NCBI GenBank assembly: GCA_947569245.1 | Contig: CANORV010000001.1 | Location: 1-61,381 of the forward strand | Direction of reading: 5' to 3' | Length of the DNA stretch: 61,381 bases | DNA from: an uncultured Mycoplasmatota bacterium | GTDB taxonomy: Bacteria > Bacillota_I > Bacilli_A > RF39 > UBA660 | Shown here: positions 1 through 61,381 of the stretch, piece after piece | How the letters are laid out: every line of letters starts with the position of its first letter | Numbering within the stretch: the stretch's first letter is position 1 | Notes under the pieces: generated by a model | What the model was told of the DNA's origin: nothing | The model's database searches: none | Seen by the model: only the letters and a program-made list of their open reading frames with translations | Position numbers and translations under genes: made by a program

Positions 1-171
1 CAATTCATTTATCATCAGTTTTTGGCTTCACCAACACTACTTGACAAAGAACCGTTGAACATACTACTTTTTTGATGATATTTTCCATAAAATAGATACC
101 TTCAATACTTATCTCAAATAAAAACTACTAAATTCATCAATTGTTTGAAACACTACAATTAGCAGTTATTT

Positions 172-1008
172 TTACATATTATTATTTATATATTCAATTA
201 AACATTTAATAGTATACATATCAAAATCAAAATTGTCCTTTAATGATAACTCAAAAATAATATTTGGATTGTTAGTTAGAGAGGTCATTTTTACTTCATA
301 CTTTCCTTTTCCTTTATTGGATAAAAAATATCTTTTTCCTTCAGATAAAATATCACTATCAATATAACAATCACTTTTATTTAAACATAAAGGCATATCT
401 AAAACCAGTTTTTTACCGCAAGTTTTAAGTGAATATCTATATTTTGAAAATTTTAAGTATAAACATCTTTTAAAATCATTATAATATGTTTTAGGCAAAT
501 CTTGACTACCACTTTTCTTTCTTCTAAAAATGGTTTTAACCTTGAAAATTTGATTAAGATGGTCAAGTGAAAATATTCTTTTGACTCCATCATTATCAAC
601 TGATATAACAAATTCAATATTTTTATTTTTCATATTCGAAACAATCCAATCAAATGCAACTTTATCTGAAATAGGAACACACATCCCACTTTGAGAAACA
701 CTACTATATAATTTAAAATTTTTATTTAATATATTAATAATCTCTTCAGAATACTTATTAGATTCATACTTATTTTTACCTCCATAAACAAATTTATTAT
801 CTTTAATTTCAACAACAAATTGAGATGTTTGTGAAATAGGCATTTTCGTTTCTACATAAAATTTCTTTCCATTAGAATTAATAGTTATTTCAATGTCTGA
901 AACTGTACTATCAGAACCTCCATATTGTTTAACTAAAACATCATAATCTTTTAACATCTGTTGAAGAAATTCTGTCATTTCACTTTCAAAATCTTCCCAT
1001 TTCTTCAT
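172..1008 (-). CDS. putative type II restriction endonuclease (PD-(D/E)xK-like), partner of the adjacent C5 methyltransferase
   Basis: 278-aa ORF 11 nt downstream of the methyltransferase on the same strand. GGTGG Shine-Dalgarno lies just before the ATG. Candidate D..ExK pattern in 'SDIEITINSNGKKFYVETK'. No other family recognised. Confidence 0.5.
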   Translation of the reverse strand: MKKWEDFESEMTEFLQQMLKDYDVLVKQYGGSDSTVSDIEITINSNGKKFYVETKMPISQTSQFVVEIKDNKFVYGGKNKYESNKYSEEIINILNKNFKLYSSVSQSGMCVPISDKVAFDWIVSNMKNKNIEFVISVDNDGVKRIFSLDHLNQIFKVKTIFRRKKSGSQDLPKTYYNDFKRCLYLKFSKYRYSLKTCGKKLVLDMPLCLNKSDCYIDSDILSEGKRYFLSNKGKGKYEVKMTSLTNNPNIIFELSLKDNFDFDMYTIKCLIEYINNNM

Positions 1009-1019
1009 ATTACCACCTA

Positions 1020-1982
1020 CTAAATATCTTTTAATCCCCGAAATACCTCTTTTAATAAATTAATTGGAACACTGTTTCCAAATTGTTTTAATGATTGATT
1101 GTCATTCTCTATTATTTTAAATTCTTCAGGAAAGCCTTGTAATCTAGCGGCTTCCCTTGGACTTAATTTTCTTACTCTACCATTTATATAATATGCACCA
1201 GTTTTTGAGGCAGCACCACCACTTGAAGCAGCAAGAGTTATTCCTATCCCATTTTCATGATAAATTCTATTACCCTGTCCACCATTACCAATAACACCTA
1301 TTTGAAAAGGTTTTTGAACCTTGCCATTTCTTATTATTTCGTTTAATTTTTTTTCATCTATATAAATATCTTTTCTATTTAATACATATTTATCAGTAAG
1401 TGAATCATCCTCTTTTATATCACTAATAGTAATAAAATTATTAGATGGTTCTGGAAATTTAAAATTACCGTTATCAATATCTTTTTTTATACAGACAATC
1501 ATAATTCTTTCCCTATTTTGAGGTAAGTTAAAATCCTTAGCATTAAGGACTTTGAAATATATATTATAATTTAAACTATCAAGTATGTTTGAAATAACTT
1601 CAAAAGTTGCCCCATCATTATGTGCTTTCAAATTTTTAACATTTTCTAAAAATATAATTTTAGGTTTGTGATAACTTACAATTCTTACAATATCAAAGAA
1701 CAATGTCCCTCTTGTATCTTCAAATCCTTTTTGCCTCCCAGAAATACTAAAAGGCTGACATGGAAAACCAGCACATAAAATATCAAAATTTGGAATGTCT
1801 TTTTCATCTATTCTTGTTATATCTCCATAAGGAACCTCTCCAAAATTTAATTTGTAACTTTCTTGGCAATATTTATCTAATTCAGATGAAAAAACACATT
1901 TGCATCCAAAAGATTCAAGTGCATATCTAAAACCACCTATACCAGCAAATAAATCTATAAATTTCATTTCTTTTAATTTCAT
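1020..1982 (-). CDS. DNA (cytosine-5)-methyltransferase, HhaI-like
   Basis: C5-MTase motifs are present in order: FAGIGG (I), GFPCQPFS (IV), ENV (VI), QNRER (VIII), GNSVP (X). Start moved to MKLKEMKFIDLF (ATG at 1982, GAGGGTGG upstream). The ORF-track N-terminal extension carries no motif. Confidence 0.9.
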   Translation of the reverse strand: MKLKEMKFIDLFAGIGGFRYALESFGCKCVFSSELDKYCQESYKLNFGEVPYGDITRIDEKDIPNFDILCAGFPCQPFSISGRQKGFEDTRGTLFFDIVRIVSYHKPKIIFLENVKNLKAHNDGATFEVISNILDSLNYNIYFKVLNAKDFNLPQNRERIMIVCIKKDIDNGNFKFPEPSNNFITISDIKEDDSLTDKYVLNRKDIYIDEKKLNEIIRNGKVQKPFQIGVIGNGGQGNRIYHENGIGITLAASSGGAASKTGAYYINGRVRKLSPREAARLQGFPEEFKIIENDNQSLKQFGNSVPINLLKEVFRGLKDI

Positions 1983-2246
1983 GATATGACACCACCCTCT
2001 CGTATAGATTATACCATAATCCAGGTTCATATAATAATTTTTATAAAATTTTATAACAAAATATTTGTTGAGTATTTTAATAAAAATATTAACTTTTAAA
2101 CATCTCAAGTTACACTTGATAGATAAAATCATAAAAAAATATTAATTCATAAGAAAAGCAAAAATTCAAGAACCCTAATTTAAAATTACCATCAAAAATA
2201 TATATTATAATAAGAATAATAATTACTAATATTTATTTATAAAATA

Positions 2247-2274
2247 AAACTGTTGATTAATATTTACCAACAGT
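2247..2274 (-). terminator. rho-independent terminator after the ThyX-like gene
   Basis: On the minus strand, ACTGTTG..(loop)..CAACAGT is followed by TTTTATTTTAT. Confidence 0.5.
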
Positions 2275-2315
2275 CTAAAGCCTATTTTAAATTTAAAAAT
2301 AATTTTTTATACTAT

Positions 2316-3809
2316 TTATTTCTGTGATCTAAGTTTTAAAATTTTACCGCAACATTCTCTTTTTTCACGACAAATATTTTGCGTTTCACATGTTGGTCCT
2401 AAAATGCTAGAAAATAATTTAGCATCTTCTAATTTTTTTATCTCATCATGCATTCCATAAGCCATTCCTCTAGTTTCCCATTGTGACTTATTACACTTTC
2501 TAAGTTCCAATATATGTTTTAAAGTAAATCCATCAATATTTGTCATAACATTAACCATATTACCACAAAGAAGAAAATATAATAAATCCTCTTCTCTTAC
2601 ACCATAATCATCTTTTACATGTCTATACATTTCATAATTAAGTTTATGCAAATTATCATAATCTACTTTCAATTTACCATTTATCTTTGGAGGAGTTTTA
2701 TATTGTCTTAAATCAACATTCTTTAAATCTGGTAACATAATATGATGAGTACGATGTCTTGTTAAATGTGTTAAAACAGCAAGTGAACAAGGTATTTGAA
2801 AATCAAAATTAACTTGAGTTAATTCCAATCCATCTGAGTCATAAGCAATATGTCTCATTAAATCACGTTTAAAATTCTTATCTTCACTAGAAAGTTCATT
2901 ATAAACTCTAGTTGCAGATAATCTATCAAGTTGAAAACGTCTCATAATACTAGCAATTAAAATAGTATCATCAAGATTTGCTGTTCTATTTAGTAAACAA
3001 GCTTTTTTTATTACTTGATAATTTTGATTATCATCTGATATTTTAGAAGATAAATAAGAATCAACTTTATCCTCTAATAAAACATTTTCTTTATCGATTA
3101 CATTTTTAAGATATGGTGCATCAACTAAGGAAATTTCCCTTAATTTCTCACCAAACTCTCGAAGTTCTGAAATCTTACTATATTTACGTTTAGTAAATTT
3201 TATAATCATATCCTTTAAAGTATGAGCATCTATTGTCATAAAAATATTAGAATTTGTACAATATGGCATAACAAAACGAGCATCCTCATTACTTATTCCG
3301 TTTTCCATAAGATATTTATAAAAATCAAATATCATATTCATATGATTATTATATTCCCTTTTTATAACAAAATTATTATTTAAAATATTATCACTTTTAT
3401 CATGAAAATCTGGAACATATATTCCAGCACTAGAAAAATCAACTTCTCTTCTTGATTTTATTGTAAAACCAGCAAAACGCTCCTTAATTATTTCCTGTTC
3501 CAACATAATTGAAACATCTTTAATTGCAAAAACAAAATAATCGTGATCAGTTATAGAATCATGTCCCATACTAATTACATTATTAATAAATTTACAATTT
3601 TCCTCCAATGTTTTGTTCTCACTTACTTGAAGAATTTCAAAAACATTTCCCATAAATCTAGATAATCTTCCTGCTGATGCAACAATTTCACTACGTCTTC
3701 CTACTTCCAAACCTTTTACAATGTCAATTATATCTAAATCTGCCTTTCTCTTAATTAACTCTTCTTCAAGCTTCTTATAATCAATAGCTCCAATTAATTT
3801 TACTTCCAT
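2316..3809 (-). CDS. tandem-domain ThyX-like (FAD-dependent thymidylate synthase family) protein
   Basis: 'MGHDSITDHDYFVFAI' resembles the ThyX HGHxSxxEH..FxF motif. 'LTRHRTHH' carries the RHR motif and 'SQWETR' resembles AQWEIR. At about 497 aa it is roughly twice a normal ThyX. Start moved to MEVKLIG (GGAGG RBS). Confidence 0.6.
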   Translation of the reverse strand: MEVKLIGAIDYKKLEEELIKRKADLDIIDIVKGLEVGRRSEIVASAGRLSRFMGNVFEILQVSENKTLEENCKFINNVISMGHDSITDHDYFVFAIKDVSIMLEQEIIKERFAGFTIKSRREVDFSSAGIYVPDFHDKSDNILNNNFVIKREYNNHMNMIFDFYKYLMENGISNEDARFVMPYCTNSNIFMTIDAHTLKDMIIKFTKRKYSKISELREFGEKLREISLVDAPYLKNVIDKENVLLEDKVDSYLSSKISDDNQNYQVIKKACLLNRTANLDDTILIASIMRRFQLDRLSATRVYNELSSEDKNFKRDLMRHIAYDSDGLELTQVNFDFQIPCSLAVLTHLTRHRTHHIMLPDLKNVDLRQYKTPPKINGKLKVDYDNLHKLNYEMYRHVKDDYGVREEDLLYFLLCGNMVNVMTNIDGFTLKHILELRKCNKSQWETRGMAYGMHDEIKKLEDAKLFSSILGPTCETQNICREKRECCGKILKLRSQK

Positions 3810-3931
3810 AACCTTACCTCCATAATTTAAATATATCAAACATTATTAGTTTTAACCAATTATCTATGTCAATTAACAAAATTTTACAAAACACAAATTT
3901 ATAATACTTTAAAACATTCTAATTATATAAT

Positions 3932-4207
3932 CTAGACTTTTCCTATTTTTTTAACTTTTTCACAATTAATAGTATTATCATCACTCTTATTATCATCATA
4001 AGAACTAATTACCTGATTAATAAAAGTAGCAGAAGAAATATCATATTTACTTTTTAAATAATCTTCACTACTCATGTATTCAAGAGTACATATATATCCA
4101 TTTTTTCTATAAACAATAGGAAATTCCATCAAACATACTTCTCTTGTCTTTGGACTTACAAGAGCTAAAATTATTCCAGCTTCTTCGTCTATAACAAAAT
4201 CCATCAT
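3932..4207 (-). CDS. hypothetical protein (91 aa)
   Basis: ORF whose ATG overlaps the stop of the upstream 73-aa ORF (ATGA). No recognisable motifs. Confidence 0.45.
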   Translation of the reverse strand: MMDFVIDEEAGIILALVSPKTREVCLMEFPIVYRKNGYICTLEYMSSEDYLKSKYDISSATFINQVISSYDDNKSDDNTINCEKVKKIGKV

Positions 4208-4425
4208 TTTTCCATACCATTTTTTTCATCTGTATCTTTAAAATGATAACAATTTCCAAACTCCTTTAAAATAAATCTAGACTCTTTAGTTCTAATAAGA
4301 CATGGTAATAAAATTGCTTCACATCCTTTATCATCTACATCAAAATAAATAATAGTATTAGAAAACTGATGTCTAATTGCACCTAATCTACAATTACGTA
4401 AAATTTTATATTTTAACTTATCCAT
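4204..4425 (-). CDS. hypothetical protein (73 aa)
   Basis: ORF 18 nt downstream of the flavoprotein gene on the same strand. An AAGGAGAT RBS-like sequence precedes the ATG. Confidence 0.45.
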   Translation of the reverse strand: MDKLKYKILRNCRLGAIRHQFSNTIIYFDVDDKGCEAILLPCLIRTKESRFILKEFGNCYHFKDTDEKNGMEK

Positions 4426-4443
4426 ATTTAAATCTCCTTTATC

Positions 4444-6039
4444 TTAATTACAAATATCACTTTTATAAATCTTGGCAATTGCCTCTGCTACTTTAATTCC
4501 ATCCATTGCAGCTGTCGTTATTCCACCAGCATATCCTGAACCTTCACCACAAGGAAAAAGTCCCAAAATATTTGCCTCATACCCCTCACTTCTTTCAATC
4601 CTAATTGGGGATGATGTTCTGCTTTCTATTCCAAAAAGAAGAGCATCACTAGAAGAAAAACCATTAATCTTCTTTTCAAAATCACACATTGCTTCCTTTA
4701 TAGCATCTGAAACAAAATAAGGCAAACATTCATTTAAATTAGCTAAAGTTACTTTTCCTTTTACAAGTGGCTTAATAGTACCAAAATGACAACTAGGTTT
4801 ATTAATAACAAAATCTTCATATCTTTGAACAGGAATATTACCATGTCCAACCTTATAAGCTTTGCTTTCTAATTCTCTTTGAAATTTAATACCATCAAAA
4901 AGAGAATTTCCAAAATCACTTGGATTAACAGTAACAACAATAGCACTATTAGCAACACCAGTATCTCTTTTATGATTACTCATTCCGTTTACAACTAACA
5001 TATTTTCCTCACTCGATGCATTTATCACATAACCACCTGGACACATACAAAAGGAATATACTCCTCTACCACTTTTAGTAGTATAAGTTAATTTATAACT
5101 AGCTTCTTTCATAATTTTAGAAAAATCTCCATATTGGCTCTCATTTATCATATCCTGAGGATGTTCAATCCTAAGACCAACAGCAAAGGATTTAGGTTTC
5201 ATTTCTACACCTCTTTGATAAAGCATCTCAATTGTATCTCTTGCACTATGTCCAGTAGCAAGTATTAAACAATCACACTCTATCTTTTTACTACCATTAA
5301 CAAAAATACCAGTAATTTTATTATTACTAACTAAAATATCCGTAAGTGTAGTATTATATCTAAACTCTCCACCCATTTTAATAATATCTTTTCTAAGATT
5401 TATAATCACTTTTCTTAAAAGATCTGTTCCTATATGTGGTTTTGACAAATACATTATTTCATCATCTGCTCCACATTTAACAAAAACTTCAAATACTTCC
5501 TTACCACGGAAAGCTTTATCCTTAACTAATGTATTTAATTTACCATCAGAGAATGTTCCAGCACCACCTTCACCAAATTGAATATTAGAGTTTACATCAA
5601 GCTTACCATTTTTCCAAAACTCTTCCACTGTTTCAATTCTTTTTTCTATTTTTTCACCACGCTCAATTATCAAAGGTCTATACCCATGTTTAGAAAGTTC
5701 ATACGCTGCAAACAAACCCGCTGGACCACTTCCAACAATAATTATTCTTTTCAAAATTTTCTTTGTCCCTGTTATTTTAAAAGAATACTCTTCCTTTGGA
5801 GCAAGAAAAATATCTTTAGACTTATTTTTTTTCAAGATTTCACTCTCATTTAATACATCAACATCAACTTCATAAACATAAAAAATATTACTCTTAATTC
5901 TAGCATCAATCGATTTTTTTACTATTTTAATATCTTTTATTTTCTCAATCTTTATTCTAAGTATTTTAGAAATTTTTATCTTTAAATTTAAAGCATTATC
6001 ATCTAAAACACTAATTTTTATCTGCCTTACTCTAATCAC
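4444..6039 (-). CDS. FAD-dependent oxidoreductase (COG2509-like uncharacterised dehydrogenase)
   Basis: 'VGSGPAGLFAA' dinucleotide-binding motif. The N-terminal 'KKSIDAR' segment is typical of this family. Length 531 aa. Confidence 0.75.
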   Translation of the reverse strand: MIRVRQIKISVLDDNALNLKIKISKILRIKIEKIKDIKIVKKSIDARIKSNIFYVYEVDVDVLNESEILKKNKSKDIFLAPKEEYSFKITGTKKILKRIIIVGSGPAGLFAAYELSKHGYRPLIIERGEKIEKRIETVEEFWKNGKLDVNSNIQFGEGGAGTFSDGKLNTLVKDKAFRGKEVFEVFVKCGADDEIMYLSKPHIGTDLLRKVIINLRKDIIKMGGEFRYNTTLTDILVSNNKITGIFVNGSKKIECDCLILATGHSARDTIEMLYQRGVEMKPKSFAVGLRIEHPQDMINESQYGDFSKIMKEASYKLTYTTKSGRGVYSFCMCPGGYVINASSEENMLVVNGMSNHKRDTGVANSAIVVTVNPSDFGNSLFDGIKFQRELESKAYKVGHGNIPVQRYEDFVINKPSCHFGTIKPLVKGKVTLANLNECLPYFVSDAIKEAMCDFEKKINGFSSSDALLFGIESRTSSPIRIERSEGYEANILGLFPCGEGSGYAGGITTAAMDGIKVAEAIAKIYKSDICN

Positions 6040-6041
6040 TT

Positions 6042-7277
6042 CTACCTCTCCCCACAGGAAATACCAGCGAGCATTCCACTTAAAAAAGCAAAGGTTAAAT
6101 TATAACCACCACAATCACCATCAACATCAAGTATTTCTCCTGCAAAGTATAATCCCTTAACTAATTTTGACTCCATAGTATCACTATCAATTTCATCAAG
6201 TTTAACACCACCTGTTACAACTTGAGCACAAGAATATGGCCTAGTAGCAGTTATTTTAACTTCAAAAGAAATAAGATTACTAGCTAACTTAACTTTTTCT
6301 AAATCAGTCAAATCATTAAAATACAAAAATCCATCTATTGAACTTATATCTAATATGACATCGACCAGTTTTTCATTCAAAATGCCTGCTAACAATTCTC
6401 TTATTGTTCTGTCTTTGGCTAAATTATCTTGCTCTTCTAATAATGATAAACAATCATTAATATCAAAAGAAGATAAATTTGGTAGAAAATTAATTTTTAT
6501 TACTTCACTTACATTTAAATATAATCCCCTACTTACAAATCGACTTAAATTAAAAACACAAATTCCACTAATACCATAATCAGTAAATTGAACTTCTCCA
6601 ACTTCCTCTTTTATTAATTTACCATCTTCATACAAAGAAACAACAGCATCACTTCTAACACCTGCCCATTTTTTTAAAAACTTTTTATCATCAAGTACTT
6701 CAAGTTGTACCAAAGCTGGTAAAACAGGAGTAATTGAATGTTTAAAATTAGTAGCTAACTGATAACCATTAAAATAGTAGTCTTTCTTAAAAGAAGCTAT
6801 TGATCCAGTAGTAATAATTACCTTATCAAACTTCATAGTTCCATCATTCGTTATTACTTCAAATAACTCTCTATCCTTCCTCACATCTTTAACAAGCACA
6901 TTAGTTTTAATTTCGACATTTTTATGTTTTAATTCTATCAAAAGAGCGTTTCTAATAGTTGCTGCCTGATTTGAAAACGGATAGTAATATCCATCTTTAA
7001 TTTTTGGAATTATTCCAATTTTTCGAATAAACTTTTCAACTTCAAAAACTCTATCAATAGTGATTATTTTTTCCAAATTTTCAAAATTATCACTATGATA
7101 ATAAGAAAGGTTTTGCCTACTATTAAAATAGTTACATCTTCCATTGCCTGTTACAAGTATTTTCTTTCCAATTATATCGTTTCTTTCTAATATAGTAACT
7201 TTATTTTCCTTTTTCGATGCATAAATGGAAGCAACCATTCCTGAAGCACCACCACCAATAATTCCAATTGTTTTCAT
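6042..7277 (-). CDS. HI0933/BaiN-family NAD(P)/FAD-dependent oxidoreductase
   Basis: 'IIGGGASGMVAS' and 'TGNGRCN' motifs, plus the C-terminal 'GEILDVDGDCGGYNL' signature of this family. Confidence 0.8.
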   Translation of the reverse strand: MKTIGIIGGGASGMVASIYASKKENKVTILERNDIIGKKILVTGNGRCNYFNSRQNLSYYHSDNFENLEKIITIDRVFEVEKFIRKIGIIPKIKDGYYYPFSNQAATIRNALLIELKHKNVEIKTNVLVKDVRKDRELFEVITNDGTMKFDKVIITTGSIASFKKDYYFNGYQLATNFKHSITPVLPALVQLEVLDDKKFLKKWAGVRSDAVVSLYEDGKLIKEEVGEVQFTDYGISGICVFNLSRFVSRGLYLNVSEVIKINFLPNLSSFDINDCLSLLEEQDNLAKDRTIRELLAGILNEKLVDVILDISSIDGFLYFNDLTDLEKVKLASNLISFEVKITATRPYSCAQVVTGGVKLDEIDSDTMESKLVKGLYFAGEILDVDGDCGGYNLTFAFLSGMLAGISCGER

Positions 7278-7476
7278 TTATAAAAATCTCCCTTAATTAC
7301 TAATTATTTTAACACATTTATCTTCCAAAATCATCACTTCTATCAATATTTTTATTATTAAAAAAGTTAATATTTTTCACTATCAAAGCACTCTTTTTAT
7401 AATAACTTACTATCAAAAACTAATTTACAACCCAAATTTTTATTATAAACAAAAAAGAGATGATAGCATCACTTTC

Positions 7477-8661
7477 TTATTTTATATCTTTATCAAAATC
7501 AACATCACTGACTTCATATTTCCTATGTTTTGAAATTCCACCAAGAATTCTAGTAGAAGACCAACCAATAACTGCTAAAATAAAGAAATATAATACCCCA
7601 AAAATAGTAAACTCTGGAGCTGTTTCTGTAAGAAGTCCAATAATAGAAGCACCAGCTGACATACTTGTTACAATTGTCAAACTATCAACTGACTTATTAG
7701 TTACATCCTGTTTAATATTATTAAACAACTTTTGTGCTGATAAAACATAATTTTTAGTCATATTCCACAAATACTTTATATAATCAAGTGTATCCCTCAA
7801 TGTCTCATAACGATATCCTGATATTGCCAAAAACTCTGCAAGTTCCTTATCACTCTTAGCAATTTTTTCTCTTGTTGCAATATAAGTACCCATCTGATGA
7901 ATTCTTCCATCGATTAAGTTAATTGTTTTAGCATATCCTTCAAGTTTAGTCGTAAATTTAATAATATCAGAACCCTTAACATTAACATTTTCCTTAACAG
8001 CATCTATTTTTTCCCAAATGATTCGATGAATATTTAAATAACGATGAAGTTGTCCTTTAAACTCACGAATAAAAACTTGCTCTTCTATGTATCTTTCAAT
8101 ATTATCAAAAGACTGTTTCTTATTATTAATAAAATAATACTTATCTCCACGAACAACATCATATTTATCATTAACAAATTCAAAATATTTCTGTTTTTCG
8201 GTTCTAGATAATAAATCAGCCATATCTTCGTTTGCAATTTTATCACATACTATAAAATATGGATAAATTGTTTCAATATTAGCAAGTTCCTTTGGAACAG
8301 GAGCACCCAAACAAAATAAATAATTTAGTGCAGGAGACAATCTATTTTCATAATAATCAGTTACATGATCAATATCAGCAAATAATGTATCTTCACTAAC
8401 CTTTACGTTATTTAAAATAATTAATCCATCTTCAAAAATCTTTACTTTTATATTTAGAGCTGTTGTAAATTCTACATATTCAACTCCAGCAACTCCATAA
8501 TCAATTTTTCCTATTTCTAATTTTTTTCTAAACTCTGCCAACTTTTCTTCATCTAAAGCAAGTTGACTTTTTGTTTCTCTTAAAAAATCATAAATTTCAG
8601 ATAACTGTAACATTGTTCTTTGAAACCAACCACCTACATAAACATTACTTATTTTAATCAT
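7477..8661 (-). CDS. hypothetical protein with C-terminal membrane segments
   Basis: 394-aa ORF. Hydrophobic stretches 'SAGASIIGLL' and 'FTIFGVLYFFILAVIGW' lie near the C-terminus. No catalytic motif recognised. Confidence 0.6.
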   Translation of the reverse strand: MIKISNVYVGGWFQRTMLQLSEIYDFLRETKSQLALDEEKLAEFRKKLEIGKIDYGVAGVEYVEFTTALNIKVKIFEDGLIILNNVKVSEDTLFADIDHVTDYYENRLSPALNYLFCLGAPVPKELANIETIYPYFIVCDKIANEDMADLLSRTEKQKYFEFVNDKYDVVRGDKYYFINNKKQSFDNIERYIEEQVFIREFKGQLHRYLNIHRIIWEKIDAVKENVNVKGSDIIKFTTKLEGYAKTINLIDGRIHQMGTYIATREKIAKSDKELAEFLAISGYRYETLRDTLDYIKYLWNMTKNYVLSAQKLFNNIKQDVTNKSVDSLTIVTSMSAGASIIGLLTETAPEFTIFGVLYFFILAVIGWSSTRILGGISKHRKYEVSDVDFDKDIK

Positions 8662-8678
8662 TCTAACTTCTCCTATTC

Positions 8679-9119
8679 CTAATCAACCTTTTTTGAAAAA
8701 AATCCCGCATCATCAAGGGTAAATCCATAATGCTTATAACATTCGTGTGCAGCATGTCTAAAATTTCTAGACCAAAGTTCCATCACAACACATCCATGCT
8801 CTTTAGAAATTTTCTCACATTCTACAAGTAACTTTGTTGCAATGTTATGTCTTCTATACTTTTCCTTAACACAAATATGATTCAAAATAGCATACGTATT
8901 CATATTTTCATAAATTGTTGGAATTACTGTTATTTTAGCATGAGCTACTAACTCATTATTATAATATCCAACTAAATAAATTTGATTTTTATCCATCTTA
9001 GTTTCCTCAAAAACTCTTTTTGCATAATCCAAACTAGTATTTTCCAAAAAACATTCATTACACAAATTAATAATATTTTCTAAATCATCATAATTTGCAA
9101 TTCTAAAATCTACTTCCAT
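8679..9119 (-). CDS. GNAT-family N-acetyltransferase
   Basis: Acetyl-CoA-binding-like 'KEKYRRHNIATKLL' (Q/RxxGxG/A-type region). Typical size. Start moved to MEVDFRI (GGAAGAGG RBS). Confidence 0.7.
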   Translation of the reverse strand: MEVDFRIANYDDLENIINLCNECFLENTSLDYAKRVFEETKMDKNQIYLVGYYNNELVAHAKITVIPTIYENMNTYAILNHICVKEKYRRHNIATKLLVECEKISKEHGCVVMELWSRNFRHAAHECYKHYGFTLDDAGFFSKKVD

Positions 9120-9383
9120 CTTACCTCTTCCTTCAATTAAAAAATTTATTATCATATTATAAAATAATTATACAATATAACCTGTTTAAAAAAAAAGAAA
9201 AATATCGTGATTATACGACATTTTACACTAATGATTACACAATAATCTTATAATAAACTCATCTATAAATTAGTAAAATCAGTTAAATATTAATTTCTTT
9301 TAAAAGAAGTATAATCCTAATTATTCTAATTTCATTAACGCTCATAATTTCTGAAGTCTTATTTTTAAAACTTTAACATTTTT

Positions 9384-10586
9384 TTAATCCATTGCATCTT
9401 TTAGACTAAGTAATGTAACACATTCAACGTGATAAGTATTAGCAAACATATCAAACAACTTTATTGAAATTATTGAATACTTTTCCTTTAAAATATTAAT
9501 ATCTCGTGCAAAAGTGCTAATATCACAAGAAGTATAAATAATATTCTTAGCACCAATTGTCATAATACTATCTATAGTTACTCTATCAAGACCACTTCTT
9601 GGTGGATCAACAATAATCAAATCGATATCTTTAAAATCATTTATTTTATCAGAAACTTTAGCACAAAAAAAACTAATATTATCAATCCCATTTATCTCTT
9701 TATTATAATTACAATCAAGAAAAGCTTCTTCTATTACTTCAATTCCTATAACAGAGTCTACATACTTACTAATTAAAATACCAATTGTTCCTGTACCACA
9801 ATATAAATCAAGTACCTTTTTACTTTCTACCTTACGAACAAGTGATGTAATATATCGATACATATCCATCATAACTAAGTAATTAACTTGAAAGAACGAT
9901 TTAGTCGATATTTTAAACTTATAATTATCTATTTTCTCTATTATAAACTTCCTATCAGTTATAAACTTACCATTATAAAATAAAACTGTTACCCTTTTTC
10001 TTAACAAATCCAAAATATCATTATCAATATGACCATTAATAACAACTAACATCTCACCAAAGTTACTTACCCTAATCATAACCTCTTTTGGAACTAAACT
10101 ACTCTTTATTAAAATAGCTATAACATCGTTTATCCTATCATTTAAAAGTAAACACTTATCTATCTTAACAACATTATTACTTTCTCTTTTATAAAAACCT
10201 AAATCATGTAAAACAACTTTATTTCGATAATTATATCTATCTTCATAAACAATATCATCAATAGTTAAATTAAAATCAATTCCTGCTTGATGCTTAAGTA
10301 TTTCTTTAACCTTTCTAACCTTAAACTCCAACTGATTAAAATATTTCTGATGTAATATATGACATCCACCACATTCATTATAATATAAACACTTAACTTC
10401 TTCTCTCTCAGGTGACAAAGAAACTAACTCTGTAATTCTAGCTCTTGAAAAATTAGCCTTTATATCTGTTAACTCCATTTTAATAACATCATCTTTTAAA
10501 GCTTTAGAAACAAAAACATTCTTATCATTTAATTTTACTATTCCATCACCAAAATAATCCTGTTTTAATACTTTTTTACATTCCAT
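9384..10586 (-). CDS. 23S rRNA (uracil-C5)-methyltransferase, RumA/RlmD family
   Basis: N-terminal TRAM-like region. Fe-S Cys cluster 'CLYYNECGGCHILH'. SAM motif 'VLDLYCGTGTIG', 'DPPRSG', and C-terminal 'FDMFANTYHVECV'. Confidence 0.85.
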   Translation of the reverse strand: MECKKVLKQDYFGDGIVKLNDKNVFVSKALKDDVIKMELTDIKANFSRARITELVSLSPEREEVKCLYYNECGGCHILHQKYFNQLEFKVRKVKEILKHQAGIDFNLTIDDIVYEDRYNYRNKVVLHDLGFYKRESNNVVKIDKCLLLNDRINDVIAILIKSSLVPKEVMIRVSNFGEMLVVINGHIDNDILDLLRKRVTVLFYNGKFITDRKFIIEKIDNYKFKISTKSFFQVNYLVMMDMYRYITSLVRKVESKKVLDLYCGTGTIGILISKYVDSVIGIEVIEEAFLDCNYNKEINGIDNISFFCAKVSDKINDFKDIDLIIVDPPRSGLDRVTIDSIMTIGAKNIIYTSCDISTFARDINILKEKYSIISIKLFDMFANTYHVECVTLLSLKDAMD

Positions 10587-10677
10587 AATAACCACCACTA
10601 AAAATTATACATTAAATTTATTATTCATACTAGTTTAAATAAAACTTTTTTTGTACATATTAAAAACAGGTGATAAA

Positions 10678-12108
10678 ATGGACAAACTAATAGACGAAAT
10701 AAAAATAAAAACAGGTAATAGCAAAGACTTAATTTATAAAAGTATAAAAATAAATAATAAAACTATTTATCTTGTATTTAGTGAAGTTTTAACTAGTGGA
10801 GAAGATATCAATAATTTTATCCTAAAAAACATCAGTAAAATTATCGATTTTAAAATAGATATTACAAATGGCCTATTTGAGTTTTTTTATAATTCAATAC
10901 CGAGCCATAACGTAAGTAAAGTTAGTAATATTGATGAAATTCTAGATAAAATTTTTAATGGCTATGTTGTTTTTATCGAAGAAAATAATTATTTTGCTAT
11001 GGAAATGAGAGCTTCTCTTGATAGAGGTGTTTCAAATGTTGTTAATGAAATTAGTCTACGTGGTCCAAAGGATGCTTTTACTGAAAATTTTAACAAAAAT
11101 TTAGGTCTATTAAGAAGAAGAATCAAATGTCCCAGTCTCTTTGTTAAAGATTTAGAAATTGGTAAACAAACAAAAACCAAAGTAGGTATTGCCTATATGA
11201 ATAATATTTGTAAAATTAAAAATGTCGATCTTATTTTAGAAAAATTATCTTCTATAAATATCGATGGTATAATTGATGCCAGCTATTTAAAAGACTATCT
11301 ATCAAGCCCTAAAAATCTTTTTCCTACTGTTGTATCAACAGAAAGAGTCGATGTGGCAAGTCAAGCTTTACTTGAGGGAAAAATAGTTATTATAACAGAT
11401 AACAGTCCATATTGCTTAATTCTACCTTCTTTCTTTATCGATTTTTTTCATACACCAGATGACTATTATCAAAAGGAAATAAGCATCTCATTTTTAAGAA
11501 TAATTAAACTAATAGCATTTTTAATTGCCTGTTTTCTGCCTGCCTACTATATTGCTATAACTACTCATAATCACGATGCTATAAGTACCAATTTACTATT
11601 GAATTTTATTTCTCAAAGACAAAATGTCCCCTTTCCAGCTTTAGTTGAAGCTCTTCTTATGACAATTTCTTTCGAAATCCTAAAAGAAAGTGATTTACGT
11701 ATGTCTTCTACTATGGGAACAGCTGTTTCCATTCTTGGTGGCTTAATTTTAGGAGATGCCTTAGTATCAGCAGGTATTGTTTCTCCTATTATGATTATTG
11801 TCGTTGCAACTAGTATGATTTCAGGTTTAATTTTTTCATCAGTTGATTTAACTTCTGCTATTAGATTTTATAGAATTATGTTAATGATACTAGCAGCATC
11901 CCTTGGATTATATGGAATATTTATAGGTGGAATGTTTCTAATAATCCATCTTGTATCTTTAAAGACCTTAGAAGAAGATTATCTAGCACCATTTTCCCCT
12001 TTAATTGAAAAAGAACAAAGAGATGCAATTATCAAAACAAATAGTAAAGTAAAATACCGTAATCCCTTACTAACTGATAAAAATAAAGTGAAAGGACGAA
12101 GAAAATGA
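10678..12108 (+). CDS. spore germination protein, GerA-family A subunit
   Basis: 'LRGPKDAFTENFNKNLGLLRRRIK' is the GerA-family signature region. The C-terminal part has membrane helices. Start at MDKLIDE (GGTGA RBS). Confidence 0.85.
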   Translation: MDKLIDEIKIKTGNSKDLIYKSIKINNKTIYLVFSEVLTSGEDINNFILKNISKIIDFKIDITNGLFEFFYNSIPSHNVSKVSNIDEILDKIFNGYVVFIEENNYFAMEMRASLDRGVSNVVNEISLRGPKDAFTENFNKNLGLLRRRIKCPSLFVKDLEIGKQTKTKVGIAYMNNICKIKNVDLILEKLSSINIDGIIDASYLKDYLSSPKNLFPTVVSTERVDVASQALLEGKIVIITDNSPYCLILPSFFIDFFHTPDDYYQKEISISFLRIIKLIAFLIACFLPAYYIAITTHNHDAISTNLLLNFISQRQNVPFPALVEALLMTISFEILKESDLRMSSTMGTAVSILGGLILGDALVSAGIVSPIMIIVVATSMISGLIFSSVDLTSAIRFYRIMLMILAASLGLYGIFIGGMFLIIHLVSLKTLEEDYLAPFSPLIEKEQRDAIIKTNSKVKYRNPLLTDKNKVKGRRK

Positions 12109-13175
12109 AAAAAATCCTACTATTATTAATAACTTTAATAAGTTCATTATTTTTAACTGGATGTATAAATTACACAGAACTAAATGAACTTTTAGTAGTA
12201 ACATCTATTGGAATAGATTATCAAGATGATAACTACATCGTATATCTTTATACAATAGATAGCAAAACAGATGATGGTTCAATTGAAAAAGAATATAAAA
12301 CATTAAAAGAAAAAGCTTCTACTATATCAGAAGCATTTACAAAATTGTATCAAAAATCAAACAAAAAAATATATCTTTCTCACCTCGACTTACTAGTTTT
12401 AAGTGAATTTACTTTAAAAACAGACTTAAGCAAAGTAATAAAGTCCTTTCTCTATGACATTGATAATAGAAGTAGTTTTAATATAATAACAACTAATAAT
12501 ATCGAAAAATTATTTCAAGTAGATGACTTTCCAAATAAAGTAACTAGTATTTTTACAACTAATCAAAAGGAAATGAGCTCATATACTTCACTAAATTTTG
12601 ACACCTTTATAACAAATGTAATCGAAAATAATACTATTATTGTTCCAAAAATAACAGTAAATACTAAAAACAATAATCAAAATAATAAAACAAATAACGA
12701 AAATACTAAGCAAGAAGACGAAGAAGAAACGAATGTATTATCAGAAGAAGATATAATATACCAAGAAAGTATTATTGTAAAAGAAAATAATATAGAAAAA
12801 ATAAATTACCAAGATGTAATTATCTATAATTATTTAACAAATAATATAAAAAGAACAACAATTAACAAAATCAATGTTTTAGATAACTACACCGTTTTAA
12901 AAACAGAAAATAACAAGATTAAAATAAATATAATAAGTAATATTTATGATAAAGATCAAAAAAAATTTCCTGAAATGCTAAAAAAGGAAATAAATAGATT
13001 TTTAGATACTTATTACAAAGATAAAAAAATAGATATTTTAAATTTAGAAAAACTTATCTATCAAAATCATTATAATTATTATAAAAAATATCAAGATGAT
13101 TTGATAAATCTTTTAGATTTTAAAATAGATTTAAAAGTAAGTTTAGTAGATACGGAGGTAACATATGAAAAATAA
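12105..13175 (+). CDS. Ger(x)C-family germination lipoprotein
   Basis: Lipobox 'LFLTGC' followed by 'ELNELLVVTSIGID'. ATGA overlap with the A subunit gene. Confidence 0.8.
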   Translation: MKKILLLLITLISSLFLTGCINYTELNELLVVTSIGIDYQDDNYIVYLYTIDSKTDDGSIEKEYKTLKEKASTISEAFTKLYQKSNKKIYLSHLDLLVLSEFTLKTDLSKVIKSFLYDIDNRSSFNIITTNNIEKLFQVDDFPNKVTSIFTTNQKEMSSYTSLNFDTFITNVIENNTIIVPKITVNTKNNNQNNKTNNENTKQEDEEETNVLSEEDIIYQESIIVKENNIEKINYQDVIIYNYLTNNIKRTTINKINVLDNYTVLKTENNKIKINIISNIYDKDQKKFPEMLKKEINRFLDTYYKDKKIDILNLEKLIYQNHYNYYKKYQDDLINLLDFKIDLKVSLVDTEVTYEK

Positions 13176-14223
13176 ATATAGCATGTTTTCTTTTGATACC
13201 CTAACATTCTTTTTAATTGCATCTTTAAGTAGTAACATAGGATATCTTACTTTTATTAAAGATACTAAAATAGATACTATTTTTTTAATTTTAATTGGTT
13301 CTGTTTTAGGCTTAATTCCTATTTACATTTATAATAAAATAATTTCTTATAATGAGGATAGAAATATCATTGAAAATATTGAATATCTTTTTCCTAAAAT
13401 AAATTTATTTATAAAAATTATTTTAATTATAACAAGTTTTTTAATTATGTGTATCTCTTTAAAAGAAATATCTAGCTTTATAAATATTTACTTACTAAAA
13501 AATACTAATACCCTTTTCATTAGCTCTATCTTTCTTCTTTTAGTATTATATACATCTAGTAAAGGAATAAATACAATTGTAAAAGCAAGTACAATATGTT
13601 TCTATCTTTTTGTTTTTATAAATATTTTATCAATTGTAGGAACCATAAATTTAGTAGATTTAAATAATTTAAAACCTCTTTTTATAAGTAATAAAATATC
13701 TCTTTTAATTGATAGTGTTATTTATTCATTTTTATCTACCTCTCCTCTTTTTATGTTAAGTATTATTAAAAAGAAAGATTTAAATAAAAAAAATTATTTA
13801 AAAAGTAATCTTTATAAAACATATATTTTTACTTCAATTTTCATCGTTATAGAATTTATTTTTACACTTGGAATATTAGGTATCACTCTTTTAAATATAT
13901 ATAAATATCCTGCTATTAATATTTATAAAAAGATATCATTTTTAAATATTTTTGAACGAGTTGAATCATTTTTTGCTATAAAGTTTTTATTTTATTCTTT
14001 TTTCTTAATTTCTATATCTCTCATCTTTGTTTTACATTTATCAAAAAGTTTATTAAAAAACAAGAAAAAAGATAACCTACTACTTGCAAGTTATTTTCTC
14101 TTAATTATATTTATAAGTTTCTTTTGTAAGTTTGATTTTTCTATTTACTTAATATCTTCATATTTATTAGGTATCTTTATTCCTATTATTATTTATATTA
14201 AAATGATTATTTTAAGTAAATAA
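13165..14223 (+). CDS. spore germination permease, GerA-family B subunit
   Basis: About 10 predicted TM helices over 352 aa. Overlaps the C subunit gene by 11 nt. Third gene of the ger operon. Confidence 0.75.
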   Translation: MKNKYSMFSFDTLTFFLIASLSSNIGYLTFIKDTKIDTIFLILIGSVLGLIPIYIYNKIISYNEDRNIIENIEYLFPKINLFIKIILIITSFLIMCISLKEISSFINIYLLKNTNTLFISSIFLLLVLYTSSKGINTIVKASTICFYLFVFINILSIVGTINLVDLNNLKPLFISNKISLLIDSVIYSFLSTSPLFMLSIIKKKDLNKKNYLKSNLYKTYIFTSIFIVIEFIFTLGILGITLLNIYKYPAINIYKKISFLNIFERVESFFAIKFLFYSFFLISISLIFVLHLSKSLLKNKKKDNLLLASYFLLIIFISFFCKFDFSIYLISSYLLGIFIPIIIYIKMIILSK

Positions 14224-14838
14224 TTATTGTATACTACAAACATACGCTGACTCTTCTAGAGTCTTTTTTACTTCATTTATATCATCATTCAATTTAATAC
14301 TAGACATTATTTTTTCTATTCCATTTGGAGTTTGTAAATCAATATCTTTAAAACTATTTAAATCAAATATTTCATTTGTTGTAAACTGTGTTTCATTATC
14401 AACTGTACATACTTTAGTATATCCAGCTATTCCCATATAAGTAGTTGGTGTCTTTTCACATGATGCTTTTTTCATATCTCTTGTTTCTTGATTAGTTGAA
14501 CCTGCTACTACATAGTTTTCAATGTAAGAATTAATTACTGTATGCACCTTGTTATCAGAATATTGAATGCTTTTTTCTATATTATTAGTATAACCTGTTG
14601 TATCAGACTCTCTTTTACTACAAACAAGTACCCCTGTTTGTTTAATTTCACCAGTTGGACTGGGACTTGATGTTATAGTAGGACTAGGACTTGGTGTTGG
14701 ATTTACATTACCCTCTATATATTCATCTTTTGGAATTAATATTCGTAAAACTGGTGGTAAAACAGCTATTAAAGTTAAAATTACTATTCCTAAAATGCAA
14801 AGTATCCACTGACCTGTCGTTATTTTTAATTTATTCAT
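14224..14838 (-). CDS. membrane-anchored protein with Pro/Thr/Ser linker
   Basis: N-terminal TM 'WILCILGIVILTLIAVL' followed by 'PTPSPSPTITSSPSPTG'. The rest is unassigned. Confidence 0.55.
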   Translation of the reverse strand: MNKLKITTGQWILCILGIVILTLIAVLPPVLRILIPKDEYIEGNVNPTPSPSPTITSSPSPTGEIKQTGVLVCSKRESDTTGYTNNIEKSIQYSDNKVHTVINSYIENYVVAGSTNQETRDMKKASCEKTPTTYMGIAGYTKVCTVDNETQFTTNEIFDLNSFKDIDLQTPNGIEKIMSSIKLNDDINEVKKTLEESAYVCSIQ

Positions 14839-14944
14839 ATTATCCCTCTTCTTCTATTTTTATAAGATTATTTTATCATATAAATAAAAATGTGAAAAGT
14901 ATTTTAAAAGTTATAATTCAAAAAAGTACGTTATATACGTACCT

Positions 14945-15883
14945 TTATTTTCGTAAATATAGTTTGTTACCTTTTTTTAATTGAATTATGTATTTACCGT
15001 CATAATTACATGTAAAAATATGCTTAATTAATGATATATCTGGATTTTCTTCTTGATTATCTTCACCAGCATCATCACTTTTTTTAGGATAAACTTTAGT
15101 CCATGAATCATTACTTGCTATATAATAATTATCTATTTTATACCAAGTATAATTATCAGTATTGTTATCTTTTATAATTTCTTGATAATTGTAAATTCCT
15201 CTTTTTATATAGCCAACTACACGTGAATTAACACTAGGACCACTTCTAAAGCGTAAATCATCAACTATAACTTCTATTTGATTTTTATCTAAATCTCTAG
15301 CAACAGGATTTATTAAAACCTTAGCATCTTTTGGTAAATCAATCCATGTTATATAACCGCCCCATAATTCTTTAGTAAAATCACGATCAATAAAAAAGAC
15401 ATCTTCTGGTTTTTTTGTATCACCAGTTATAACCCATTTACCTAATGAATTTTTAATTAAAGAATCACTATACCCTCTACCAGCTGTCAAATGAATGTGA
15501 TTTGCACTTGCCCCATCAGTTCCTTCATAGCAAATAATATCACCACGTCTAAATTTGTCTCCGACTTTTTTTCCTTTCAAATCACTATCATTAAAATGAG
15601 TCAAAGTCATAAAAGCAATATCTTTAAATGTTGGAGTCACAACTTTTGATGTTGATACTAACCAAACAGTATTGGTATCCTTATTTCCAATTCCACGAAT
15701 TGCTGTGATTTTCATTTCATCACAAGGACAATATATAGCATCTCTTGAAGTATCTTTACCAGCTTCATCTATTGGATAATCTTTTGGACTTCCTGTTGTA
15801 TGTTCTCTGTGAGAAACAGATCCTATATAGTTTTGAGTTATTCTCATATTTTTTAAAGGATATGTCATATAATTATCATTCAT
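14945..15883 (-). CDS. endolysin-like peptidase (M23/LytM-like N-terminal domain plus C-terminal SH3b-like domain)
   Basis: 'HREHTTGSPKDYPID' (HxxxD-like) and 'ANHIHLTAG' (HxH) motifs. 'RFRSGPSVNSRVVGYIKRG' is SH3b-like. No signal peptide. Overlaps the holin-like ORF by 8 nt. Confidence 0.6.
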   Translation of the reverse strand: MNDNYMTYPLKNMRITQNYIGSVSHREHTTGSPKDYPIDEAGKDTSRDAIYCPCDEMKITAIRGIGNKDTNTVWLVSTSKVVTPTFKDIAFMTLTHFNDSDLKGKKVGDKFRRGDIICYEGTDGASANHIHLTAGRGYSDSLIKNSLGKWVITGDTKKPEDVFFIDRDFTKELWGGYITWIDLPKDAKVLINPVARDLDKNQIEVIVDDLRFRSGPSVNSRVVGYIKRGIYNYQEIIKDNNTDNYTWYKIDNYYIASNDSWTKVYPKKSDDAGEDNQEENPDISLIKHIFTCNYDGKYIIQLKKGNKLYLRK

Positions 15884-16238
15884 ATTTTATTTCCTCTAAT
15901 ACTTCAGTATTATCTTTTTTACTGTTTGAAGACGAATTATTATCAGTTGTTGATTTCTTTAAATCTCTAAAAGATGTAAGTTTTCCTTCTAAAGATTTAT
16001 AAATTGTATCAGCACCTAAATAACTAAATAAACCAACCCAAAAACTATATTTTATATCGATATCTGTAAAAGTAATAGTAAATATTACACCTAAAATCAT
16101 ATTTATAACAAAACTATATAAACAAACATGCTTACTACATTTTAAACAGGCCTTTGTTTTTTGGATTAAAGAAACAGATATAGTAGAACTAGTTGTAGCA
16201 ATTAACAGTAAATTTTCTAATAACCGCCATTTAATCAT
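15876..16238 (-). CDS. holin-like small membrane protein
   Basis: 120 aa with three hydrophobic segments and a charged C-terminal tail. Sits immediately upstream of the endolysin-like gene and overlaps it. Confidence 0.5.
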   Translation of the reverse strand: MIKWRLLENLLLIATTSSTISVSLIQKTKACLKCSKHVCLYSFVINMILGVIFTITFTDIDIKYSFWVGLFSYLGADTIYKSLEGKLTSFRDLKKSTTDNNSSSNSKKDNTEVLEEIKYE

Positions 16239-16294
16239 TTTCCATCACCCATCCATATTATATTCAAAAATATAAATATAGTATGGATAAGTAC

Positions 16295-16654
16295 CTAGAG
16301 TTTTAAATTATTTTCTATCATTAAAATAAATCTTTTAGGATCTTCTAGTATTTTTGAATATAAATGTGTATGTTTTCTAAGTTCTAATAAAAACTCTGCT
16401 TCAGATGAAACCATACTAAATGAATATTCTCTACCATCATCTGTTTTTATTTTATAATTTTTGCCAAGAAAATAATTTATATCTACTTCTAAGGCATAAG
16501 CTATTTCAGTTAGTTTTTCATATGTTGGTTTCTTCTTACCACTTTCATAACCACTGATGCTTGCTTTTGAAACACCTATTTTATCTGCCAAAGCTTGTTG
16601 TGTAAGACCACTTTTCTTTCGTAAAACACGTAACCTATTTCCTAAAACCAACAT
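16295..16654 (-). CDS. XRE-family helix-turn-helix transcriptional regulator
   Basis: 'LRVLRKKSGLTQQALADKIGVSKASISGYESGKKKP' is a canonical Cro/CI-type HTH. Confidence 0.85.
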   Translation of the reverse strand: MLVLGNRLRVLRKKSGLTQQALADKIGVSKASISGYESGKKKPTYEKLTEIAYALEVDINYFLGKNYKIKTDDGREYSFSMVSSEAEFLLELRKHTHLYSKILEDPKRFILMIENNLKL

Positions 16655-16756
16655 AAAATCACACTCCGATACCTTTTAGATATCTAGATTATAGATTAAA
16701 TGAATAATATATACTCAGAAGTTAACCAAAGATAAACTTTTTTAACTTATTTTATG

Positions 16757-16784
16757 TTGCATTTATTACAAAATATGATAAAAT
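16757..16784 (+). promoter_or_regulatory. candidate sigma-A promoter for tRNA-Thr
   Basis: TTGCAT, 16-nt spacer, TG-n-TAAAAT, ending about 15 nt before the tRNA 5' end. Confidence 0.4.
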
Positions 16785-16799
16785 TATATTGTGCTAAAG

Positions 16800-16873
16800 G
16801 CCGATTTAGTTTAGTGGTAAAACAGATGCATGGTAAGCATCAGAGGACTGTTCAATTCAGTCATTCGGCACCA
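16800..16873 (+). tRNA. tRNA-Thr (anticodon GGU), encoded CCA
   Basis: Hand-folded cloverleaf. Acceptor GCCGATT/ATTCGGC (one mismatch). D stem GTTT/AAAC. Anticodon stem GATGC/GCATC with loop ATGGTAA. T arm GACTG-TTCAATT-CAGTC. 3' ACCA. Confidence 0.85.
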
Positions 16874-16893
16874 GATTGATAGGAAACTCGAAC
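16868..16893 (+). repeat. direct repeat copy 1 (tRNA 3' end plus 20 nt), att-like
   Basis: GCACCAGATTGATAGGAAACTCGAAC. It matches 22389-22414 at 24 of 26 positions. Confidence 0.7.
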
Positions 16894-16912
16894 TTCGAGT
16901 AACAATAGAAAG

Positions 16913-16935
16913 CGACTTGTCAAAAAGTCGTTTTT
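16913..16935 (+). terminator. rho-independent terminator after tRNA-Thr
   Basis: CGACTT-GTCAAA-AAGTCG followed by TTTTT. Confidence 0.5.
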
Positions 16936-16949
16936 GTGATATTATGGAT

Positions 16950-17063
16950 ATGTCAAGGAAACTTGCATAAAATAAAAAAGGGAATACTTAACCTTTCCAT
17001 GTTGAGTGTTCGCCAAAGATTTGGTTAGCACTTAATCTACGAAAGTAAATTGAGTGCTTTTTT
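16950..17063 (+). ncRNA. putative small RNA convergent with the 27-aa toxin-like ORF (candidate type I antitoxin)
   Basis: Promoter-like TTGTCA, 17-nt spacer, TG-n-TATTAT (16917-16945). Terminator AGCACTTAAT..ATTGAGTGCT plus T-run (17027-17063). Transcript ends are inferred, not observed. Confidence 0.3.
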
Positions 17064-17077
17064 CTTATGATAGTTTA

Positions 17078-17161
17078 CTATATTACAAAAGTAAAAAGTA
17101 AGGCTATGAGTAAGAAGATAATTAGAATAAGAGAAAGAATCAAAAAATCTTTCTTATGCAT
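17078..17161 (-). CDS. 27-aa hydrophobic peptide, type I toxin-like (MHKKDFLILSLILIIFLLIALLFTFVI)
   Basis: AGGAGG sits 8 nt upstream of the ATG. Single predicted TM helix with a charged N-terminus. Strong promoter upstream. Absent from the ORF track because it is too short. Confidence 0.5.
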   Translation of the reverse strand: MHKKDFLILSLILIIFLLIALLFTFVI

Positions 17162-17224
17162 ATCATCAGCCTCCTTTCACATGAAAGTTGGCAAGCACTC
17201 AACGATTAAGTATTCCTAGTGTTA

Positions 17225-17253
17225 ATTATATCAAGATATTTATTTTATAACAA
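17225..17253 (-). promoter_or_regulatory. candidate sigma-A promoter for the toxin-like ORF
   Basis: Minus strand reads TTGTTA, 17-nt spacer, TG-n-TATAAT. The predicted start falls at the inverted-repeat arm AGGAATACTTAATCG. Confidence 0.5.
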
Positions 17254-17258
17254 TATTA

Positions 17259-17313
17259 TTTACTAAATTCTGACAATTTAGTAAAAACACACTTGCAAAT
17301 TGACATATTCAAT
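17259..17313 (+). repeat. 5' box copy A (conserved sequence upstream of a cargo gene) with hairpins
   Basis: TGACAATTTAGTAAAAACACACTTGCAAATTGACATATTCAAT is about 85% identical to 22491-22531. It is preceded by a perfect 11-bp inverted repeat, TTTACTAAATT/AATTTAGTAAA. Confidence 0.6.
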
Positions 17314-17331
17314 TAGAGAGAAGTGATAACT

Positions 17332-17889
17332 ATGGCTTGTGCAACAATACATTTAGCAATAGCTAAAAAATATTTAAATAAACACGAAGAATTAAATTAT
17401 GAAAAGGTAATTGCAGGGACACTTTATCCAGATGCAGCAGAAGATAATGATAAATCACATTATACTGATATTAATCGTGGTAATGATAATATAAGCCATG
17501 TACGTGGGAAAGTAAATTTATATGCATTTTTAAATGAGCATAAATATTTGGATGATTTTGAGCTGGGTTGGTTCTTACATTTAGTAACAGACTATCTATT
17601 CTTTGAAGAATGTTTTACAGAAGAATATTTATTAAATAATAGCTATAAAGATTTTTGTAAAGATTTGTATTTTGCTTATGATCATTTAAATCTTTATTTA
17701 TCTAAAAAGTATGATATTACAGAAAATGATTACAAAAACTATTCTAGTGAGTATTATCCAGGGAAAAAATATCAAGATTGCATTTTGCCTAAAGAGATGA
17801 TTGATGAGTTTATAGATAGAGTTTCTAATATTGATTTGGATAAATATATTGAGAAAATTGAAAAATATCAAAGTAATATAAAACCATAA
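17332..17889 (+). CDS. hypothetical protein, possibly zinc-dependent phospholipase C/P1-nuclease-fold hydrolase
   Basis: His/Asp pattern 'ATIHLAIA', 'LYPDAAED', 'SHY', 'FLHLVTDY' recalls the Zn-dependent PLC family. The assignment is weak. Start at ATG 17332. Confidence 0.35.
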   Translation: MACATIHLAIAKKYLNKHEELNYEKVIAGTLYPDAAEDNDKSHYTDINRGNDNISHVRGKVNLYAFLNEHKYLDDFELGWFLHLVTDYLFFEECFTEEYLLNNSYKDFCKDLYFAYDHLNLYLSKKYDITENDYKNYSSEYYPGKKYQDCILPKEMIDEFIDRVSNIDLDKYIEKIEKYQSNIKP

Positions 17890-17907
17890 AAGTTGTTGAA
17901 CGTCCTT
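17888..17907 (+). repeat. 3' box copy A
   Basis: AAAAGTTGTTGAACGTCCTT is identical to 23249-23268. It begins within the stop codon of the cargo gene. Confidence 0.6.
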
Positions 17908-17963
17908 CCTTAGGGCACCATTGAGCAATCTATTCTAACTTTTGTTAGATTTAAACATATAGT

Positions 17964-17990
17964 ATCAACTTCAAAAGAAGTTGATTTTTT
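17964..17990 (+). terminator. rho-independent terminator
   Basis: ATCAACTTC-AAAA-GAAGTTGAT followed by TTTTT. Confidence 0.6.
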
Positions 17991-18019
17991 GTATTTAAGA
18001 AAAGAAAGGATAGATTTAG

Positions 18020-18886
18020 ATGATTAAATTAAAAACAAAAGAATTACATTTTGATGAATCTAGTCCACACTTACATATTGTTGGAGTTCCTTTTAAAGAT
18101 GGAATGAAAAATGGTATGGAAAAACAAGTTGGAAAATCTGATGTATTTAATAAAATAAGTTTAGTAAATATTCAAGATAAAATGAGAGAATATTGCATTA
18201 ATTCATTCAATAGAATTTATCATTTAAACTATACTCTTAAAGCAAAAGAAGAAGGAAGAAATGTTGATATTAATGTAGCTAATATGAATGAATATAAAAA
18301 GTTTAAACGAGAACAAGAAAAATACAAAAAGCAACTTAAAGAATTAAATAATAAAACAGATGAATTACAAAACAAATTTAATGAGATTAATGATATTATT
18401 AATAATCTAAAACCCACTATTATGAATAAAAATAATTACTCTATTTCTAGTGAAGATATAGATAAAATCAAAAAATATATAGAACAAACTAATGATACTA
18501 CTTCTAATTTAAGAGATGCTAACGACATAAATATTGTTTTACAAAAATATGAAGATGATTTAAGAGAACACTCTAACGAAGTTAGAAATTTAAAGAAGAA
18601 AATCAAAACTCGTGATGATAGAATTGAAGAATTAGAATATGATTTAGATAATGCCAATGAAACTATTGATGAGTTAGAAGATAAGGTATCAGAATTACAA
18701 AAAATAGTTGATTACTTTAAAGAATTATGGAAGAAGTTTATTGAATTTTTACAAAACAAATTCTTCTCTAATGATAAATATGATGACTTCATCAATGATT
18801 TATATGATGAAGATATACTTGATGACAATGATATAGATATTATTCAAAATAATAAAAATAATGAAAAAGATGATTTTGAAAGATAG
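18020..18886 (+). pseudogene. 5'-truncated MobV/Pre-family relaxase (plasmid recombination/mobilisation enzyme)
   Basis: 'ELHFDESSPHLHIVGVPF' is the MobV HxDExxPHxH motif, which normally lies about 100 aa into the protein. Here it sits at residue 10. The N-terminal catalytic region is missing and a terminator lies just upstream. The C-terminus is coiled-coil-like. Confidence 0.7.
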
Positions 18887-18936
18887 TAAAAAATACCAAT
18901 TTATAGTATAATTTTATTTAGATGTTGGAGGAAGTT

Positions 18937-19683
18937 ATGAATAAAAAAGTAATATTAAATCAAGTTGATAAACTTATAAAAATGTATAATAATGGTGAAC
19001 TTGGTGGTGAAGTAATGCCAGAAGATGCAAATCCTCATTTTGAAAAATCTTCTTTAGAAAATTATTTATATTTTACCGCACCAATGGCATTAAATTATCA
19101 AAGAAATTCCTATACTCTTTGGGAAAGTGCATTGAAAACATACAATGACCCAGAAACTAGATTTGTATTTAATCCTAAAATTTGTTTGGAAAAAACTTTT
19201 GAAGAAGTACAATATGCTTTAACTAAATATAAAGTTGCTTTGCAAAAACAAAAGCAAACTGAAATTTGGTTATCACTATGTAACACTTTTGTAGAATTAT
19301 TTGATGGCGATATAAGAAAGTTATTTGATACATTAGATAATGATGTAGATAAAATTAGAGATTATATTCAAAAAGAAAATAAAAAAAAATTCCCATACTT
19401 ATCTGGAACTAAAATTTGTAATTATTGGATGTATGTAATTTATCAGTATACTGATCGAAAGTATAGAAATATAGAAAATTTAACCGTTGCTCCAGATACT
19501 CATGTATGCAAAGCAACACATAAACTAGGATTAATAAATGAAGATGAATTTAATTCTAGTAATGTTCAACAAATTGTTATAGATAAATGGCAAGAACTAT
19601 TTAAAAATACAAAATATAAACCGATTGACATTCATACCCCACTTTGGTTATGGAGCAGAAATGGTTTTAAGGAGGTAAAGTAA
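18937..19683 (+). CDS. HhH-GPD-superfamily (endonuclease III-like) DNA glycosylase-like protein
   Basis: 'FPYLSGTKICNYWMY' is HhH-like. 'VAPDTHVCKATHKLGLI' resembles EndoIII 'PVDTHVFRVSNRLGL'. Start at MNKKVIL (GGAGG RBS). Confidence 0.5.
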   Translation: MNKKVILNQVDKLIKMYNNGELGGEVMPEDANPHFEKSSLENYLYFTAPMALNYQRNSYTLWESALKTYNDPETRFVFNPKICLEKTFEEVQYALTKYKVALQKQKQTEIWLSLCNTFVELFDGDIRKLFDTLDNDVDKIRDYIQKENKKKFPYLSGTKICNYWMYVIYQYTDRKYRNIENLTVAPDTHVCKATHKLGLINEDEFNSSNVQQIVIDKWQELFKNTKYKPIDIHTPLWLWSRNGFKEVK

Positions 19684-20234
19684 TGAAAGTATTAATAGGA
19701 ACAAAGAATCCAGGAAAAATAGAAGGAGCAACAGAGGCATTTAAAAATTATTTTGATGATTTTGACATTGATGGTATTCCAGTTTCATCAGATGTTAGCA
19801 AAGAACCAGTAAATAATGAAATATATGAAGGTGCTAGAAATCGTGTTAATAATTTAATGAAATATGCTCTAGAAAATGGAATAGATGCTGAATATTTTTT
19901 AGGTGTAGAATCTGGAATAACTAATTTGTTAGGTAAATGGGTTATTATCAATATTGCTGTTATTAAAGATAAAAATGGTTATGAAAGTTGGGGGACAAGC
20001 CCAGCATTTCCTGTACCAGATAAGTATGTTGATGAAATAATTTCAACTGATTTAGGAAAAGTAATGGATAAAATATTTAAGCAAAATGATTTAAGAAGTG
20101 GCAAAGGTGGTATTAGTTTTATTACTAATGGAATAATTAATAGAATAGATTTAACTAGAGAAGCATTTATAATGGCACTTACCCAACATACAAATGAAAT
20201 TTGGAATGATAGAAAAGTATTAGAGAGAAAATGA
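19683..20234 (+). CDS. inosine/xanthosine triphosphatase (YjjX/DUF84 family non-canonical purine NTP phosphatase)
   Basis: 'MKVLIGTKNPGKIEGATEAF', 'EGARNRVNNL' and 'GVESGI' are collinear with E. coli YjjX as I recall it. Confidence 0.75.
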   Translation: MKVLIGTKNPGKIEGATEAFKNYFDDFDIDGIPVSSDVSKEPVNNEIYEGARNRVNNLMKYALENGIDAEYFLGVESGITNLLGKWVIINIAVIKDKNGYESWGTSPAFPVPDKYVDEIISTDLGKVMDKIFKQNDLRSGKGGISFITNGIINRIDLTREAFIMALTQHTNEIWNDRKVLERK

Positions 20235-20246
20235 GGAGGAAATAAA

Positions 20247-20936
20247 ATGAGTAGAAATATTATTATAACTGGTGGAGATGATGGCCTAGGTAAAGCAATA
20301 GCAAAGTTATTAAGTGAAAAAAATAATGTTATTACTATTTCTAAAACAGAAGAAAATGCTATGAAAATATCAAAAGAAATACCTAGAGCAGAATGTTATA
20401 CTTGTGATGTTACTAAACCTGAAGAGGTCAATAATACTATTAAAACGATTATTGGAAATCAAGGAGATATTGATATCTTAATTAATAATGCTGGTGTTTG
20501 GCTAGCGGGAGATTTAACTGAAAATACTTATGAGCAAATTAATAATTGTATAGATGTAAACACTAAAGGACCTATTTATATGACAAAAGCAATATTACCA
20601 AATATGTATGAATCAGGTCATGGATTGATTATTAATGTTTGCTCACAAGCAAGTTTTGATAGTGATGATTTTTCAACTGTTTATAATGCTTCTAAATGGG
20701 CTATGAGAGGATTTAACAGATCTATTCAAAAAGATGTTAGTAAAAAAGGAATTAAAGTTACTGGATTCTATCCTGGATTTATGCAAACTAATATTTTTAA
20801 AAAAGCAGGAAATGATTATGATACATCAACAGGCTTAGAGGTAGAAAAAGTTGCAAAAGCAATTGAATTTATTATTAATTGTGATGATGATGTTATAATA
20901 CCTGAATTTGGAATAAAAGATATAGAAAATTATTAG
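20247..20936 (+). CDS. short-chain dehydrogenase/reductase (SDR)
   Basis: 'ITGGDDGLGKAIA' (TGxxxGxG), 'NNAG', and 'YNASK' (YxxxK). Confidence 0.85.
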   Translation: MSRNIIITGGDDGLGKAIAKLLSEKNNVITISKTEENAMKISKEIPRAECYTCDVTKPEEVNNTIKTIIGNQGDIDILINNAGVWLAGDLTENTYEQINNCIDVNTKGPIYMTKAILPNMYESGHGLIINVCSQASFDSDDFSTVYNASKWAMRGFNRSIQKDVSKKGIKVTGFYPGFMQTNIFKKAGNDYDTSTGLEVEKVAKAIEFIINCDDDVIIPEFGIKDIENY

Positions 20937-20937
20937 T

Positions 20938-21816
20938 ATGAAAGGAATGGGTATAATGGAAGAAAGATTAGTAAGAATTAATTCTGTTGATGAAATAGAA
21001 CAACCAGGTATTTTATATACTCCAAGTGAAGATACAAAAAAAGTTGTTATACATGTTCATGGATTAAATGGAAATTTCTATGAAAATAGATTTATAGATG
21101 TATTAGCAAGTTCCTATACAAGTAAGGGTTATGCTTTCTTAACTTTTAATAATAGAGGTAGAGATTTTATTACAGAGTTACTTAAGGGAAACGATTATAC
21201 AATTATTGGTGGAAGTTTAGAAAGATTTAAAGATTGCATATTAGATATCGAAGGTATAGTTAATTGGGTAAAGGAAAAAGGATATAATGAAATAATACTT
21301 GAAGGACATAGTTATGGGTGCAATAAAGTATTGTATTATTACAATCAAAAAGAAGATGAGAGTATTAAGAAAATAGTATTACTTGCCCCTTGTGATATTC
21401 CATCAGAAGGAAAAAAGTTTTTAAGTGAAAAAAAATATAAAATTGCAAAGGAAGAATCAACTCGATTAGTAAATGAAAATAAAGAAAATGAATTAATTGA
21501 TTTTTCTGTTATGGCTAATGGAAAAATAGCAGCAGGAACATATTATAATGATTTTCTACCTGGTGGAGTTAATGATTTTATTAGATATACAGATGGTATA
21601 AATGGAAAAAGTGAAGTTCTTAATAGTTTAGATATTCCTGTATTAGTAATATTTGGAGATGTCGATGAATGTGTTTTAACTCAATCTATTGATATAGTAA
21701 AAGGATATTTAAGTAATAATATTAATGATTGTAATATTCAAGTTATTAAGGGTGCAGATCATTCATATAATGATAAATATAATGAGTTAGGAGAAATAGT
21801 TAAAAATAATATATGA
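20938..21816 (+). CDS. alpha/beta-fold hydrolase
   Basis: Nucleophile elbow 'GHSYGC'. Candidate acid and His residues at 'FGDVDE' and 'GADHS'. The start codon is uncertain (three ATGs within the first 7 codons). Confidence 0.7.
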   Translation: MKGMGIMEERLVRINSVDEIEQPGILYTPSEDTKKVVIHVHGLNGNFYENRFIDVLASSYTSKGYAFLTFNNRGRDFITELLKGNDYTIIGGSLERFKDCILDIEGIVNWVKEKGYNEIILEGHSYGCNKVLYYYNQKEDESIKKIVLLAPCDIPSEGKKFLSEKKYKIAKEESTRLVNENKENELIDFSVMANGKIAAGTYYNDFLPGGVNDFIRYTDGINGKSEVLNSLDIPVLVIFGDVDECVLTQSIDIVKGYLSNNINDCNIQVIKGADHSYNDKYNELGEIVKNNI

Positions 21817-22268
21817 AAGTATTATTTACAGCATTTAATGGAAAAAGTAATTCTTCAAAACTTTTGTTAGACAAAATTAATAGTGATAATAAATTGTATT
21901 TAAGAAATAGTTTCAGCACTAGTGTTAATCAACTAAAAAAAGAATTGAATAGTAAAAACTATGACTTAATTATTTCATTTGGTCAAGCCCCTTTAGACAA
22001 AGATACTATAAAAATTGAAACTATTGGTCAAGATAAAATAAAATATAAAACAAAATATGATTTTACATCATTAGAAGAAACATTTTGTATTAATAATTAT
22101 AAAACTATTATATCGAATAATGCAGGAGCATACTTATGTAATAATATTTATTTTAATGGACTTAAATATATTGATGATAACAAATTAAATACTAATATGA
22201 TTTTTATTCATATACCAGCAATAGATAATATTAGTAACATTGATAATTTGGCAAATATCTTCAATTAG
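21813..22268 (+). CDS. pyroglutamyl-peptidase I (C15)-like protein
   Basis: 'AGAYLCNNIYF' resembles the catalytic Cys region 'GTFVCN' of pyroglutamyl peptidase, and 'FIHIP' resembles its His region. ATGA overlap with the upstream gene. Confidence 0.5.
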   Translation: MKVLFTAFNGKSNSSKLLLDKINSDNKLYLRNSFSTSVNQLKKELNSKNYDLIISFGQAPLDKDTIKIETIGQDKIKYKTKYDFTSLEETFCINNYKTIISNNAGAYLCNNIYFNGLKYIDDNKLNTNMIFIHIPAIDNISNIDNLANIFN

Positions 22269-22388
22269 AAAAATGTTTAAAAAATATAGCATTATTAGTA
22301 AAAATAGTTTATAATTTAGATATGAAGTCAGTACTATATGTACTTGATTACTTAATTTTGCGAAAAGTTGTAGATAACTATCACTATC

Positions 22389-22414
22389 GCACCAGATTGA
22401 TACCAAACTCGAAC
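22389..22414 (+). repeat. direct repeat copy 2, att-like
   Basis: GCACCAGATTGATACCAAACTCGAAC. Confidence 0.7.
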
Positions 22415-22442
22415 CTCTCTATTTTAGAGAGGCTCGAGTTTT
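22408..22442 (+). terminator. rho-independent terminator downstream of the island-1 operon
   Basis: CTCGAACCTCTCT-ATTTT-AGAGAGGCTCGAG followed by TTTT. Confidence 0.55.
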
Positions 22443-22467
22443 AAAATATCCTAAGTTTTGATATAAT
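22439..22467 (+). promoter_or_regulatory. candidate extended -10 promoter upstream of 5' box B
   Basis: TTTTAA, 17-nt spacer, TG-n-TATAAT. Confidence 0.35.
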
Positions 22468-22490
22468 GTTTTTGTAAATAAATTGAATTT

Positions 22491-22531
22491 TGTCAATTTA
22501 GTAAACACACTTGTACATTGACATCATCAAT
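22491..22531 (+). repeat. 5' box copy B
   Basis: TGTCAATTTAGTAAACACACTTGTACATTGACATCATCAAT. The CATTGA-CATCA-TCAATG hairpin carries a compensatory base-pair change relative to copy A (AATTGA-CATAT-TCAATT). Confidence 0.6.
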
Positions 22532-22552
22532 GAATGTGTGTAGGAGGTACTT

Positions 22553-23260
22553 ATGAAGAAAGATTGTAAATTGACGTTTTTTGAAAATTTCAATGATTTA
22601 AATAATTGGAATTTTAACATTGGAAGTGGACTTAAAAATTTATGGGGGAATCATGAGAAAGAGTTTTATACTCAAAAAGATGATAATATTTATATAAAGG
22701 ATAATAAATTATATATTGTTGCTAAAAGAGAAAAATTTGAAGATTGTAATTATACCTCAGCAAGAATAACTACGAAAGATAAAAAATATTTTAAATATGG
22801 TTATATTGAAATAAAAGCTAAACTTCCTACGGGAAGGGGTTCATGGCCCGCTTTATGGAGGATGGGGCAAAACGGATTATGGCCTATAGGTGGAGAAATA
22901 AATATTATGGAACATATTGGAATTAATCAAAATATGATTTACCACACAATTCATTCTAAAAATCATATATGTAAATCTTATTTCTCACATAAAGAAATAA
23001 TAAATGGTGTTTCAGATGACTTTCATATATACGGAATGCTATGGGAAGAGAATGCTATTGAATTCTTTGTTGATAATGTTCCTTATGGAAAAATAACTAA
23101 TGATAAATATATAAATAAGGAGGATTAGCCATTTAATGATTATTTTTATTTTATTATTAATTTAGCAGTCGGAGGAGATTGGGCTGGAGAAATAGTTGAT
23201 GAAGATTTACCATTTATTTTTATAATTGATTATATTAAGGTTTATCAGAAAAGTTGTTGA
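22553..23260 (+). pseudogene. GH16 beta-glucanase/laminarinase-like gene interrupted by an in-frame TAG
   Basis: 'GGEINIMEH' corresponds to the GH16 ExDxxE motif with Asp replaced by Asn. The TAG at 23126-23128 is followed in the same frame by 'PFNDYFYFIINLAVGGDWAGE...IDYIKVYQ', a typical GH16 C-terminus. No signal peptide. Confidence 0.7.
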
Positions 23261-23268
23261 ACGTCCTT
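23249..23268 (+). repeat. 3' box copy B
   Basis: AAAAGTTGTTGAACGTCCTT. It contains the TGA that ends the extended GH16 frame. Confidence 0.6.
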
Positions 23269-23862
23269 TCCAATGTCATCAGTTTAAGAAACTATGCAAG
23301 AAATTGTATAGGTTTCATCATTTATCACACGCCAAAATTCATCAGTTATAATTGATGTTTAACTGCCTTAATATTAAAATTAAATACTACTTAATTTATT
23401 GTAACTATTCTTATTATAGGGACTAAAATGAACTTTATGTTTCCTACCTTTTCTTATTGGTATTTTATATTTAGACATTTTATTTATTAATTTATCATAC
23501 ACAACTTTAATCTTTTATTTTCGTCTTCTTCTAACATTATCTTTATTCATTACTTTTAAATAATCCTATTGCCATATCTTCATCTATAGTCATTTCATAC
23601 TTATATTTATTTTGTTCTAGTTTTTCTTCTGTTTCTTTCATCATAGACGAAACTATATTAAAAATGAGTACACTAGAGAAAAAATATTGTTCTATTATAA
23701 TCTTGAAACTACTAATAAATTTTTCTGTTTTTAACTTCCATTTTAAAAATTTTTATAAATCGCCCCACTTTGGAAACACTATCTTTAATCTAAGTAAATT
23801 TGACAAAAAAACAATACTTATGCACAATAATAAGTACATTTGAGAGGAGAATAAGAATATAT

Positions 23863-24486
23863 ATGATAATACATACAAAAGAAGAACTTCCTATATTACT
23901 TGACTACTGTAAAGCTACTCCATATTCTGATGCAAAACCTGGTGGAGATTTTTACAAAATTAAATCTCAAACATTTTGCTTTCCTGATGGAACAATACAA
24001 ACTAGAGAATATATAGATAAAAGAAAAGCCAGCGTTGTAATACCAATAACAGAAGATAAAAATGTTGTTTTTGTTATTCAACCAATTGCATTATCAGAGG
24101 AAGGATCTTTAATAGAGTTTCCAGCTGGATATTGGGAGTTAAACGAAGATGGCTTACAAGCTGGAAAAAGAGAACTGTCAGAAGAAACAGGCTATGTTCC
24201 AGAAAAAATACTATATCTTGGTAGCCATTATCAAGATCCTGGTAGTATTAAACAAAAGGTTGATGTATATTTAGCCCTAAATTGTAAAAAGTTACATAAG
24301 CAAAAACTTGATAAAGGTGAATTTATAAAATATGTTGAAATACCATATGATTTAGCTCTTGAATTAATGGATGAAGGATATTTAAAAGATGCTAATTCTT
24401 ACATTGCATTAAGTAAAAGTAATAGAGTTTTACAAAAACAATATAAAAAGCAACAATATAATATTAAAAATAAAAGTTGTAAATAA
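23863..24486 (+). CDS. NUDIX hydrolase (ADP-ribose pyrophosphatase-like)
   Basis: NUDIX box 'GYWELNEDGLQAGKRELSEETGY'. Start moved to MIIHTKEE (GAGAGGAG RBS). Confidence 0.85.
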   Translation: MIIHTKEELPILLDYCKATPYSDAKPGGDFYKIKSQTFCFPDGTIQTREYIDKRKASVVIPITEDKNVVFVIQPIALSEEGSLIEFPAGYWELNEDGLQAGKRELSEETGYVPEKILYLGSHYQDPGSIKQKVDVYLALNCKKLHKQKLDKGEFIKYVEIPYDLALELMDEGYLKDANSYIALSKSNRVLQKQYKKQQYNIKNKSCK

Positions 24487-24497
24487 CTACATTACTA

Positions 24498-24513
24498 ACA
24501 CCAGATTGACAGA
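24498..24513 (+). repeat. direct repeat copy 3 (short), att-like
   Basis: ACACCAGATTGACAGA shares the exact 11-mer CACCAGATTGA with copies 1 and 2. Confidence 0.4.
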
Positions 24514-24721
24514 ATAACGCAAATCTTACTCATAAACATCCAATCTAAAAGGACAAAGAAAAAACTTAACTATTAAATATTTCTAAAATAATTATAACAA
24601 ACATTGTTTCTTATGCAATAATTTTATGCTAACTTTTTTAAATTAACATATAATACAATTATTAAATCTTACCTATTTTCTAAAATAAATCTGTGTTAAA
24701 ATTATATATAGGTGATGTCCT

Positions 24722-25516
24722 TTGAACATATATAAAAATTTAAACAAAATAACTAAATATATCGATGAAAATCTTGAAAATGATATAAACTATGAAACAT
24801 TAGCAAATTTTTTAGGAGTAAATGTCTATACTATGCAAAGATTATTTACTATGATTACAGGTATTTCCCTATCGGAATATATTAGAAAAAGAAGATTATC
24901 TAGTGCCGGTTTTGATTTATATGAGAAGACTTCAAAAATAATTGATATTGCAATTAAATATCAATATGATAATCCAACATCATTTTCTAGGGCATTTGAA
25001 AAATTTCATGGAATTAAACCAAGTCTAGTAAACAAAGTAACGAAACTTAAAAATTTTCCGAGAATAATTTTCAATGAAGATGTTAAAATTACTACTGAAT
25101 TTGACTATGAAATAATCACTCTTGACGAAATGCATCTATATGGTATTGGTATCACAACAAATAATAAAAAAATCACAAATGACGCACCAATCTTTTTTAA
25201 AGAAATCGAAAACAAATATATAAACAAATATGGAGAAATCAAATATGGAATGATTACATATGATACAAAACATGAAGAATGTCAAAAATATTATTGTCTA
25301 TACGATAAAGTAATAGATGAATTTGAAAAGATAATAATTCCTAAAAGTAAATGGTTAAAATTTAGAATCAACTCCCAAAATGCTAAAGACATCCAAGAAA
25401 TATCACATAAATTTTACAAAGAATTTCTACCATCAATTAAATATAATCTAAAAGAAATGCCTGAACTAGAATACTATCATAATGATGTAACTGACTTTTT
25501 GATTGCTATTTATTAA
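24722..25516 (+). CDS. AraC-family transcriptional regulator with GyrI-like effector-binding domain
   Basis: The N-terminal double HTH ('LANFLGVNVYTMQRLF', 'IDIAIKYQYDNPTSFSRAFEKFHGIKP') is AraC-type. The C-terminal ~150 aa are Rob/GyrI-like. TTG start. Confidence 0.8.
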   Translation: MNIYKNLNKITKYIDENLENDINYETLANFLGVNVYTMQRLFTMITGISLSEYIRKRRLSSAGFDLYEKTSKIIDIAIKYQYDNPTSFSRAFEKFHGIKPSLVNKVTKLKNFPRIIFNEDVKITTEFDYEIITLDEMHLYGIGITTNNKKITNDAPIFFKEIENKYINKYGEIKYGMITYDTKHEECQKYYCLYDKVIDEFEKIIIPKSKWLKFRINSQNAKDIQEISHKFYKEFLPSIKYNLKEMPELEYYHNDVTDFLIAIY

Positions 25517-25552
25517 ACTGACAAAATTAGTTGATAAAATGTCAGTTTTTTA
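25517..25552 (+). terminator. rho-independent terminator after the AraC gene
   Basis: ACTGACA-(16 nt)-TGTCAGT followed by TTTTTT. Confidence 0.55.
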
Positions 25553-25593
25553 TTTTACATTTTTGCTATACTTGTAATCAGGGTGACAAATTT

Positions 25594-27450
25594 ATGGTGT
25601 TAACATCAGAAATTTATTTAACCAAAAAATTTGTTTCAAAGAATGAATGGTTAGAATTAATTAAAACAATATCAAATTATAATGGAATTTTAAAAAAATG
25701 GAAAATAATTATTACTAATGATAAAAATCAAATAAGATACTTTATTAAAACTAGATGTACCCTACCAGCTACTATCAATAATTTAAATTCTTTTTTATTA
25801 AAACCTTATAAAGAAATAACTAGCAAAAAATCAAACTATACATTACTCACATTACCAAAATTTGACAGTAATATAATTGATTTAATAAATTATAGTGAAA
25901 TTAAAAATAAAGGTACTCTTGAGTATTTAGAAATTAATTTTTTAAAATTATATGATGATAAAATTAAATCCAATATAACTTATTACTTGAATAAAAATGG
26001 AATAATCAAAAAATATAAAGTAATATTTGCTATTCCAACAAACATATTATCAATAGATTTTGAAGGAAATAAAAGATACTTTTATAAAAGTCCTCCAAAG
26101 TATTTAGAAATTAATAAAATATTAAATTTATTAAGTAGTGATAAAAATAATGCTTTAGTATCTATTGATACATTTCCATATTTACAAGGAAATTTCTATT
26201 TAAATCAAAATAATTTCAGTTTTGATAAACACTCTATCATATTTGGTTCTTCTGGCTCAGGTAAATCTAAATTAATAAGCCTATTAATAAAAAATATTAA
26301 TAAAAATGAAAATTTATATCAAAAATATAAAGTCGTAGTTATTGATCCTCATGCAGCACTTGAAAATGATATTGGTGGTCTAGGAAAAGTTATCGATTTT
26401 AAAAACAGTTTAGACAGCATAGACTTATTTATTAATAATAATAACGACATTGTAGCATCCACTGAACTTTTATTAGATTTATTAAAATCTCTAATTTTAG
26501 ACCAATATAATTCAAAGTTAGAAAGAGTTTTAAGACACTGCATACATTTATTACTGACTGATGAAGCATTTAATTTTAGAAACCTAAGAAAACTTATTTT
26601 AGATTTAGAATATAGGAATACTTTAATTAAAAAATTAAAATATAATTTACCAATTAACGTAATCGATTTCTTTCTATCTGATTTTAATGATTTAAAAACT
26701 AAATCTTATGGTGAAGCTATATCCCCTATTATAAGTTTTATAGACGAAATGGAAATGATTCCCGTATTTAATTCCGAAGAAAATTTAGAAAGTCTAAAAA
26801 ATACAATTGACGATAATTTCTTAACTTTATTCTCACTAGATAGAATAAAATTAGGAGATAAAGTTACTAAAACTATAGCAGGATTAATAATGCAACAATT
26901 ATTAACTATAGCACAAAGTAGAAAAATAAATAAACACATTATATTTATAATAGATGAAGTTGCTGTTGTCGAAAATCCTATTTTATCTAGATATTTATCA
27001 GAAGCAAGAAAATATAATTTATCTTTAATACTAATAGGACAATATTTTAATCAAATATCAACCGAATTAAAAAACTCTATCTTTGCTAATGTTATCAATT
27101 ACTTTATATTCAGAGTATCAAAATTAGATGCCAGTTTATTAGTTGATAATTTTAATATGAAAATACCTTTAGATGACTCTAGAGATAGAAAAATCAAACT
27201 ATTGACTGAATTAAACAACAGAGAGTGCATTATAAGAATAGATTCAAATAAAATATTATTACCAGCATTTAAAGCAACTACATTAGATTACACAAGTATT
27301 CCTAGAATTAAGAAAACAACCATAGATTATGATAATAGCAAAAATAGTAAAAATACATCAAGTAAATCAAAAACTGATTTTAGCTTAAATAATGATATAA
27401 GTTTAAAAGATATTTTAATATCAAATTCAACAAACAAGAAAGGTGTGTAA
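25594..27450 (+). CDS. HerA/DUF87-like P-loop ATPase (FtsK-HerA superfamily)
   Basis: Walker A 'GSSGSGKS' followed by 'VVVIDPHAALEN'. Walker B 'IIFIIDEVA'. 'EARKYNLSLILIGQ'. A ~220-aa N-terminal domain is unassigned. Start at MVLTSEI (GGGTGA RBS). Confidence 0.65.
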   Translation: MVLTSEIYLTKKFVSKNEWLELIKTISNYNGILKKWKIIITNDKNQIRYFIKTRCTLPATINNLNSFLLKPYKEITSKKSNYTLLTLPKFDSNIIDLINYSEIKNKGTLEYLEINFLKLYDDKIKSNITYYLNKNGIIKKYKVIFAIPTNILSIDFEGNKRYFYKSPPKYLEINKILNLLSSDKNNALVSIDTFPYLQGNFYLNQNNFSFDKHSIIFGSSGSGKSKLISLLIKNINKNENLYQKYKVVVIDPHAALENDIGGLGKVIDFKNSLDSIDLFINNNNDIVASTELLLDLLKSLILDQYNSKLERVLRHCIHLLLTDEAFNFRNLRKLILDLEYRNTLIKKLKYNLPINVIDFFLSDFNDLKTKSYGEAISPIISFIDEMEMIPVFNSEENLESLKNTIDDNFLTLFSLDRIKLGDKVTKTIAGLIMQQLLTIAQSRKINKHIIFIIDEVAVVENPILSRYLSEARKYNLSLILIGQYFNQISTELKNSIFANVINYFIFRVSKLDASLLVDNFNMKIPLDDSRDRKIKLLTELNNRECIIRIDSNKILLPAFKATTLDYTSIPRIKKTTIDYDNSKNSKNTSSKSKTDFSLNNDISLKDILISNSTNKKGV

Positions 27451-27453
27451 AAA

Positions 27454-28152
27454 ATGAATGATAAAAAAGTACTAGAAATTATTAATAAGATATTTAAAAA
27501 TATATTTAATAAAGAGAATAATTATTCCTTAGATACATTATTAGAAAAATTTGCTTTTGATATTAAACTACCAAAACAAGTTAATGATTCAACTACAAAT
27601 GAAATAACTTGGGCTGATGCTATCAATAGTGGTAGATTTATTACAAATAAAAATATGGAAAAAAAAGATGAAACTGAAGGTTGGATGCTACCAAAAAAAG
27701 AAATTAATAATCTTCAAGAATTAATTGATATCTGGAATACAATTAATTTAACTACAACTGAAAGAGTATACGATTCAATTAATGTTTCCAAAAGTGATAC
27801 TATTTATAGATGTGAAAATATATATAGAAGTACTGGTTGTAGTGATTCCAAAAACTTAATTTATTGTGACTCTTGTACAAATAGTGAATTCTTACTTGCA
27901 TCACAAAGATCAACAACTTGTAATTTTAGCATAAGATGTGATGATTCTAAAGATTGTAGTAACAATTATAATGTCATATGTTCAAATAAAATAAGTAATT
28001 CCCTATTTATTCAAGACTGTTTTGACTTATATGAATGTATGTTTTGTTCTCATATAGCATCAAAAAGATTTTGTATAGTAAATATGCAATTTGAAGAACA
28101 AGAGTATTATGAAATAAAAAAACTAATTATAGAATGGATATTAAACTCTTAA
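27454..28152 (+). CDS. Cys-rich repeat protein of unknown function
   Basis: 232 aa. Twelve Cys lie in the last ~95 residues in short periodic units (STGCSDS, IYCDSC, TTCNFS, IRCDDS, KDCSNN, VICSNK), and none in the first ~117. Starts 3 nt after the ATPase stop. Confidence 0.55.
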   Translation: MNDKKVLEIINKIFKNIFNKENNYSLDTLLEKFAFDIKLPKQVNDSTTNEITWADAINSGRFITNKNMEKKDETEGWMLPKKEINNLQELIDIWNTINLTTTERVYDSINVSKSDTIYRCENIYRSTGCSDSKNLIYCDSCTNSEFLLASQRSTTCNFSIRCDDSKDCSNNYNVICSNKISNSLFIQDCFDLYECMFCSHIASKRFCIVNMQFEEQEYYEIKKLIIEWILNS

Positions 28153-28328
28153 AAAGACCGATACTTTATAAAAATCTATACTATAATTAACAAAATACAT
28201 TTGATAAAAACATTATTGTATGCTATTTCTAAATATATTAAAAAAACATTAATCATAAAAAATTAAAATTATACGAAAGACAATTAATACAACTAATAAA
28301 ACTACCCTTATAAAAAGGAAAACTAATT

Positions 28329-29207
28329 ATGAATAATCATGAAAAAAATAATTTACTTAATTCAATCTATTTATCAATAATTACAGCATCTGATTTAACA
28401 CAATATCTTATTAAAATTAAAAACATCATTTACTTACTTGAAGAAAATCAAAAAACAATTCAAGAAATTGAAAAACTATATCAGGAATTTTTAGATAATT
28501 ATTATAATCTAAACAATATTTTTAACTTTAACAATCAGATACAAATATATACCCTATACAAAAAATTATTACTTGATGGATATTTATCAAAAGATAAAAC
28601 TTTTAACTTCAGAAATGATCTTCAAAATGAAACAACAAAAAAGTTATATGGTACAAAAATTTTTACTGGATATGCTTGCTGTAGACATATCTCAGCAATG
28701 CTTTGTGATATTTTAAATAATCTTAATATTCCCTCATGCACTGTACATGTATACTTTCCTGATTCAACGGATGACTATCTAATAAAAGATGAAAAAACTC
28801 TAATTAACTATCAAAATCAAAAAACTTTTTTAGAACTACTAAAAAAAATAATAGGAAATCATGCCATAACATACAGTTATCAAAACGAAAAAAATTACTT
28901 TTTAGATGCATCTTGTAACGATATATATGAGTTAAATAAATCTAAAAAAAATATTTTAACAAGTATAGACAATAAAAATAATACACCAATTTTCATCAAA
29001 AAAACTACTGAAGGCTATAACTTTCCCATAAAAAAAATAACCAAAAAGAATAATATTAGTTACGATGAAGTACAACTATTTGCTAATGAAGTAAAAAATA
29101 TATACCATAACAATATAGATATTTTTGAACATTTTTATAACGAAAACCAAGAAATATACAAAAACATCTATTCCAAAACACTAAACTTCTATCGTTTTAT
29201 AAAATAA
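28329..29207 (+). CDS. hypothetical protein with transglutaminase/papain-like Cys-His-Asp pattern
   Basis: 'TGYACCRHISAMLCDILNNLNIPSCTVHVY' then 'GNHAITYSY..NYFLDAS'. Order and spacing match the transglutaminase-like core. Confidence 0.45.
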   Translation: MNNHEKNNLLNSIYLSIITASDLTQYLIKIKNIIYLLEENQKTIQEIEKLYQEFLDNYYNLNNIFNFNNQIQIYTLYKKLLLDGYLSKDKTFNFRNDLQNETTKKLYGTKIFTGYACCRHISAMLCDILNNLNIPSCTVHVYFPDSTDDYLIKDEKTLINYQNQKTFLELLKKIIGNHAITYSYQNEKNYFLDASCNDIYELNKSKKNILTSIDNKNNTPIFIKKTTEGYNFPIKKITKKNNISYDEVQLFANEVKNIYHNNIDIFEHFYNENQEIYKNIYSKTLNFYRFIK

Positions 29208-29272
29208 TTATAGCATATTTTTCTTGCCAAAACTCGAACAATAGTATAAACTGTTATTTGAGGTGTTTTATA

Positions 29273-30826
29273 ATGCAATTAAAATTTTCAGATGATTTTA
29301 ACTATATTATTGAAGATTTCAAAATTTGGAAAAGTGAAAAAAACATACCAATAAATATAAAAAAATATATAAAAGAAACATCTGATACAATCACCATTTA
29401 TGCAAAAGATACTAATAATCTTTATTGTGCAAAATGCCTAAAACAACTAGACCAAAATAACTACTGTAAAACTTGCAACATTTCACATAATAATATTATA
29501 AATAATATAAAAAATATTGATATAGAAGATGTAGATGAATTTCACAAAGATTTAAAAATCGTTGACACAATCAAAGATTGCTATGGCAGCTATTGTACTT
29601 ACTCTTGCTACTACTATGTCTTTGACAAAATTGATGAAAATATCTTCCTATATCTTTTAAAAGAAAATATTACTTATAATAACCCATTTAAAATAGGAAG
29701 TTATAAACAATCAAATATCAATATTAATAATGCCTATCTAATACAAAAAGACAAAATACTAGACATTTTCACAAATAAATATTATAAATTCGAAACTATG
29801 AACTATAATGATGAACTCGAAAATAACGATAATATAGACGAAAAAAAGTTTAATGAATATATAGATACCCTTGATTTTTTATACCCTGAAATTAATGCAT
29901 TCTTATATATAGATAACCTTTATATTCTAAAAGATTCTATATATAAATATACTACCTTCATAGAAAATGCTTCTTATTTAACAAACAAAAATAAAATATC
30001 CTTAGCCCAACTTACTTATTTACCAATATACTGTAAAGCATTTGAATATCTATCAAAACTAAAATTGTATAATCTAGCATTTAATAATGCCGACGTTTTC
30101 AAAAGTGGAAAAAACTTTAAAGAAATCTTTAAAATTGAAAAAAGTCACCTACCATTCATGAGAAATAATGACATATCATACAATACTCTAGTAGCCTTAC
30201 AACTTTGTCAAACAGAAGACAAAAACCTATTAAATTTTTTAGAAAGTCAAATATTAATAGCAACTGACATAATAAAAGATTTTAAGATAGATGCTAAAAA
30301 ATTAAAAAACTATTTTGATAAATTAAACCTAGATGAAACCTATCTAAACGAGTACCATGATTATTTAAAAATGGCCAAAGATTTAGGACTAGATTTAAAA
30401 GATAAAACAATACTTTACCCTAAAAACTTACTACTAGAACATGATAAACTATACCTACAAATAGAAACTAATAAAGACCCTAACATGGATCAAAAAATTA
30501 GAAATTTAGCTAATATTTCAGCACTAAATTACTATGAAGACGAAAATTATATTATTTTTCCTGCTAACTCCATCAGCTGTTTAATTGATGAAAGCAATCA
30601 ACAACATAACTGTGTTCGTACTTACTGTAAAAAACTTGCTAGTAACAACTGTCAAATATACTTTCTAAGAAAAAAAAGTGATAAAAACAAATCACTTGTT
30701 ACAATAGAAGTAAAAAATAATCAAGTAATTCAAGCCAGAGAAAAATTTAATAAAAATATATCTGACGAATATAAAAAAATAATTGATAAATGGAAAAAAG
30801 ACTTACTTCCAATTATAAACAACTAA
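29273..30826 (+). CDS. PcfJ-like protein with N-terminal zinc-ribbon
   Basis: 'CAKCLKQLDQNNYCKTCN' is a CxxC..CxxC ribbon. The C-terminal 'ESNQQHNCVRTYCKKLASNNCQIYFLRKK...VTIEVKNNQVIQAREKFNKN' resembles the PcfJ domain as I recall it. Start at MQLKFSD (GAGGTG RBS). Confidence 0.5.
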   Translation: MQLKFSDDFNYIIEDFKIWKSEKNIPINIKKYIKETSDTITIYAKDTNNLYCAKCLKQLDQNNYCKTCNISHNNIINNIKNIDIEDVDEFHKDLKIVDTIKDCYGSYCTYSCYYYVFDKIDENIFLYLLKENITYNNPFKIGSYKQSNININNAYLIQKDKILDIFTNKYYKFETMNYNDELENNDNIDEKKFNEYIDTLDFLYPEINAFLYIDNLYILKDSIYKYTTFIENASYLTNKNKISLAQLTYLPIYCKAFEYLSKLKLYNLAFNNADVFKSGKNFKEIFKIEKSHLPFMRNNDISYNTLVALQLCQTEDKNLLNFLESQILIATDIIKDFKIDAKKLKNYFDKLNLDETYLNEYHDYLKMAKDLGLDLKDKTILYPKNLLLEHDKLYLQIETNKDPNMDQKIRNLANISALNYYEDENYIIFPANSISCLIDESNQQHNCVRTYCKKLASNNCQIYFLRKKSDKNKSLVTIEVKNNQVIQAREKFNKNISDEYKKIIDKWKKDLLPIINN

Positions 30827-30862
30827 AAACAACTATACTGTCAATAACCAGAAAGGAAAAAA

Positions 30863-31387
30863 ATGAAAAACAAAGATATCCTAAACAAATCCATAATTCT
30901 AATTGGTCCAATGTGTGTTGGAAAAACAACAATGGCAAAATTACTAAGAAAAAAACTAAACATGAATAATATCTCACTAGATAATAAAGAACAACTAAAA
31001 TATTTATATCAAAATACTAACAACTTCAAAAATCAAGAACAATTTAATTTATATTTAGTAAAAACAATAATATCCAATTTAAAATCACCAACTATCATTG
31101 ACTTTGGAGCAAACCATTCCATATACGATGATATAAACGACTTTAAAAAAATAAAAAACATCTTAAAAGATTTTAAAAACATCATTCTCCTAATTCCAAG
31201 TTCTAATACTCTAGAATCAATAGAAATTCTAGCCAAAAGAAAAAAAGAACTATTAAGTACAAAGCCATATAACCAAAAACCAATTACTAGTCCGTGTAAC
31301 TATACTCTTGCAACAATCACAATCTATACTAAAAATAAAACCGAAGAACAAACCCTCAAAGAAATATTAAAACATCTTAATCAATAA
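30863..31387 (+). CDS. P-loop kinase-like protein (shikimate/gluconate kinase-like fold)
   Basis: Walker A 'LIGPMCVGKTT' at the N-terminus, 174 aa. Substrate unknown. Confidence 0.5.
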   Translation: MKNKDILNKSIILIGPMCVGKTTMAKLLRKKLNMNNISLDNKEQLKYLYQNTNNFKNQEQFNLYLVKTIISNLKSPTIIDFGANHSIYDDINDFKKIKNILKDFKNIILLIPSSNTLESIEILAKRKKELLSTKPYNQKPITSPCNYTLATITIYTKNKTEEQTLKEILKHLNQ

Positions 31388-31421
31388 AAAAAGAAAGAAC
31401 ACCGCTCTTTTTTATTCACTA

Positions 31422-32165
31422 CTAACTTCTTGCTGCTCCATCAACTGATAATATAGCACCAGTTATATAACTAGCCATATCACTTGCTAAAAACAAAAAA
31501 GCATTAGCAATATCACGAGCTTCTCCTACCCTTCCAAGTGGTATTGTTTTAATAAGCGGTTCTATCACTTCTTTTGGAAGATTTTTAACCATATCTGTAT
31601 TAATAACCCCAGGTGCAACAGCATTAACTCTAATATTAAAAGGTGCTAATTCCCTTGCAAGAGACTTCGTAAACCCATTAACAGCTGCCTTACTAGTAGG
31701 ATAACCTATTCCTGATGGTTGACCATAAATACTTACCATTGATGAAGTATTCAAAATAACTCCCCCACCACTTTTTTTCATAAAAGAAACTACAGACTTT
31801 GTAACATTAAAAATAGCATTTACATTCAACTCCATTATACTAGAAAAATCAACTGCTGTAGTATCCTCTATCTTCTTATTAGCACTAATTCCTGCATTAT
31901 TTATTAAAACATCAATATGACCATATTCATCAACTATCTTTGTAATTACCCTATTTACATCATCATAATTATTTAAATCAGGAAAATATCCATCAACCTT
32001 AATACCATCAGCAAAAAGACTATTAACTGCTTTTGAAACACTTTCCTCTTTAGAACCAAACAAAATAACACTTGCACCACTTTTCTTAAAAGTTTTAACA
32101 ACCTCTAAACCAATTCCTCTTGTACCACCAGTAACAACTACTACTTTTCCATCCAAACTAATCAT
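31422..32165 (-). CDS. SDR-family oxidoreductase (FabG-like 3-oxoacyl reductase)
   Basis: 'VTGGTRGIGLE', 'NNAG', and 'YPTSKAA' (YxxxK). Start moved to MISLDGK (GGAGG RBS). Confidence 0.85.
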   Translation of the reverse strand: MISLDGKVVVVTGGTRGIGLEVVKTFKKSGASVILFGSKEESVSKAVNSLFADGIKVDGYFPDLNNYDDVNRVITKIVDEYGHIDVLINNAGISANKKIEDTTAVDFSSIMELNVNAIFNVTKSVVSFMKKSGGGVILNTSSMVSIYGQPSGIGYPTSKAAVNGFTKSLARELAPFNIRVNAVAPGVINTDMVKNLPKEVIEPLIKTIPLGRVGEARDIANAFLFLASDMASYITGAILSVDGAARS

Positions 32166-32190
32166 AAAATTATACCTCCATCTAAATAAA

Positions 32191-32562
32191 TTATTGATAT
32201 CTTTCAAGTACTTTTTCCAAAGAATCATCATCAGAAACTACCAAATAAAATTTAACCTCATCGACAAAATCTTTAAAAAATTTATCATCATCTAATTCCT
32301 TAACTTTATAATATAAATTGCAAATATTTAACCTATCATTTAAAACATAAATTGCTTCCATCAAATAATAAACACTTTTTATCTTTATAAAATAATCAAT
32401 TATCTTCGTAAAACAATAATCATAATTACCAAAAGCTAACAATATCCTCCATAACTTTTCACTATCCAAAGAATCAATATAAAAATCTATCAACCTATCT
32501 AAATCAGCAGATGATGAAATAACTTCACCATTAAAACAATCAGTTAACCTATTACTTTTCAT
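32191..32562 (-). CDS. hypothetical protein (123 aa)
   Basis: ORF overlapping the yqeK-like gene's 3' end by 11 nt. No motifs recognised. Confidence 0.5.
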   Translation of the reverse strand: MKSNRLTDCFNGEVISSSADLDRLIDFYIDSLDSEKLWRILLAFGNYDYCFTKIIDYFIKIKSVYYLMEAIYVLNDRLNICNLYYKVKELDDDKFFKDFVDEVKFYLVVSDDDSLEKVLERYQ

Positions 32563-33127
32563 AACGACTAACCTTACTACAATAATAATTATAACACTTT
32601 ATCCCATCTATTGAAATAACCCTATTAAAATCAACCAAGTTTTTAATAACCCATTTATTTAACTCAACTATTCCTCTATCAATATCATCCTTTATAATAT
32701 CAACATAATAACTAGTACAATACTTTCTTCCTTTCTCCGTTTTATCTGCTAAATAAATAACTTTCTCAAGCAAACTCATATTCTCTCTTCCTGTTGTATG
32801 ATATCTAACAGCATTAACCATATCATCCGAAAAACCATACTTATCCTTACAAATCAAACTTCCTATTTTAGCATGTAAAAGATCACTATTTATTACCTCA
32901 TCATCACTTAACACCACATTATACTTCTTTAAATAAAAATCAAGCTCACTTCTATCTAACTCTTTAGCAATATCATGACAAATTGCAACAATCATCACAA
33001 TCTCCTCATTAACATTATAAACTCTTGCATATTCTAAAGCCCTTTCAACAACACCAATTGAATGCAAAAATCTATCCTTAGAAAGAATTTTCTTTAAATC
33101 TAAATAAACTGTTTCATAATCAACCAT
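32552..33127 (-). CDS. yqeK: HD-domain bis(5'-nucleosyl)-tetraphosphatase, YqeK family
   Basis: 'RFLHSIGV', 'AICHDIAKE', 'LLHAKIG' and 'RYHTTGRENMSLLEKVIYLADKTEKGR' match the YqeK HD pattern. Confidence 0.8.
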   Translation of the reverse strand: MVDYETVYLDLKKILSKDRFLHSIGVVERALEYARVYNVNEEIVMIVAICHDIAKELDRSELDFYLKKYNVVLSDDEVINSDLLHAKIGSLICKDKYGFSDDMVNAVRYHTTGRENMSLLEKVIYLADKTEKGRKYCTSYYVDIIKDDIDRGIVELNKWVIKNLVDFNRVISIDGIKCYNYYCSKVSRYEK

Positions 33128-33160
33128 TTATCTTCACCTCACATAAAAAGACAATAACTA

Positions 33161-33625
33161 CTAGACATCACGTTCTATTATTTCACAACTTAACAACCTT
33201 TTTAATATTTTTCTTCTTCTTTTTTCCTCTAAATCAGTAAACATAAAAAGCTCCATCATCTCCCAAATCAATACCCAACCACCAATTAATAACAACTCTT
33301 TAAATACTAAATTACTATCGACAATTGTCGAAACAAATATAATAATTATCCCGAGTAACAAATAAATAATCTGCATTACATTATTATAATGATTCTTTCT
33401 CAAACTATAATTATATTCATCCCTAATTGTATTTTTTAACAATTCAATATAATTAACATCCTCATTTAAACTATCATTAAAAATAATTTTAATACTATCT
33501 TTCTTATCAAAAAACATAACAGTACGAACAATATAATCAATTAAATCCCTAGATACATTCTTCTTATTATACTTTTCATATAAATCACTTTTCAAAAACA
33601 AATCTATCTCTATTATCCTTTGCAT
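33161..33625 (-). CDS. small membrane protein, unknown function
   Basis: Two C-terminal TM helices. Start moved to MQRIIEI (GGAGG RBS). Confidence 0.55.
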   Translation of the reverse strand: MQRIIEIDLFLKSDLYEKYNKKNVSRDLIDYIVRTVMFFDKKDSIKIIFNDSLNEDVNYIELLKNTIRDEYNYSLRKNHYNNVMQIIYLLLGIIIIFVSTIVDSNLVFKELLLIGGWVLIWEMMELFMFTDLEEKRRRKILKRLLSCEIIERDV

Positions 33626-33790
33626 AATTCCTCCAAATATTAAACAAACTATATCAATTCTAATTATAATATTATAATAACTAATAAACAACTATTTTCT
33701 AAAAATATAAACAAACAACCTTTAAAACAAAAAAACTATTAGCAAAGAACATTCTTCACTAATAGTTTTAAAACAAAATACTTACCTATC

Positions 33791-35236
33791 CTATAAAAGA
33801 ACCATCAATACTGTAAGAATCAAAATATTAACAAGTGCTATTGTTAATACCACTTTACCAGCCCATTTTACCCAAGTAGCATATTGTACTTTAGCAAGAG
33901 CAAGTCCTCCCATAATAGCTCCACATGTTGGAGTAATCAAATTTACTAATCCATTAGCAGCAACCATTGTCATAACAGAAACTTCTGGATTATAACCAAC
34001 TTGACTAGTAATTGGTCCGATAATTGGTGCAGATAATGATACAAGTGCAGAACTAGATGGAACAAGAATTGATAAAACAACATGTAAAATATAATTAAGT
34101 GGTGCAAAAACATAAGAAGGCACAACCTTTAATAACTCTGCTGCATTATAAATAATATAATTATCTAAATAAGTACTACTCATCAAAACTGATGCACCAC
34201 GAGCAATTGCTATAATCAAAATAACTCCAACCATATCATCTGCTCCATCAATAAAAGTATCAACAAATTGCTTTTCACCAGTTCTATTAACAAGTCCAAT
34301 AACAACAGACATAACCAAAAACCAAACAGATGCTTCATAAAAATACCATGAACCAAGTGGACTACCAGTTAACCAACCAGTAAATTTATCAAAAATATTT
34401 ACCCCAAAATCACCCCAAGGAATAAATCCTACTATCATTACAACAAAAGTCAAAGCAAATAGCCATAAAGTAATAACCTGCTTCTTATTAAGACGAACAT
34501 CTGCTTCCTTCTTTACTGCTTCTACTCCATACTCCATCTCCATATCTTTTCTTTCCCTAAGAGACAAAATAGTAGAACCCTTTTTCTTAATAACCTTTTT
34601 TGCATAATTCATGACAAATATTATTGAAATTAATAAAGATGAAATCCAAAGAAGTGTTCCAATTGCAATAATTATTCCCTGATTAACTTTCATTCCATCA
34701 GGTAATGCAGAAATTGCTGCTCCTACTGCAAAAGGATTTATCGTAGAACCTAAAACCCCAGAACCAGCTCCAAGTAAGACAATGGCACTAGAAACAATCG
34801 TATCCATACCAGCCATAACCATAGCTGCTGCTAAAATAGCATAAAATCCAACAGTCTCTTCTAGCATTCCATAAGTTGTCCCACCAATTGAGAAAATAAA
34901 CATCAAAATAGGAATCAAAGCAAGCTCATTACCCTTAAGAGCCTTTACAAGTGACTGAATTCCTGTCTCCAGTGCCTTTGTTTTAGAAACTACTGCCAAA
35001 AAACCTCCTAAAATAAGAACGAAAATACAAACATCAATTGCATCCTCAAATCCCTTTAACGGTGCCATTAAAATATCTGGAAGCGTTGCCCTAACAACAC
35101 CTGTACCATTCTTAATAACATCAGATACAAATTGTGCCTGTGGTAACACATAAGTTAAAGCCCCTAACATAAAAATTAATAAAAATATAATCGAAAAAGA
35201 AGTTAAAAACTCTTTTCTCTTTTTGCCCTTTGCCAT
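33791..35236 (-). CDS. YfcC/DcuC-type carrier, putative arginine/ornithine exchanger
   Basis: Polytopic 481-aa membrane protein. It is the last gene of the arc operon, 2 nt after arcC. The family call rests on overall pattern and context. Confidence 0.65.
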   Translation of the reverse strand: MAKGKKRKEFLTSFSIIFLLIFMLGALTYVLPQAQFVSDVIKNGTGVVRATLPDILMAPLKGFEDAIDVCIFVLILGGFLAVVSKTKALETGIQSLVKALKGNELALIPILMFIFSIGGTTYGMLEETVGFYAILAAAMVMAGMDTIVSSAIVLLGAGSGVLGSTINPFAVGAAISALPDGMKVNQGIIIAIGTLLWISSLLISIIFVMNYAKKVIKKKGSTILSLRERKDMEMEYGVEAVKKEADVRLNKKQVITLWLFALTFVVMIVGFIPWGDFGVNIFDKFTGWLTGSPLGSWYFYEASVWFLVMSVVIGLVNRTGEKQFVDTFIDGADDMVGVILIIAIARGASVLMSSTYLDNYIIYNAAELLKVVPSYVFAPLNYILHVVLSILVPSSSALVSLSAPIIGPITSQVGYNPEVSVMTMVAANGLVNLITPTCGAIMGGLALAKVQYATWVKWAGKVVLTIALVNILILTVLMVLL

Positions 35237-35238
35237 TA

Positions 35239-36177
35239 CTATTCTCCTTTCCTACTAATTACTGTTCCTGTTTTTCCAAGTAAAGCATCACGAGCCTTAC
35301 TAAGTGAAGTAATTAGTGCCTGTCCACCACGCCTTTTTTCAACAAAAGTAAGACAAGCTTCTATTTTTGGCAACATACTTCCTTCCTTAAACTCACCAGT
35401 TTTAATATAATGTCTAGCAAGTTTTGGGGTTAAGTAATCAAGCTGTTTCTCATTTGCTGTATTATAATTAATACAAACCTTCTCAACTGCTGTTAATATC
35501 AAAAAGATATCAGCTTTAATAGAAATTGCTAACTTTGCACTAGTTTTATCCTTATCAATAACAGCATCAACCCCACGTAATCTATTATAATGATATACTA
35601 CTGGAACTCCACCACCTCCACCAGCAATTACAATATTTTTTAAATTCAAAAGCTGTGTAATAGTTTTTGTCTCAACAATCCTAATTGGTTCAGGAGATGC
35701 AACAACTCTTCGATAGCCTCTACCAGCATCTTCCTTAAAAGTATAACCTCTAACCTTAGAAAGATGATCAGCTTCTTCCTTAGTATAAAAACTTCCAATT
35801 GGCTTAGTTGGATTCTTAAAAGCCTTATCTTTCTTATCAACAACAACCTGAGTAATCACTGTAACACAATTTTTACGCATATTCTTTTTAATCAACTCTT
35901 CTTGAATTGATTGCTGCAAATGATAACCAATATACCCCTGACTCATAGCACCACACTCTGGAAAAGCTACTACTGGTGTTGACGTAGCTTCATGTGATAC
36001 TTCAAGTGCCATATTAATCATACCTACCTGTGGTCCATTTCCATGAGTTACAACAATATCGTAACAATCAGCAAGTTCAACTATATACTTAGCTGTTTTT
36101 TGAACTAACTTTAACTGTTCCTCTGGAGTATTACCTAAAGCATTTCCTCCAAGAGCAATTACTATTTTCTTACGCAT
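35239..36177 (-). CDS. arcC: carbamate kinase
   Basis: 'KIVIALGGNAL', 'VTHGNGPQVG' and 'IAGGGGGVPV'. 312 aa. Confidence 0.9.
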   Translation of the reverse strand: MRKKIVIALGGNALGNTPEEQLKLVQKTAKYIVELADCYDIVVTHGNGPQVGMINMALEVSHEATSTPVVAFPECGAMSQGYIGYHLQQSIQEELIKKNMRKNCVTVITQVVVDKKDKAFKNPTKPIGSFYTKEEADHLSKVRGYTFKEDAGRGYRRVVASPEPIRIVETKTITQLLNLKNIVIAGGGGGVPVVYHYNRLRGVDAVIDKDKTSAKLAISIKADIFLILTAVEKVCINYNTANEKQLDYLTPKLARHYIKTGEFKEGSMLPKIEACLTFVEKRRGGQALITSLSKARDALLGKTGTVISRKGE

Positions 36178-37166
36178 TACTTTTTCATTGTTGCATACAT
36201 AACAGCCTTAATTGTATGGAGTCTATTCTCTGCTTCATCCATAACCTTAGATTGACTAGACTCAAAAACTTCATCAGTAACTTCCATACAATCAATCTTA
36301 AACTTATCATGTATTTCCTTTCCAATCTTAGTATTAATATCATGAAATGATGGTAGGCAGTGAAGAAATATTGCATCAGGATTAGCAAGACGCATTAAAT
36401 CCTTCGTAACACGATATGGTGTTAATAACTTAATTCTTTCTTTCCATAAAGAATCATCTTCTCCCATAGAAACCCAAACATCGGTATAAACAACCGAAGC
36501 ATTATCTACTCCCTCATTAACATCCTCAGTTAAAAGAATCTCTGAATTATGTTTTTTAGCAAAATTTCTACATTTCTCAACTAACTCATCACTTGGAAAT
36601 AATGATGCTGGACCACAACAACAAAAATCTATTCCAAGCTTTGAACAAATAACCATAAGAGAATTAGCAACATTATTTCTAGCATCCCCTAAAAACACTA
36701 ATTTTCTTCCCCTTACATCCTTAAAATTTTCATACATTGTCATTATATCAGCAAGCATCTGTGTTGGATGAAACTCATTTGTTAACCCATTCCAAACAGG
36801 TACACTAGAAAATTCTGCTAGCTCCTCGACAATTTTTTGTTCAAAACCACGATACTCAATTCCATCATACATTCTAGCCAAAACTCTAGCCGTATCCTTA
36901 ATACTTTCCTTTTTACCCATTTGAGAACCAGTTGGTCCAAGATAAGTTACTCCCATACCTAAATCTTTTGCACCAACTTCAAAAGCACATCTTGTTCTAG
37001 TAGAATCTTTCTCAAATAAAAGAACAACATTTTTCCCTTTCAAATATTCATGACTCTTACCAGATTGTTTTTTTCTTTTAAATCTCATTGCTAACTTAAT
37101 CAAATAAATAATTTCTTCCTCTGAATAATCTAACAACTTCAAAAAATCTCTTCCGTAAAAATTCAT
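36177..37166 (-). CDS. arcB: ornithine carbamoyltransferase (catabolic context)
   Basis: 'STRTRCAFE', 'HPTQMLAD' and 'FLHCLP' motifs. Confidence 0.9.
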
Positions 37167-37167
37167 C

Positions 37168-38409
37168 TTAATCCTCCCTTATCAAAGGCATACTCATACA
37201 TCTTGGTCCACCTCTACCACGTGAAATCTCTGCTCCTGGAATTTCAATTACCTTTAATCCATTTTCACGTAAAACTTGATTAGTGATAACATTTCTGTCA
37301 TAAACAATAACTACTCCTGGAGCAATACACAAAGTATTAGATCCATCATTCCATTGTTCCCTCTCTGCTGCAACCTTATCTCCACCAGCACATGGTATTA
37401 AAGTAATTGGCATTTTTAAATAAGTAGATAAAATATTTTCCAAACTATCATTTATTTCAACAACATTTAAATCTTCGTCACTATCCTTATCATTTCCCTC
37501 AGTTATTTCAAATACCTGTAAAGTATCAACAATACCAGGATGATATGTAAACTTATTTCTATCTACCTGAGTAAATACTGTATCAAGATGCATAAAAGCA
37601 CGACTGTTTGGAATATTAAAAGCAAGCACTGTATCTATCTTACATTTTTTATCCTTAAACAAATTTTTAGCAATTGCATCAATTGCAGAAGCCTCAGTTC
37701 TTTGAGAAATACCAATTGCTAAAATATGCTCATTCAAATTAAGAATATCTCCACCCTCAATATGATATGGATAATCTCTATCGAAATATTTATCTACCTT
37801 CCCACTATAATCAGGATGATACTTAAATATATATTCAGCATAAATAGTTTCCCTGTTTCTAGTTACAGAATACATTTTATTTAAAGAAATACCATTTCCA
37901 ATACTTGCAAAATTATCCCTAGTAAAATATAAATTAGGCATTGGAGCTGCTAAAAAGTCCGTTTCTTCAGTTACTAAATCAACTAAAGATTTTTCATCTT
38001 TTCTCTTATTACGATTAATCTCATATATTTGAATACCTTCCATAGTCTTTAAAACAAGCTCTTTACTATTTTTAAAACTATTTAAATATTGAAACACTAA
38101 ATCCTTATACTTTGGAGTTCTAATACCTGCTTCATATATAAACTGCGTAATAAACTCCTCTCTTATATTTTCTCCAAGATCAATAACAGCTGCCATCAAA
38201 TCTTCTAGATAAACTACCTCGACATCATTTTCTTTTAATACCCTAGCAAATTCATCATGTTCCTTTTGGGCAATTGGTAAATATGGAATGTCATCAAATA
38301 ACAACTCACTTAATGTATCAGGAGTTAAGTTTAATAACTCATTTCCTGGTCTATGTAATAATACTTTTTTTAATGGTTTAATTTCACTTTTAACATTTAT
38401 TATATTCAT
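37168..38409 (-). CDS. arcA: arginine deiminase
   Basis: N-terminal '[18 protein letters not shown]'. C-terminal '[12 protein letters not shown]' contains the catalytic Cys. 413 aa. Confidence 0.9.
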
Positions 38410-38419
38410 ACTTTTCCTC

Positions 38420-39139
38420 CTAGTTTCTACTATTTAAAAATTGTTGCAACCTGATACTTTTTGGATGATTAAAAATTTTCTCTGGACAATCATCTTCAAC
38501 AATTCTACCTCTGTCCATGAATAAAACTCTAGTTGCTATATTTTTAGCAAAATCAATTTCATGTGTCACTATAATCATCGTTATATTCTTCTTACTCACC
38601 TCCGTTATTAACATAAGAACCTCATTTGTCATCTCAGGATCTAATGCACTAGTTGGTTCATCAAATAAAATGACATCTGGATTCATCATTAATGTCCTAA
38701 TTATTGCAACTCTCTGTTTTTCTCCACCTGATAAATCTCTTGGATAAAAATCTTCCTTACCCTTAAGATGTATCTGTTTCAAATACATTCTTGCAACACT
38801 TTTTGCTTCTTCTTTTGACATTACTTTATTTAAAACTGGGGCAAGTGTAATATTTTCTAAAACTGTCATATTATCAAACAATTGAAAACTTTGAAACACC
38901 ATCCCAATTTTACCCTGAATTTTTTTATAAAAATGCTTATTTAATTTAAGATCATTAAAATAAACAGCACCACTTGAAACATCTTCTAAAGTATTTAAAC
39001 ACCTAAGAAATGTACTTTTTCCACTTCCTGATGGACCGATTATAACAACCTTCTCATTCTTTTCTATTTCCAAATTGATATTTTTTAAAACATATTTTTT
39101 ACCATACTTTTTTGACATAGCTTTTATTTTATAAATCAT
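38420..39139 (-). CDS. amino acid ABC transporter ATP-binding protein
   Basis: Walker A 'GPSGSGKST', signature 'LSGGEKQRV', Walker B 'ILFDEPTSALD'. Confidence 0.9.
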   Translation of the reverse strand: MIYKIKAMSKKYGKKYVLKNINLEIEKNEKVVIIGPSGSGKSTFLRCLNTLEDVSSGAVYFNDLKLNKHFYKKIQGKIGMVFQSFQLFDNMTVLENITLAPVLNKVMSKEEAKSVARMYLKQIHLKGKEDFYPRDLSGGEKQRVAIIRTLMMNPDVILFDEPTSALDPEMTNEVLMLITEVSKKNITMIIVTHEIDFAKNIATRVLFMDRGRIVEDDCPEKIFNHPKSIRLQQFLNSRN

Positions 39140-39821
39140 GATTCAACTTCCTTTCCCAAAACTTCATTACTTTTGATAAAAGATAAGTTAACAATAAATA
39201 AACCAAAGCTGCTACAATTAATGGAAAAAAATAATCATATGTCCTAGATGAAATAATATCAGAGGCCTTTATAAGTTCCACTATTCCAATATAACCTGCT
39301 ATTGAAGTTTCTTTAACTAGTGTAATAATTTCATTTCCAAGTGCTGGAAATATTTTAGATAAGGCCTGTGGAAATATAACATATCTCATTGTCTTAATAT
39401 AATTAAGACCCAAACTAGAACAAGCTTCCCTTTGACCTTTATCAATTGATAAAAAACCTGCCCTAAATATTTCTGAAACATAAGCACCAGAATTAATTCC
39501 AAAAGTCAATATTCCAACTATAATTGGAGAAATATTTACTGTTTTAAACACTACATAATAAAAAATCATAAGTTGTAAAAGTGTTGGAGTACCTCTTACT
39601 ATATAAACATAAAAACCACTAATTTTACTAAGTATTCCAAGTTTTTTAGTATTACTATTATAATCTCTTGTAACACTAGTAATTATTCCTAAAAAAAGTC
39701 CTAAAAAAACAGAAAACATAGCTATTACTAATGTATATTTTAATCCTTCTAAAAAATATAAATATCTATCTTCATAGATAAATGTTTTATAAAACAAATC
39801 ATAAAATCCACTCATCATCAT
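39129..39821 (-). CDS. amino acid ABC transporter permease (HisMQ/ArtQ type)
   Basis: Polytopic protein with the EAA-like loop 'EACSSLGLNYIKTMRYVIFPQA'. Confidence 0.85.
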   Translation of the reverse strand: MMMSGFYDLFYKTFIYEDRYLYFLEGLKYTLVIAMFSVFLGLFLGIITSVTRDYNSNTKKLGILSKISGFYVYIVRGTPTLLQLMIFYYVVFKTVNISPIIVGILTFGINSGAYVSEIFRAGFLSIDKGQREACSSLGLNYIKTMRYVIFPQALSKIFPALGNEIITLVKETSIAGYIGIVELIKASDIISSRTYDYFFPLIVAALVYLLLTYLLSKVMKFWERKLNHDL

Positions 39822-39825
39822 ACCT

Positions 39826-40563
39826 CTATTTTGAATGTTTTAAAATAAGTTTATCAATTGTACCATCATCATTCAATTCTTTCAATATTTTATTTATTTC
39901 ATTTTTTAATTTATCGTTTCCTTTTTTTACAATCATCCCATATTTATCTTGAAATAAAACTTTATCAATTATTTTTAAATCATTATTTGCTTTTACTATT
40001 TCCCGTGCTGGTAAATCATCCATTATCAAACAATCAGCTTTGCCACTTTTAACATCTTCAACAGCTGACAAATACTTTTTATGCCTAATAGCGGTTGCTT
40101 GTTTATAATTTTTCGATACATAAATATCTGCAACTGTTCCAAGTTGTACTGCAATTTTTTTAAATTTCAAGTCATCGAAATTAACAATATCACTATCTTT
40201 TTTTATTACTACAACTTGATTAGAAACAGTATACTCTTCCGTAAAGTCAACTTCCTTTTTTCTCTCTTCAGTAATGCTAATTCCTGCTGCTCCAAAATCA
40301 GCTTTACCACTTTTTACTTCATTAATTAAAAAATCAAAAGACATATCCTTAACAACCAATTTTTTATTGAGTCTTTCTGCTATTATAGAAGCTATTTCAA
40401 TATCTACTCCTGTAATCTTTCCATCTTGATAATATTCATAAGGAGAAAAACCTGCTTCGGTCACGAGAACAAGCTCATTCTTCTTATTATTACAACCTAC
40501 TACTAAAAAAAACGAACTTAATAAAACAAATATTTTAAAACCCTTTTTTATTCTTTCTAGCAC
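39826..40563 (-). CDS. amino acid ABC transporter substrate-binding lipoprotein
   Basis: Lipobox 'LVVGC'. Family-3 SBP pattern 'SPYEY..GKITGVDIEIA'. Confidence 0.85.
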   Translation of the reverse strand: MLERIKKGFKIFVLLSSFFLVVGCNNKKNELVLVTEAGFSPYEYYQDGKITGVDIEIASIIAERLNKKLVVKDMSFDFLINEVKSGKADFGAAGISITEERKKEVDFTEEYTVSNQVVVIKKDSDIVNFDDLKFKKIAVQLGTVADIYVSKNYKQATAIRHKKYLSAVEDVKSGKADCLIMDDLPAREIVKANNDLKIIDKVLFQDKYGMIVKKGNDKLKNEINKILKELNDDGTIDKLILKHSK

Positions 40564-40681
40564 ACTTCCACCTACTCTATCTTAATTGATTGTATCATTT
40601 TTCAAAGTTAAAGTAAACCAAAAACAACACATTTCACAAATATGTTGTTTTATAAATAAAAAATAACATTTAGGTTATACT

Positions 40682-41272
40682 TTAATGCATAAGCTTCTTT
40701 TGATAATCATCTTTTGCTTCAGTACAAATTTTACTTCCCCTTATTGGTGAAGAATCATAACATCTACCACAAAAACTTAAAAATTTTAACACTTCACTAG
40801 GCTTTAAAAAAACACTCATTCCATTATACAAAGGATGAAAAGCCACTAAATTACTTTCTAAAATATCATCATCTATAATTAAATTTACCATGTTTTCCTT
40901 ATCATAAATAAGATTAAAAATAGAAACATTTCCCGGTTTAGTATGAAGTATTTCCTCCATTTTATCTTCTTTAACAAACTCGAGCTTTTTAGCATTTAAA
41001 ACCTCTCTTAAATTATTTAAATCAACTTTTTTAGTTGAAGGAACAATAACTAAAAAAACCCTTTTTTCTCCCTTTCGTTCCTGAACTAACAAATTTTTTC
41101 CTATACAATAATCATCTCCTATGTAATCAGAAAACCTTTTATAATAAACTTCTGATTCAAAACAACCAGATACTTTTTTGTGTTTGATACACCACTCATA
41201 AGAAATACCATGGCTACTTAAATACTCACACATAGTTTTTCCCTTCTCAATTTCCTTTAACTCTTCACTCAT
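40682..41272 (-). CDS. YbaK/ProX-family aminoacyl-tRNA deacylase (trans-editing domain protein)
   Basis: 'KNLLVQERKGEKRVFLVIVPSTKKVDLNNL', 'KPGNVSIFNL' and 'VAFHPLYNGMSV' follow the YbaK/ProX pattern. Start at MSEELKE (GGAAGGTG RBS). Confidence 0.7.
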   Translation of the reverse strand: MSEELKEIEKGKTMCEYLSSHGISYEWCIKHKKVSGCFESEVYYKRFSDYIGDDYCIGKNLLVQERKGEKRVFLVIVPSTKKVDLNNLREVLNAKKLEFVKEDKMEEILHTKPGNVSIFNLIYDKENMVNLIIDDDILESNLVAFHPLYNGMSVFLKPSEVLKFLSFCGRCYDSSPIRGSKICTEAKDDYQKKLMH

Positions 41273-41295
41273 AATTTTCACCTTCCTTAAACAAT

Positions 41296-41525
41296 ATAAA
41301 AAGACTAGTCTAATATCCCTCTATGGGACGAAACTAGTCTTCTTTTTCCGCGGTGCCACCCAATTTATCATAAAATGATCACTTTTCGATTCTAACAAAT
41401 CTAGTATATGATAACGGCATACATCTCCCGGCTTAATCTACTTGTTTCCTTTCGGTAAGCAACTAATAAGTGTTCTTTCGAAAAATTACTTTATCTAGCT
41501 TCCATCAACCTAGACTTGCTTTAAA
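41296..41525 (-). promoter_or_regulatory. T-box riboswitch leader with terminator/antiterminator
   Basis: Minus strand reads AAATTGGGTGGCACCGCGG (T-box consensus), followed by the terminator AAGACTAGT..ACTAGTCTT plus TTTTT. A GA/K-turn-like UUGAUGG lies near the 5' end. The Stem III hairpin AUCAU-UUU-AUGAU sits just before the T-box sequence. Confidence 0.8.
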
Positions 41526-41771
41526 ACTAATTTTTTCTACTTTTCTTAATCACTGTTTTTCTTAAATTCATATATTCTTATTTTTTTATCACTGCATATA
41601 TCAACATATCAAAATGCAGATAATACTATCATAATACTTTTAACTCATTCTGTCAAACCAATAAATTATTTTTTTTATAACTTATTATATAATAATATAT
41701 TACAAAATATTTATTTAATTACCTTATTAATACAAATTATTTTATATAAGTTTTTATCAAATTAAATATAA

Positions 41772-43046
41772 CTACTTACTACTATCTAAAATATAAACAT
41801 TACTAGGATTAACAGGAAAGTTTTTAGTATAAATAATCCAATCTGTAACATCATCTACTGTAAACCATCTTTCATCTCCTTCATGAATGCCATCAACATT
41901 ATATGGTTCTTGTAATAATTTTGCCTTAAACTTATCCTTTTTTAATTCTAATAATTCAAACCAGATATGTTCAAAATTTCCATCATCATCAACTTTTAAA
42001 CCAATCTTGATTGAAATTTTATTATCCTTATCCTTAAAAGCCTCTTTAACAAAATCAAATCTTTCCATAGCTAAAGCTTTCATCCTAAAAGTCTCTTCAT
42101 TACTTAAAAAGAAAATTGGATTATCTCCCCACAAAGAATTAAATTCTGAAATTTTTGTAAGCTTTTGTTTTTTCTCATCATCTTCACTCTTATAAAGAAA
42201 TATAACACTAGACTTACTATTATGAGAATTTTTTCTATCTCTTAAACTTCCCAAATCTAGTTTTTTAAATTTATCCAAACTCTCTGTCCATGACCTGTAA
42301 GTTACAACAATAGGTTGTCTATTTGCCAAAATACCAATATAAAAACCATCATTTTGATACTTACCTTTTTTATCTATCAAATAATTAGCAAGAGTCGAAA
42401 TCAAATTATAATGATTATTATAGTTTTCCTTATCAGATTGAAGTATCTCAAGTTCTGTTATACCACATCTACAAAGTCCATGTGTATGTAACCATACCTC
42501 ATTAACGCCTGAAACAGCTTGAACAGTATATAAATCTGTCGAACTTGGAACAACCTTAGACTCTGCTGTCATTTTAACCCACTTAAAAGGTAACATTTTC
42601 TCTGCACTTTCATCTAAAACACCAAGCATTTTAGGTATACAAGCATTAGCAATCTTCAGCTGTAAATGATAAGCTTTTTTACTATCACTGCCAAATTTCA
42701 TAAATATCGTAAGTGCTGTTTTAGCTTCTTTTAACTTTTCTACTTCATCAGTTGAAAAAAAATAATTTTTATTTATATAAATCTCCGGTAAAGAAAAGTC
42801 ATTCGGATAAAAACCAATTTCATAATCCTCTTCTTCATAATTAACAACCATCTTTCCAGGTTCCAATGGTGTTAATGGATGTTTACTCTTAACACGAACT
42901 CCATCAATTTTTTCTACTCTTTCAAAAATTTTATCGAGTTCTTCTTGCGTAAGATTCTCTGAAACAACCAGCATATATGAATACTCTTCCCAATATCCTA
43001 GTGGTTCTTCTTTTAATTTCCTCTTTCCAAAACTTTTTAATAACAT
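41772..43046 (-). CDS. hypothetical protein, C-terminal DUF2314-like domain
   Basis: 'FEHIWFELLELKKDKFKAKLLQEPYNVDGIHEGDERWFTVDDVTDWIIY' resembles the DUF2314 pattern recalled from memory. The N-terminal part is unassigned. Confidence 0.45.
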   Translation of the reverse strand: MLLKSFGKRKLKEEPLGYWEEYSYMLVVSENLTQEELDKIFERVEKIDGVRVKSKHPLTPLEPGKMVVNYEEEDYEIGFYPNDFSLPEIYINKNYFFSTDEVEKLKEAKTALTIFMKFGSDSKKAYHLQLKIANACIPKMLGVLDESAEKMLPFKWVKMTAESKVVPSSTDLYTVQAVSGVNEVWLHTHGLCRCGITELEILQSDKENYNNHYNLISTLANYLIDKKGKYQNDGFYIGILANRQPIVVTYRSWTESLDKFKKLDLGSLRDRKNSHNSKSSVIFLYKSEDDEKKQKLTKISEFNSLWGDNPIFFLSNEETFRMKALAMERFDFVKEAFKDKDNKISIKIGLKVDDDGNFEHIWFELLELKKDKFKAKLLQEPYNVDGIHEGDERWFTVDDVTDWIIYTKNFPVNPSNVYILDSSK

Positions 43047-43179
43047 CTACATACTTCTCCTCTCATAACAAATTTATAATAAACTTTTTTGTAATATTTA
43101 TTATAACAAAATTAAGACCTAAAATAAACCACCAGCACTACTTCTTTACTATCATTATACATCTTACAATTATTAACAT

Positions 43180-44340
43180 CTAATTAAACAATTTACTAAA
43201 AATGTCATCAATAAAATCACTATCACTTATTTTAGCTTCTAAATACTTATTAAAATTACTCTTAAAACTATCAATATCATTAACACCGAAAGTAATATCC
43301 TTAAAATTAGGATAATTATTAATAACATCATCTCTTGAAATTTTATAACTATTACCACTAAAACTATATTCAATATAACAAACATTTTCAATCAAAGTAA
43401 ATATTGATATTGTATTATAAATAAGACTTTTTTTCAAATATTGATTCTCATTAATATACCAATCAGTTATATGATAATTAATTAGAAGCCCCAAATTTTT
43501 GGAATCGATTTTAAATACAAAACCATACTCTGAAAGTGGCAAAAAATTTAGCAAATTACCATCATTACTATTATTACCAACATATTTATTTTTATATTTT
43601 ATAATATTATCAATCCCACTGTGATTTCTATTAAAAGGTACATTAGGAACTGATTCATCAGTATATTTCTTCTCTGTATCGACAATATAATATTCATTTT
43701 CTGTATCATAATTAATTCTATAAACATTATAAAACGGTGTCTTATAAACAATCATATCTCCACCTGTTTCTATAAGATAAGAAAATCGTGGTGCTTGTTT
43801 TATCAATATTACTCCCAAATAATCAATTAAAAAAAGCAAAAGTACAAAACAAACAAAATATCCAATATCAAAAGCAATTCTAACAAAAAGTGACTTAAAT
43901 CTTAATAATCTAAAAATACCTACTGTTGAAATAACTGCACCAATTAATCCATATATTGACGCCCAACTACTACTACTTGCAAATATTGACATAGCTGCTA
44001 AAGTGATTAATAATCCAAATACTATTAAAATTAATCCAATAATATTATTAATTCCAAACGATTTTCTAGTAGTATAATCTATTGCTTTAATAACATTTTC
44101 TTCAAATCTCTCTTGATAACTATCATCATCTATTTTTTCACCACTAATAAACTCATTAATAGAAATATCAAGTTCATGACATAGTGGCTTAAACAATGAA
44201 AGATCAGGCATATTACGACCATTTTCCCAATTGCCAATAGTTCTATCAGATACTCCCAACTTATAAGCAAGATCAGCTTGTGTTAAATTTTTAGCCTTTC
44301 TCTTTTCCTGAATAAATTTTCCAATTTTTTCTTGATTCAT
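43180..44340 (-). CDS. membrane-tethered XRE-family HTH protein with extracytoplasmic C-terminal domain
   Basis: 'IQEKRKAKNLTQADLAYKLGVSDRTIGNWENGRNMP' is an HTH. At least three TM helices follow (residues ~95-175), then a 200-aa domain. Confidence 0.75.
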   Translation of the reverse strand: MNQEKIGKFIQEKRKAKNLTQADLAYKLGVSDRTIGNWENGRNMPDLSLFKPLCHELDISINEFISGEKIDDDSYQERFEENVIKAIDYTTRKSFGINNIIGLILIVFGLLITLAAMSIFASSSSWASIYGLIGAVISTVGIFRLLRFKSLFVRIAFDIGYFVCFVLLLFLIDYLGVILIKQAPRFSYLIETGGDMIVYKTPFYNVYRINYDTENEYYIVDTEKKYTDESVPNVPFNRNHSGIDNIIKYKNKYVGNNSNDGNLLNFLPLSEYGFVFKIDSKNLGLLINYHITDWYINENQYLKKSLIYNTISIFTLIENVCYIEYSFSGNSYKISRDDVINNYPNFKDITFGVNDIDSFKSNFNKYLEAKISDSDFIDDIFSKLFN

Positions 44341-44632
44341 TTTTCATCTCTCCTCAACTTAAATTTTATAAATAAAAAGATAAAAATAACAGGAAACAAA
44401 TCAAGGGTATACTTTTTAAAACCATTATTAATAATACCCTAATCTTTTAACACTATACAAAACTACTTAACTATAAACTAATAAAACCTTATTAAAAATA
44501 AGGTTTGTATCTTTATATAGATTGCTACATCAAAATAGTTCTTAATAGACCTAGTACTTTCTAAATTATAATAATTAAAACTAATAACCATTTTAATTTA
44601 CATCTAAAAATATCGAATACTGTAATATCATT

Positions 44633-45478
44633 TTATAAATCTTTTTTATATTTATTAATAAGTTTCTCTATTTTTTTACTATCTAACTCTATAATAAAAT
44701 GCTTACTATCATAATTTATATCCTTTTTAACTTCTCTTAAAAAATCACTATAAGAAATAACTCCCAAGATTTTTGAATCAACAACAAAACTAATATTCCA
44801 ATCATCCATTACAATATCATCATTTAAAATAAATTCACCAGGTTCATAAGGAAAAACAGACTTTACATTCTCTGTTAAAACATATACTCCAAACAAACTA
44901 CCATCATTTCTTTTATAAATACCAGCTTTAGCATAGTAAATATCAAGCTTTTGTTTATTGTGCATAAACTCACCAAATTTTTTTAGATCATTATTAATAT
45001 CGACAAGTTCCAAGTTAGTAACAACAATTGGATTCATAACTCCAAAAAGATACATTTCCCTATACTTACCACTATTAATATCATCCAACATAATTTGTAA
45101 AGTATCTAAACTTAATGCTTTATCTTCTTCCTTAAATAAATCTATATTTTCTATTGTTTCAACTATATCATTTCTAACGAATTTTTTTACCTTCAACCTC
45201 TTCATTATTCTCTTTATATAATCATAAAAAAAGTCAATATCAATATCACTTGTTGGAAGAGTCATTCTTAAATTTATAGTATTATCAATTACAGATACTT
45301 CATATCCGCGGCAAAGATGTTCTTTATAAAAAACAACTGTATATTTACCAATCTCATTTTCAACAAGACGATAATTATCATCCATAATACCATATCTCAT
45401 ATCATCAAAAATAATATCCTTAATATTAATATTCTTTTTAAATAAACCACCACTTTTAATCAAAACATCAACGGCCAT
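44633..45478 (-). CDS. hypothetical protein
   Basis: ORF with a GGAGGG RBS before MAVDVLI. No motifs recognised. Confidence 0.55.
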   Translation of the reverse strand: MAVDVLIKSGGLFKKNINIKDIIFDDMRYGIMDDNYRLVENEIGKYTVVFYKEHLCRGYEVSVIDNTINLRMTLPTSDIDIDFFYDYIKRIMKRLKVKKFVRNDIVETIENIDLFKEEDKALSLDTLQIMLDDINSGKYREMYLFGVMNPIVVTNLELVDINNDLKKFGEFMHNKQKLDIYYAKAGIYKRNDGSLFGVYVLTENVKSVFPYEPGEFILNDDIVMDDWNISFVVDSKILGVISYSDFLREVKKDINYDSKHFIIELDSKKIEKLINKYKKDL

Positions 45479-45502
45479 TTTTCCCTCCATAAAAAGTTGA
45501 AA

Positions 45503-46120
45503 CTATTTTTCTTTCTCCTTAAGACCTTCCTTAATTCCTTCTGCAACACTCTTAAAAACATCTTTTGATATACTAGAAGCTGCTTTACTAACTACAGGAG
45601 TTGCTTTTTCTAAAGCCTCATTCATTACAGGAAGTCTTTGCTGAATTCCAAATGCTAATACTTTTCTTCCTTTTGCTATCATAAAAATACTACCAGCAAT
45701 CATCAATGTAGCAAAACAAATAAATGAACCTATCATAATAAATGGTATACCCGAAAAAGAATTAGACTTATTCTTTAAAGAACAATAATCCTTCGTAATT
45801 AAATTATTCTTATATTCATCAAATCCACAATAATTAAAACTTGGATTAAGTACATCTGTTATTATCTTCAAATCATAAGCTTCTCCATCAGTATACTCGG
45901 AAAAAGAACTATATTTAAATCCCTTATCTAAAAGTTCTTGTTGTTTTAATTTCAAAATATTGGCACTTTTTGAAAGCTCATCTTTAGAAGGCTTCTTAAC
46001 ACCATTATAAATTAAAATTCCCCCAGTTCCTAAACCAAGCAATAAAACAAGTAAAGAAATAATTCCTAACACTTTTGACATTCTTTGATATTTTTCTTCA
46101 TTAAGATACTCATTTTTCAT
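45503..46120 (-). CDS. two-TM membrane protein, unknown function
   Basis: TM segments 'VLGIISLLVLLLGLGTGGILI' and 'IPFIMIGSFICFATLMIAGSIFMI'. Confidence 0.55.
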   Translation of the reverse strand: MKNEYLNEEKYQRMSKVLGIISLLVLLLGLGTGGILIYNGVKKPSKDELSKSANILKLKQQELLDKGFKYSSFSEYTDGEAYDLKIITDVLNPSFNYCGFDEYKNNLITKDYCSLKNKSNSFSGIPFIMIGSFICFATLMIAGSIFMIAKGRKVLAFGIQQRLPVMNEALEKATPVVSKAASSISKDVFKSVAEGIKEGLKEKEK

Positions 46121-46192
46121 ATAAATTACACTCCCTCTATATCTATCATTCTAACATAATCATCTAAATGTTACAACTTCAATTAAACAAGC

Positions 46193-46867
46193 TTACTTTT
46201 TACTATTACTTTTAAACCTTAACATCCTATCATAAATTCTAAACTTTGGATAAGATTTCTTAAAACGTCTATAAAGAATCGAATTAGAATCAAGCCATAA
46301 TAAAACCTTTTTTCTAATAACTTCTGTATTATCAATAGACTGTTTTTTTATCTCCTTTTTTATCTTACTCATAATCTTAAAAGAGATAATAATATCAACA
46401 ACATGAACAATTAATAATATAATAGCAACAACTAAAATAGTAATATCACTTAATTTTTCAACAAAACCTACAATTAACGGATGAACAAAATAAATAATAA
46501 TTGTTCCAAAAATACCAAAAGGAATCATTGTTTCTAAACAAATTCTACCATTTATATTAAATTTCCATCTAGAGTAATCCCACCATCTAGCCTTAAAAAG
46601 TTTTTCCATTATATATGAAGTAAAATACTCTAAAACTGAACAAATAAGAATACATTTTAAAAAGACTGCTAATAAATCATCAGTATTATTAGAAACAAGT
46701 AAAATAATTCCTAAAACACCATATCCATAAATTGGACATATTGGTCCTATTAAAAAACCACGGTTAACAAATCGTTTTAATTCAATTAACTTTTCAATTA
46801 CTTCCTTTACCCATCCTAAAAATGAATAAATCATAAAATAAATAAAATATTTACAAAATATCATCAT
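46193..46867 (-). CDS. CmpB-like polytopic membrane protein ('putative ABC-transporter type IV' family)
   Basis: 'KARWWDYS' motif with flanking TM helices, recalled as typical of PF06541-type proteins. Confidence 0.5.
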   Translation of the reverse strand: MMIFCKYFIYFMIYSFLGWVKEVIEKLIELKRFVNRGFLIGPICPIYGYGVLGIILLVSNNTDDLLAVFLKCILICSVLEYFTSYIMEKLFKARWWDYSRWKFNINGRICLETMIPFGIFGTIIIYFVHPLIVGFVEKLSDITILVVAIILLIVHVVDIIISFKIMSKIKKEIKKQSIDNTEVIRKKVLLWLDSNSILYRRFKKSYPKFRIYDRMLRFKSNSKK

Positions 46868-46999
46868 TATATCAACTTCCTAACTCTATTATATAATAAT
46901 TTTAAAAGTTATTAAAGAAAATAAAATTAGTAACACGTTATAAAAGATAAATACTACTTATTATCATTATACTTTATTAAGTAAATTTAATTACTACAT

Positions 47000-47031
47000 A
47001 AAAAAAGAAACTAGCATTCTAACTAGATTTC
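47000..47031 (-). terminator. rho-independent terminator after the YbjQ-family gene
   Basis: Minus strand reads GAAATCTAG..CTAGTTTC followed by TTTTTTT. The stem includes the stop codon. Confidence 0.5.
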
Positions 47032-47358
47032 CTTCTTTCTACATTCTTTTATTTTTACAGCAGTTCCATAAGCAATTATTTCAGCTGCCCCATTCATAAC
47101 TGCAGATGATCCATATCTAATATTAATAACTGCATCAGCACCTAAACTAGTAGCATCATCAACCATTCTTTTAGTAGCAACCTGTCTTGCTGTTTTAATC
47201 ATTTCAGTGTAAGAAGATATTTCACCACCTACAATAGTTTTCATTCCTGCCATAAAATCTCTTCCTATATTTTTAGACTGTACAACCTGTCCCTTAACTA
47301 TTCCTAAACATTCCGTTATCTCATAACCTGGAATATAATCAATATTTACTAGCTTCAT
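47023..47358 (-). CDS. YbjQ/UPF0145-family protein
   Basis: 'GYEITECLGIVKGQVVQSKNIGRDFMAGMKTIVGGEI..Y' and 'GADAVINIRY' are canonical UPF0145 sequence. Confidence 0.85.
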   Translation of the reverse strand: MKLVNIDYIPGYEITECLGIVKGQVVQSKNIGRDFMAGMKTIVGGEISSYTEMIKTARQVATKRMVDDATSLGADAVINIRYGSSAVMNGAAEIIAYGTAVKIKECRKKEI

Positions 47359-47983
47359 CTTCTTCTCCTTTTTTTATTTCTTTTATTCTAACTATCAAAT
47401 TATAACTAATACTAATTATTGGTATTAAAAATATCAACATCACAAACAAATAAATGACTAATGGCATATTATCATTTTCAGTAAATTGAAAATAAGATAT
47501 CACTAAAATGATAAATACAAAAAAAGCACTAAATATTAAACTTGATAGTATTGCACCCCTTATTTTTTTGACATGACTAATTTTTACATCCTTCAAAGTA
47601 AATCCTTCCTTTTTTAAAATATTAATCTCTTGAAAATAATTATTAATATCGATGGAAGTAAAAGTATCTGTAGATTTTTCTATTTCTTCACACATATTCT
47701 TAATTTTTTGATAATTTTCTTCTTCCATTTCTATTTTTTTTATTCTATCCTGCATACACTCTTGTAATGTAAGTAAACCATCATTTAACAATTTCAACTC
47801 TCTTATTGGTACATTTAACTCACGTAAAAACTTAATTATTTTAAGTTTATTAATATCTACATCACTATATACTCGGTAATCATTTTCTTTATTTCGTTTT
47901 GGTGTAATTAAACCATTTTCTTCATAATACCTAATACTCTTTTTAGATAAACCAACTACTACTTCTACTTCATGAATATTCAA
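47339..47983 (-). CDS. MerR-family regulator fused to two C-terminal TM helices
   Basis: 'IHEVEVVVGLSKKSIRYYEENGLITPKR' is a MerR HTH. A coiled-coil follows, then 'AILSSLIFSAFFVFIILVI' and 'LVIYLFVMLIFLIPIISI'. TTG start with an AAAGGAGGAG RBS. Confidence 0.75.
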   Translation of the reverse strand: MNIHEVEVVVGLSKKSIRYYEENGLITPKRNKENDYRVYSDVDINKLKIIKFLRELNVPIRELKLLNDGLLTLQECMQDRIKKIEMEEENYQKIKNMCEEIEKSTDTFTSIDINNYFQEINILKKEGFTLKDVKISHVKKIRGAILSSLIFSAFFVFIILVISYFQFTENDNMPLVIYLFVMLIFLIPIISISYNLIVRIKEIKKGEEDEASKY

Positions 47984-48099
47984 AAGCTTTCTCCTCCTTT
48001 CATAAAAACAATATAGACCATAACCTAAGGGTAAGGTCAACAATAATTTAAAAAATTTATTAAAAAAAAGAAATCTTTTTATTTCTTTTAAACAACTAC

Positions 48100-48957
48100 T
48101 TAGCTTTCTTTACTTTTAATTATTTCATTAACACTTTTACCTTTACTAAAATCAGTAATAGCATCAAAAAGTTCATCAACATCATCAGTATCAAAATCAG
48201 CACTTGCTAGTTCATCTGTATCAATTAATAAATCACTAACTTTATCTAAAACATCAAGTACTACAGTATAATCAACTGCATAACTTGAAACATTAGCTAT
48301 TGGAGAAACTATCGATTCAAGTTGAGAATTATCAAGTACATCTTTATATTCTCTAATAAATCTAGACATTGTCTTATTAATGTTTTTAGTATTATACTTA
48401 ATATCTTCTCTAAATTTTTCATCATTATTAAACCTATCTAAAACATAATTAACTACTTTCTCATTTGCACAATTAAAAAACTTCTTACTAATATCACTAT
48501 CCAAAATAACATACATTTTATTTTTTTCATTTAAATTCCAATTATCGATAGTATTAAAAGCTTCCTCAAACTTAGTATTATCTTCTATCTTTTTTAAATA
48601 ATAATCATGTACAGAACCTCTTGTCATTGGATACGTAATAAAGGAATATCTAACTTTATAAACTAAAACAATTTCAAGACCAATTATAAGAAGAAAGATA
48701 CAAAACTTTAATGGTATCAATAAAAAATTAGTAACTATCCTAAAAACCTTTGTTTTATTATCAACAACACTAAATTTTCTATCCACCCTTCTGACAAATA
48801 AAACTTTCCAAAAAAACCAAACTGGAGAAGTTATAATTATAAATGCTTTTTTCAAAATATTTAATGTCTTACCGAAAAAGCCAATATTATCATTATCCTT
48901 TTCTAAATCAATATCTGTAGAATCATCTACATTATTTTTACTATCTATCTTCTTCAT
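48100..48957 (-). CDS. membrane protein, unknown function
   Basis: 285-aa ORF with two TM helices near residues 35-100 and an acidic C-terminus. Confidence 0.5.
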   Translation of the reverse strand: MKKIDSKNNVDDSTDIDLEKDNDNIGFFGKTLNILKKAFIIITSPVWFFWKVLFVRRVDRKFSVVDNKTKVFRIVTNFLLIPLKFCIFLLIIGLEIVLVYKVRYSFITYPMTRGSVHDYYLKKIEDNTKFEEAFNTIDNWNLNEKNKMYVILDSDISKKFFNCANEKVVNYVLDRFNNDEKFREDIKYNTKNINKTMSRFIREYKDVLDNSQLESIVSPIANVSSYAVDYTVVLDVLDKVSDLLIDTDELASADFDTDDVDELFDAITDFSKGKSVNEIIKSKES

Positions 48958-49072
48958 TAAATATCACCACTTTCAATCTTATTCTACAAATACTAAAGTA
49001 CCATGTCAATATATAAACTTACAAAATATAAAGAAAAAGCAAATTAAACCTTTTTCTAATTTGCTTTTTTCA

Positions 49073-50218
49073 TTACTGACTTAAAATATTTTTAATATGC
49101 TCACTAACATCTATTTGTGGAATCATTATATCTTCTCTTTGTTCTGTTTTAATAGCTGATTTAATAATTGGAGAAACAATAGCAAGTTTTTCTAAATCAG
49201 TACTGTTATCTTTAAATGAAACTACAATAGATGCCATCACAGTTGCATCAATTTGAGTATAAGCTACTACTGTATCAATATCATTTACTGTTACCTGAAT
49301 AAGAATATATTCTACTTCTTCATATGTTTTTATACTAATACTATCCTTAACAGTTATACCAGCATTTTTTAAAGACTCTTCTAACATGTTAATTCTCGAC
49401 TTCAATAATTCATAATTTCCTTCAAACAAATTTATTAAAGTTTTAAAAGTGTTTTCACTATCCGTAAGAATTAAACCCTGATTATTAACTGAAACATTTA
49501 AATTTTGTGATATTTCAAAAGTATATGCTCCTATTATAGCTTTACTATTAGATGTTTTATTTTCACAAACTGGAGGAGTAGGAATATTAGTATTATCATC
49601 TCTATTAATAAAGTTACTATTACCAGAGTCTTTTGTAACAATTAATACAATTATTACTATAAGAGCAATCATTATAGCCATTAAAACTCCAAAAATAGCA
49701 TATTTAATATTATCATTAGACTTTAATTTACTTTTATCAAACTCTTCACTAACATTTTCATTTAAGTTGTTAGATACTTGATTACTAGAAATATTCTCCT
49801 TATTATCGTATTCTTTATAACTAGAGGAAGCACTTTCAACTTCCCTTTTCTGATTAGAAAAATTATCTTCCAAATGATATCTATCCATTATCTTTTGATA
49901 AGTATTTATACTTTGCAAATTAGTAGTTTGATTACCATCAAAAGTATTAGAACCATTTACTGAAGAACTACTAAAATTCGATGGAGTAAATAAATCACCA
50001 TTACTTGTTTCATTTGATGATTGATTAATATTATTAACATCATCCACCTTTAATGATTGAAATCCTACAAAATCACCTTTATCTTGATTATTATTAACAA
50101 CATTATAAGTATCATTAACAGTTTGATTTTTCAAAAAATCAGAAGGAGAACCACAATTCTTACAAAATTTATCACCATCATTTAATAAAAATCCACAATT
50201 CTTACAATTCATCAACAT
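49073..50218 (-). CDS. zinc-ribbon/TM protein, unknown function
   Basis: N-terminal 'CKNCGFLLNDGDKFCKNCG', a low-complexity Asn/Ser linker, the TM segment 'AIFGVLMAIMIALIVIIVLIV', and a 180-aa C-terminal domain. Confidence 0.6.
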   Translation of the reverse strand: MLMNCKNCGFLLNDGDKFCKNCGSPSDFLKNQTVNDTYNVVNNNQDKGDFVGFQSLKVDDVNNINQSSNETSNGDLFTPSNFSSSSVNGSNTFDGNQTTNLQSINTYQKIMDRYHLEDNFSNQKREVESASSSYKEYDNKENISSNQVSNNLNENVSEEFDKSKLKSNDNIKYAIFGVLMAIMIALIVIIVLIVTKDSGNSNFINRDDNTNIPTPPVCENKTSNSKAIIGAYTFEISQNLNVSVNNQGLILTDSENTFKTLINLFEGNYELLKSRINMLEESLKNAGITVKDSISIKTYEEVEYILIQVTVNDIDTVVAYTQIDATVMASIVVSFKDNSTDLEKLAIVSPIIKSAIKTEQREDIMIPQIDVSEHIKNILSQ

Positions 50219-50477
50219 TTACCTCTTTTCACACTATTTTATTAAAACCCCTTACTAAACAATTAAAAACTACTAAATTAAATAGAAAATAGATATTGAC
50301 AATTTAACGATTTATCTTCTTAAATTTCACCTAAAAAATCATACATTTTTCTATTCTTTATAATATTATTATACACTTAAATCTTATCAGTTTCAATTAA
50401 TATATAAAAGAAATACTAAATTATAACTATCATAAAAAGGCAACTATTTAAGAATAAAAATTAAAAATATAATTTTA

Positions 50478-53075
50478 TTACTCTGTTCTAAGAGCTTCAA
50501 CAGGGTCCTTCTTAGCCGCCATTTTAGCTGGCATAAGCCCTGCTATAACAGTAAGAATCATACTGATAATAACTAGTACAATAGCACCAATTACTGGAAG
50601 AGATGCAATATTAGAAATATTAACAAAATGCTTTATCACTAAATTAATAGGAATATTTAAAATAACTGTTATTAAAATTCCAAAAACTCCTGCTGAAAAT
50701 CCCTCGAGAATTGTCTCTGCATTAAAAACTCTAGATATATCTTTTTTACTTGCTCCAATTGCCCTTAAAATCCCAATTTCTTTTGTTCTTTCTAATACTG
50801 AAATATAAGTAATGATACCAATCATAATACTTGATACAACTAAACTTATTGCAACAAAAGCTATAAGAACATAACTAATTGTATCAATAATACTAGAAAC
50901 ACTACTCATCATTACTCCAACAATATCCGTATAATTAATTACTTCTTCCTCTTTTTTATTATCACTTGCAGTATCATTATATTTATCTATTATCTTAACT
51001 ATTTCTTCCTTTGAATCAAAATCTTTAGGATAAATCTTAATACTAGATGGCTTACTAATATCAACTATTCCAAGTGTTTTCAAATTATCTTCATAAGTAC
51101 TACCTGCATTTTTAGTATACTGAAGAATAACATCGGCAAGTTCCTTTTGAGATAAAGAGGCTAAATAAGCCTTTTCCTCAGGTGTTAGCTTATTTATATC
51201 AAAATTATCTTTTATATCACTAAATTCCATACCTGTAAAAACATTCTTTAAAGGATTAGAAATCTGTTCTTTAGCTATTTGAGAATTACTAACGTTTTCT
51301 ATAATATATTTAGTTAGTTCACTACTATACCCAACAGTTGCACTAATTGAAGTAACTGTTGCTTCTTCATTTGGTCTAATAATTCCAACAACTTTAATCT
51401 CTGGTGCCTCATCAACTATTTTCTTTAAAAAAGAAGAATCATCTCTTTTATCTAACCACATACCATTTTGTTTAACAAAATAATCAGTGTTTAAAACGAG
51501 TTTAAATTTTAACTTTAAAAACTCTTCATAAGAATAAACTTCATTCATTACTTCTATTTCTTCACCAGCCATTATTTTCTTAAACATACCTGCTAACTCT
51601 TTTTGATCCTTAATTCCAAGTGCATATAAAGCATAATCACTAATTTCATTATTCTTATTTAAAATCAAAACAACTTCGTTATACTTATCAGGTAACCTTC
51701 CACTTAAAACATCATACTGTGTTTTAATAAGTTCCTTATTATCCAAAAGTTCCTCAAAAATATTTGTATTCATCATCATTGAAGAATTACCAAATTGTGA
51801 TTGTAATTCAAACATACTATCCATTCCCTCTACTCCGAATGAATCGAAAATAGTTACAGGATTTACTCTGGTAATAGAATTACTTGTATCACTATTATAT
51901 AACTGCATATCAAAATTATAACTATACTGAATAGCTGTTGTATAATCATTAATATTCGACTTCTTATTATCTAAAAATTTTTTAAATACCTCTAAGTTAT
52001 TAGTATTCATTTTAGAAGTCATCATATTAATTAAATCTGTCATAATATTTCCTGAATACACCTTATCAAGCTCGTGATTAACATCTACATCCTTTGCTGT
52101 CATAAGCGTTGTAATCAAACTAGCTGTATCAACAGTTTTTTCATCTACTACAATCGGATAAGTTGACAAAGTATCTTCCTCAACTTTCCTTATATAATTC
52201 CTAACTCCACTAGATAAAGATAAAATAAGTGCAATTCCTATTATTCCAATTGATCCTGCAAAGGCCGTTAAAATAGTTCTTCCTTTCTTAGTTAATAAGT
52301 TATTTAAACTTAAAGACATTGCTGTAGTAAAAGACATACTAGTCTTCTTTAACGACTTTATTCTTTTCTTTTTATCTTCATTGACACTAACACACTCTAA
52401 AAATGGATTAGTATCATCAATTATCTTTCCATCCAAAAGTCTTACAATTCTAGTTGAATACTTACTAGCAAGATCAGGATTATGTGTAACCATAATAACC
52501 AATTTTTCATTAGCTATTTCCTTTAATAACTCCATTATCTGAATACTAGTCTCAGAATCAAGTGCCCCAGTTGGCTCATCTAAAAGTAAAATATCAGGAT
52601 CATTAATAAGGGCACGGGCTATAGCAATTCTTTGCATTTGTCCACCTGACATCTGATTAGGCTTTTTATTCATATGATCAATTAAACCGACCCTTTTTAA
52701 AACTTCAATTGCCTTTTTTCTTCTTTCTGTTTTATTAATTCCTGATAATGTTAAAGATAGTTCAACATTTGCCAAAGCAGTCTGATGTGGTATTAAATTA
52801 TAACTTTGAAAAACAAAACCAATACTGTGATTTCTATAAGTATCAAAATCTCTATCAGTATACTTTTTTGTAGAAACTCCATTTATAACTAAATCACCAC
52901 TTGTGTAATTATCAAGTCCACCAATAATATTTAAAAGTGTTGTCTTCCCACTTCCTGATGGTCCTAAAATAGAAACAAACTCATTTTCTCTAAACTTAAT
53001 ACTAACATCATCTAATGCCTTTTGTTTTAAATCAGCTGTTTCATAATACTTAGTAATTTTCTTTATCTCGAGCAC
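50478..53075 (-). CDS. fused ABC transporter ATPase/FtsX-type permease (MacB-like)
   Basis: N-terminal 'GPSGSGKTT', 'MSGGQMQRIAIARAL' and 'LLLDEPTGALD'. The C-terminus carries an FtsX-like 4-TM permease with a large extracytoplasmic loop. GTG start. Confidence 0.85.
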   Translation of the reverse strand: MLEIKKITKYYETADLKQKALDDVSIKFRENEFVSILGPSGSGKTTLLNIIGGLDNYTSGDLVINGVSTKKYTDRDFDTYRNHSIGFVFQSYNLIPHQTALANVELSLTLSGINKTERRKKAIEVLKRVGLIDHMNKKPNQMSGGQMQRIAIARALINDPDILLLDEPTGALDSETSIQIMELLKEIANEKLVIMVTHNPDLASKYSTRIVRLLDGKIIDDTNPFLECVSVNEDKKKRIKSLKKTSMSFTTAMSLSLNNLLTKKGRTILTAFAGSIGIIGIALILSLSSGVRNYIRKVEEDTLSTYPIVVDEKTVDTASLITTLMTAKDVDVNHELDKVYSGNIMTDLINMMTSKMNTNNLEVFKKFLDNKKSNINDYTTAIQYSYNFDMQLYNSDTSNSITRVNPVTIFDSFGVEGMDSMFELQSQFGNSSMMMNTNIFEELLDNKELIKTQYDVLSGRLPDKYNEVVLILNKNNEISDYALYALGIKDQKELAGMFKKIMAGEEIEVMNEVYSYEEFLKLKFKLVLNTDYFVKQNGMWLDKRDDSSFLKKIVDEAPEIKVVGIIRPNEEATVTSISATVGYSSELTKYIIENVSNSQIAKEQISNPLKNVFTGMEFSDIKDNFDINKLTPEEKAYLASLSQKELADVILQYTKNAGSTYEDNLKTLGIVDISKPSSIKIYPKDFDSKEEIVKIIDKYNDTASDNKKEEEVINYTDIVGVMMSSVSSIIDTISYVLIAFVAISLVVSSIMIGIITYISVLERTKEIGILRAIGASKKDISRVFNAETILEGFSAGVFGILITVILNIPINLVIKHFVNISNIASLPVIGAIVLVIISMILTVIAGLMPAKMAAKKDPVEALRTE

Positions 53076-53136
53076 CGTATCATCTCCTTATATAACAATT
53101 ATAAAAAAAAGGATATAGTTAGTCAACTATTATCCC

Positions 53137-54144
53137 TTATTTTACCAAGTATTTATTACCTTCCTTTTCTGATACATTTTCATAATCTTTACATGTATCA
53201 TAAATAAAATCACCAACTTTATAAGTTTTATCATTAAGCACAAAATAAGATGCTATAGAAACACTTGAAACATTACCTTTAGAAGTATCAAAATTAAAAA
53301 CATAAAAAGATGGTAAACAATAACTAGTCTTTATAAATGGTGCTGCATAAAAAATTAACATTCCATTATAAAAATAAGATTTTTGAATATGTAAATGTCC
53401 TCTTAAAATTATATCAATATTTTCACCTTCATAAAAGTTAACAACATCTTTATCATACTCATAGAGTCTATTTTTTGTCATATAAAATGGATGATCTAAA
53501 GCAATAGACATATCATTAACCTTTACTAAAGCTTTTCCACCTCTACTTGAACCAAGTGGAACAAAGTCGAGCCTTTTATCCATAATTTCTTCTACTAAAT
53601 CAATACCATATCTATTTAATAACCTATTATCATGATTTCCTTTTATATAATAAGTATTAATATTTTTATAAAACGGATAATTTTTAATTAAATTATCAAC
53701 TTCTAATAAAATATTATTAAAAATTAACATTCTTGACTCATTTGTATTATCTTTATAATCAAAAATTTCTTGATCTAAGACATCACCTAAATGAAAAACA
53801 TGTGAAACTCCTAAATTTCTAAATGTTTTATACATTGTCCAAATATCATCAAAATTATATTTTTCCTCAGTCTTTATATGTGTATCACTTACTACTGCTA
53901 TACTAAATCTTTCTGAAGAAACATCAAAGGTCATTACTTCTTTATATGGACTTTTTTTGACAAGTGATGTTTTTAGACAAAGTGTTCCATCTTCAAACAC
54001 ATAATCAATTTCATAACCATTTAATCTAATTTTACTAATTATCTCTGCTATATCTCCTCTTTTATAACGTTTACCACATAATTCTTTAAGTGAAATTCCT
54101 TCTTCTAAAAGTGCCAAAACTTTATTATAACTTTTACTATTCAT
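53137..54144 (-). CDS. calcineurin-like metallophosphoesterase with N-terminal wHTH-like domain
   Basis: 'VVSDTHI', 'HLGDVLD', 'KGNHD' and 'LRGHLH' motifs appear in order. Start moved to MNSKSYN (GGTGG RBS). Confidence 0.75.
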   Translation of the reverse strand: MNSKSYNKVLALLEEGISLKELCGKRYKRGDIAEIISKIRLNGYEIDYVFEDGTLCLKTSLVKKSPYKEVMTFDVSSERFSIAVVSDTHIKTEEKYNFDDIWTMYKTFRNLGVSHVFHLGDVLDQEIFDYKDNTNESRMLIFNNILLEVDNLIKNYPFYKNINTYYIKGNHDNRLLNRYGIDLVEEIMDKRLDFVPLGSSRGGKALVKVNDMSIALDHPFYMTKNRLYEYDKDVVNFYEGENIDIILRGHLHIQKSYFYNGMLIFYAAPFIKTSYCLPSFYVFNFDTSKGNVSSVSIASYFVLNDKTYKVGDFIYDTCKDYENVSEKEGNKYLVK

Positions 54145-54212
54145 ACCTACCACCTGATTAATAAAATAATTATAACACATCTTTGACTTAAAAGATATCT
54201 TTATATTTTACT

Positions 54213-54932
54213 TTATTTATATGTGTTAATAAATATATCTGGATAATATGTAATAACAAATATATTATCAAATATTTTCTTTTTAGAAGGACAACTACTT
54301 ATATCCTTAAAAAAATTCATCAAAATATCAATCCCACTACTATCTATAACATTAACCATTACCTTTTTATTATTTTCAAGTTGCTGAATTAATACTTTTT
54401 CATTTAACATATAACATGGAAAAACATAAAATTCCAAATCAATATAATTATCTCCTGATTGTTCAATAAGCCACCCTAAATTACAAGAGTATTTTTTTGA
54501 TTTAATCAGTGTAATAAGTATTTGATTTGAGCTAAAAAGACAAACAGAAATTTCTGGAAACTTATTTAATATAGTAAATATTTCATTTATGTATTCTGTA
54601 TTAATCTTAACTATATCAGAAACTGTACTTTCTGTAAGATAAGGAAGATCAAGTGGTAAAACATTAAGCATTATTTCCTTATTAAAATCTTTTAATCCCT
54701 CTAAATAAACATCTAATGGTTTTATTTCCGATGAGTTTATCTGTGAAAGAGTTGAATGCTGAATTGCATTAATTTCTGTAATTGTATTAGTTGGATTTTC
54801 AAAAACTACAATTTTTCCATTGGCAGTTCTTGTAATATCTAAAACAACTCCATGTATATCAGAATCACTATAAGCTTTTGAGAAAAAATCAAAATTATTA
54901 TATCTATTATTCTTATGAGAAAGAATGTTCAT
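54213..54932 (-). CDS. hypothetical protein, weakly GDPD-like (degenerate)
   Basis: 'LSHKNN...VVLDITRTANGKIVVFEN' loosely follows the GDPD 'HRG..ENT..E.D...T.DG..V..HD' pattern, but the catalytic residues are not conserved. Confidence 0.35.
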   Translation of the reverse strand: MNILSHKNNRYNNFDFFSKAYSDSDIHGVVLDITRTANGKIVVFENPTNTITEINAIQHSTLSQINSSEIKPLDVYLEGLKDFNKEIMLNVLPLDLPYLTESTVSDIVKINTEYINEIFTILNKFPEISVCLFSSNQILITLIKSKKYSCNLGWLIEQSGDNYIDLEFYVFPCYMLNEKVLIQQLENNKKVMVNVIDSSGIDILMNFFKDISSCPSKKKIFDNIFVITYYPDIFINTYK

Positions 54933-55031
54933 AACATCACCTAATCTAATATATGACAATTACTATCCAAACTTACCTTAAAAACCAAAAGAAAAACAGA
55001 TTATAAAATCCGTCTTATCTTAAATTATTTT

Positions 55032-56183
55032 TTAATTTGTAAATAGTATTTTTTCAGATTTATATTGTCTTACAATTACAAATAACACTGTTGTTATAAT
55101 AACAATTGTTGATACAAGCATCAAAATTATATTTAAATAATTTACTGTTCCATTAGTTATATCAGTAAATAATAATGTAAAATTAAGAAATGGAATAAGA
55201 GATAATATTGCACTTGTTTTAATATCAATTAAGAAAGCTATCATTCCTGGAAAAAAGGAAATAAATGTAAGTGGAGTAAGTGAACTTTGAGCTTCTTTAA
55301 AGGTTTTTGATTTACTTGCAATTGCAATGCACAACCCACTTATCAAAAAGGAATATGCAATAATTACAATACTTGCAAATACTAAACTAGATACTGGTAA
55401 CATTAAGTCAACATCCTTATACAAAGTGAACATATCATTTGCAACTACTAATGAAATAACAGTAAGTATCAAACTTATTACTCCTGTTATAATAGATGAA
55501 ATTGAAACACTTAAAAATTTTCCAATAATTATATCTTTACTCTTAATAGGAAAAGTAAGTAATGTTTCAAGTGTTCCTCTTTCCTTTTCACCAGCTGTTG
55601 TATCAGTTGCCGGGTAAGTAGCTGATACTGTAATAGCCATAATAATAAATAAAAAAGCATAACTAGTTATATATTTAGCAAAAAAATTATCTTCACTAAT
55701 AATATTTTCTTCCAAAGTAATAATATTTAAAATACTTTCACTATCTAAATTTTTATCATCTAAAACTTCTTTTTGCAAATAACTTTTATAACTATTAAAA
55801 TAACTTTCTACTAAAGAAGAAGCAAAAGTTGTTGTATCATTAACCTTTCCATTAATAATATACTTATTTTCACTTTTAGTAACATATAAATCTAAGTTAC
55901 CCATTTCATAATCCTTACGTACTTTTTCTTCATTTTCATAAAAAGAAGCATCGATACCTATCTCATCTAAAATTTTCTTTTCAACATCACTCATTTTATA
56001 AGAAAAACCTATTTTATTATAAGATTTAACATCTCTATTAGTTTGCATTTCAAATAAAGCAGACATCCCAATAACAAGTAAAGGAATCATTAAAGGAATA
56101 ATTAACATCATAGATAATGATTTTTTATCTCTAAACATTTCTCTTACTTCTTTTTTCAAAATATTAAACATATTATTCTTCAT
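55032..56183 (-). CDS. ABC-2 type exporter permease (NatB-like)
   Basis: N-terminal 'ILKKEVREMFRDKKS', a large first loop and C-terminal multi-TM region. Start at ATG 56183 (AGGAGG 8 nt upstream). Overlaps the ATPase gene. Confidence 0.8.
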   Translation of the reverse strand: MKNNMFNILKKEVREMFRDKKSLSMMLIIPLMIPLLVIGMSALFEMQTNRDVKSYNKIGFSYKMSDVEKKILDEIGIDASFYENEEKVRKDYEMGNLDLYVTKSENKYIINGKVNDTTTFASSLVESYFNSYKSYLQKEVLDDKNLDSESILNIITLEENIISEDNFFAKYITSYAFLFIIMAITVSATYPATDTTAGEKERGTLETLLTFPIKSKDIIIGKFLSVSISSIITGVISLILTVISLVVANDMFTLYKDVDLMLPVSSLVFASIVIIAYSFLISGLCIAIASKSKTFKEAQSSLTPLTFISFFPGMIAFLIDIKTSAILSLIPFLNFTLLFTDITNGTVNYLNIILMLVSTIVIITTVLFVIVRQYKSEKILFTN

Positions 56184-56931
56184 TATCAATTCCTCCTATT
56201 AAAGCAAAAAAAGCATCTCTTAAATTCGTTGTTTTTGTATCCTTCTTTATTTTTTCACATGTTCCTTCTTTAATAATTACTCCCTTATTAATCATAATAA
56301 CATTATCACAAATATTCTCAGCTTCTTCCATATAATGTGTTGAATAAAGAATTGTCTTACCTCGTTTTTTTTCATTTTTTATAAATTCTAAAATTATCTG
56401 ACTAGAAATTATATCAAGTCCACTAGTTACCTCATCCAAAATGTAATATTTAGGATCATGAACTAAGCATCTAGCAATATTTACTCTTTGAGTTTGACCA
56501 GTTGAAAGTTTTTCTATTTTATTATGTAAAAAGTCCTGCATATCTAAGGTTTTTACTATTTTTTCTATTCTTTCTTCTTGTTTACTATTATCAACTTCAT
56601 ATATCTCACAACACATTTTTAAAAGTTCATAAGTAGATAAAGATTGATATATTTTTGTATTTCCTGATAAATAAGCAATATTTTTCTTTATTGCTATTTC
56701 ATCATTAGCATAAGTTAAATCATCAAAGGAAATTTTTCCATCAGTTGGTTCTAATATACCAGCGATCATTCTAAGTAATGTTGTTTTTCCAGCTCCATTT
56801 GGACCTAAAATTCCAACAATTTCCCCATCTTTAGCATTAAACGTAATACCATTATCAGCATAAAACTCCTCTTTCTGCTTTTTTTTATTAAGTCTAACAA
56901 ATTTCTTTTTTAAGTCCTCTACCTTTAACAT
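56173..56931 (-). CDS. ABC transporter ATP-binding protein (NatA-like)
   Basis: 'GPNGAGKTT', 'LSTGQTQRVNIARCL' and 'YILDEVTSGLD'. Start at MLKVEDL (TAGGAG RBS). Confidence 0.9.
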   Translation of the reverse strand: MLKVEDLKKKFVRLNKKKQKEEFYADNGITFNAKDGEIVGILGPNGAGKTTLLRMIAGILEPTDGKISFDDLTYANDEIAIKKNIAYLSGNTKIYQSLSTYELLKMCCEIYEVDNSKQEERIEKIVKTLDMQDFLHNKIEKLSTGQTQRVNIARCLVHDPKYYILDEVTSGLDIISSQIILEFIKNEKKRGKTILYSTHYMEEAENICDNVIMINKGVIIKEGTCEKIKKDTKTTNLRDAFFALIGGIDNEE

Positions 56932-57013
56932 AAAATCAACTCCTAACAATAAAATTATAACACAAAAAGAAAAATAGTATCTTAAATAACTAAAAAAATA
57001 CTATTTTTATATT

Positions 57014-57229
57014 TTAAAATAAATTCTCTATTAACTTATTGTCACTTATTTCCATAAAATCATCAAAACAATATTTTGCTGATGAATATTTTTTTATAAG
57101 AACATCAATTGAGTTAACTTTTCTATTTCTTTGATAACATCTACCACTAAGCAATTGTGATTTACAACTCTTTACTTCATAATTTCTAATACTTCCCACT
57201 AAATTTTCCATATTATAATTACCTTTCAT
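57014..57229 (-). CDS. hypothetical protein (71 aa)
   Basis: ORF only. Confidence 0.35.
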   Translation of the reverse strand: MKGNYNMENLVGSIRNYEVKSCKSQLLSGRCYQRNRKVNSIDVLIKKYSSAKYCFDDFMEISDNKLIENLF

Positions 57230-57337
57230 TCTTTTTTATGTAATCAAACCACTCACACAATATCCATTATATTACAAATATGATAAATTGAAAAGAAAAA
57301 AAATAAGAAATTTATCACTTTCAAAATTTCTTACTAA

Positions 57338-58009
57338 TTAACTTGTAATACTAGTATTATATTGACTATTAGAAGCTACACAAACAGCCTCTTCATATCC
57401 ACTATTTAAGCATGCATTCATTCGTTGTTCATACGTTGGATTAACACCAAGATAATTTGCAATTACTGTTATTTTACTATCAAACACTGCATCAATCATA
57501 TCTTCTGTAAGAACTAATGACTCATCTAACCACATCTTTAAAGAAAATGTTTTTGACTCACCATGATTCAAATATCCTGTCTCTAACATATATGAATCAG
57601 TAGCACCATCTACAGTAATATCTGCTACAGACCTATTTGAAAGTATTTCTGGATTTCTATCTTGAAATGCTATTTTTATAGATTCGTTATGAAGAAAAGT
57701 AGTAGTAGAAAGAACTTCCAAATTAACCTGATATGATGCATAATTATCACATACATTCGTTATCGTAAAAGTATAAGGTGTTTGTGTTAAACCAACACTA
57801 TCAGCTGTTGGAGAAGCACTTTCCATACTGATTGGACTATTATTATCCTGATAAGTAACTTTAAAACAGCCAGATGTAACAATATTCTTTTCTGTTTGTG
57901 AAATAACTAACTGCCATAATGCAAAACTAGTACTAATAACTGTAATTAAAATTAATAAAATAATTAACGATGCTAGCATCTTTTTTCTACTGACTTTTAT
58001 ACTTTTCAT
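57338..58009 (-). CDS. secreted or membrane-anchored protein, unknown function
   Basis: The N-terminal 'KKMLASLIILLILITVISTSFALW' is signal- or anchor-like. Confidence 0.55.
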   Translation of the reverse strand: MKSIKVSRKKMLASLIILLILITVISTSFALWQLVISQTEKNIVTSGCFKVTYQDNNSPISMESASPTADSVGLTQTPYTFTITNVCDNYASYQVNLEVLSTTTFLHNESIKIAFQDRNPEILSNRSVADITVDGATDSYMLETGYLNHGESKTFSLKMWLDESLVLTEDMIDAVFDSKITVIANYLGVNPTYEQRMNACLNSGYEEAVCVASNSQYNTSITS

Positions 58010-58173
58010 AATGCCTAGCCTCCTATTTAATATAATTTTAGCACATCCTCGAGCCTATTACAATATATTTTGTACAAAATAATATCAACTTTTCTTTACA
58101 TAAAAATTTGAATACAGTATAATAATTCTAATATTTAAAAGCAACAAAATCTACAGTAATAAAGGAGTAAAAC

Positions 58174-58803
58174 ATGAAAAGATATAAACAAACTGAAATA
58201 GATGAATTAGCAAATATTTTAAAACAGGATGGCATAATCAGTGTCCCTACTGATACCGTATTTGGAATCTGTTGTCGTATTAATTCAAAGAATGCTTATA
58301 ACAAATTAATGACTATTAAAAATCGTCCTTCTGATATGTCATTTCCTGTAATGGTCCTAAATGAGAAACAAATTGCAGATATTGCTATTTTAAATGACAA
58401 CATAAAAAAACTAATTTATGCATTCATGCCTGGACCAATTACTCTAGTTTTAAATAAAAAATCAACAGCACTTACCTACATAAATAATGGTGGTTTAAGA
58501 GAAACTGATGAAATAGCAATTAGGATGGCACCTACTAAAGCATTAGAAAATCTAATTTATAAAGCCGAAAGTCCCATTTTTATGACCAGTGCTAACAAAA
58601 GCGGACAACCAACCTGTACTAGTGTTGAAGAAATAGAAAAATCATTTCCAAATTTAGATGGAATCATGGAAGGAAATATTACATTTGGTATGGCTAGTAC
58701 AATAGTAGATTGTACAAAAGAAGAAATAAAAATTCAAAGAAAAGGACCTATATCAGAGGAACAAATAATAAAAGTATTAAAAAAAGGACAAAAAATCAAA
58801 TAA
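58174..58803 (+). CDS. tsaC: L-threonylcarbamoyladenylate synthase (Sua5/YrdC/YwlC family)
   Basis: 'GIISVPTDTVFGI', 'IKNRP...PVMV', 'PGPITLVL' and 'SANKSG' are canonical. Confidence 0.85.
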   Translation: MKRYKQTEIDELANILKQDGIISVPTDTVFGICCRINSKNAYNKLMTIKNRPSDMSFPVMVLNEKQIADIAILNDNIKKLIYAFMPGPITLVLNKKSTALTYINNGGLRETDEIAIRMAPTKALENLIYKAESPIFMTSANKSGQPTCTSVEEIEKSFPNLDGIMEGNITFGMASTIVDCTKEEIKIQRKGPISEEQIIKVLKKGQKIK

Positions 58804-58960
58804 ATTTATATTAAATATATATTTAACTCTGGACTTCATTTGGCGGTTATAGTTCATGTACTTCAAGATTTATTTAAGTACTTTTACCTTTATTTTAATA
58901 AATTTAAAAATGCTTAGATTTAACAAGTATTAGATGAATTTTAAAATTTTGGGAGTTGAA

Positions 58961-58990
58961 AAGGTAGTTGGCAATTTGAACTACCTTTTT
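58961..58990 (+). terminator. bidirectional hairpin terminator between tsaC and the GNAT gene
   Basis: AAGGTAGTT-(9 nt)-AACTACCTT followed by TTT. Confidence 0.45.
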
Positions 58991-59058
58991 ATATTGTTAA
59001 TTGTGAATATCCTTCATCTATTATTTCATATCCTGATTTTTCGTTTTTAATCTAACTT

Positions 59059-59523
59059 CTATACATCTTTACAAATATTTTTGGCACCTTTAAGTTTAGA
59101 GTATTGCATAAAATATCTATTTTCAGTATCTGATATTACATTAAAACCAAGTTTTTCATATAATCTAAATGCATTTATATTATTTTTATACACCCATAAA
59201 TAAACTATATTATTATTTTCTAATATATCTTTTATTATACTAGTTCCTATTTTCCTATTTCTATATTCCTCTTCAATAAATATTTCATCCAATATAACAC
59301 CATCTAGATGTTTTAAAACTAATATACATCCAATAATTTTATTATCTAATTTTACAACTTTATAATCATTTATTTGCTTAGGAATAGAACTATTAACATA
59401 ATTGTTAATTTTAGTAAATTCCTCTTCTGACAAATCTTTAGCATGTTTTAATATACTACTTAGTTTATATTTAATAAGTAAATCTAAATTATCAACAGTA
59501 GCACTTTCTAATTGATACAACAT
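59059..59523 (-). CDS. GNAT-family N-acetyltransferase
   Basis: 'EEEYRNRKIGTSIIKDIL' is the acetyl-CoA-binding region. 'NINAFRLYEKLGF' is the typical C-terminal motif. Confidence 0.8.
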   Translation of the reverse strand: MLYQLESATVDNLDLLIKYKLSSILKHAKDLSEEEFTKINNYVNSSIPKQINDYKVVKLDNKIIGCILVLKHLDGVILDEIFIEEEYRNRKIGTSIIKDILENNNIVYLWVYKNNINAFRLYEKLGFNVISDTENRYFMQYSKLKGAKNICKDV

Positions 59524-59629
59524 AATTTCACCACCTTTATTACATTATACCATCAAATTACTCCATTTTCATTTAATTACACAAACAAAATAATTAATTT
59601 ATATACATTTTCCTACTTAATTAGCAATT

Positions 59630-59667
59630 GAAAAATAAAATCACAGTATCATTAAATACACTGTGAT
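59630..59667 (-). terminator. rho-independent terminator after the 263-aa Cys-rich gene
   Basis: Minus strand reads ATCACAGT-(12 nt)-ACTGTGAT followed by TTTTATTTTT. Confidence 0.5.
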
Positions 59668-59719
59668 TAATGCTAAAAAGCTCATATTTTTTATTTTAGA
59701 CGAATACTTAAAATACTCA

Positions 59720-60511
59720 TTATATATTAATTGTTCTCATCAAAACTTTTTTTCTTCCAATTAACTCAGGATTAGTCCAACCTAAACAATTGTTTCCTTG
59801 TGGTTTCAAAGATTCATCTAATCCAACTTTTTCATGATATTCAACATTGCAACTTACATTATTACAATTAGTACAGCTCCTATTTTCTATTAATTGTTTT
59901 AGGTATTCTCTTTCTTCATAAGATAATACTGATGCTACTTTAATATAAAATTCACTTGGATTTTCAACAATCTTTTCAATTACATCTTCCAATGCAGAAC
60001 TATTTGTTTTTGTAATCTCCATATCGATAGTTCTCTTTTTTAAACAATTTTCAAATTTTTTACACTTATCTAGTGTTTTCTGATGTTTCATTTTCAATTT
60101 TCCAACATTACTTTCAAATTCATCATTATAGGGTAAACATCCTATTTCCTGATATAAAATATCCTCGTTTAATTTATTTACTACAGTCAAAGTATCACTA
60201 TAACTATCAAATAATTGATTTACACAAATGGAATTAGTACATTCAGAGTAAATATTAAACTCAGGAATTGAATGTTCAGAATGTACTTCAATTTCAGTAC
60301 AAACTTTTTTATATGGAAAAACAACTTCATACAAAGTCTTATAATTACCATCACCTAAATATAATTTTTTTTCACTGACAACATAACATTTAGACACAAT
60401 ATTAGCTACTACTCTACATTCTTGTCCTAATTTTCCATAAGAACAATCATTTTCTTTAACTGGCATAACTGCATATTTAATTGGATATTTAACTTCTTTT
60501 TTCTCCTTCAC
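59720..60511 (-). CDS. Cys-rich hypothetical protein
   Basis: 263-aa ORF. GTG start with an AAGGAGG RBS. C-terminal 'CTNCNNVSCN' plus 'NNCLGW'. Confidence 0.55.
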   Translation of the reverse strand: MKEKKEVKYPIKYAVMPVKENDCSYGKLGQECRVVANIVSKCYVVSEKKLYLGDGNYKTLYEVVFPYKKVCTEIEVHSEHSIPEFNIYSECTNSICVNQLFDSYSDTLTVVNKLNEDILYQEIGCLPYNDEFESNVGKLKMKHQKTLDKCKKFENCLKKRTIDMEITKTNSSALEDVIEKIVENPSEFYIKVASVLSYEEREYLKQLIENRSCTNCNNVSCNVEYHEKVGLDESLKPQGNNCLGWTNPELIGRKKVLMRTINI

Positions 60512-60937
60512 AATAAAACCTCCTTAACAAAGTTATTATAACATTAAAAGTTTAATTCTTTTTACAAAATTTTTTTAAGTCTAATTACCAAAATGTTTAC
60601 TTTCAATCAGTATATCGTCTTTTTTCATAAAACTCTTAATTAAAAAAATCTACAAACATAATCAATGTAATGAGCAAAACAAAGAATATCAACATCATAT
60701 CATATAATAATGCAATATTTTTTTAATTTTTATCATAAATAAAGCACCAATTAATATGAACTACAACTACTAGTTTAACAGTTGTCAGTTAAAAATTTTC
60801 CAGTTTGTATTTATTACTCTCAAATTAAAAAGTTCAAGTTATCCTCAAATTTGGTGTGATAAAAGAGCCTATTTTGAACTCTTGTACCAAAGTGGTTTGA
60901 TAAATATCAATTACAATATTATTTTAACAAAATATAG

Positions 60938-60968
60938 GAAAAATAACAATAATTTTGTGAATATTGTT
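60938..60968 (-). terminator. hairpin terminator after the 78-aa ORF
   Basis: AACAATA-(10 nt)-TATTGTT with T-runs on both strands. Confidence 0.45.
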
Positions 60969-60971
60969 TTT

Positions 60972-61208
60972 TTATTCTGAATCTTTTATTTGTTGCATTG
61001 ATTCTTCATAAGTTGCCATACATATATTATCATTTGCATCTACAAGTATCAATAATGGTGCTCCCACATATGATGGTTGCACTTTATTAAAAATTGGTTC
61101 AAAACATTTAAACCCATTCCATTCACACAGATATTCTGCATTTTCATAACCACGTTCCTTAGCAAATTTTTGAACTTTCTTAGATAATTCTTCTGATATA
61201 TTATTCAC
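60972..61208 (-). CDS. hypothetical protein (78 aa)
   Basis: ORF with a GTG start. The frame stays open about 100 nt upstream without an ATG, so the start is uncertain. Confidence 0.4.
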   Translation of the reverse strand: MNNISEELSKKVQKFAKERGYENAEYLCEWNGFKCFEPIFNKVQPSYVGAPLLILVDANDNICMATYEESMQQIKDSE

Positions 61209-61381
61209 TTTTTCAAATAGTTCTTGTGAATACTTTTTGACTCTTATAATTTCATCTAAAGATAGTTCAGTTGTCTTCTTACAATAAGATTTAATTCATT
61301 CTCATTGTCGTTTGCAGGAATAATTAACCTGGTGTTAGTATAGATATATAGACACGAAATTTCGAACGATGTGATATAATA

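Follow-up and report, generated by a model that had tools for sequence, protein, structure and literature searches.

We suggest that the DNA downstream of the tRNA-Thr(GGT) gene of this uncultured Mycoplasmatota bacterium was probably assembled by accretion of small integrative mobilizable elements (IMEs) whose point of insertion is precisely the CCA end of a tRNA or tmRNA gene, and whose copies in the window (the whole analysed stretch of 61,381 nt) have decayed. The case draws on an empty site in a closely related contig, on the ends of the individual units, and on intact relatives of one unit that encode a large serine recombinase (LSR).

Repeats behind the tRNA-Thr gene

The tRNA-Thr(GGT) gene (16800-16873, forward strand, CCA encoded; ARAGORN, Rfam tRNA score 61.7 bits) anchors the array, and its final CACCA (16869-16873) forms the leftmost joint. 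The 26-mer GCACCAGATTGATAGGAAACTCGAAC, which covers the final 6 nt of the tRNA and the left end of the first unit (copy 1, 16868-16893, forward), recurs as originally described at 22389-22414 (copy 2, forward) with 24 of 26 positions identical, the two mismatches changing the element-type GG to CC; two matches to the 26-mer were obtained in 0 of 100 dinucleotide-preserving shuffles. In copy 1 the left end reads GATTGATAGGAAACTCGAAC, followed by a CTCGAAC/TTCGAG hairpin. Copy 2, the right joint of the first two units, is CACCA plus a CC-variant trailer, and this trailer is the sequence found directly 3' of tRNA-Thr in the empty-site contig described below. The shorter third repeat is also real: the exact 11-mer CACCAGATTGA starts at 16869, 22390 and 24499, its last occurrence (24499-24509) lying in copy 3 (24498-24513, forward), which consists of CACCA and GATTGACAGAA, the latter being a left end or trailer in degenerate form that lacks the hairpin. 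Elsewhere in the genome the 11-mer occurs once, immediately 3' of tRNA-Arg(TCT) on contig C40.

These copies had been read as a plain duplication of the tRNA 3' end as target, but the joints have just CACCA strictly in common. Behind CCA, the other 20 nt form a trailer/left-end motif that also stands 3' of no fewer than eight further tRNA or tmRNA genes in the genome. It had been foreseen that the 26-mer might turn out to be a dispersed repeat unrelated to insertion boundaries; the first half of this is correct because the 26-mer is indeed dispersed, while its copies nonetheless lie at insertion boundaries. To the left of CACCA, copies 2 and 3 have about 26 nt in common (AAAGTTGTA.ATAACTA...). 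This similarity had been overlooked at first reading, as had the dispersal of the post-CCA 20 nt and two extra joints within the array.

Organization of the array

Instead of the two islands of about 5.5 kb and 2.1 kb initially proposed, the ends that we recognise point to four or five units, with the further joints at 17890-17920 and 23251-23281. As judged from these ends, the array would comprise at least four units, at 16874-17920, 17921-22394, 22395-23281 and 23282-24503, here called 1, 2, 3a and 3b and all read on the forward strand.

Unit 1 is a recombinase-less remnant that runs from its left-end hairpin to a right end of the type RE2 (17890-17920, AAGTTGTTGAACGTCCTTCCTTAGGGCACCA). Between these lie a terminator/promoter (16917-16945), a type I toxin-antitoxin-like module with a 27-codon hydrophobic ORF (17161-17078, reverse strand), a 5' leader box (17271-17306) and a 185-aa ORF (17332-17889) with no Pfam match. 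Its left end is also present 3' of tRNA-Arg(TCT), tRNA-Cys and tRNA-Lys(CTT) in the same genome and, at 95% identity, 3' of tRNA-Arg(CCT) in genome G056. An RE2-like right end terminates an LSR600/Mob414 element in L135, and the layout of unit 1 is found in G057, in the order tmRNA, TA-type unit, RE2 and intact IME.

Unit 2 is a deletion derivative of an ORF91-LSR-MobV integrative mobilizable element. It begins with the left end LE-B (TTGAGCAATCTATTCTAAC, with hairpin) and a terminator (17964-17990), continues with a fusion ORF (18020-18886) of 13 ORF91 codons and MobV from the HxDExxPHxH motif onward and with a five-gene cargo (18922-22268: an unknown protein, an NTPase, an SDR, an alpha/beta hydrolase and a C15-peptidase-like protein), and closes with the right end RE1 (22365-22394).

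Unit 3a extends from a tRNA-type trailer to a degenerate RE2-type right end (23251-23281, final bases CATCA), and holds a rho-independent terminator (22405-22442), a TGnTATAAT promoter (TATAAT at 22462-22467), a 5' leader box (22491-22524) and a GH16 pseudogene (from 22553). A homologous trailer lies directly 3' of tRNA-Thr in four genomes (G001, G005, G013 and G024). For units 1 and 3a we saw no copy with a recombinase of its own. Unit 3b, also a remnant, carries a NUDIX hydrolase gene (23863-24486), and its right end (24474-24503, AAGTTGTAAATAACTACATTACTAACACCA) is of the RE1 type; in the intact element of G056 the final gene before RE1 is likewise NUDIX-like. Downstream of copy 3 come an AraC-type regulator, a DUF87 ATPase and further genes, and in a same-genus genome the counterpart of this downstream DNA is absent until about 31000.

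As had been noted, neither of the originally defined segments encodes a tyrosine or serine recombinase, none being found by domain searches within 16868-24513. The MobV relaxase is truncated, again as noted: the Mob_Pre match at 18020-18886 spans profile positions 125-170 only, and what remains is the C-terminal 275 aa fused to 13 foreign codons.

An empty site in a closely related contig

In contig L098, from another sample, tRNA-Thr is joined straight to 22389 onward, giving a precise empty site for 16894-22388 between flanks that are 99.8% identical to the window over 9.5 kb. Its sequence, tRNA-Thr...GGCACCAGATTGATACCAAACTCGAACCTCTCT..., therefore joins 16896 to 22389, and the same join is present in the same-genus genome G001. 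The comparison supports reading 16894-22388 as a discrete block inserted at the 3' end of tRNA-Thr. The occupied allele has GG, the element type, at its left joint and CC, the chromosome type, at its right joint, so the exchange would have fallen within or to the left of CACCAGATTGATA. Alternatively, the L098 allele could be a secondary deletion across a 14-nt identity rather than the ancestral state. For 22415-24497 the search for an empty site gave no presence/absence polymorphism, 10 contigs from other samples being collinear with the window. The original reading, site-specific insertion at a tRNA end with tandem accretion and decay, was mostly right, but the anatomy of the array is different.

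Intact relatives encode a large serine recombinase

Intact relatives of unit 2 measure about 5.6 kb and are arranged as tRNA-CCA, ORF91, a 637-aa large serine recombinase, a MobV relaxase, cargo and AAGTTGTAGATAACTATCACTATCGCACCA. On contig C7 of G056, tRNA-Leu(CAA) is followed by LE-B, ORF91, the 637-aa protein, a Mob_Pre protein of 445 aa and cargo, and the right end equals window 22365-22394 letter for letter. This recombinase lies 0.7 kb from the left end and matches Resolvase (PF00239, 2.5e-33) and Recombinase (PF07508, 4.2e-18), the two domains expected of an LSR, a protein longer than 450 aa that is encoded next to one element end; a match to PF13408 (Zn_ribbon_recom) was not reported for it. 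Contigs L133 and L134, from other gut bacteria, share one element, with 99.88% identity across 5630 nt. The tRNA genes in front of it are tRNA-Leu(CAA) and tRNA-Phe(GAA), the flanks are unrelated, and the sole repeat between its two ends is CACCA. LSR elements are expected to show hybrid attL and attR and a very short attP/attB identity (the crossover dinucleotide); such short identity is seen both at the ends in L134 and across tRNA targets. The recombinase has 637 aa in G056, L133 and L134, and the Mob_Pre proteins of the intact relatives have 445-450 aa.

More widely, the LSR gene adjoins a Mob_Pre gene in 12 genomes, and in other genomes the ORF91-LSR backbone begins directly after the CCA of tRNA-Cys, Leu(TAG), Phe, Gly(TCC) (in three genomes), Gly(GCC) and Arg(CCT). 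Mobility between genera is indicated by modules that are 92-97% identical between G000 and G056, against 67-73% for flanking core DNA. Of the two explanations first offered for the missing integrase, decay or mobilisation in trans, these relatives bear out decay, as they carry the large serine recombinase together with a full MobV relaxase; the units in the window have no integrase because they are decayed, and would now be cis-mobilizable remnants at best.

The decay of unit 2 can be traced. Its recombinase was lost by a 3.3-kb deletion at the 12-nt microhomology CATTTTGATGAA (18047-18058): window 17914-18058 matches L133 8895-9039, window 18047-18884 matches L133 12351-13191, and the two matches overlap within CATTTTGATGAA. 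At this same site, contig L097 from another sample still has ORF91 together with the beginning of the recombinase gene.

A model of insertion and accretion

The autonomous form of the element would span about 5.6 kb. Its left end would hold some 20 nt of trailer-like sequence with a TCGAAC/TCTAAC hairpin, plus a terminator; next would come the 91-aa ORF, the large serine recombinase (about 640 aa), the MobV relaxase and the cargo, and a right end of 30 nt, of the form AAGTTGT-N18-CACCA, would close it. We infer that the serine recombinase, with any role of ORF91 being equally conjectural, joins an attP composed of right end, CACCA and left end with a chromosomal site composed of the tRNA 3' end and whichever trailer comes next. 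If crossover falls inside or beside CACCA, each newcomer would therefore come to lie directly behind the tRNA, ahead of the element that arrived before it.

The likely starting point is tRNA-Thr followed by unit 3a, as in L098. An ORF91-LSR-MobV element would then have integrated as unit 2, and an element of another type, whose right end is RE2, would have entered ahead of it as unit 1; finally, the deletion at the microhomology would have taken out the relaxase N-terminus, the recombinase and the greater part of ORF91. Units 3a and 3b would be older remnants of the same two kinds.

Serine integrases normally recombine attP with attB only (PMC3783163), and repeat insertion beside an occupied tRNA would require the resident left end to act as the B' half-site. 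Consistent with this, the exact RE1 30-mer, present in 22 species-representative genomes, is followed by every sort of left end or trailer. The att sites of LSRs are 40-50 bp long with imperfect dyad symmetry and a ZD motif shifted by 5 bp between attP and attB (PMC3783163). At our junctions GTTCGAA-like motifs flank CCA on both sides, and, compared with the T-loop motif of the tRNA, the right-end AAGTTGT motif is displaced outward by 4-5 nt; when half-sites were fitted to the known 5-bp offset, no single centre suited both sides. A search of two collections yielded no circular attP joint.

Alternative explanations

The strongest competitor, which we nevertheless consider unlikely, is an integron-like cassette system or plain homologous recombination through a junction module of about 170 bp (right-end box, CACCA, terminator hairpin, promoter and 5' leader box). 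The module would serve as portable homology or as the site of an unidentified recombinase, cargo would be swapped, and the serine-recombinase IMEs would be mere passengers. In G000, G005, G013 and G056 the same pair of 5' and 3' boxes encloses unrelated cargo. There is also gene-level mosaicism within units whose limits are not at the boxes, and the LSR is the only recombinase recurring among the array ORFs. Junction modules further occur in five genomes (G002, G005, G012, G020 and G024) in which the LSR of the ORF91-LSR-MobV family was not found; the arrays there are either relics or differently made. Homologous recombination, however, fails to explain exact placement after CCA at tRNAs that share CACCA alone. 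For an integron, an IntI-like gene is absent, the anchor has no adjoining integrase, and the junctions are neither attC-like nor dif-like, their boxes misfitting the RYYYAAC/GTTRRRY attC cores.

Classical tyrosine-integrase islands, carrying a 26-bp identity block from the tRNA-Thr 3' end and with integrases lost or supplied in trans, are a good deal less likely still. Integration at a tRNA 3' end is typical of tyrosine-recombinase IMEs, tyrosine recombinases are encoded elsewhere in the genome, and the 24/26 direct repeat does bracket the block absent from L098. Yet just 5-6 nt of the tRNA are repeated (6 nt in the 26-mer), the same left ends stand 3' of many unrelated tRNAs and tmRNA with homology breaking at CACCA, and the recombinase beside the left end of intact relatives is a serine one, neither these relatives nor the array having a PF00589 gene. 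Several junction-bearing genomes, moreover, have only two Xer-sized tyrosine recombinases.

It is very improbable that the MobV (Pre) relaxase, an HUH enzyme, itself inserts the elements at pseudo-oriT nick sites (a hairpin, about 10 nt and CACCA, or a tRNA T-arm and CCA), even though the 1.4-Mb assembly has eight Mob_Pre genes, right ends can fold into a small hairpin with a tail of some 10 nt that ends in CACCA, and the terminal 5-mer of each unit equals that of its target. Mob_Pre is found in 7 of 14 junction-bearing genomes and 20 of 47 others, with no association across the family; a Y1 transposase is absent, and in all intact elements a dedicated serine recombinase sits at the left end. 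That the repeats are mere conserved tRNA trailers or terminators unrelated to mobility can practically be dismissed: 9 of 14 transcription-unit-ending tRNA/tmRNA genes of the genome do have one-pattern trailers, with a TCGAAC-type hairpin 13-20 nt after CCA, but this does not account for presence/absence polymorphism at 99.8% flank identity, for modules 92-99.9% identical behind different tRNAs in different genera, or for copies 2 and 3, which sit 3' of element right ends and not of tRNAs.

Discussion

The preferred reading, accretion of serine-recombinase IMEs at tRNA ends, places the array near several known systems. Like integron arrays, it has ordered small cargo units with a conserved junction between them and entry at the anchor-proximal end; unlike integrons, it lacks IntI and attC-like sites, a terminator and a promoter come with every junction, and genes for both recombinase and relaxase are part of the autonomous units. 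At orfX/rlmH, SCC composite islands likewise stack units in tandem at a single chromosomal anchor, with short repeats at the unit boundaries; some units have ccr serine recombinases and many, the pseudo-SCC units, do not. Their anchor is the 3' end of a protein gene, whereas here it is a tRNA CCA end and the units are much smaller and have a relaxase. In tycheposons and other tRNA-anchored arrays, repeated integration at tRNA genes produces variable islands and cargo-only remnants, as here, but their joints are partial tRNA copies of tens of bases, and our right ends are not recognisable tRNA fragments.

As for IMEs in general, an own integrase is present in G056, L133 and L134 and absent from the window, while discrete ends with presence/absence at a specific site are seen in L098 and in the 5.6-kb element behind two tRNAs. 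CIMEs and tandem ICE/IME accretion at tRNA genes have been described (Pavlovic et al. 2004; Bellanger et al. 2011; reviewed in PMC5704250). As in CIME accretion, integrase-less units with attL/attR-like ends are stacked beside a tRNA by successive insertion and then decay (units 1, 2, 3a and 3b all keep left-end and right-end boxes and lack a recombinase), and the array has a relaxase remnant and a toxin-antitoxin-like module. Described CIMEs, however, involve tyrosine recombinases and a sizeable copy of the target end, whereas the intact relatives here have a large serine recombinase, share CACCA alone with their targets, and use many different tRNAs and tmRNA. Serine-recombinase IMEs of Firmicutes, namely Tn4451/TnpX-TndX with the MobV-type TnpZ and streptococcal IMEs in rumA and similar genes, insert in dispensable protein genes or with low specificity, and very short direct repeats, matching those of the present elements, have been reported for such IMEs (PMC5704250). 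The present family differs in sitting at the exact tRNA/tmRNA 3' boundary, leaving genes undisrupted, and in its conserved 91-aa ORF between left end and recombinase gene. CIME and IME accretion being already known, what would be new here is a serine recombinase at tRNA ends as the putative driver.

As a tentative idea, more speculative than the accretion itself, this LSR family might read features universal to tRNAs, the near-palindromic T-loop motif GTTCGAA (about 20 nt from the tRNA end) plus CCA, as its left half-site; the right half may be the TCGAAC hairpin of the trailer or resident left end, with exchange inside CCA/CACCA. If this is true, the elements would be able to land at any tRNA or tmRNA gene, and occupied sites would stay receptive to elements of other sub-families, so that integron-like stacks of self-promoted gene cassettes would arise in small-genome gut Bacilli.

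Repeat copies and layout behind tRNA-Thr

The window forms one entire contig (C1) of a fragmented assembly (1.40 Mb in 94 contigs, 72% complete, 26% G+C). Its tRNA-Thr(GGT) gene, with encoded CCA, occupies 16800-16873. The 26-mer at 16868-16893 is present again at 22389-22414 with 2 mismatches (GG to CC), and CACCAGATTGA recurs at 24499-24509; two matches to the 26-mer were seen in 0 of 100 shuffles. Domain searches found no recombinase domain between the copies, so the original prediction of repeat copies with no recombinase between them was right as written. Rfam (16000-25500, E <= 1) returned the tRNA as its sole match, and a plasmid database had no match to either the junction or the toxin-antitoxin-like module described below.

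The sequence 3' of tRNA-Thr is a dispersed repeat, of which 100-200 nt are shared after the CCA of tRNA-Cys, tRNA-Lys(CTT) and tRNA-Arg(TCT). Of the 14 tRNA/tmRNA genes that end transcription units, 9 share a trailer pattern in which a TCGAAC-type hairpin lies 13-20 nt past the CCA. The ~26 nt to the left of the second and third repeat copies are common to both (AAAGTTGTA.ATAACTA...). Scanning for AAGTTGT-N(16-22)-CACCA revealed a fourth joint (17890-17920), inside the first of the two islands originally proposed, and others on contig C15, while a looser pattern added a degenerate joint at 23251-23281 and another on C52. Right-end boxes in 61 family genomes are of two types, RE1 (AAGTTGTAGATAACTA...CGCACCA) and RE2 (AAGTTGTTGTACTTC...AGGGCACCA); on inspection, indexing these boxes to a T-arm/acceptor layout, as if they were tRNA fragments, gave no consistent pairing. 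Given the two additional joints and the two box types, the region is therefore laid out as tRNA-CCA / unit 1 / unit 2 / unit 3a / unit 3b / further sequence, each unit ending in CACCA (degenerate at 23251-23281).

Empty site and insertion polymorphism

Exact matching of the protein of the XRE gene that adjoins the tRNA retrieved contigs from other samples with 99-100% identity to the window. One of them, L098 (Logan assembly; the empty allele is from SRR29547553), matches 7344-16896 at 99.8% and then passes directly into 22389-22509 at 100% (...GTCATTCGGCACCAGATTGATACCAAACTCGAACCTCTCT...), and is a precise empty site for 16894-22388. The left joint of the occupied allele carries GG and the right joint CC, which places the exchange in or left of CACCAGATTGATA. 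Two further contigs diverge from the window, L102 past 16907 and L097 past 18058. In a genome of the same genus (G001), tRNA-Thr is joined to a homologue of 22434-22543, and a homologue (91%) of right-end sequence 22284-22389 lies elsewhere, before a tRNA-Leu(GAG)-type trailer, with homology ending exactly at 22389. Ten other-sample contigs are collinear with the window over 22095-35515, and none shows presence/absence polymorphism of 22415-24497. An empty site thus exists for the first proposed island and was not found for the second.

Unit 2 and its lost recombinase

The identity of unit 2 emerges from contig L133, which carries an intact relative. Window 17914-18058 corresponds to L133 8895-9039, comprising the left end and the first 13 codons of a 91-aa ORF (ORF91), and window 18047-18884 corresponds to L133 12351-13191, comprising a MobV relaxase from its HxDExxPHxH motif on. 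The two matches overlap in a 12-nt microhomology, CATTTTGATGAA, and therefore point to a single 3.3-kb deletion at this position. The deletion took out the remainder of ORF91, the recombinase and ~167 codons from the start of the relaxase gene, and the ORF at 18020-18886, whose Mob_Pre match covers profile positions 125-170 only, is its fusion product. The relaxase gene, first described as 5'-truncated, does lack its N-terminal part; its actual form is an ORF91-MobV fusion. Past its point of divergence at 18058, L097 has an intact 91-codon ORF, followed by a gene start reading MNEEKKIAGIYIRV.

Units 1, 3a and 3b and the downstream block

The left end of unit 1 (16874-17920) resembles a trailer and its right end is of type RE2; the unit also has a 185-aa ORF without Pfam match and a type I toxin-antitoxin-like module (16917-17253). 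The ORF of this module, 27 codons long and hydrophobic (MHKKDFLILSLILIIFLLIALLFTFVI), occupies 17161-17078 of the minus strand and is preceded by AGGAGG; a conserved promoter, TTGTCA-17-TGnTATTAT (16917-16945), and the transcript from it are convergent with this ORF. The module has no Rfam match. Copies in the same genome (C14:~10250-9950(-), C40:~7090-6800(-), C11:~5185-4900(-) and C8:~32520-32420(-)) include several lying directly 3' of tRNA genes. Genome G057 has the order tmRNA / toxin-antitoxin-type unit / RE2 / intact element with ORF91, large serine recombinase (LSR) and Mob, the same layout as in the window. We read unit 1 as a putative remnant of a second element type (600-aa LSR, 414-aa Mob, RE2-like box); no recombinase-bearing copy with the exact left end of unit 1 was found.

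Unit 3a (22395-23281) opens with the same trailer as tRNA-Thr has in the empty allele, including a terminator (22405-22442), and closes with a degenerate RE2. Its cargo is a GH16 pseudogene (22553-23260) with a TAG at 23126-23128, the frame running on to the RE2-like box. Unit 3b (23282-24503) carries a NUDIX gene and an RE1 box, and a NUDIX-like gene is also the last before RE1 in the intact element of G056, a genome of another genus. Past 24503 a degenerate left end follows (GATTGACAGAA...), and the block 24504-~31000 encodes an AraC/GyrI-like regulator, a DUF87 ATPase, a Cys-rich protein and two further ORFs. DNA similarity to G001 resumes only near 31000; the array may therefore reach further, and this block may be an older part of it. 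As a separate observation, the Logan contig L113 begins exactly at 24504.

A 5' box (TGTCAATTTAGTAAACACACTTGTACATTGACAT, inverted arms TGTCAAT/ATTGACA) occurs at 17271-17306 in unit 1 and 22491-22524 in unit 3a, at 21885-21859(-) and 23961-23935(-) on C15, and in numerous copies on G056:C7. Unrelated cargo genes carry it immediately before their ribosome-binding site, and in unit 3a a TGnTATAAT promoter precedes the box, which has the appearance of a common 5' leader or operator. The suggestion that these boxes hold an oriT did not survive: the intact Mob genes that were examined, on C16 and C10, have no such box upstream, and a common leader behind a TGnTATAAT promoter is the better reading.

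Intact relatives of the element

On G056:C7 the module 3' of tRNA-Leu(CAA) continues into ORF91 and an intact 637-aa LSR with Resolvase (2.5e-33) and Recombinase (4.2e-18) domains, and then into a Mob_Pre protein of 445 aa and cargo, closing with a right end that is identical to window 22365-22394. An identical ORF91 protein was found in 286 blocks of a public assembly collection. The ten places listed include L133, behind tRNA-Leu(CAA), and L134, behind tRNA-Phe(GAA), the final gene of a ten-tRNA cluster; these two elements are 99.88% identical over 5630 nt, with unrelated flanks and CACCA as the sole end repeat. Recombinase homologues of 55-70% identity adjoin a Mob_Pre gene in 12 genomes of the family sample and, where the contig permits, ORF91 starts immediately 3' of the CCA of tRNA-Cys, Leu(TAG), Phe, Gly(TCC) (three genomes) or Gly(GCC). 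ORF91 modules also lie behind tRNA-Arg(CCT) in L142 and, in the window's own genome (G000), behind tmRNA, tRNA-Arg(CCG) and tRNA-Leu(TAG); C55 of G000 has a truncated recombinase behind an RE2 box.

ORF91 lies always between the element left end and the serine recombinase gene and has no Pfam match (…ELKKKIEFICDFCNTKPTIINGSIKNIEHTNLNYIEPHRVIIKG…), making it a candidate accessory or directionality factor. Its loci include L117:3678-3950(-) (G056), L097:312-584(-) and, in G000, C55:8616-8344(-), C90:738-469(-), C68:830-1102 and C52:1709-1437(-). Behind a single tRNA-Leu(CAA), contig L135 (ENA ERZ28616059, 3282-14503) has a tandem of two distinct, intact serine-recombinase/MobV elements, in the order ORF100-LSR600-Mob414 and ORF91-LSR637-Mob450 (numbers are lengths in aa), and the joint between them, an RE2-like box followed by the left end seen in unit 2 (LE-B), is like window 17890-17940.

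The exact RE1 30-mer is found in 22 species-representative MAGs. These come from the gut of rabbit, mouse and human and carry the labels uncultured Bacilli, Tenericutes or Mollicutes; the host is known from MAGs only. Between genera, modules are 92-97% identical, as against 67-73% for the flanking core DNA. Scanning JGI metagenomes with the M23 peptidase encoded nearby as query returned zero relatives.

Insertion mechanism and alternatives

These comparisons show that the units have fixed ends, that they enter exactly after the CCA, and that one element uses different tRNAs. In the 22 genomes left ends and trailers of every kind occur after RE1, so that insertion always took place between the tRNA and the prior occupant. 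We propose that the LSR recombines attP with attB, crossing over within or beside CACCA, and that ORF91 may assist as an accessory factor; any order of insertion events would be a reconstruction. GTTCGAA-like near-palindromic motifs flank the CCA, in the tRNA T-loop (-24 to -18) and in the TCGAAC hairpin arm (+12 to +20), and the right-end AAGTTGT motif is displaced outwards by 4-5 nt relative to the T-loop motif. As a lead, this shift resembles the 5-bp attP/attB offset of serine integrases (PMC3783163), although the fit was suggestive on the left side and inconsistent on the right, with no one centre for both. The circular attP joint (RE1-CACCA-LE-B) had 0 matches in JGI metagenome contigs and GTDB representatives, a result uninformative on circle formation.

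For the units with a 5' box and RE2, an integron-like or homology-driven cassette system may apply, as junction modules occur in genomes without the ORF91-associated LSR family. Three features argue against tyrosine-integrase islands: the overlap with the tRNA is short, the targets are varied, and intact copies encode a serine recombinase. Insertion by MobV/HUH or an IS200/IS605-like mechanism is rejected: Mob_Pre is not associated with junction modules (7/14 junction-bearing genomes, 20/47 others), and a Y1 transposase is absent. An Xer/dif (IMEX) reading was also discarded, the candidate dif sites of the genome being unlike the junction. A purely functional tRNA-trailer repeat is contradicted by the insertion polymorphism and the inter-genus identity.

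Other recombination loci were noted in G000. Two identical dif-like 28-mers (GCTTTCTTATATTGATGTTATGTTAAAT) lie on separate contigs (C5:33692(-) and C15:5740(-)), and a third dif-like site (ACTTCGTATAATTGATGTTATGTTAACT; C2:25932(-)) lies 2.5 kb from an Xer-type recombinase gene; the genome may have more than one Xer site. Three tandem tyrosine recombinase genes occupy C91:756-3008, on a 3-kb contig. At C5:~35700-34080(-), a 473-aa serine recombinase gene lies directly downstream of a putative D-Ala-D-Ala carboxypeptidase gene (by translation), a locus that looks like a protein gene with an inserted element and is unrelated to the tRNA arrays.

Relation to known elements

The closest known systems are the accretion of integrative mobilizable elements (IMEs) and cis-mobilizable elements (CIMEs) at tRNA genes and serine-recombinase/MobV IMEs such as Tn4451 (PMC5704250). 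Very short repeats are reported for serine-recombinase IMEs, which insert inside protein genes or with low specificity (PMC5704250); the ORF91-LSR-MobV elements, in contrast, sit at tRNA gene ends and leave genes undisrupted. The window locus fits CIME-like remnants and the intact relatives fit the IME definition. What appears new is that an LSR is combined with insertion precisely at the CCA boundary of many different tRNA/tmRNA genes, the conserved ORF91, and the regular junction modules that supply each unit with terminator, promoter and leader.

An anonymous integrase-less island can now be traced to an element identity, a lost enzyme and the deletion responsible, and a widespread ~5.6-kb serine-recombinase/MobV element family is indicated. 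Because several tRNA genes are apparently natural sites, the enzymes might find practical use as integrases. If the target logic is true, it would explain how accessory genes are captured and exchanged at tRNA loci in reduced-genome gut bacteria.

Follow-up and report, generated by a model that had tools for sequence, protein, structure and literature searches.

Is the short interval behind the tRNA-Thr(GGT) gene of the window (here, the whole 61,381-nucleotide stretch of DNA that was analyzed) a toxin gene together with the RNA that silences it? A preliminary description had read the interval as a type I toxin-antitoxin (TA) locus. It listed a 27-codon ORF with AGGAGG at 8 nt, a promoter and a hairpin overlapping the Shine-Dalgarno (SD) sequence on the minus strand, and a promoter-like site and strong terminator on the plus strand. 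All of these elements are present at the coordinates first assigned to them (Table 1), and the predicted plus-strand RNA measures ~113 nt (~115 nt in that description). Based on the comparison of copies from other genomes, the locus is probably a type I TA module made of a 27-residue membrane peptide and a convergent antisense RNA.

Table 1 Coordinates of the features of the module and of the surrounding mobile unit
Feature	Position	Strand	Basis or remark
tRNA-Thr(GGT)	16800..16873	plus	ARAGORN; Rfam tRNA, 61.7 bits; 3' ACCA is the cassette insertion point
Mobile unit, 1047 bp	16874..17920	plus	98-100% identical in L001-L010
Left-end leader hairpin ACTCGAA/TTCGAGT, after GATTGATAGGAA	16886..16900	plus	Cassette feature, outside the TA module
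Terminator-like hairpin CGACTT/AAGTCG and T-run	16913..16935	plus	Sequence, covariation; -35 box of the sRNA promoter lies in the loop
Candidate antitoxin sRNA promoter TTGTCA, 17 nt, TG-n-TATTAT	16917-16945	plus	10/12 consensus positions and TG extension
Predicted antitoxin sRNA, ~113 nt	16952..17064	plus	Fold and covariation; ends predicted
sRNA 5' hairpin CAAG-GAAA-CUUG	16954-16965	plus	
sRNA A-rich linker	16966-16979	plus	
sRNA hairpin H1	16980-17014	plus	
sRNA terminator H2, then TTTTTT	arms 17027-17040, 17045-17058	plus	Inverted-repeat search
Predicted toxin mRNA	16970..17218	minus	Stops at U-run; ends inferred from promoter and U-run
Toxin candidate ORF, 27 codons, MHKKDFLILSLILIIFLLIALLFTFVI	17161->17078	minus	ORF translation
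SD sequence AGGAGG	17175->17170	minus	8 nt before ATG
Anti-SD hairpin CTTTC-ATGT-GAAAG	17187->17174	minus	Overlaps the SD sequence
H1', 5' end of the toxin mRNA	17188..17216	minus	Near copy of sRNA hairpin H1
Candidate toxin mRNA promoter TTGTTA, 17 nt, TG-n-TATAAT	17253->17225	minus	10/12 consensus positions and TG extension
Conserved box CACTTGCAAATTGACA before the cargo gene	17290..17305	plus	Recurs in further cassettes ahead of other cargo genes
Cargo gene, 185-aa protein	17332..17889	plus	Homologs and structure model
Cassette right end AAGTTGTTGAACGTCCTTCCTTAGGGCACCA	17890..17920	plus	Hairpin GUCCU-UCCUU-AGGGC, then ACCA
Predicted circle junction ...CCTTAGGGCACCA|GATTGATAGGAAACTCG			
Predicted empty site ...TCATTCGGCACCA|TTGAGCAATCTATTC			

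A small coding gene and a convergent structured RNA

A metagenome scan returned at least 120 stretches, which correspond to 94 or 96 unique copies depending on the flank required. Most of the copies were retrieved by a pattern derived from the plus-strand RNA (hereafter, sRNA). The convergent layout, with an overlap confined to the 3' ends, is the same in all copies.

The ORF and its SD sequence are retained in ~80% of the unique copies and are conserved among copies of 70-95% DNA identity, with an SD spacing of 7-9 nt in all four peptide subfamilies. For subfamilies A and B, the pN/pS of the ORF was 0.37 and 0.46, respectively, versus 0.76-1.6 in shifted frames, and nucleotide diversity was highest at the third codon position, followed by the first and then the second. 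Because the pN/pS signal is specific to the frame, the diversity follows the codon positions and the SD sequence is kept, the ORF is, on comparative grounds, a real gene under purifying selection as a protein. The small hydrophobic peptide of the preliminary description is thus conserved along with its SD sequence.

The peptide MHKKDFLILSLILIIFLLIALLFTFVI consists of a short basic N-terminus (MHKKD) and 22 nearly all hydrophobic residues, which would form a single hydrophobic helix. More than 50 peptide variants of 24-36 aa were found in the unique copies, and the layout is common to all of them. With fewer than 60 aa and a predicted transmembrane helix, they resemble type I toxins. Type I toxins are usually, though not obligatorily, charged at the C-terminus (PMC6563280), whereas MHKKDFLILSLILIIFLLIALLFTFVI ends in ...FTFVI, its relatives end in 0-2 Lys, and the charged residues of the peptide and its relatives are N-terminal. 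The peptide subfamilies matched no family in Pfam, NCBIfam or PHROGs; the Pfam scan at E up to 10 revealed neither HOK_GEF nor Fst_toxin, and Pfam and NCBIfam indicated no homology to TxpA, BsrG, BsrE or YonT.

On the plus strand, the predicted RNA folded with z = -5.1 and none of 200 shuffled sequences folded as well. When 72 unique copies were fitted to the sRNA consensus, 90.5% of the cells were paired, in comparison with 34-42% in slid-partner controls. Compensatory changes were detected at 17 of the 29 sRNA pairs, which are arranged in three hairpins and include many G.U pairs in H1, and H1 was more stable on the plus than on the minus strand in 44 of 55 copies. Since this G.U-rich covariation gives pairs that are valid only on the plus strand, H1 is selected as RNA and not as DNA. 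Taken from the alignments, the plus-strand RNA is a selected, strand-specific structure.

The promoter of the sRNA was evaluated in 74 unique copies: 67 have at least 5/6 consensus positions in the -10 box, 54 carry the TG extension, and 53 have at least 4/6 positions in the -35 box. The stems of the terminator-like hairpin that holds this -35 box covary between copies (CGAC/GTCG, GAAC/GTTC, GGAC/GTCC, ACAC/GTGT) with a constant TTGnnA loop. The convergent sRNA that had been proposed therefore stands, with strong, conserved promoters and a strand-specific covarying structure. The first ~30 nt of the sRNA are very strongly conserved, for which simple antisense action does not account.

Two matches in the window reached the gathering thresholds of Rfam, namely the tRNA and a distant T-box. 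At the module, the best match was ctRNA_pT181 (21.9 bits versus a gathering threshold of 56, E = 2.9), and matches up to E 10 were at chance level.

Predicted folding of the peptide mRNA and its pairing with the sRNA

The promoter of the peptide mRNA keeps its -10 box in 56 of 63 unique copies and has a strong -35 box in few of them (11/63). Because the -35 box is mostly weak across copies, this promoter looks weaker than that of the antitoxin candidate. Promoter-like sites by themselves were not enriched (5 found versus 5.3 expected).

In silico folding, which had been suggested as a check, placed the predicted minus-strand RNA (~249-255 nt, -72.7 kcal/mol, z = -6.55) far below its shuffles, 0 of 200 of which folded as well. 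An anti-SD stem occurs at the equivalent place in all four subfamilies with differing sequence. In the minimum free energy (MFE) structures of 60 of 68 unique mRNAs, pairing takes up 50% or more of the SD sequence; in the MFE of the window copy, only 1/5 SD bases are paired.

[quoted passage not shown] Long-range 5'-3' pairing was predicted in the MFE of 55 of the 68 unique mRNAs and was not seen in the MFE structures of subfamily C. It is cognate-specific, with -32.5 kcal/mol versus -21.3 kcal/mol for non-cognate combinations and a median rank of 2 of 32 (duplex energies were computed on a subsample of the copies). As read from the predicted duplexes, H1' and its 3' partner are co-evolving across the subfamilies, and the hok-like 5'-3' pairing of the preliminary description is in this respect confirmed as a prediction. 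That description had also seen inverted repeats at 16980-17016 and 17188-17216 flanking the module. The repeats are present; they are the internal RNA elements H1 and H1' and do not flank the module in the manner of MITE ends, and no further copies of them occur elsewhere in the window.

Given the predicted ends, the sRNA and the mRNA overlap by ~95 nt of perfect complementarity at the mRNA 3' end. A direct repeat of 15 nt (17021-17035 and 17188-17202, 80% identical) also gives the sRNA complementarity to the mRNA 5' UTR. This trans pairing is weakly cognate-specific (-20.4 versus -17.7 kcal/mol; median rank ~8.5 of 32), and a par-like contact between the terminator arm of the sRNA and the 5' UTR was for this reason dropped as the main interaction.

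In the mechanism that we propose, the minus strand would give a ~250-nt mRNA for a single-helix membrane peptide toxin, and the plus strand a ~113-nt sRNA antitoxin whose stronger promoter lies inside the loop of the upstream terminator hairpin. As with hok and aapA1, the 5'-3' closure may stabilize the toxin mRNA and leave it poorly translated. An abundant sRNA would pair with the mRNA 3' UTR and displace the 5' end, and the long duplex would be cleaved, with RNase III the probable enzyme as in txpA/RatA and bsrG/SR4, so that no peptide would be made while the locus is present. We infer the RNase III substrate status of the ~95-bp duplex from sequence and the repression step by analogy; type I toxin traits and the mechanism of 3' overlap and RNase III are described elsewhere (PMC6563280, PMC8167048). 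Once the DNA is lost, the sRNA would decay first and the leftover mRNA would kill or arrest the cell. The likely job of the module would be to make loss of a 1047-bp, apparently recombinase-less cassette costly. Once the sRNA has bound the 3' UTR, the mRNA 5' end would be released, which by itself is not an obvious way of repressing translation.

The systems closest to the module include txpA/RatA, bsrG/SR4, bsrE/SR5 and yonT/SR6 of Bacillus subtilis, which are convergent, 3'-overlapping type I TA systems on prophage-like elements (PMC8167048, PMC5848175). As in txpA/RatA and bsrG/SR4, a gene for a small hydrophobic peptide converges with an sRNA (~100-220 nt) that it overlaps at the 3' ends, with a long perfect duplex as the expected RNase III substrate, a stronger antitoxin promoter and a location in mobile DNA. 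Binding of SR4 at the 3' end also alters the structure around the SD sequence, a plausible analogue for the module in the window. Unlike in these systems, the 5'-3' closure of the window module co-evolves and uses the sRNA target as its 3' partner, the loop of a terminator downstream of a tRNA holds the sRNA promoter, and the peptides are shorter (24-31 aa) with N-terminal charges and have no detectable sequence relationship to the known toxins.

In hok/Sok of Escherichia coli plasmid R1 and aapA1/IsoA1 of Helicobacter pylori, long-distance 5'-3' closure stabilizes an mRNA that is translationally inert (PMC8167048), and the predicted closure and sequestered SD sequence of the window mRNA are similar. 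The antisense RNAs of those systems bind the 5' region, and the mRNA becomes active only after 3' trimming, whereas the window sRNA overlies the 3' end engaged in the closure; the module also lacks Hok or AapA homology and a mok-like leader ORF. With par (Fst; RNA I/RNA II) of Enterococcus faecalis pAD1 it shares convergent transcripts, a common terminator hairpin region and a 5' structure that occludes the ribosome-binding site, and its short direct repeat could allow a similar sRNA-to-5'-UTR pairing, though with weak cognate specificity here. It differs from par in that its peptide neither matches Fst_toxin nor has an APxxVG-type helix followed by a charged tail, and in that its mRNA continues past the shared hairpin as far as a U-run of its own.

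The module would thus add a large type I TA family with more than 50 toxin variants and one RNA architecture, which combines a closure like that of hok and aapA1 with a 3' antisense RNA like RatA and SR4 that mimics the mRNA 5' end. Natural covariation already indicates which of its helices matter. Type I TA systems are essentially uncharted in uncultured host-associated Bacilli, and gene callers skip 27-codon ORFs. A literature search returned no description of this TA family or of the tRNA-CCA cassettes that carry it, and the family has very probably not been described before, with the cassette context as its most novel part.

A toxin, a benign protein or a structural element

The two genes are not retained equally. 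The strict sRNA motif was found at 87 of 90 peptide-like ORFs, and the remaining three comprise one with a variant sRNA and two spurious ORFs. An sRNA thus lies beside 88 of 88 genuine peptide ORFs, a count that is biased by the retrieval of copies with an sRNA-derived pattern. By comparison, the ORF is truncated, interrupted by a nonsense codon or missing in 19 of the 96 unique sRNA copies (~20%).

From the coding and RNA evidence, the two genes are functional; that the peptide is harmful does not follow from it. The peptide might be a non-toxic small membrane protein that modulates a membrane complex or the cargo, with the convergent RNA tuning its level and no addiction involved; its basic N-terminus and short C-terminus, which differ from those of usual type I toxins (PMC6563280), would agree with such a role. 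We consider this unlikely: the predicted silencing of the mRNA is tight and has several layers (the anti-SD hairpin, the 5'-3' closure, a weak -35 box and a strong antisense promoter), the ORF has been lost repeatedly with the RNA kept but was never found without it, and residence in a mobile cassette fits a toxin. Together, these three observations would be unexpected for a benign protein.

A module made only of cassette housekeeping parts, in which the hairpins and promoters insulate the tRNA from the cargo or serve as recombination sites and the small ORF is incidental, is much less probable still. The first hairpin is indeed a terminator directly after the tRNA, H2 could terminate transcription, and the leader and right-end hairpins are features of cassette ends that also occur in cassettes without the TA module. 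Against this, the ORF is under frame-specific purifying selection with a kept SD sequence, the G.U-rich covariation indicates that the RNA form of H1 is selected, and the module is also found outside cassettes, as only ~30 of 115 copies adjoin a tRNA. The module is evidently not needed for cassette structure, because many cassettes lack it. The least credible reading, a MITE-like inverted-repeat element or chance promoter- and ORF-like strings in AT-rich DNA, could draw on the low G+C content of the window (~26%), on promoter-like hexamers that are as frequent as in shuffled sequence and on the multicopy nature of the unit. It is already refuted: the repeats are internal, the unit truly ends at the tRNA CCA (left) and at ...GGGCACCA (right), and two conserved genes are carried in between. 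A multicopy MITE in which the ORF is not preserved had been named as the contrary case; the unit is multicopy and mobile, yet its copies keep the ORF. Chance is excluded because conservation, covariation and the coding signal extend over ~100 copies. A type I TA module thus accounts best for the locus.

Residence in a mobile region had been noted before, and was substantiated here by the multicopy 1047-bp unit, which includes a 185-aa gene and lies behind several tRNAs. BLASTN searches of phage and plasmid collections with positions 16880-17320 returned nothing. The sRNA pattern was also absent from viral contigs, and a phage origin is accordingly unsupported. The hosts of the copies are uncultured host-associated gut Bacilli (MAGs labelled Bacilli or Tenericutes).

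Cassettes at tRNA CCA ends and their cargo

The 1047-bp unit is composed of the left-end leader, the TA module, the cargo promoter, the 185-aa cargo gene and the right end, in that order. Its copies lie behind at least five different tRNA genes, with at least five different left and right flanks. The leader hairpin directly follows ...CACCA in 31 unique junctions, including those of cassettes without the TA module, and the conserved CACTTGCAAATTGACA box is probably the cargo promoter, given its recurrence before other cargo genes. An identical or related right end was found in L170, L176, L178, L012 and L020, where the next unit abuts. Cassettes stack in tandem arrays that begin at tRNA CCA ends, the units having their own promoters, and many of them are without the TA module. 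The preliminary description did not recognize the 1047-bp cassette, the downstream 185-aa gene or the insertion after the tRNA CCA.

These observations suggest, tentatively and at somewhat less than even odds, that tRNA-CCA cassettes of ~0.85-1.4 kb (lengths taken from hand-checked junctions only) might be an undescribed recombinase-less class with integron-like gene capture by a helper enzyme in uncultured gut Bacilli of small genome size, in which the TA module is a built-in addiction device. Insertion would occur exactly behind the ACCA of tRNA genes that represent many specificities, and the cassettes would be swapped between strains. As the right end carries its own hairpin and ACCA, each insertion would re-create the target, which we propose leads to the tandem pile-up.

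Chromosomal integron arrays likewise consist of small stacked cassettes, some with TA systems that stabilize the array (PMC13108822), and tycheposons resemble the present cassettes in their insertion beside tRNA genes (10.1101/2020.12.28.424599). In contrast to integron arrays, pdif modules and tycheposons, the present cassettes showed no integrase, no attI and no attC-type site: the neighbors scanned in the window contain no integrase domain, and none was evident by eye among the ORFs of L023. The integron hallmarks (an intI/attI neighbor, attC with R''/R' cores, promoterless cassettes) were not seen at the 1047-bp unit. Arrays of the window type start at the CCA of many tRNAs, unlike integron arrays, and the right end re-creates a stem followed by ACCA. 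The TA systems of integrons are type II, whereas that of the window would be type I, in an uncultured low-GC host of the Bacilli. The module marks small tRNA-CCA cassettes that differ from strain to strain at a given tRNA. If the proposal is true, the cassettes would offer a new way for genes to be captured and exchanged within the gut microbiome, with the TA module as the probable reason for their persistence.

The 185-aa gene follows 2 of 89 unbiased module copies and was rejected as an obligate partner of the module. Its protein matched nothing in the PDB by sequence or fold, in a profile search and in Foldseek with the AF2 model. A relationship to phospholipase C/P1-nuclease, an idea that stemmed from reading the sequence and from three precomputed PF00882 labels, was unsupported by the Pfam scan, the PDB profile search and Foldseek. 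The AF2 model (pLDDT 94) is all-alpha, and the 318 homologs of the protein share the invariant residues H7, D34, H43, H56, H83 and D87.

Parts of the module in the window

The preliminary description had proposed an unannotated type I toxin-antitoxin (TA) locus behind a tRNA gene, and inspection of positions 16500-17700 located all of its listed features. On the plus strand, a promoter is followed by a terminator hairpin, so an RNA of ~113 nt (the sRNA) is predicted, with a fold z-score of -5.1. The predicted minus-strand RNA has a fold of -72.7 kcal/mol (z = -6.55), in which the first ~30 nt pair with the stretch directly before the U-run. Repeat analysis also recovered the inverted repeats at 16980-17016 and 17188-17216, with no third copy elsewhere in the window. 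The module matched no family in Rfam, the peptide none in Pfam, NCBIfam or PHROG, and nothing resembling the stretch was found in phage and plasmid collections.

Coordinates of the module parts and the adjoining tRNA gene
Feature	Position	Strand	Remark
tRNA-Thr(GGT)	3' end at 16873		
Peptide ORF, MHKKDFLILSLILIIFLLIALLFTFVI	17161->17078	minus	27 codons
Shine-Dalgarno sequence AGGAGG	17175->17170	minus	8 nt before peptide ORF
Hairpin CUUUC-AUGU-GAAAG	17187->17174	minus	overlaps Shine-Dalgarno sequence
Peptide mRNA promoter	17253->17225	minus	TTGTTA, 17 nt, TG-n-TATAAT
sRNA promoter	16917-16945	plus	TTGTCA, 17 nt, TG-n-TATTAT
Terminator hairpin + TTTTTT	17027-17058	plus	

The peptide gene and the convergent RNA

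The ORF and its Shine-Dalgarno (SD) sequence are retained in copies at 70-95% DNA identity, and more than 50 peptide variants occur among 94 unique copies (96 if less flank is demanded). Diverged copies begin, for example, with MHKKDFLIL.., MTKKDFLIFALIVIIILLILLLFK, MKKKDLLISF.. or MNKKDLLIF... The variants fall into four subfamilies (M.KKD[FL]LI.., MKTKTFI.KVLKLIAIILLLS..KK, MTKRE.SLFIIILLLF..K and MRKSEK..IIILLI..), all with a short basic N-terminus and one hydrophobic helix, and frequently with a terminal Lys. Within subfamilies pN/pS was 0.37 (A, n=24) and 0.46 (B, n=12), compared with 0.76-1.6 in the two shifted frames, and diversity by codon position followed the order 3>1>2. Judged from this comparison, the small ORF is a gene, and the proposed small hydrophobic peptide is upheld.

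For the convergent sRNA, the consensus fold of 72 unique copies comprises a 5' hairpin (CAAG-GAAA-CUUG), an A-rich linker, a hairpin (H1) and the terminator hairpin (H2), with standard pairs in 90.5% of cells vs 34-42% with slid partners and compensatory double changes at 17 of 29 pairs. G.U pairs, for which the opposite strand would have A.C, are abundant in H1, and its plus-strand form is the more stable one in 44 of 55 unique copies (-11.9 vs -8.8 kcal/mol). By its covariation, the predicted plus-strand RNA is a selected, strand-specific structure. Its promoter is conserved and near consensus in most copies, the -10 having at least 5/6 matches in 67, the TG being present in 54 and the -35 having at least 4/6 matches in 53 of 74 copies. 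This -35 is often part of the loop in a terminator-like hairpin with a covarying stem. The toxin promoter keeps its -10 in 56/63 copies and has a good -35 in just 11/63, and is therefore probably weaker than the antitoxin promoter.

Conservation within the module is highest in the first ~30 nt of the predicted sRNA, GUCAAGGAAACUUGCAUAAAAUAAAAAAGG (hairpin plus CAUAAAAUAAAAAAGG; window 16950-16982, about columns 84-113 of A2, the alignment of module copies). This block is better conserved than the ORF, even across peptide subfamilies, and also in copies found independently of it. Such conservation goes beyond what simple antisense action would explain; the block may serve as a site for a protein or RNase, or matter as the terminator U-tract of the mRNA.

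In 19 of 96 unique copies the sRNA gene looks intact and the ORF is truncated, interrupted or nonsense-bearing (e.g., MNK* in L111, one of the loci from gut metagenomes and MAGs). Of 90 peptide-like ORFs in the 1.15 Mb of DNA retrieved, 87 had the strict sRNA motif downstream on the opposite strand; one of the other three had a variant sRNA and two were spurious. This asymmetry, in a set of loci mostly retrieved via the sRNA, is the pattern predicted for a harmful gene and its antidote. Orphan antitoxin copies, with the sRNA intact and the ORF truncated, replaced or nonsense-bearing, were noted at L081, L082, L097, L104, L111, L121, L155 and L188.

Predicted closure of the peptide mRNA and the type I reading

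A C/U-rich anti-SD stem of differing sequence lies just upstream of the SD in all four subfamilies. At least 50% of the SD is paired in the minimum free energy (MFE) structures of 60 of 68 unique mRNAs; in that of the window copy just one of five SD bases is paired. H1', the near copy of H1 at the mRNA start, tracks the H1 sequence of the sRNA in each subfamily (sRNA ..UGUCGCCUC and mRNA ..UGUCAGCCUCC; ..UGUCUACCC and ..UGUCUACCUC; ..GGUACUAUUCC and ..GGUACUAUUCUCC). As a copy of H1, H1' makes the 5' end of the mRNA complementary to the 3' UTR of the same molecule, and at least 15 long-range 5'-3' pairs form in 55 of the 68 MFE structures. The 5' UTR pairs with its own 3' UTR at -32.5 kcal/mol vs -21.3 kcal/mol with those of other copies (median rank 2 of 32), and its trans pairing with the sRNA is barely specific (cognate -20.4 vs -17.7 kcal/mol). 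The hok-like 5'-3' pairing suggested earlier is thus reproduced in silico, in the structures and in the cognate-preferring energies. As modeled, the peptide mRNA has a design that keeps it silent and closed.

At the sequence level, comparison of the copies shows two convergent functional genes, predicted SD sequestration and a co-evolving 5'-3' closure. The class-defining features open to computation are present, in support of the type I reading, and the stretch is quite likely a type I TA system with a candidate toxin and a predicted antisense RNA. In the proposed mechanism, the closed toxin mRNA would be stable and inert, by analogy to hok and aapA1 (PMC8167048). The predicted mRNA 3' end is perfectly complementary to the sRNA over ~95 nt; the sRNA, presumably more strongly expressed, would invade this 3' UTR and displace its look-alike H1'. 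The duplex would then be cleaved, probably by RNase III, by analogy to txpA/RatA and bsrG/SR4 (PMC8167048), and upon loss of the DNA, residual mRNA would express the peptide.

In layout, txpA/RatA and bsrG/SR4 are the closest known systems, to which a hok/aapA1-like closure is added here. The module belongs to none of the Hok, Fst, TxpA/Bsr and other curated-model families, and the peptide lacks the charged C-terminus usual in type I toxins (PMC6563280). According to PMC12390103, type I systems have been reported solely from Proteobacteria, Firmicutes and Tenericutes, and the host group is therefore unsurprising. No description of this TA family was found in the literature searched.

Gene cassettes at tRNA ends

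Contigs that differ widely in the surrounding genes encode a protein identical to the product of the 185-aa gene (17332-17889). All contigs sharing it carry 16874-17920 at 98-100% identity, always with a tRNA gene 3' end on the left, the tRNAs differing (...CACCA, then GATTGATAGG...), and always with the right end ...CCTTAGGGCACCA followed by unrelated sequence. A discrete unit thus recurs between differing flanks, so the mobile region claimed earlier is confirmed and narrowed to a 1047-bp cassette that combines the TA-like module with a single cargo gene. At locus L023, three units stand head to tail behind tRNA-Leu (L023:1219-3349), starting with GATGGAT..ACTCGGA..TCGAG and ending with ..(C/T)ACCA, and many more unit-to-unit junctions occur elsewhere. 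None of the units examined encodes a recombinase.

Cassettes were described from window 16874-17920 and from L001-L010, L023, L012, L020, L108, L110, L128, L166, L176 and L178. They measure ~0.85-1.4 kb and are inserted immediately behind the ACCA of tRNA genes with many different specificities, with the left end GAT(T/G)GAT..ACTCG(A/G)A-loop-T(C/T)GAG and the right end AAGTTGT..(C/T)ACCA; the next unit abuts the ACCA of the previous one, giving tandem arrays.

Relatives of the cargo protein, sought in 185,579 species genomes, gave 69 loci, all in MAGs of uncultured Bacilli, "Tenericutes" or Clostridia, and only some of them with the module. A pattern taken from the 5' portion of the plus-strand RNA and run against metagenomes gave a second, independent set of at least 120 stretches. 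There, the cargo gene follows the module in just 2 of 89 copies, and ~30 of 115 copies have a same-strand tRNA 55-90 nt upstream, with many specificities represented. The module thus does not depend on the cargo it now accompanies. The cargo protein family (318 homologs) has invariant H7, D34, H43, H56, H83 and D87 and a confident all-alpha AF2 model (pLDDT 94.3), with no PDB match by sequence or Foldseek and no hit in our Pfam scan; its gene, too, is often behind tRNA genes.

At the same tRNA-Thr(GGT) beside the same XRE gene, the first cassette differs among samples (L202:1-334 and L205:1-352 vs window 16655-17010), being the TA module with the 185-aa gene, a GH16 unit or a third kind. As read from these contigs, the site shows strain-level cassette turnover. 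Many contigs from other samples end exactly there. We tentatively propose, at somewhat less than an even chance, that the module acts as the addiction device in a new class of gene cassettes at tRNA ends. The resemblance to integron arrays, where TA cassettes have a stabilising effect (PMC13108822), and to tRNA-linked islands is purely one of function; neither an integrase nor attC turned up in the cassette context, and the literature searched contained no counterpart of a tRNA-CCA target with a right end that renews itself as "stem + ACCA".

Another cassette of this class, lacking a TA module, lies at window 22366-23275, where the GH16 unit occupies about 22395-23275, in the order right-end remnant AAAGTTGTAGATAACTATCACTATCGCACCA, leader hairpin, cargo-promoter box, GH16-family gene and degenerate right end. 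The gene is seemingly interrupted by a stop at 23126-23128, beyond which the reading frame goes on. At L122:3870-4420, a 15-bp direct repeat, GCTCCACCATTAGAA, which includes the tRNA-Ala 3' end, lies on either side of a module copy. This points to another route of insertion or duplication at tRNA ends that does without the GATTGAT leader.

Just downstream of the 1047-bp cassette, the ORF at 18020-18886 matches only the C-terminal part of the plasmid recombination enzyme Mob_Pre (profile positions 125-170), with a long coiled coil after it, and is probably what remains of a relaxase. Directly before the tRNA, 14945-16654 (minus) encodes an XRE-type HTH repressor, a membrane-like protein of 120 aa and a protein of 312 aa that weakly matches SH3_3, an arrangement resembling a prophage lysis/regulation remnant. 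A T-box leader on the minus strand at 41321-41562 scored 104 bits, over the Rfam gathering score.

Follow-up and report, generated by a model that had tools for sequence, protein, structure and literature searches.

The stretch of DNA analysed here (61,381 nucleotides, referred to as the window) carries a tRNA-Thr(GGT) gene at 16800..16873 on the forward strand (called by ARAGORN; Rfam tRNA, 61.7 bits). A tandem array of mobile elements, no fewer than four and all non-autonomous or decayed, has inserted at the 3' CCA of this gene; it begins immediately beyond the CCA and spans 16874-24503. A preliminary description of this DNA had noticed two unrelated cargo genes between the same conserved 5' and 3' boxes, each pair lying in a segment bounded by an att-like repeat. 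The repeat, CACCAGATTGATA, does recur at 16869 and 22390 and, with one mismatch, at 24499; the first segment, however, is not one unit but two elements, with cassette 1 ending at 17920. A further left-end-like start (GATTGACAGAATAACGC; 24504..24520, forward strand) comes next, and the array may extend beyond it.

Cassette 1 (16874..17920, forward strand) is a 1,047-bp non-autonomous mobile unit in which a left end, LE1 (16874..16903, forward strand; GATTGATAGGAAACTCGAAC and a short hairpin), is followed by a terminator, a type I toxin-antitoxin-like module, the 5' box, a gene for a 185-aa cargo protein and a right end. Terminator (16912-16935) and module together occupy 16912..17253. The module comprises a gene for a 27-aa hydrophobic peptide on the minus strand (17078-17161), convergent promoter-like sites with a common terminator at 17027-17063, and complementary stretches at 16980-17014 and 17190-17216, suggesting a type I toxin-antitoxin function, and the same module is found 3' of the left end in many relatives. 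The cargo gene (17332..17889, forward strand) ends in a TAA (17887-17889) that overlaps the start of the 3' box. Its product, a protein of unknown function, has no Pfam match and no PDB sequence match; among its 318 homologues, PF00882 is a precomputed match for a few, a weak link to zinc phospholipase C that leaves the original label 'PLC-fold-like' tentative. Copies of the whole cassette that are 99.4-100% identical follow tRNA-Thr, tRNA-Arg(ACG) and tRNA-Phe(GAA) genes with differing right flanks, and cassette 1 has therefore moved recently. In all copies the flanks part exactly, on the left between CCA and GATTGATAGG and on the right after GGGCACCA, boundaries that carry up to 5 bp of ambiguity from the CNCCA repeat. 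The identical 185-aa protein occurs in at least five genomic contexts, and the unit observed moving is the entire 1,047-bp cassette, not the cargo alone.

Cassette 2 (17921..22394, forward strand) is a decayed integrative mobilizable element (IME) of a second lineage, with a variant left end (17921-17949), cargo genes at 18922-22268 and a right end at 22362-22394. Its fusion ORF (18020-18886) joins the N-terminus of a small ORF to the C-terminal part of Mob, the DNA between them having been deleted at the 12-bp repeat CATTTTGATGAA, which marks cassette 2, judging from its sequence, as an IME deletion derivative formed at that repeat. Cassette 3 (22395..23281, forward strand) comprises a left end (22395-22442), the 5' box, a GH16 glycoside hydrolase pseudogene (22553..23260, forward strand; Pfam Glyco_hydro_16, 2.4e-20) with a single in-frame TAG at codon 192, and a degenerate right end. 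A promoter-like site (22440-22467) lies upstream of its 5' box, and a possible promoter inside the box. The final TGA of the pseudogene (23258-23260) falls within the 3' box, so both overlaps between box and stop codon are as first described. The right end of this cassette, RE3 (23249..23281, forward strand), keeps the 3' box intact, and its terminal 13 nt have diverged, ending in ATCA instead of ACCA, so that the element is probably immobilised. Cassette 4 (23282..24503, forward strand) has a degenerate left end, a NUDIX gene and a right end at 24472-24503 (forward strand; AAAAGTTGTAAATAACTACATTACTAACACCA). Searches of the window by tblastn and phmmer matched no serine recombinase and no intact relaxase, and a helper must therefore be encoded elsewhere in the genome or have been lost.

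Elements of this kind are widespread. A pattern scan located the left end, GATTGATA-NN-AAACTCGAAC, at no fewer than 120 loci in gut MAGs and in more than 120 genomes of gut Bacilli/"Tenericutes", a conservation partly imposed by the search pattern itself, and placed it 3' of CCA or of another element's right end. Among the loci listed, insertions occur at 16 tRNA species (anticodon types). In every listed case (at least 122 instances) the left end directly follows CCA, its neighbour being a tRNA-like end at least 87 times and a non-tRNA end at least 38 times, nearly all of the latter another element's right end. The left-end motif was absent at unoccupied tRNA genes of the same loci, and an empty-site scan gave 0 matches, recovering neither an empty site nor an excised-circle junction. 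That the boxes belong to a mobile-element backbone is highly probable. The family inserts at the extreme 3' end of tRNA genes of gut bacteria, with interchangeable cargo between the two boxes.

The 3' box is, as initially reported, an identical 20-mer (AAAAGTTGTTGAACGTCCTT) at 17888-17907 and 23249-23268, and these are its two matches in the window at up to three mismatches, against 0.01 expected. In the right end of cassette 1, RE1 (17888..17920, forward strand), it is followed by CCTTAGGGCACCA, and the resulting motif has a fixed length of 33 nt and a position-weight score of 25.8 (shuffle maximum, 16.5). The 3' box is very likely an att half-site, contributing the conserved outer motif to a 33-nt right attachment site that ends in CACCA, with RE1 as the proposed P half and LE1 as the proposed P' half. 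With cassette 1 closing at 17920 in a CACCA of its own, the 3' box lies 13 nt from the element end in both cassettes, which upholds the supposed equivalence of box positions on the right; it fails on the left, where left end and 5' box are ~390 nt apart in cassette 1, on account of the intervening toxin-antitoxin-like module, and ~90 nt apart in cassette 3. The boxes are not a demonstrated site pair for cargo-specific recombination; the 3' box belongs to the right attachment site of the whole element. Left and right motifs are in inverted orientation, and of 29 offsets at which the right-end and left-end profiles were compared, only one gives positive dyad symmetry, the one centred on tRNA positions 72/73. 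Positions 72/73 are favoured by this centre and by T/T discriminator matches in L037 and L125, and a T/A mismatch in L087 fits a crossover within CCA; we infer a crossover 9-13 nt to the right of the 3' box, inside CNCCA. The fold of the right end is not significant and shows no conserved hairpin, and its resemblance to the tRNA T-arm is weak, with a 4-bp offset.

Intact relatives read, in order, left end, 89-aa ORF, large serine recombinase, MobV relaxase, 5' box, cargo and right end, placing both kinds of enzyme that had been envisaged as tracking the boxes between the left end and the 5' box. The proteins of L037 match Pfam Resolvase (3.5e-33), Recombinase (1.6e-18), Zn_ribbon_recom and Mob_Pre (1e-28), and a PDB sequence search returned the TP901-1 integrase (1.3e-21). 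Two complete elements (L036, 4,293 bp; L115, 3,996 bp) carry the 5' box immediately 3' of mob and terminate in a right end of the 3'-box type. Cataloguing what lies between the same two boxes in other genomes and metagenomes yielded at least 12 unrelated cargo types (CitG-like, M3 peptidase, SDR, cupin, PhzF, GNAT, transglutaminase-like and unknowns) as well as empty shells of 242 bp and 408 bp, bearing out the earlier idea of one backbone with swapped cargo. L048 and L062, two autonomous elements that are nearly identical, diverge only between the boxes: they are identical up to GTGTG and unrelated directly beyond. When different elements are compared, their backbones are 88-96% identical across hundreds of bases at the left and across ~85 nt at the right.

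The two 5' boxes (17262..17316 and 22480..22540, both on the forward strand) were delimited by alignment, pair counts and comparison with the pMV158 oriT. Over 17266-17313 and 22486-22531 they are 86-88% identical, with an A-run differing by 2 nt, and the box (for example, AAACACACTTGTACATTGACATAATCAATGAACGTGTGTAAT) contains the 6-bp hairpin with a compensatory change that the preliminary description had pointed out (AATTGA..TCAATT versus CATTGA..TCAATG). The hairpin co-varies across 36 copies, scoring 0.25 versus 0.12 when shuffled (matched in 0/500; slid controls at most 0.10), with 2-3 pair types at each of the pairs 39-60, 41-58 and 46-53. Single-sequence hairpin energies are unremarkable (z -1.7 to -1.9), and wobble pairs are in small excess on the + strand (21 versus 13). 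Copy 2 reads CACAC-TTGTACATTGA-CATCA-TCAATGAAT-GTGTG, a complete MobV-oriT-like arrangement with a predicted nick after 22540; copy 1 retains the inner hairpin and has GAGAG in place of the GTGTG nick motif. By analogy, the 5' box is somewhat more plausibly an oriT than not, and may also have an embedded promoter. Against this assignment, a GTGTG-like nick motif is kept in only 14 of the 36 boxes, cassette 1 lacks it although clearly a recent mover, and second-lineage IMEs (cassette 2 of the window, L076, L020) have no 5' box after mob.

The anatomy, boundaries, multi-tRNA distribution, recent mobility, cargo diversity and hairpin covariation, all directly observed, are best explained overall, and probably correctly, by a tRNA-Thr 3'-end accretion array of small IME-family elements. 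A serine recombinase would recombine the joined right-end/left-end site of an excised circle (~54 bp; its AAAGTTGTAGAT-type motifs lie 30 bp apart in an imperfect dyad) with the last bases of the tRNA gene (CNCCA); the 3' box would be the outer recognition motif of the right half-site, and the 5' box most likely an origin of transfer nicked by the MobV relaxase. As each insertion ends in its own CACCA and so remakes the target, elements would stack head to tail. Cassettes 1 and 3 have lost the enzyme genes and kept left end, 5' box and right end, and would rely for excision, integration and possibly transfer on enzymes acting in trans. Cargo would sit between the nick site and the right end, and its exchange, presumably at the nick site, could proceed through a relaxase that initiates at one oriT of a tandem array and terminates at another, or through recombination within the conserved boxes, swapping a cargo-plus-right-end module against a left-end-to-oriT module.

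Cargo might instead be replaced without site specificity, by ordinary homologous recombination across the conserved backbone segments (left end to 5' box; terminator plus right end) when related elements sit in tandem or come together after transfer. The backbone identity given above would allow this, many breakpoints lie away from GTGTG, the similarity of toxin-antitoxin-type cassettes stops at the inner hairpin, and box pairs vary in upstream similarity too. Yet identity in the best pair, L048/L062, stops exactly after GTGTG, and the shared right-hand segment is short for RecA-dependent exchange, so that we see this as possible though somewhat unlikely; the homologous and site-specific mechanisms are not mutually exclusive. 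Very improbable is an origin as IS200/IS605-type non-autonomous elements (palindrome-associated transposable elements), moved as single strands by a Y1 HUH transposase and inserted 3' of CACCA: TnpA and TnpB are found in none of the loci, the autonomous relatives possess a large serine recombinase in their stead, the right end lacks any significant or conserved hairpin, and the end motifs are inverted, not direct, even though terminal inverted repeats are absent, insertion occurs beside a fixed pentanucleotide repeated at the right end, and the left end has a subterminal hairpin. Still less credible is an integron-like system in which a tyrosine integrase captures cassettes at folded attC-like sites. 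Its appeal lies in arrays whose cassettes, mostly single-gene and poor in promoters, share one orientation and lie downstream of a fixed site, and in a GTTGAAC within the 3' box that fits GTTRRRY, but no tyrosine recombinase was found in the scanned window region or related loci, the right end has no fold, and the array begins at a tRNA gene, not at an attI beside intI. Chance similarity, or the remnant of a single ordinary duplication in this genome, can be given almost no weight: each box has only two copies in the window, but the 20-mer would be expected 0.01 times, and many genomes and metagenomes have the boxes around other cargos, which refutes an ordinary duplication, longer or not, and the notion that only these two copies exist.

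The 5' box might also serve mainly cargo expression, as a promoter/operator or structured 5' leader instead of a transfer origin, and the boxes might then form a shared 'expression shell' with promoter and leader upstream and terminator and att downstream; both versions seem doubtful to us. They gain from the constant position of the box just upstream of the cargo's ribosome-binding site, from a consensus readable as -35 TTGTCA, 17-19 nt and -10 TATATT (22490-22519 listed), and from an extended -10 promoter-like site 40 nt upstream in cassette 3 and its class, from which the 5' box would be transcribed. The 22 of 36 boxes without GTGTG, among them that of recently mobile cassette 1, and an A-run in the putative spacer that varies from 3 to 5 A between otherwise identical copies count on the same side. 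However, the best-conserved part, AAACACACTTG, would fall in the promoter spacer, which is normally unconstrained, and a promoter does not account for the hairpin covariation. Empty shells retain the box without a gene to express, no Rfam family matches it, and in autonomous elements it adjoins the relaxase gene, in an architecture that fits a characterised MobV oriT. The pMV158 oriT itself contains a promoter (PMC5863519), so transfer and expression functions may coexist.

Returning to the preferred reading, the pMV158 origin reads GCACACACTTTATGAATATAAAGTATAGTGTG/TTATAC, with the nick at the 3' end of IR3 (PMC5863519). The 5' box family, with the consensus AAACACACTTG, hairpin and CGTGTG/T, is built like this MobV transfer origin, sharing the order CACAC, hairpin, GTGTG/T. 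The shared boxes would be two backbone sites, one a transfer-origin-like hairpin and the other the attachment site on the right, in small mobile elements whose family is widespread, and the members of the array are probably serine-recombinase IMEs with tandem accretion, an already known kind.

Positions 16874-24503 of the window are occupied by four elements lying head to tail after the CCA of its tRNA-Thr(GGT): cassette 1 (16874-17920), cassette 2 (17921-22394), cassette 3 (22395-23281) and cassette 4 (23282-24503). Each has a right end of 32-33 nt terminating in (C/A)ACCA, decayed in cassette 3 to ATCA. The boxes that the preliminary description placed around two unrelated cargo genes belong to cassettes 1 and 3, and both lie where it reported them. 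The 3' box, the 20-mer AAAAGTTGTTGAACGTCCTT, occurs twice in the 61 kb (17888-17907 and 23249-23268; chance expectation 0.01 even at three mismatches), the two copies of the 5' box (17266-17313 and 22486-22531) are 86-88% identical, with two extra A's in copy 1, and the small 5'-box hairpin carries the compensatory change. One in-frame TAG interrupts the GH16 gene, whose terminal TGA lies within the 3' box. The proposed 'att' sequence CACCAGATTGATA is found at 16869, at 22390 and, with one mismatch, at 24499. Cassettes 1 and 3 come from the lineage with the 5' box and a GTTGTTGAAC-type right end; the right ends of cassettes 2 and 4 are of GTTGTAGAT or GTTGTAAAT type, a difference that accounts for the boxes being common to only two of the four cassettes. 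The likeness of GTTGTAGAT, present in many right ends, to the 3' end of Cas12a repeats is taken to be a coincidence, given the variable motif and the absence of an upstream TCTAC partner.

Comparison of flanks places the left boundary of cassette 1 directly after the tRNA CCA, where it begins GATTGATAGGAAACTCGAAC, and all copies end in ...AAAAGTTGTTGAACGTCCTTCCTTAGGGCACCA, with unrelated sequence beyond. The host gene is tRNA-Thr(GGT) in the window, tRNA-Arg(ACG) at two related loci (L003 and L008) and tRNA-Phe(GAA) at a third (L004), and the 1,047-bp element is 99.4-100% identical across the three tRNA genes. So sharply bounded a unit at three tRNA genes marks cassette 1 as a recently mobile element, and the 3' box as the inner two-thirds of its right end. 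Additionally, a protein look-up found the exact 185-aa product of its cargo gene (17332-17889) on contigs with at least five distinct gene neighbourhoods. At 16912-17253, cassette 1 also seems to carry a par/Fst-style type I toxin-antitoxin-like module, comprising a minus-strand gene for a 27-aa hydrophobic peptide (MHKKDFLILSLILIIFLLIALLFTFVI; 17078-17161) with a GGAGG ribosome-binding site, convergent promoter-like sites, a common terminator (17027-17063) and complementary stretches (16980-17014 and 17190-17216). Many relatives have the same module after their left end, and neither Pfam nor Rfam returned a match to it.

Cassette 2 is a decayed integrative mobilizable element (IME). In its ORF at 18020-18886, the first 13 codons of a small ORF run into the distal portion of a MobV gene; the joint is the 12-bp repeat CATTTTGATGAA (18047-18058), which occurs in both parent genes and encodes HFDE in each. 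The truncated product is homologous to full-length Mob genes and scores 22.3 bits for Mob_Pre, under the Pfam cut-off of 25.5. Both parent genes are intact at five related loci (L001, L169, L076, L084 and L020), among them L001, from a strain of the same JGI sample, and L169, where the small ORF is still intact. A deletion at the 12-bp microhomology cost cassette 2 its serine recombinase. Neither a serine recombinase nor an intact relaxase was found anywhere in the window by tblastn or phmmer, and a Pfam search of the ORFs at 14.2-32.2 kb returned no recombinase. Cassettes 1, 3 and 4, with family left and right ends, no enzyme genes and a tandem position after tRNA-Thr, fit the definition of cis-mobilizable elements (CIMEs).

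A near-identity search of 16800-24700 against plasmid and phage collections gave no match, and Rfam found only the tRNA in 16700-24800. Look-ups via cassette-2 genes returned only window-like or truncated contigs, and those via the HTH gene adjoining tRNA-Thr returned contigs broken inside the left end. Metagenome contigs with cassette 1 or the gene adjoining tRNA-Thr are mostly short and broken inside the left or right end, so the family is apparently a frequent cause of assembly breaks beside tRNA genes. Directly after the array, 24504-31400 holds four genes, for an AraC/GyrI-like regulator, an FtsK/TraG-like coupling-type ATPase (25531-27450), a PcfJ-like protein (29258-30826) and an AAA protein. 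They may be what is left of a conjugative or mobilizable element; the segment begins with the left-end-like GATTGACA, but a search for a right end on its other side found none. On the minus strand, 60852-60885 forms a second family right end, ACAAGAGTTCAAAATAGGCTCTTTTATCACACCA (score 24), followed by a degenerate left end (AATTTGAGGATAACTTGAAC...) and another CACCA junction near 61330, which suggests a second array from 60852 to 61381 whose tRNA gene lies outside the right edge of the window.

Scanning contigs with the left-end pattern CCAGATTGATANNAAACTCGA, one genome per species, located at least 120 loci, almost all of them in gut metagenome-assembled genomes that bear the labels uncultured Bacilli, Tenericutes, Erysipelotrichaceae or Mycoplasma. 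The left end directly follows CCA in 122/122 instances listed. With a slightly looser pattern (125 instances), a tRNA-like 3' end precedes 87 and a non-tRNA end 38, nearly all of the latter being the right end of another element and one a tRNA missed by the test. The 69 host tRNA genes typed by ARAGORN represent 16 anticodon species, and the left-end motif is absent downstream of uninserted tRNA genes in the same loci. One exact-match scan of metagenomes for the empty tRNA-Arg(ACG) site gave 0 matches, and no excised-circle junction was recovered.

Complete autonomous members of the family, such as L036 (4,293 bp) and L115 (3,996 bp), are ordered as left end, 89-aa ORF, 613-621-aa protein, overlapping 406-418-aa protein, 5' box, short cargo region and right end. 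The 613-621-aa protein is a large serine recombinase (LSR; Resolvase 3.5e-33, Recombinase 1.6e-18 and Zn_ribbon_recom by Pfam in the relative L037), with the TP901-1 integrase as its best PDB sequence match, and the 406-418-aa protein, intact in relatives, is a MobV relaxase (Mob_Pre 1e-28). An integration enzyme of their own is encoded in L036, L037, L062, L086, L094 and L115, and the right ends of L036 and L115 (AAAGTTGTTGTACTTCTTCCCTTAGGGCACCA) are of the same type as that of cassette 1. A recombinase and a relaxase, which the preliminary description had suggested looking for, thus accompany the boxes in complete relatives, whose layout indicates that the two boxes delimit the cargo slot of an element family. 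A distant search with the L036 element brought up a single match, a MobV gene carried by a Clostridium baratii plasmid from which the 5' box is absent. This plasmid (NZ_CP124311.1, L177) has ATTGACATAAAATCTTGTCAATTTTGCTTAAAGTGTATGG at 2810-2870, upstream of the related mobV, an inverted repeat followed by GTGT that has ATTGACATAA in common with the 5' box and, judged by its sequence, may be the plasmid's own transfer origin (oriT).

The idea that one backbone had its cargo exchanged between the boxes hinged on other cargo existing elsewhere, and a catalogue clearly yields many types as well as empty shells. Between the same boxes, other genomes carry genes for CitG-like and PhzF-like proteins, an M3 peptidase, a short-chain dehydrogenase, a cupin, GNAT acetyltransferases and several proteins of unknown function. 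In metagenomes, the exact 20-mer had 10 genuine matches, all with the full right end, an upstream 5' box and a left end; among them they carry at least six different cargos, one of them a transglutaminase-like protein. Matches of the 16-mer core of the 3' box in viral contigs were dismissed as chance (25/25), lying in high-GC contexts without the AAAA prefix or CCA end. At L169, a different cassette precedes the neighbour that follows cassette 1 in the window. The empty shell L119 (reverse strand 7170-7412) spans 242 bp including both ends, between which lie a promoter-like site and the 5' box but no ORF, and the autonomous L115 has a 408-bp cargo slot, also without an ORF.

Right ends are of fixed length. 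Their conserved outer motif, AAAGTTGTAGAT or AAAGTTGTTGAA, occupies -31..-20 counted from the end and is followed by a variable stretch and GCACCA. They fold no better than shuffles (z-scores +0.5 and -0.3), in keeping with a double-stranded protein-binding site. When the right-end profile was compared with the reverse-complemented left-end profile, 1/29 offsets was positive, with modest statistical support and with the left end partly fixed by the search pattern. This offset pairs AAAGTTGTAGAT with AAAGTTCGAGTT (the complement of left-end +12..+23) and puts the dyad centre between the bases equivalent to tRNA positions 72 and 73. As the criterion for an LSR attachment site we took an imperfect dyad of ~40-50 bp, a central crossover dinucleotide and ~2 bp necessarily common to the partners. 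The candidate attP formed by the two ends has the layout expected for a serine integrase, with inverted outer motifs ~30 bp apart and a central dinucleotide, and attL and attR in 24 delimited elements have only CNCCA in common (<=5 bp). At the discriminator base there is a T/T match in both informative tRNA cases and a T/A mismatch at one array junction (L087).

Other origins of the ends were considered and rejected. A right end derived from a tRNA 3' fragment is discounted: no T-stem can be drawn, and comparison with real tRNA ends at a range of offsets gave a weak signal, as it did for the idea of a T-arm mimic at a shifted position. Single-strand transposition of the IS200/IS605 type is contradicted by the lack of a Y1 transposase and of a right-end hairpin, by the inverted end motifs and by the serine recombinase of the autonomous copies. 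GTTGAAC in the 3' box was also rejected as an integron attC.

A fuzzy search recovered 42 copies of the 5' box, and 36 distinct copies were aligned, giving the consensus ACTAAATTTTGTCAATTTAGTAAACACACTTG, hairpin, (C)GTGTG. Covariation on a 13-pair structure was 0.25 versus 0.12 in shuffles (0/500 reach the observed value), and <=0.10 when the partner was slid by 1-3 columns. Three inner hairpin pairs each occur as two or three Watson-Crick types in many sequences, and the aligned boxes make the single compensatory change reported earlier one case of a family-wide pattern. Single-sequence folds of the boxes are not significant alone, the informative signal being the family covariation only; + strand wobble-pair counts for the hairpin were 21 versus 13.

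We lean towards predicting that the 5' box is a MobV transfer origin. Its architecture is that of the pMV158 oriT (GCACACACTTTATGAATATAAAGTATAGTGTG/TTATAC), where MobM nicks the coding strand after GTGTG, at the 3' end of a long inverted repeat (PMC5863519). Moreover, the box lies directly 3' of the relaxase gene in autonomous elements and is kept in enzyme-less cassettes and even empty shells, and cassette 3 (22508-22540) has an inverted repeat whose 3' arm ends in GTGTG, matching a MOBV-type oriT by sequence. In the relatives L048 and L062, backbones that are 89-96% identical diverge exactly after GTGTG into unrelated cargos and become similar again 83 nt before the right end. The main rival casts the box as an expression element for the cargo, as it is also readable as a promoter, and the two roles may coexist as in pMV158. 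With this promoter reading available, a GTGTG-like motif in 14/36 boxes only (cassette 1 has GAGAG) and no 5' box after mob in a second IME lineage, our preference for an oriT is a modest one. Within the box, an A-run (17283-17287; TAGTAAA[A][A]CACAC) is 3, 4 or 5 nt long in cassette 1 copies that are nearly identical in all other respects (the window and the related loci L001-L010), a hypervariability that would alter the spacing of the putative promoter or of the oriT arms.

The sequences show that the elements have exact boundaries, insert at many tRNA genes, have moved recently, form tandem arrays, exchange cargo as modules and keep a co-varying hairpin. What is established for serine integrases, for MobV relaxases and for the accretion of IMEs and CIMEs (PMC5704250) suggests a mechanism in which an element would be excised as a circle joining right and left ends, with a junction expected to read ...CCTTAGGGCACCAGATTGATAGGAAACTCG, and the serine recombinase would integrate this circle at a tRNA 3' end, with enzyme-less cassettes mobilised in trans. 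The relaxase would nick at GTGTG/T of the 5' box, and the cargo-plus-right-end module could be exchanged if the relaxase acted on two oriTs of one array, or if the boxes themselves recombined homologously. As a tentative proposal, which we regard as possible but short of probable, these elements may constitute a widespread and so far undescribed system of integron-like cassettes in uncultured gut Bacilli, in which an LSR lands on generic tRNA 3' ends (acceptor end plus CCA, perhaps the T-arm), minimal one-gene cassettes carry their own attachment ends and a MobV oriT, and the nick site doubles as a cargo-exchange breakpoint. With so generic a landing site, nearly any tRNA gene could host an array.

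If true, much of the strain-level variation in gene content beside tRNA genes of little-known gut Bacilli and "Tenericutes" would come from one simple system, a serine recombinase acting on a conserved tRNA gene end with tiny one-gene cassettes riding on it. In annotation, genomic islands and metagenome assembly breakpoints could be marked by the left end, 5' box and right end. The proposal also raises the questions of how the end of a structured-RNA gene, common to many loci, is recognised by a serine integrase and whether relaxase nick sites act as recombination points in cargo shuffling. For genome engineering, a serine recombinase whose natural target is short, conserved and multi-copy is an interesting tool.

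Among known systems, the clostridial IMEs Tn4451/Tn4453 (TnpX LSR; TnpZ Mob/Pre relaxase, RS_A oriT) resemble the present elements in being small and chromosomal, in combining an LSR, a MobV (Mob_Pre) relaxase and an oriT, and in their very short identical sequences at both ends. Sites targeted by Tn4451 look like the joint of the circular element. The target is a tRNA 3' end here but GA-containing low-specificity sites in Tn4451/Tn4453, and the gene order differs, as recombinase and mob overlap here and the oriT-like site lies downstream of mob; single-gene non-autonomous derivatives in arrays are a further difference. With its tRNA 3'-end target and no DUF4368 (the mark of the multi-targeting TnpX-like clade) in the L037 recombinase by Pfam, the family falls outside the TnpX family, and TnpX is a weak PDB sequence match of that recombinase (2.9e-06). 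A circular intermediate is expected for Tn4451-type elements as for the present ones, and site-specific serine-recombinase IMEs integrate within genes according to the IME review of 2017 (PMC5704250); a large LSR survey preprint makes no mention of tRNA. In the open-full-text papers searched, we found no description of a serine-recombinase family using the ends of many tRNA genes, or of the reduction of such elements to one-gene, oriT-keeping cassettes in integron-like arrays.

In the ICESt1/ICESt3 model, CIMEs keep attL and attR, have lost their recombination and transfer genes, and form tandems via integration into a resident att site (PMC5704250). Whereas classic CIME/ICE accretion involves tyrosine integrases, one specific tRNA gene and 10-50 bp repeats, the window family implicates a serine recombinase, <=5 bp repeated and at least 16 tRNA species; its derivatives also keep an oriT-like site, and one demonstrably spreads alone. 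The Dehalococcoides ssrA islands form tandem arrays at the tmRNA 3' end, with a conserved integration module adjoining the insertion site and phylogenetically discordant cargo, interpreted as IMEs (PMC3146451). These islands differ in having one target gene (ssrA), a size of ~12 kb and a longer direct repeat, and the text consulted describes no MobV/oriT module or single-gene minimal cassettes (PMC3146451).

Integrons are analogous in function, with ordered arrays of mostly one-gene units, a recombination site at each unit's 3' end and ORF-less cassettes included. They differ in their tyrosine IntI, folded single-stranded attC and fixed intI-attI-Pc platform, none of which is present here: no tyrosine recombinase was found among the ORFs at 14.2-32.2 kb of the window or in the related loci, and the right end lacks a fold, so the elements are not integrons. 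The tycheposons of Prochlorococcus, attributed to Hackl et al. in 2023, are said to form cargo-carrying tandem arrays at tRNA genes with cargo-only satellites mobilised in trans, but reportedly use tyrosine recombinases and partial tRNA repeats, occur in marine cyanobacteria and have no relaxase/oriT module. The 5' box and the pMV158 oriT, target of the MOBV1 relaxase MobM, both have a CACAC...GTGTG outer stem around an inner hairpin. In pMV158 the nick falls right after GTGTG, the coding strand is transferred, and the site holds an embedded promoter as well as alternative, overlapping inverted repeats (PMC5863519), features predicted for the 5' box too. The 5' box differs in having an unrelated inner hairpin sequence, in lying downstream and not upstream of mob, and in keeping GTGTG in under half of its copies. 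The constituent parts are of known kinds: serine-recombinase IMEs with Mob/Pre as in Tn4451, CIMEs and accretion, island arrays as at Dehalococcoides ssrA, and an oriT as in pMV158.

Follow-up and report, generated by a model that had tools for sequence, protein, structure and literature searches.

The locus analysed here, in the genome of an uncultured Mycoplasmatota bacterium, raises the question of whether five co-oriented genes headed by a HerA-type ATPase make up a single undescribed system, as originally predicted, and, if they do not, which genes belong together and what the resulting unit might do. All five open reading frames are present on the plus strand of the window (the whole analysed stretch of 61,381 nucleotides) at the predicted positions. 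They encode a soluble FtsK/HerA/VirD4-class P-loop ATPase of 618 aa (25594..27450), a cysteine-rich partner of 232 aa (27454..28152) and three lineage-specific products: a 292-aa protein (28329..29207), a PcfJ-domain protein with a Cys-rich N-terminal region (29258..30826) and a small P-loop kinase-like protein of 174 aa (30863..31387). The far end of the cluster is indeed closed by convergent minus-strand genes, the first of which encodes an SDR, and profile scans of the cluster agree with the prediction that it holds no Sir2, nuclease, type IV secretion system (T4SS), relaxase or integrase gene. The left border, in contrast, was misplaced, as it leaves out the upstream gene for a Rob/MarA-type AraC regulator of 264 aa (plus strand, 24722..25516) and the conserved control region that follows it. 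The att-like repeat reported in this area, which matches the 3' end of a tRNA-Thr gene, was recovered at 24499-24512, and an Rfam scan of positions 22000-32500 gave no match.

Comparison of the window with related loci, collected in a survey seeded with a 12-sequence alignment, shows that the functional unit is a three-part cassette, consisting of the regulator, a control region of about 77 nt and the ATPase/cysteine-rich bicistron, rather than a set of five genes. The ATPase and cysteine-rich genes are adjacent in all 81 uncultured gut Bacilli loci (the window and 80 other species), and in 80 of these the distance from the stop codon of the former to the start codon of the latter is between -11 and +8 nt; in the window the cysteine-rich gene starts 3 nt past the ATPase stop, as had been noted, and the bicistron is predicted to be translationally coupled. 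Co-variation of the pair, which had been put forward as a check, was evident as well, with a correlation of r = 0.89 between the two identity matrices, and all three cassette genes co-diverge (r = 0.89, 0.75 and 0.81; Mantel p 0.001). The regulator gene precedes the ATPase gene in 66 of the 81 loci. No profile library and none of the papers searched describes the pair, and the literature searches devoted to it returned nothing relevant. Thus, the claim of an undescribed system holds for the ATPase/cysteine-rich pair but fails for the five genes together: the pair, usually with the upstream regulator, is a conserved, undescribed cassette that occurs in hundreds of species of uncultured gut bacteria.

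The genes for the 292-aa protein, the PcfJ protein and the kinase were found in none of the 80 other species loci, and the five genes occur together in same-species contigs (L001 and L004). The respective protein clusters are small, with 5 members for the 292-aa protein (90% cluster) and 3 for the kinase, and the three genes show the most deviant coding-strand GC skew of the window (-0.26, -0.17 and -0.38, respectively; z -2.2 to -3.2), the kinase value being the lowest of all. The shared orientation of the five genes, the short intervals that separate the last three and the intact arrangement in the two same-species contigs would be compatible with a single system; so would the repeated association of a true Transglut_core gene with the cassette, seen in 5 other loci, which hints that a function like that of the third gene can be linked to it. 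However, the 176-nt gap between the cysteine-rich gene and the 292-aa gene lacks the conserved control motif, the homology between the 292-aa protein and the Transglut_core family is not established, the last three genes deviate in composition, and their absence from the 80 other species already largely refutes the five-gene arrangement, which we consider extremely unlikely to represent one system. The three genes are a separate, compositionally foreign, species-specific cargo.

The individual annotations of this cargo fared unevenly. The PcfJ assignment is confirmed (PF14284, 98.4 bits against a cutoff of 25, E 4e-28, residues 366-507), although the gene might start at an ATG 15 nt downstream, the choice of the gene callers in contig L001. 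PcfJ was first named on plasmid pCF10, and distant homologs were detected in 224 phage records and 49 plasmid records. The kinase-like protein was likewise recognized (AAA_18, 30.4 bits against a cutoff of 29.4) and also produced weak matches to NCBIfam kinase models. The transglutaminase/papain fold attributed to the 292-aa protein, in contrast, has a motif as its only basis: no Pfam family matched at E<=1 and a PDB sequence search yielded nothing meaningful. Homology of this protein to the Transglut_core family of the neighboring genes (f9) was considered and not established, since the HHalign alignment covers 21 columns at the Cys motif (E 0.02, probability 2%); pairwise BLASTP gave E 0.004, with the similarity located around the CR..S..L..IL motif. 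Scans of viral contigs with the 292-aa and PcfJ proteins were also negative.

The regulator contains HTH_18 (58.2 bits), Cass2 (40.2 bits) and GyrI-like (34.4 bits) domains, all above the Pfam cutoffs, of which the Cass2/GyrI-like ligand-binding domain is C-terminal, and the closest proteins of solved structure in a PDB comparison are RamA, Rob, SoxS and MarA. About half of the 15 loci that lack the regulator are contig edges. Because the pair is nevertheless found without this gene in about eight uncultured gut Bacilli loci, in the Saccharibacteria loci and in L094, L179 and L180, control by the regulator is not obligatory. Conversely, the regulator accompanies the pair outside the gut Bacilli in L176-178 and L181.

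Downstream of the regulator, the intergenic region is conserved as DNA far above the level at which the flanking proteins are conserved as protein (63 loci aligned with the window, 62 distinct sequences). Its most prominent element is an inverted repeat, AAACTGACA-N16-TGTCAGTTT (= ACTGAC-N20-GTCAGT), which is followed by a T-run, occupies positions 25515..25552 of the plus strand and overlaps the regulator stop codon; across the 62 distinct sequences, conservation reaches 90% or more in the arms, in the distance between them and in much of the loop. The repeat stands just upstream of an extended -10 element, TGcTATACT (25564-25572), read from the sequence as the putative promoter of the ATPase operon, which is followed by a Shine-Dalgarno sequence, AGGGTGA (25580-25586); the corresponding alignment columns, TtTG.TAtA.T and gaGG-tGa, are conserved. 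Except in L056, the inverted repeat is missing wherever the regulator is missing, and in three loci (L064, L078 and L093) repeat and promoter have been duplicated ahead of an inserted Transglut_core gene. The repeat is therefore a candidate operator for the regulator. It had been described as a terminator, and the inverted repeat with a T-run is indeed there, but it belongs to a control region that is conserved at the DNA level in 63 loci. Folded as RNA, the repeat forms a hairpin of -9.4 kcal/mol (z -2.0), and the arms show one double change and no real covariation. It could also terminate the regulator transcript; indeed, given this fold and the T-run, it could be solely the terminator of the regulator gene.

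The ATPase, judging from its motifs and profile matches, is a member of the HerA/FtsK superfamily, in agreement with the original prediction: it is a DUF87/HerA-FtsK-class P-loop protein (PF01935, 33.3 bits against a cutoff of 23.2) in which the superfamily motifs are present, and the Walker A, DPH, Walker B and RK...Q residues, including G218-S225 and D454/E455, are invariant throughout a family whose full-length members reach down to about 30% identity. The N-terminal domain, which had been left without an assignment, is family-specific and comprises about 200 aa, and PDB sequence searches with the ATPase, in which HerA profile matches were included, returned nothing outside the Walker A region. 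Two profiles of type IV coupling proteins (T4CPs) also match, TrwB_AAD_bind (28.5 bits, cutoff 20.5) and TraG-D_C (22.1 bits, cutoff 22); among 32 family members, DUF87 is found in all, TrwB_AAD_bind in 28 and TraG-D_C in 9.

These matches bring up the possibility that the pair is a coupling-protein-like ATPase with an adaptor or substrate, either left over from a type IV secretion or conjugation system or derived from one and now independent of it; PcfJ, which plasmids and phages often encode, would then be another trace of a conjugative element. Consistent with this proposal, two metagenome loci of CPR-like appearance (L131 and L105) encode 2-4 paralogous proteins, each with the solenoid module of the partner present twice, next to T4CP-like ATPases, in an arrangement that looks like a receptor with its substrates. 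However, the maximum of the Kyte-Doolittle profile over a 19-residue window is only 1.13, so the ATPase contains no hydrophobic segment and, by this analysis, neither a transmembrane helix nor an N-terminal membrane anchor. Furthermore, the cluster in the window has no VirB4, VirB6, relaxase or other T4SS gene, T4SS genes do not recur consistently across the 80 loci (Relaxase matches 2 of 127 upstream neighbors) and none of the other loci contains PcfJ. In the phage collection neither the ATPase nor the partner found a match, and plasmids gave only 7 distant matches to the family. A secretion or conjugation derivative is thus quite improbable.

The partner had no match in Pfam, NCBIfam, PADLOC or the PDB. 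AlphaFold2 produced an unusable model from the single sequence (pLDDT 36), but from an alignment of 150 sequences a model with pLDDT 96.8 and pTM 0.89 was obtained and used, in which an alpha/beta domain (residues 1-115) is followed by a beta-solenoid with conserved Cys/His residues (116-210) and a C-terminal helix (215-231). A Foldseek search with residues 116-210 gave only weak matches to left-handed beta-helix proteins (E 2.5e-4, TM <= 0.24), and none of the 150 family members matched Hexapep in Pfam. The conserved CxxC, Cys and His residues probably hold a metal. The mean pairwise identity of the partner is 78%.

Known defense systems include HerA-family motors partnered with effectors, and the pair could accordingly be a new anti-phage or anti-plasmid module in which a HerA-type motor acts with a novel sensor or effector, the regulator being an add-on. 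PADLOC returned partial matches for the ATPase (mad8, E 1e-15; HerA, E 8e-12), the position of the cassette varies between species, and its taxonomy is patchy, comprising uncultured gut Bacilli, some Saccharibacteria and other metagenome-assembled genomes. Yet, the PADLOC matches are confined to the ATPase core (about 85 residues in the case of HerA), the full-length HerA_antiphage model of NCBIfam gives 11.9 bits, its cutoff being 800, and no PADLOC mad model matched the other four proteins of the five-gene cluster, which were the ones scanned for MADS partners. Profile scans of the five proteins and of the partner family detected no NurA, Sir2, DUF4297 or other effector domain, the high identity of the partner is unusual for defense genes, and small-molecule-sensing control of the Rob kind is not typical of defense systems. 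Nor does the setting suggest a defense island, a possibility that had been put forward as a check: the 268 flanking genes sampled belong to 127 and 107 different Pfam families and show no enrichment in defense or mobile-element functions, and a defense-island or mobile-element context was rejected after these neighbor scans. A defense role therefore appears unlikely.

An ATPase relative is held by at least 441 species genomes, and the pair is adjacent beyond the gut Bacilli in L094, in two Saccharibacteria loci (L174/175), in L176-178 and in L179-181. A metagenome scan with distant ATPases mostly recovered unrelated ATPase-core relatives (<=29% identity), and the informative loci were L094, L105 and L131 only. 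That the pair is single-copy and strongly constrained in this many genomes, that in Saccharibacteria it sits among ribosomal protein genes and that its flanks consist mostly of ordinary genes could indicate that it performs a constitutive housekeeping task in bacteria with reduced genomes, such as chromosome segregation or double-strand-break processing, and is inherited vertically while the neighbors vary through rearrangement. Against this stand the linkage to an inducible-type regulator with a conserved putative operator, the absence of the pair next to rplL in the cultured saccharibacterium Southlakia (Tn-seq tables were checked) and the scattered occurrence across phyla, which suggests horizontal transfer. 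We give a constitutive housekeeping role a low probability.

The explanation that accommodates most of the observations, and which we regard as moderately probable, is that of a ligand-controlled three-part cassette encoding a soluble motor and a solenoid adaptor, with the 292-aa, PcfJ and kinase genes as separate cargo. The ligand of the regulator would be a small molecule, possibly, as for Rob, a xenobiotic or a compound of the bile type, and in the ligand-bound form the regulator would activate the promoter via the conserved inverted repeat. The ATPase might then assemble into a ring, by analogy with other members of the superfamily, and use the energy of ATP for the movement or remodeling of a polymer, which could be DNA/nucleoprotein or a protein; the beta-solenoid partner would serve it as an adaptor, a regulator or a substrate. 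An optional member is a transglutaminase-like enzyme, which a minority of species have under a second copy of the control region. Our best guess is thus a ligand-induced soluble motor with an adaptor, although a mobile accessory module, for instance a defense system, would account for the shifting position of the cassette as well. A more far-reaching version, which we deem distinctly unlikely, is that the pair is an unrecognized machine of reduced-genome, host- or partner-dependent bacteria (gut Bacilli of the RF39 type, Saccharibacteria and, distantly, other CPR), in which a soluble FtsK/VirD4-like ring motor would work with a metal-binding solenoid protein that could be a mimic of DNA or an adaptor for a polymer. 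Induced by the xenobiotic-sensing Rob-like regulator, this machine would act on DNA-protein complexes such as trapped topoisomerases, either protecting or remodeling them. If true, the pair would represent an inducible stress or resistance mechanism of a new type, neither defense nor conjugation.

Both the reduced-genome uncultured gut Bacilli and the Saccharibacteria are abundant groups in which the majority of conserved genes lack an explanation. The cassette couples a motor ATPase of a well-known superfamily to a partner family described in no database, and the conserved candidate operator, together with a ligand-sensing regulator, offers an experimental entry: once an inducer is found, the function should follow. 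With HerA-NurA, SIR2-HerA and DUF4297-HerA, the cassette shares the tight coupling of a DUF87/HerA-FtsK-class ATPase to one adjoining partner, and its DPH and RK...Q motifs resemble those of HerA. It differs from these modules in that the partner is a cysteine-rich beta-solenoid rather than a nuclease, Sir2 or DUF4297 protein, that the DUF87 and PADLOC HerA models match only about 70-85 ATPase residues around Walker A, and that Rob-like control is not a feature described for HerA modules. Like Rob, the regulator is built of two parts (HTH_18 and GyrI-like), and the conserved site lies just upstream of the promoter -10/-35 region, as in class II marbox promoters; however, the two arms of this putative site form a perfect inverted repeat, and a direct ACTGA repeat lies inside it, whereas the canonical marbox is asymmetric, and the putative target is a motor ATPase with a beta-solenoid partner instead of an efflux pump or detoxification gene as in the Rob, RamA, MarA and SoxS regulons. 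The partner resembles the left-handed beta-helix, hexapeptide-repeat proteins LpxD, gamma-carbonic anhydrase and GlmU in its short-period solenoid repeat and weak Foldseek matches, but the TM values are low, the family has conserved Cys/His at the aliphatic positions, and acyltransferase or carbonic anhydrase features are lacking. Finally, the ATPase shares the TrwB_AAD_bind and TraG-D_C matches with the VirD4/TrwB/TraG coupling proteins, although the cassette has neither a membrane anchor nor T4SS or relaxase genes and does not reside on plasmids or ICEs. The Legionella DotL-DotM-DotN system, in which DotN is the zinc-binding adaptor of the T4CP, offers a parallel to the combination of such an ATPase and a small accessory protein rich in cysteine, and the related solenoid proteins adjoining T4CP-like ATPases in the two CPR-looking metagenome loci suggest an old functional partnership that could bear on the handling of DNA or secreted proteins in these bacteria.

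All five co-oriented plus-strand genes of the original prediction were recovered as ORFs in the window, which has a G+C content of ~26%. They encode the ATPase (618 aa; 25594-27450), its cysteine-rich partner (232 aa; 27454-28152), a 292-aa protein (28329-29207), a PcfJ-domain protein (522 aa; 29258-30826) and a kinase-like protein (174 aa; 30863-31387); convergent minus-strand genes, the first of which encodes a short-chain dehydrogenase, bound the run at its far end. Profile searches agreed with most of the assignments that had been made from motifs, except that genes 2 and 3 produced no match in Pfam, NCBIfam or PADLOC. The ATPase, taken for a HerA-type enzyme, matched DUF87/HerA with 33.3 bits (cutoff 23.2) as well as TrwB_AAD_bind and TraG-D_C; the PcfJ domain of gene 4 was detected at E 4e-28; and the gene 5 product does resemble small kinases, with a match to AAA_18 that barely passed.

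The proposal that the five genes constitute one system did not survive comparison with other genomes. Close relatives of the ATPase are numerous: 441 species genomes encode one, and the best 80 of these were compared with the window using tblastn and ORF clustering. These best 80 are all metagenome-assembled genomes (MAGs) labelled as uncultured gut Bacilli, 'Tenericutes' or Mollicutes. Among them are Candidatus Coprovivens, Onthocola and Ventrenecus, genera that NCBI places in Bacilli incertae sedis and that we take to represent the GTDB order RF39. The genes for the ATPase and the cysteine-rich protein are neighbors in 81 of 81 loci, and a homolog of the AraC-family gene at 24722-25516 of the window (hereafter, the regulator) is located upstream in 66, with contig edges accounting for about half of the 15 absences. 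The genes for the 292-aa, PcfJ and kinase-like proteins were found in none of the 80 other-species loci, every other flanking family is present in at most 7 loci of the 80 and the window, and the five-gene order is repeated solely in contigs of the same species (L001-L010). Clusters built at 90% protein identity contain 5 members for the 292-aa protein and 3 for the kinase. Moreover, the coding-strand GC skew of the window genes has a mean of +0.28 (sd 0.21), and genes 3, 4 and 5, at -0.26, -0.17 and -0.38, are the most deviant in the window and therefore look like separate cargo of foreign composition. PcfJ-domain proteins are frequent in Firmicutes phages (224 records) and plasmids (49 records). 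As specified, the claim of a five-gene system is wrong, and the chance that all five genes, co-oriented as they are, still form a single system is very slight. A second compositionally atypical block of the window consists of three plus-strand genes at 10651-14223, with unusually low G+C (17.6-20.5% for 12105-14223) and coding-strand GC skew near zero or negative (z down to -2.1).

The pair itself is tightly linked. The distance from the ATPase stop to the partner start is between -11 and +8 nt in 80 of the 81 loci, which indicates translational coupling. The matrices of pairwise identities are correlated for ATPase and partner (r = 0.89), partner and regulator (r = 0.81) and ATPase and regulator (r = 0.75; Mantel p 0.001 in each case), and conservation among the three proteins is highest for the partner, with a mean pairwise identity of 78% compared with 67% for the ATPase. 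Its domain content, HTH_18 combined with GyrI-like/Cass2 in the profile search, identifies the regulator as a genuine Rob-type AraC protein with the Rob architecture; RamA, Rob, SoxS and MarA are its closest relatives of solved structure. A constitutive housekeeping function of the pair, to be weighed against this linkage to a regulator, is improbable.

The spacer of ~77 nt between the regulator and the ATPase is strikingly conserved as DNA (63 loci), with a consensus of AAACTGAC, 20 nt, GTCAGTTTTTT, ~20 nt, TTTGnTATACT, GAGGTGA and ATG. The inverted repeat at 25515-25552 had been described as a terminator; at the RNA level, it folds with -9.4 kcal/mol (z -2.0), and a T-run comes next, which makes such a role possible, but it is part of the conserved spacer and we read it as an operator. 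The arms show essentially no compensatory change (1 double and 6 wobble-compatible changes, ~6 mismatches), the long loop is conserved as well, and an extended -10 element lies just downstream. In the distant loci L176-178, the arms and their spacing are kept and the loop is different, and the repeat is absent from loci without the regulator, with the exception of L056. From these patterns, we infer that the repeat is a candidate operator of the regulator and possibly also its terminator. At some loci, the regulator and the ATPase are separated by an inserted Transglut_core gene (family f9, PF01841, E 7e-8), and in L064, L078 and L093 the repeat and promoter are duplicated, preceding both this gene and the ATPase, which suggests that the two belong to the same regulon. 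The Transglut_core protein (~309 aa) is well conserved (L064 3257-4298, L078 6918-7960, L093 6905-7946, also L092); in L068 (10616-11488), its gene follows the partner instead. Comparison of the loci shows a tightly coupled ATPase-partner operon to which a Rob-like regulator is linked, together with a conserved control region and an optional, apparently co-regulated transglutaminase-like gene; we refer to the regulator, control region and gene pair as the cassette.

The pair, with adjacent or overlapping genes, extends beyond the gut Bacilli, to a metagenome contig of higher GC (L094; 36% identity for the ATPase and 48% for the partner), to Saccharibacteria (L174/175), where it lies between rplJ-rplL and rplA, and to MAGs labelled Clostridia, Clostridiales and Pseudomonadales (L176-181), with an AraC/GyrI regulator again upstream in L176-178 and L181. 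No such gene lies next to rplL in the cultured saccharibacterium Southlakia (PMC10633639 supplement), which suggests that the pair is not universal in Saccharibacteria. The ATPase gene of two more distant lineages was predicted as a pair of ORFs (L176-L178 6124-8035, 449+198 aa; L181 4106-6011, 526+115 aa), with an identical division in three independent assemblies of the first; a frameshift, a pseudogene and a genuine split are all conceivable.

Two metagenome loci (L131 1701-12099, L105 13-5258), which from their gene content seem to come from CPR bacteria, encode T4CP-like ATPases (TrwB_AAD_bind, T4SS-DNA_transf) adjoined by 2-4 paralogous proteins of 530-584 aa, each with two copies of the cysteine-rich solenoid-plus-helix module of the partner. 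The L131 paralogs have a treble-clef zinc finger at each terminus, and this finger is also present at the C-terminus of one ATPase fragment of the locus. The association of this ATPase branch with the solenoid module therefore predates the 232-aa family. These loci would fit a pair that derives from a T4SS coupling protein and its adaptor or substrate and now stands alone; a hydrophobic segment is absent from both the ATPase and the gene 2 protein of the window, and we give this origin a low probability.

A setting in defense islands, for which the original prediction had suggested a test, is not borne out. Among the neighbors in the 80 species (141 downstream and 127 upstream, 268 altogether), there is no enrichment of integrases, transposases or defense genes; they represent 127 different Pfam families downstream and 107 upstream, the commonest with 3 members downstream and 7 upstream (HD domain). 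Neither the ATPase family nor the partner has a match in the phage collection, and plasmids yielded 7 distant matches to the ATPase. The cassette is not typical cargo of mobile elements or defense islands. Flanks are common to close relatives and differ among more distant ones; therefore, at moderate evolutionary distances, either the cassette moves or its surroundings are rearranged. A two-gene defense module is unlikely, although slightly less so than the coupling-protein or housekeeping readings: PADLOC matches are restricted to the ATPase core (mad8, 1e-15; HerA, 8e-12), and the NCBIfam HerA_antiphage model scored 11.9 bits against a cutoff of 800.

Several features of the surroundings deserve separate mention. 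The 3' end of tRNA-Thr (16800-16873) with downstream sequence (16868-16896) recurs at 22389-22417 (90% identity) and in part at 24499-24512 (13/14), and downstream of the first two copies there is another repeated block (17266-17313, 22486-22531). The arrangement resembles tandem att-type sites that delimit two inserted segments just left of the cassette; the copies have no apparent integrase gene between them. On a 1-Mb contig of a related species, genes for a tyrosine integrase and a Rep protein (REP_ORF2-G2P; L011 4781-7585) precede the regulator by ~1.5 kb and may belong to a small integrated element beside or carrying the cassette. A NUDIX hydrolase gene directly precedes the regulator both in the window (23800-24486) and in L176 (4667-5212), from a distant 'Clostridia' MAG lineage; at most 2 of the 80 species loci have it in this position, and the sharing may be a coincidence. 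On the minus strand, 33791-38409 matches the DcuC-type transporter, carbamate kinase, ornithine carbamoyltransferase and arginine deiminase annotated in L001, a complete arginine deiminase pathway that fits a fermentative organism with a reduced genome.

An AlphaFold2 model of the partner built with a 150-sequence alignment (pLDDT 96.8, pTM 0.89) predicts that residues 1-115 form an alpha/beta domain, residues 116-210 a short-period beta-solenoid and residues 215-231 a helix at the C-terminus. Foldseek detected weak similarity to left-handed beta-helix proteins (E 2.5e-4, TM <= 0.24), including LpxD, gamma-carbonic anhydrase and GlmU; the viral library gave no better match, and none of the 150 family members falls within a Pfam family. 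Across the broad family, C168, C176, C195, C207 and H200 are invariant and C129, C141, C159 and C198 are at least 90% conserved, with consensus pairs C138xxC141 and C156xxC159; the window protein has Ser at 159 and Cys at 162. These residues may form a structural ladder or metal sites.

We propose that the GyrI-like domain of the regulator senses a small molecule and that the repeat mediates promoter activation. The ATPase would form a ring, by analogy with FtsK, HerA and VirD4, and might translocate or remodel DNA, nucleoprotein or protein, with the solenoid protein, possibly metal-bound, as its adaptor, regulator or substrate. We consider this overall picture fairly probable; its organizational part is nearly certain, and the biochemical part much less so. 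The cassette is widespread, strongly constrained and experimentally approachable via its regulator. A motor ATPase with a partner is a known kind of pairing; this pair is described in none of the databases and papers that were searched, and its proteins are 'hypothetical' in every source. The cassette appears to work like HerA-partner and T4CP-adaptor pairs, yet belongs to neither family: in contrast to HerA systems, its ATPase fails the full-length HerA models and the effector partner is missing, and unlike T4CPs, it has neither the membrane anchor nor the linkage to a T4SS.
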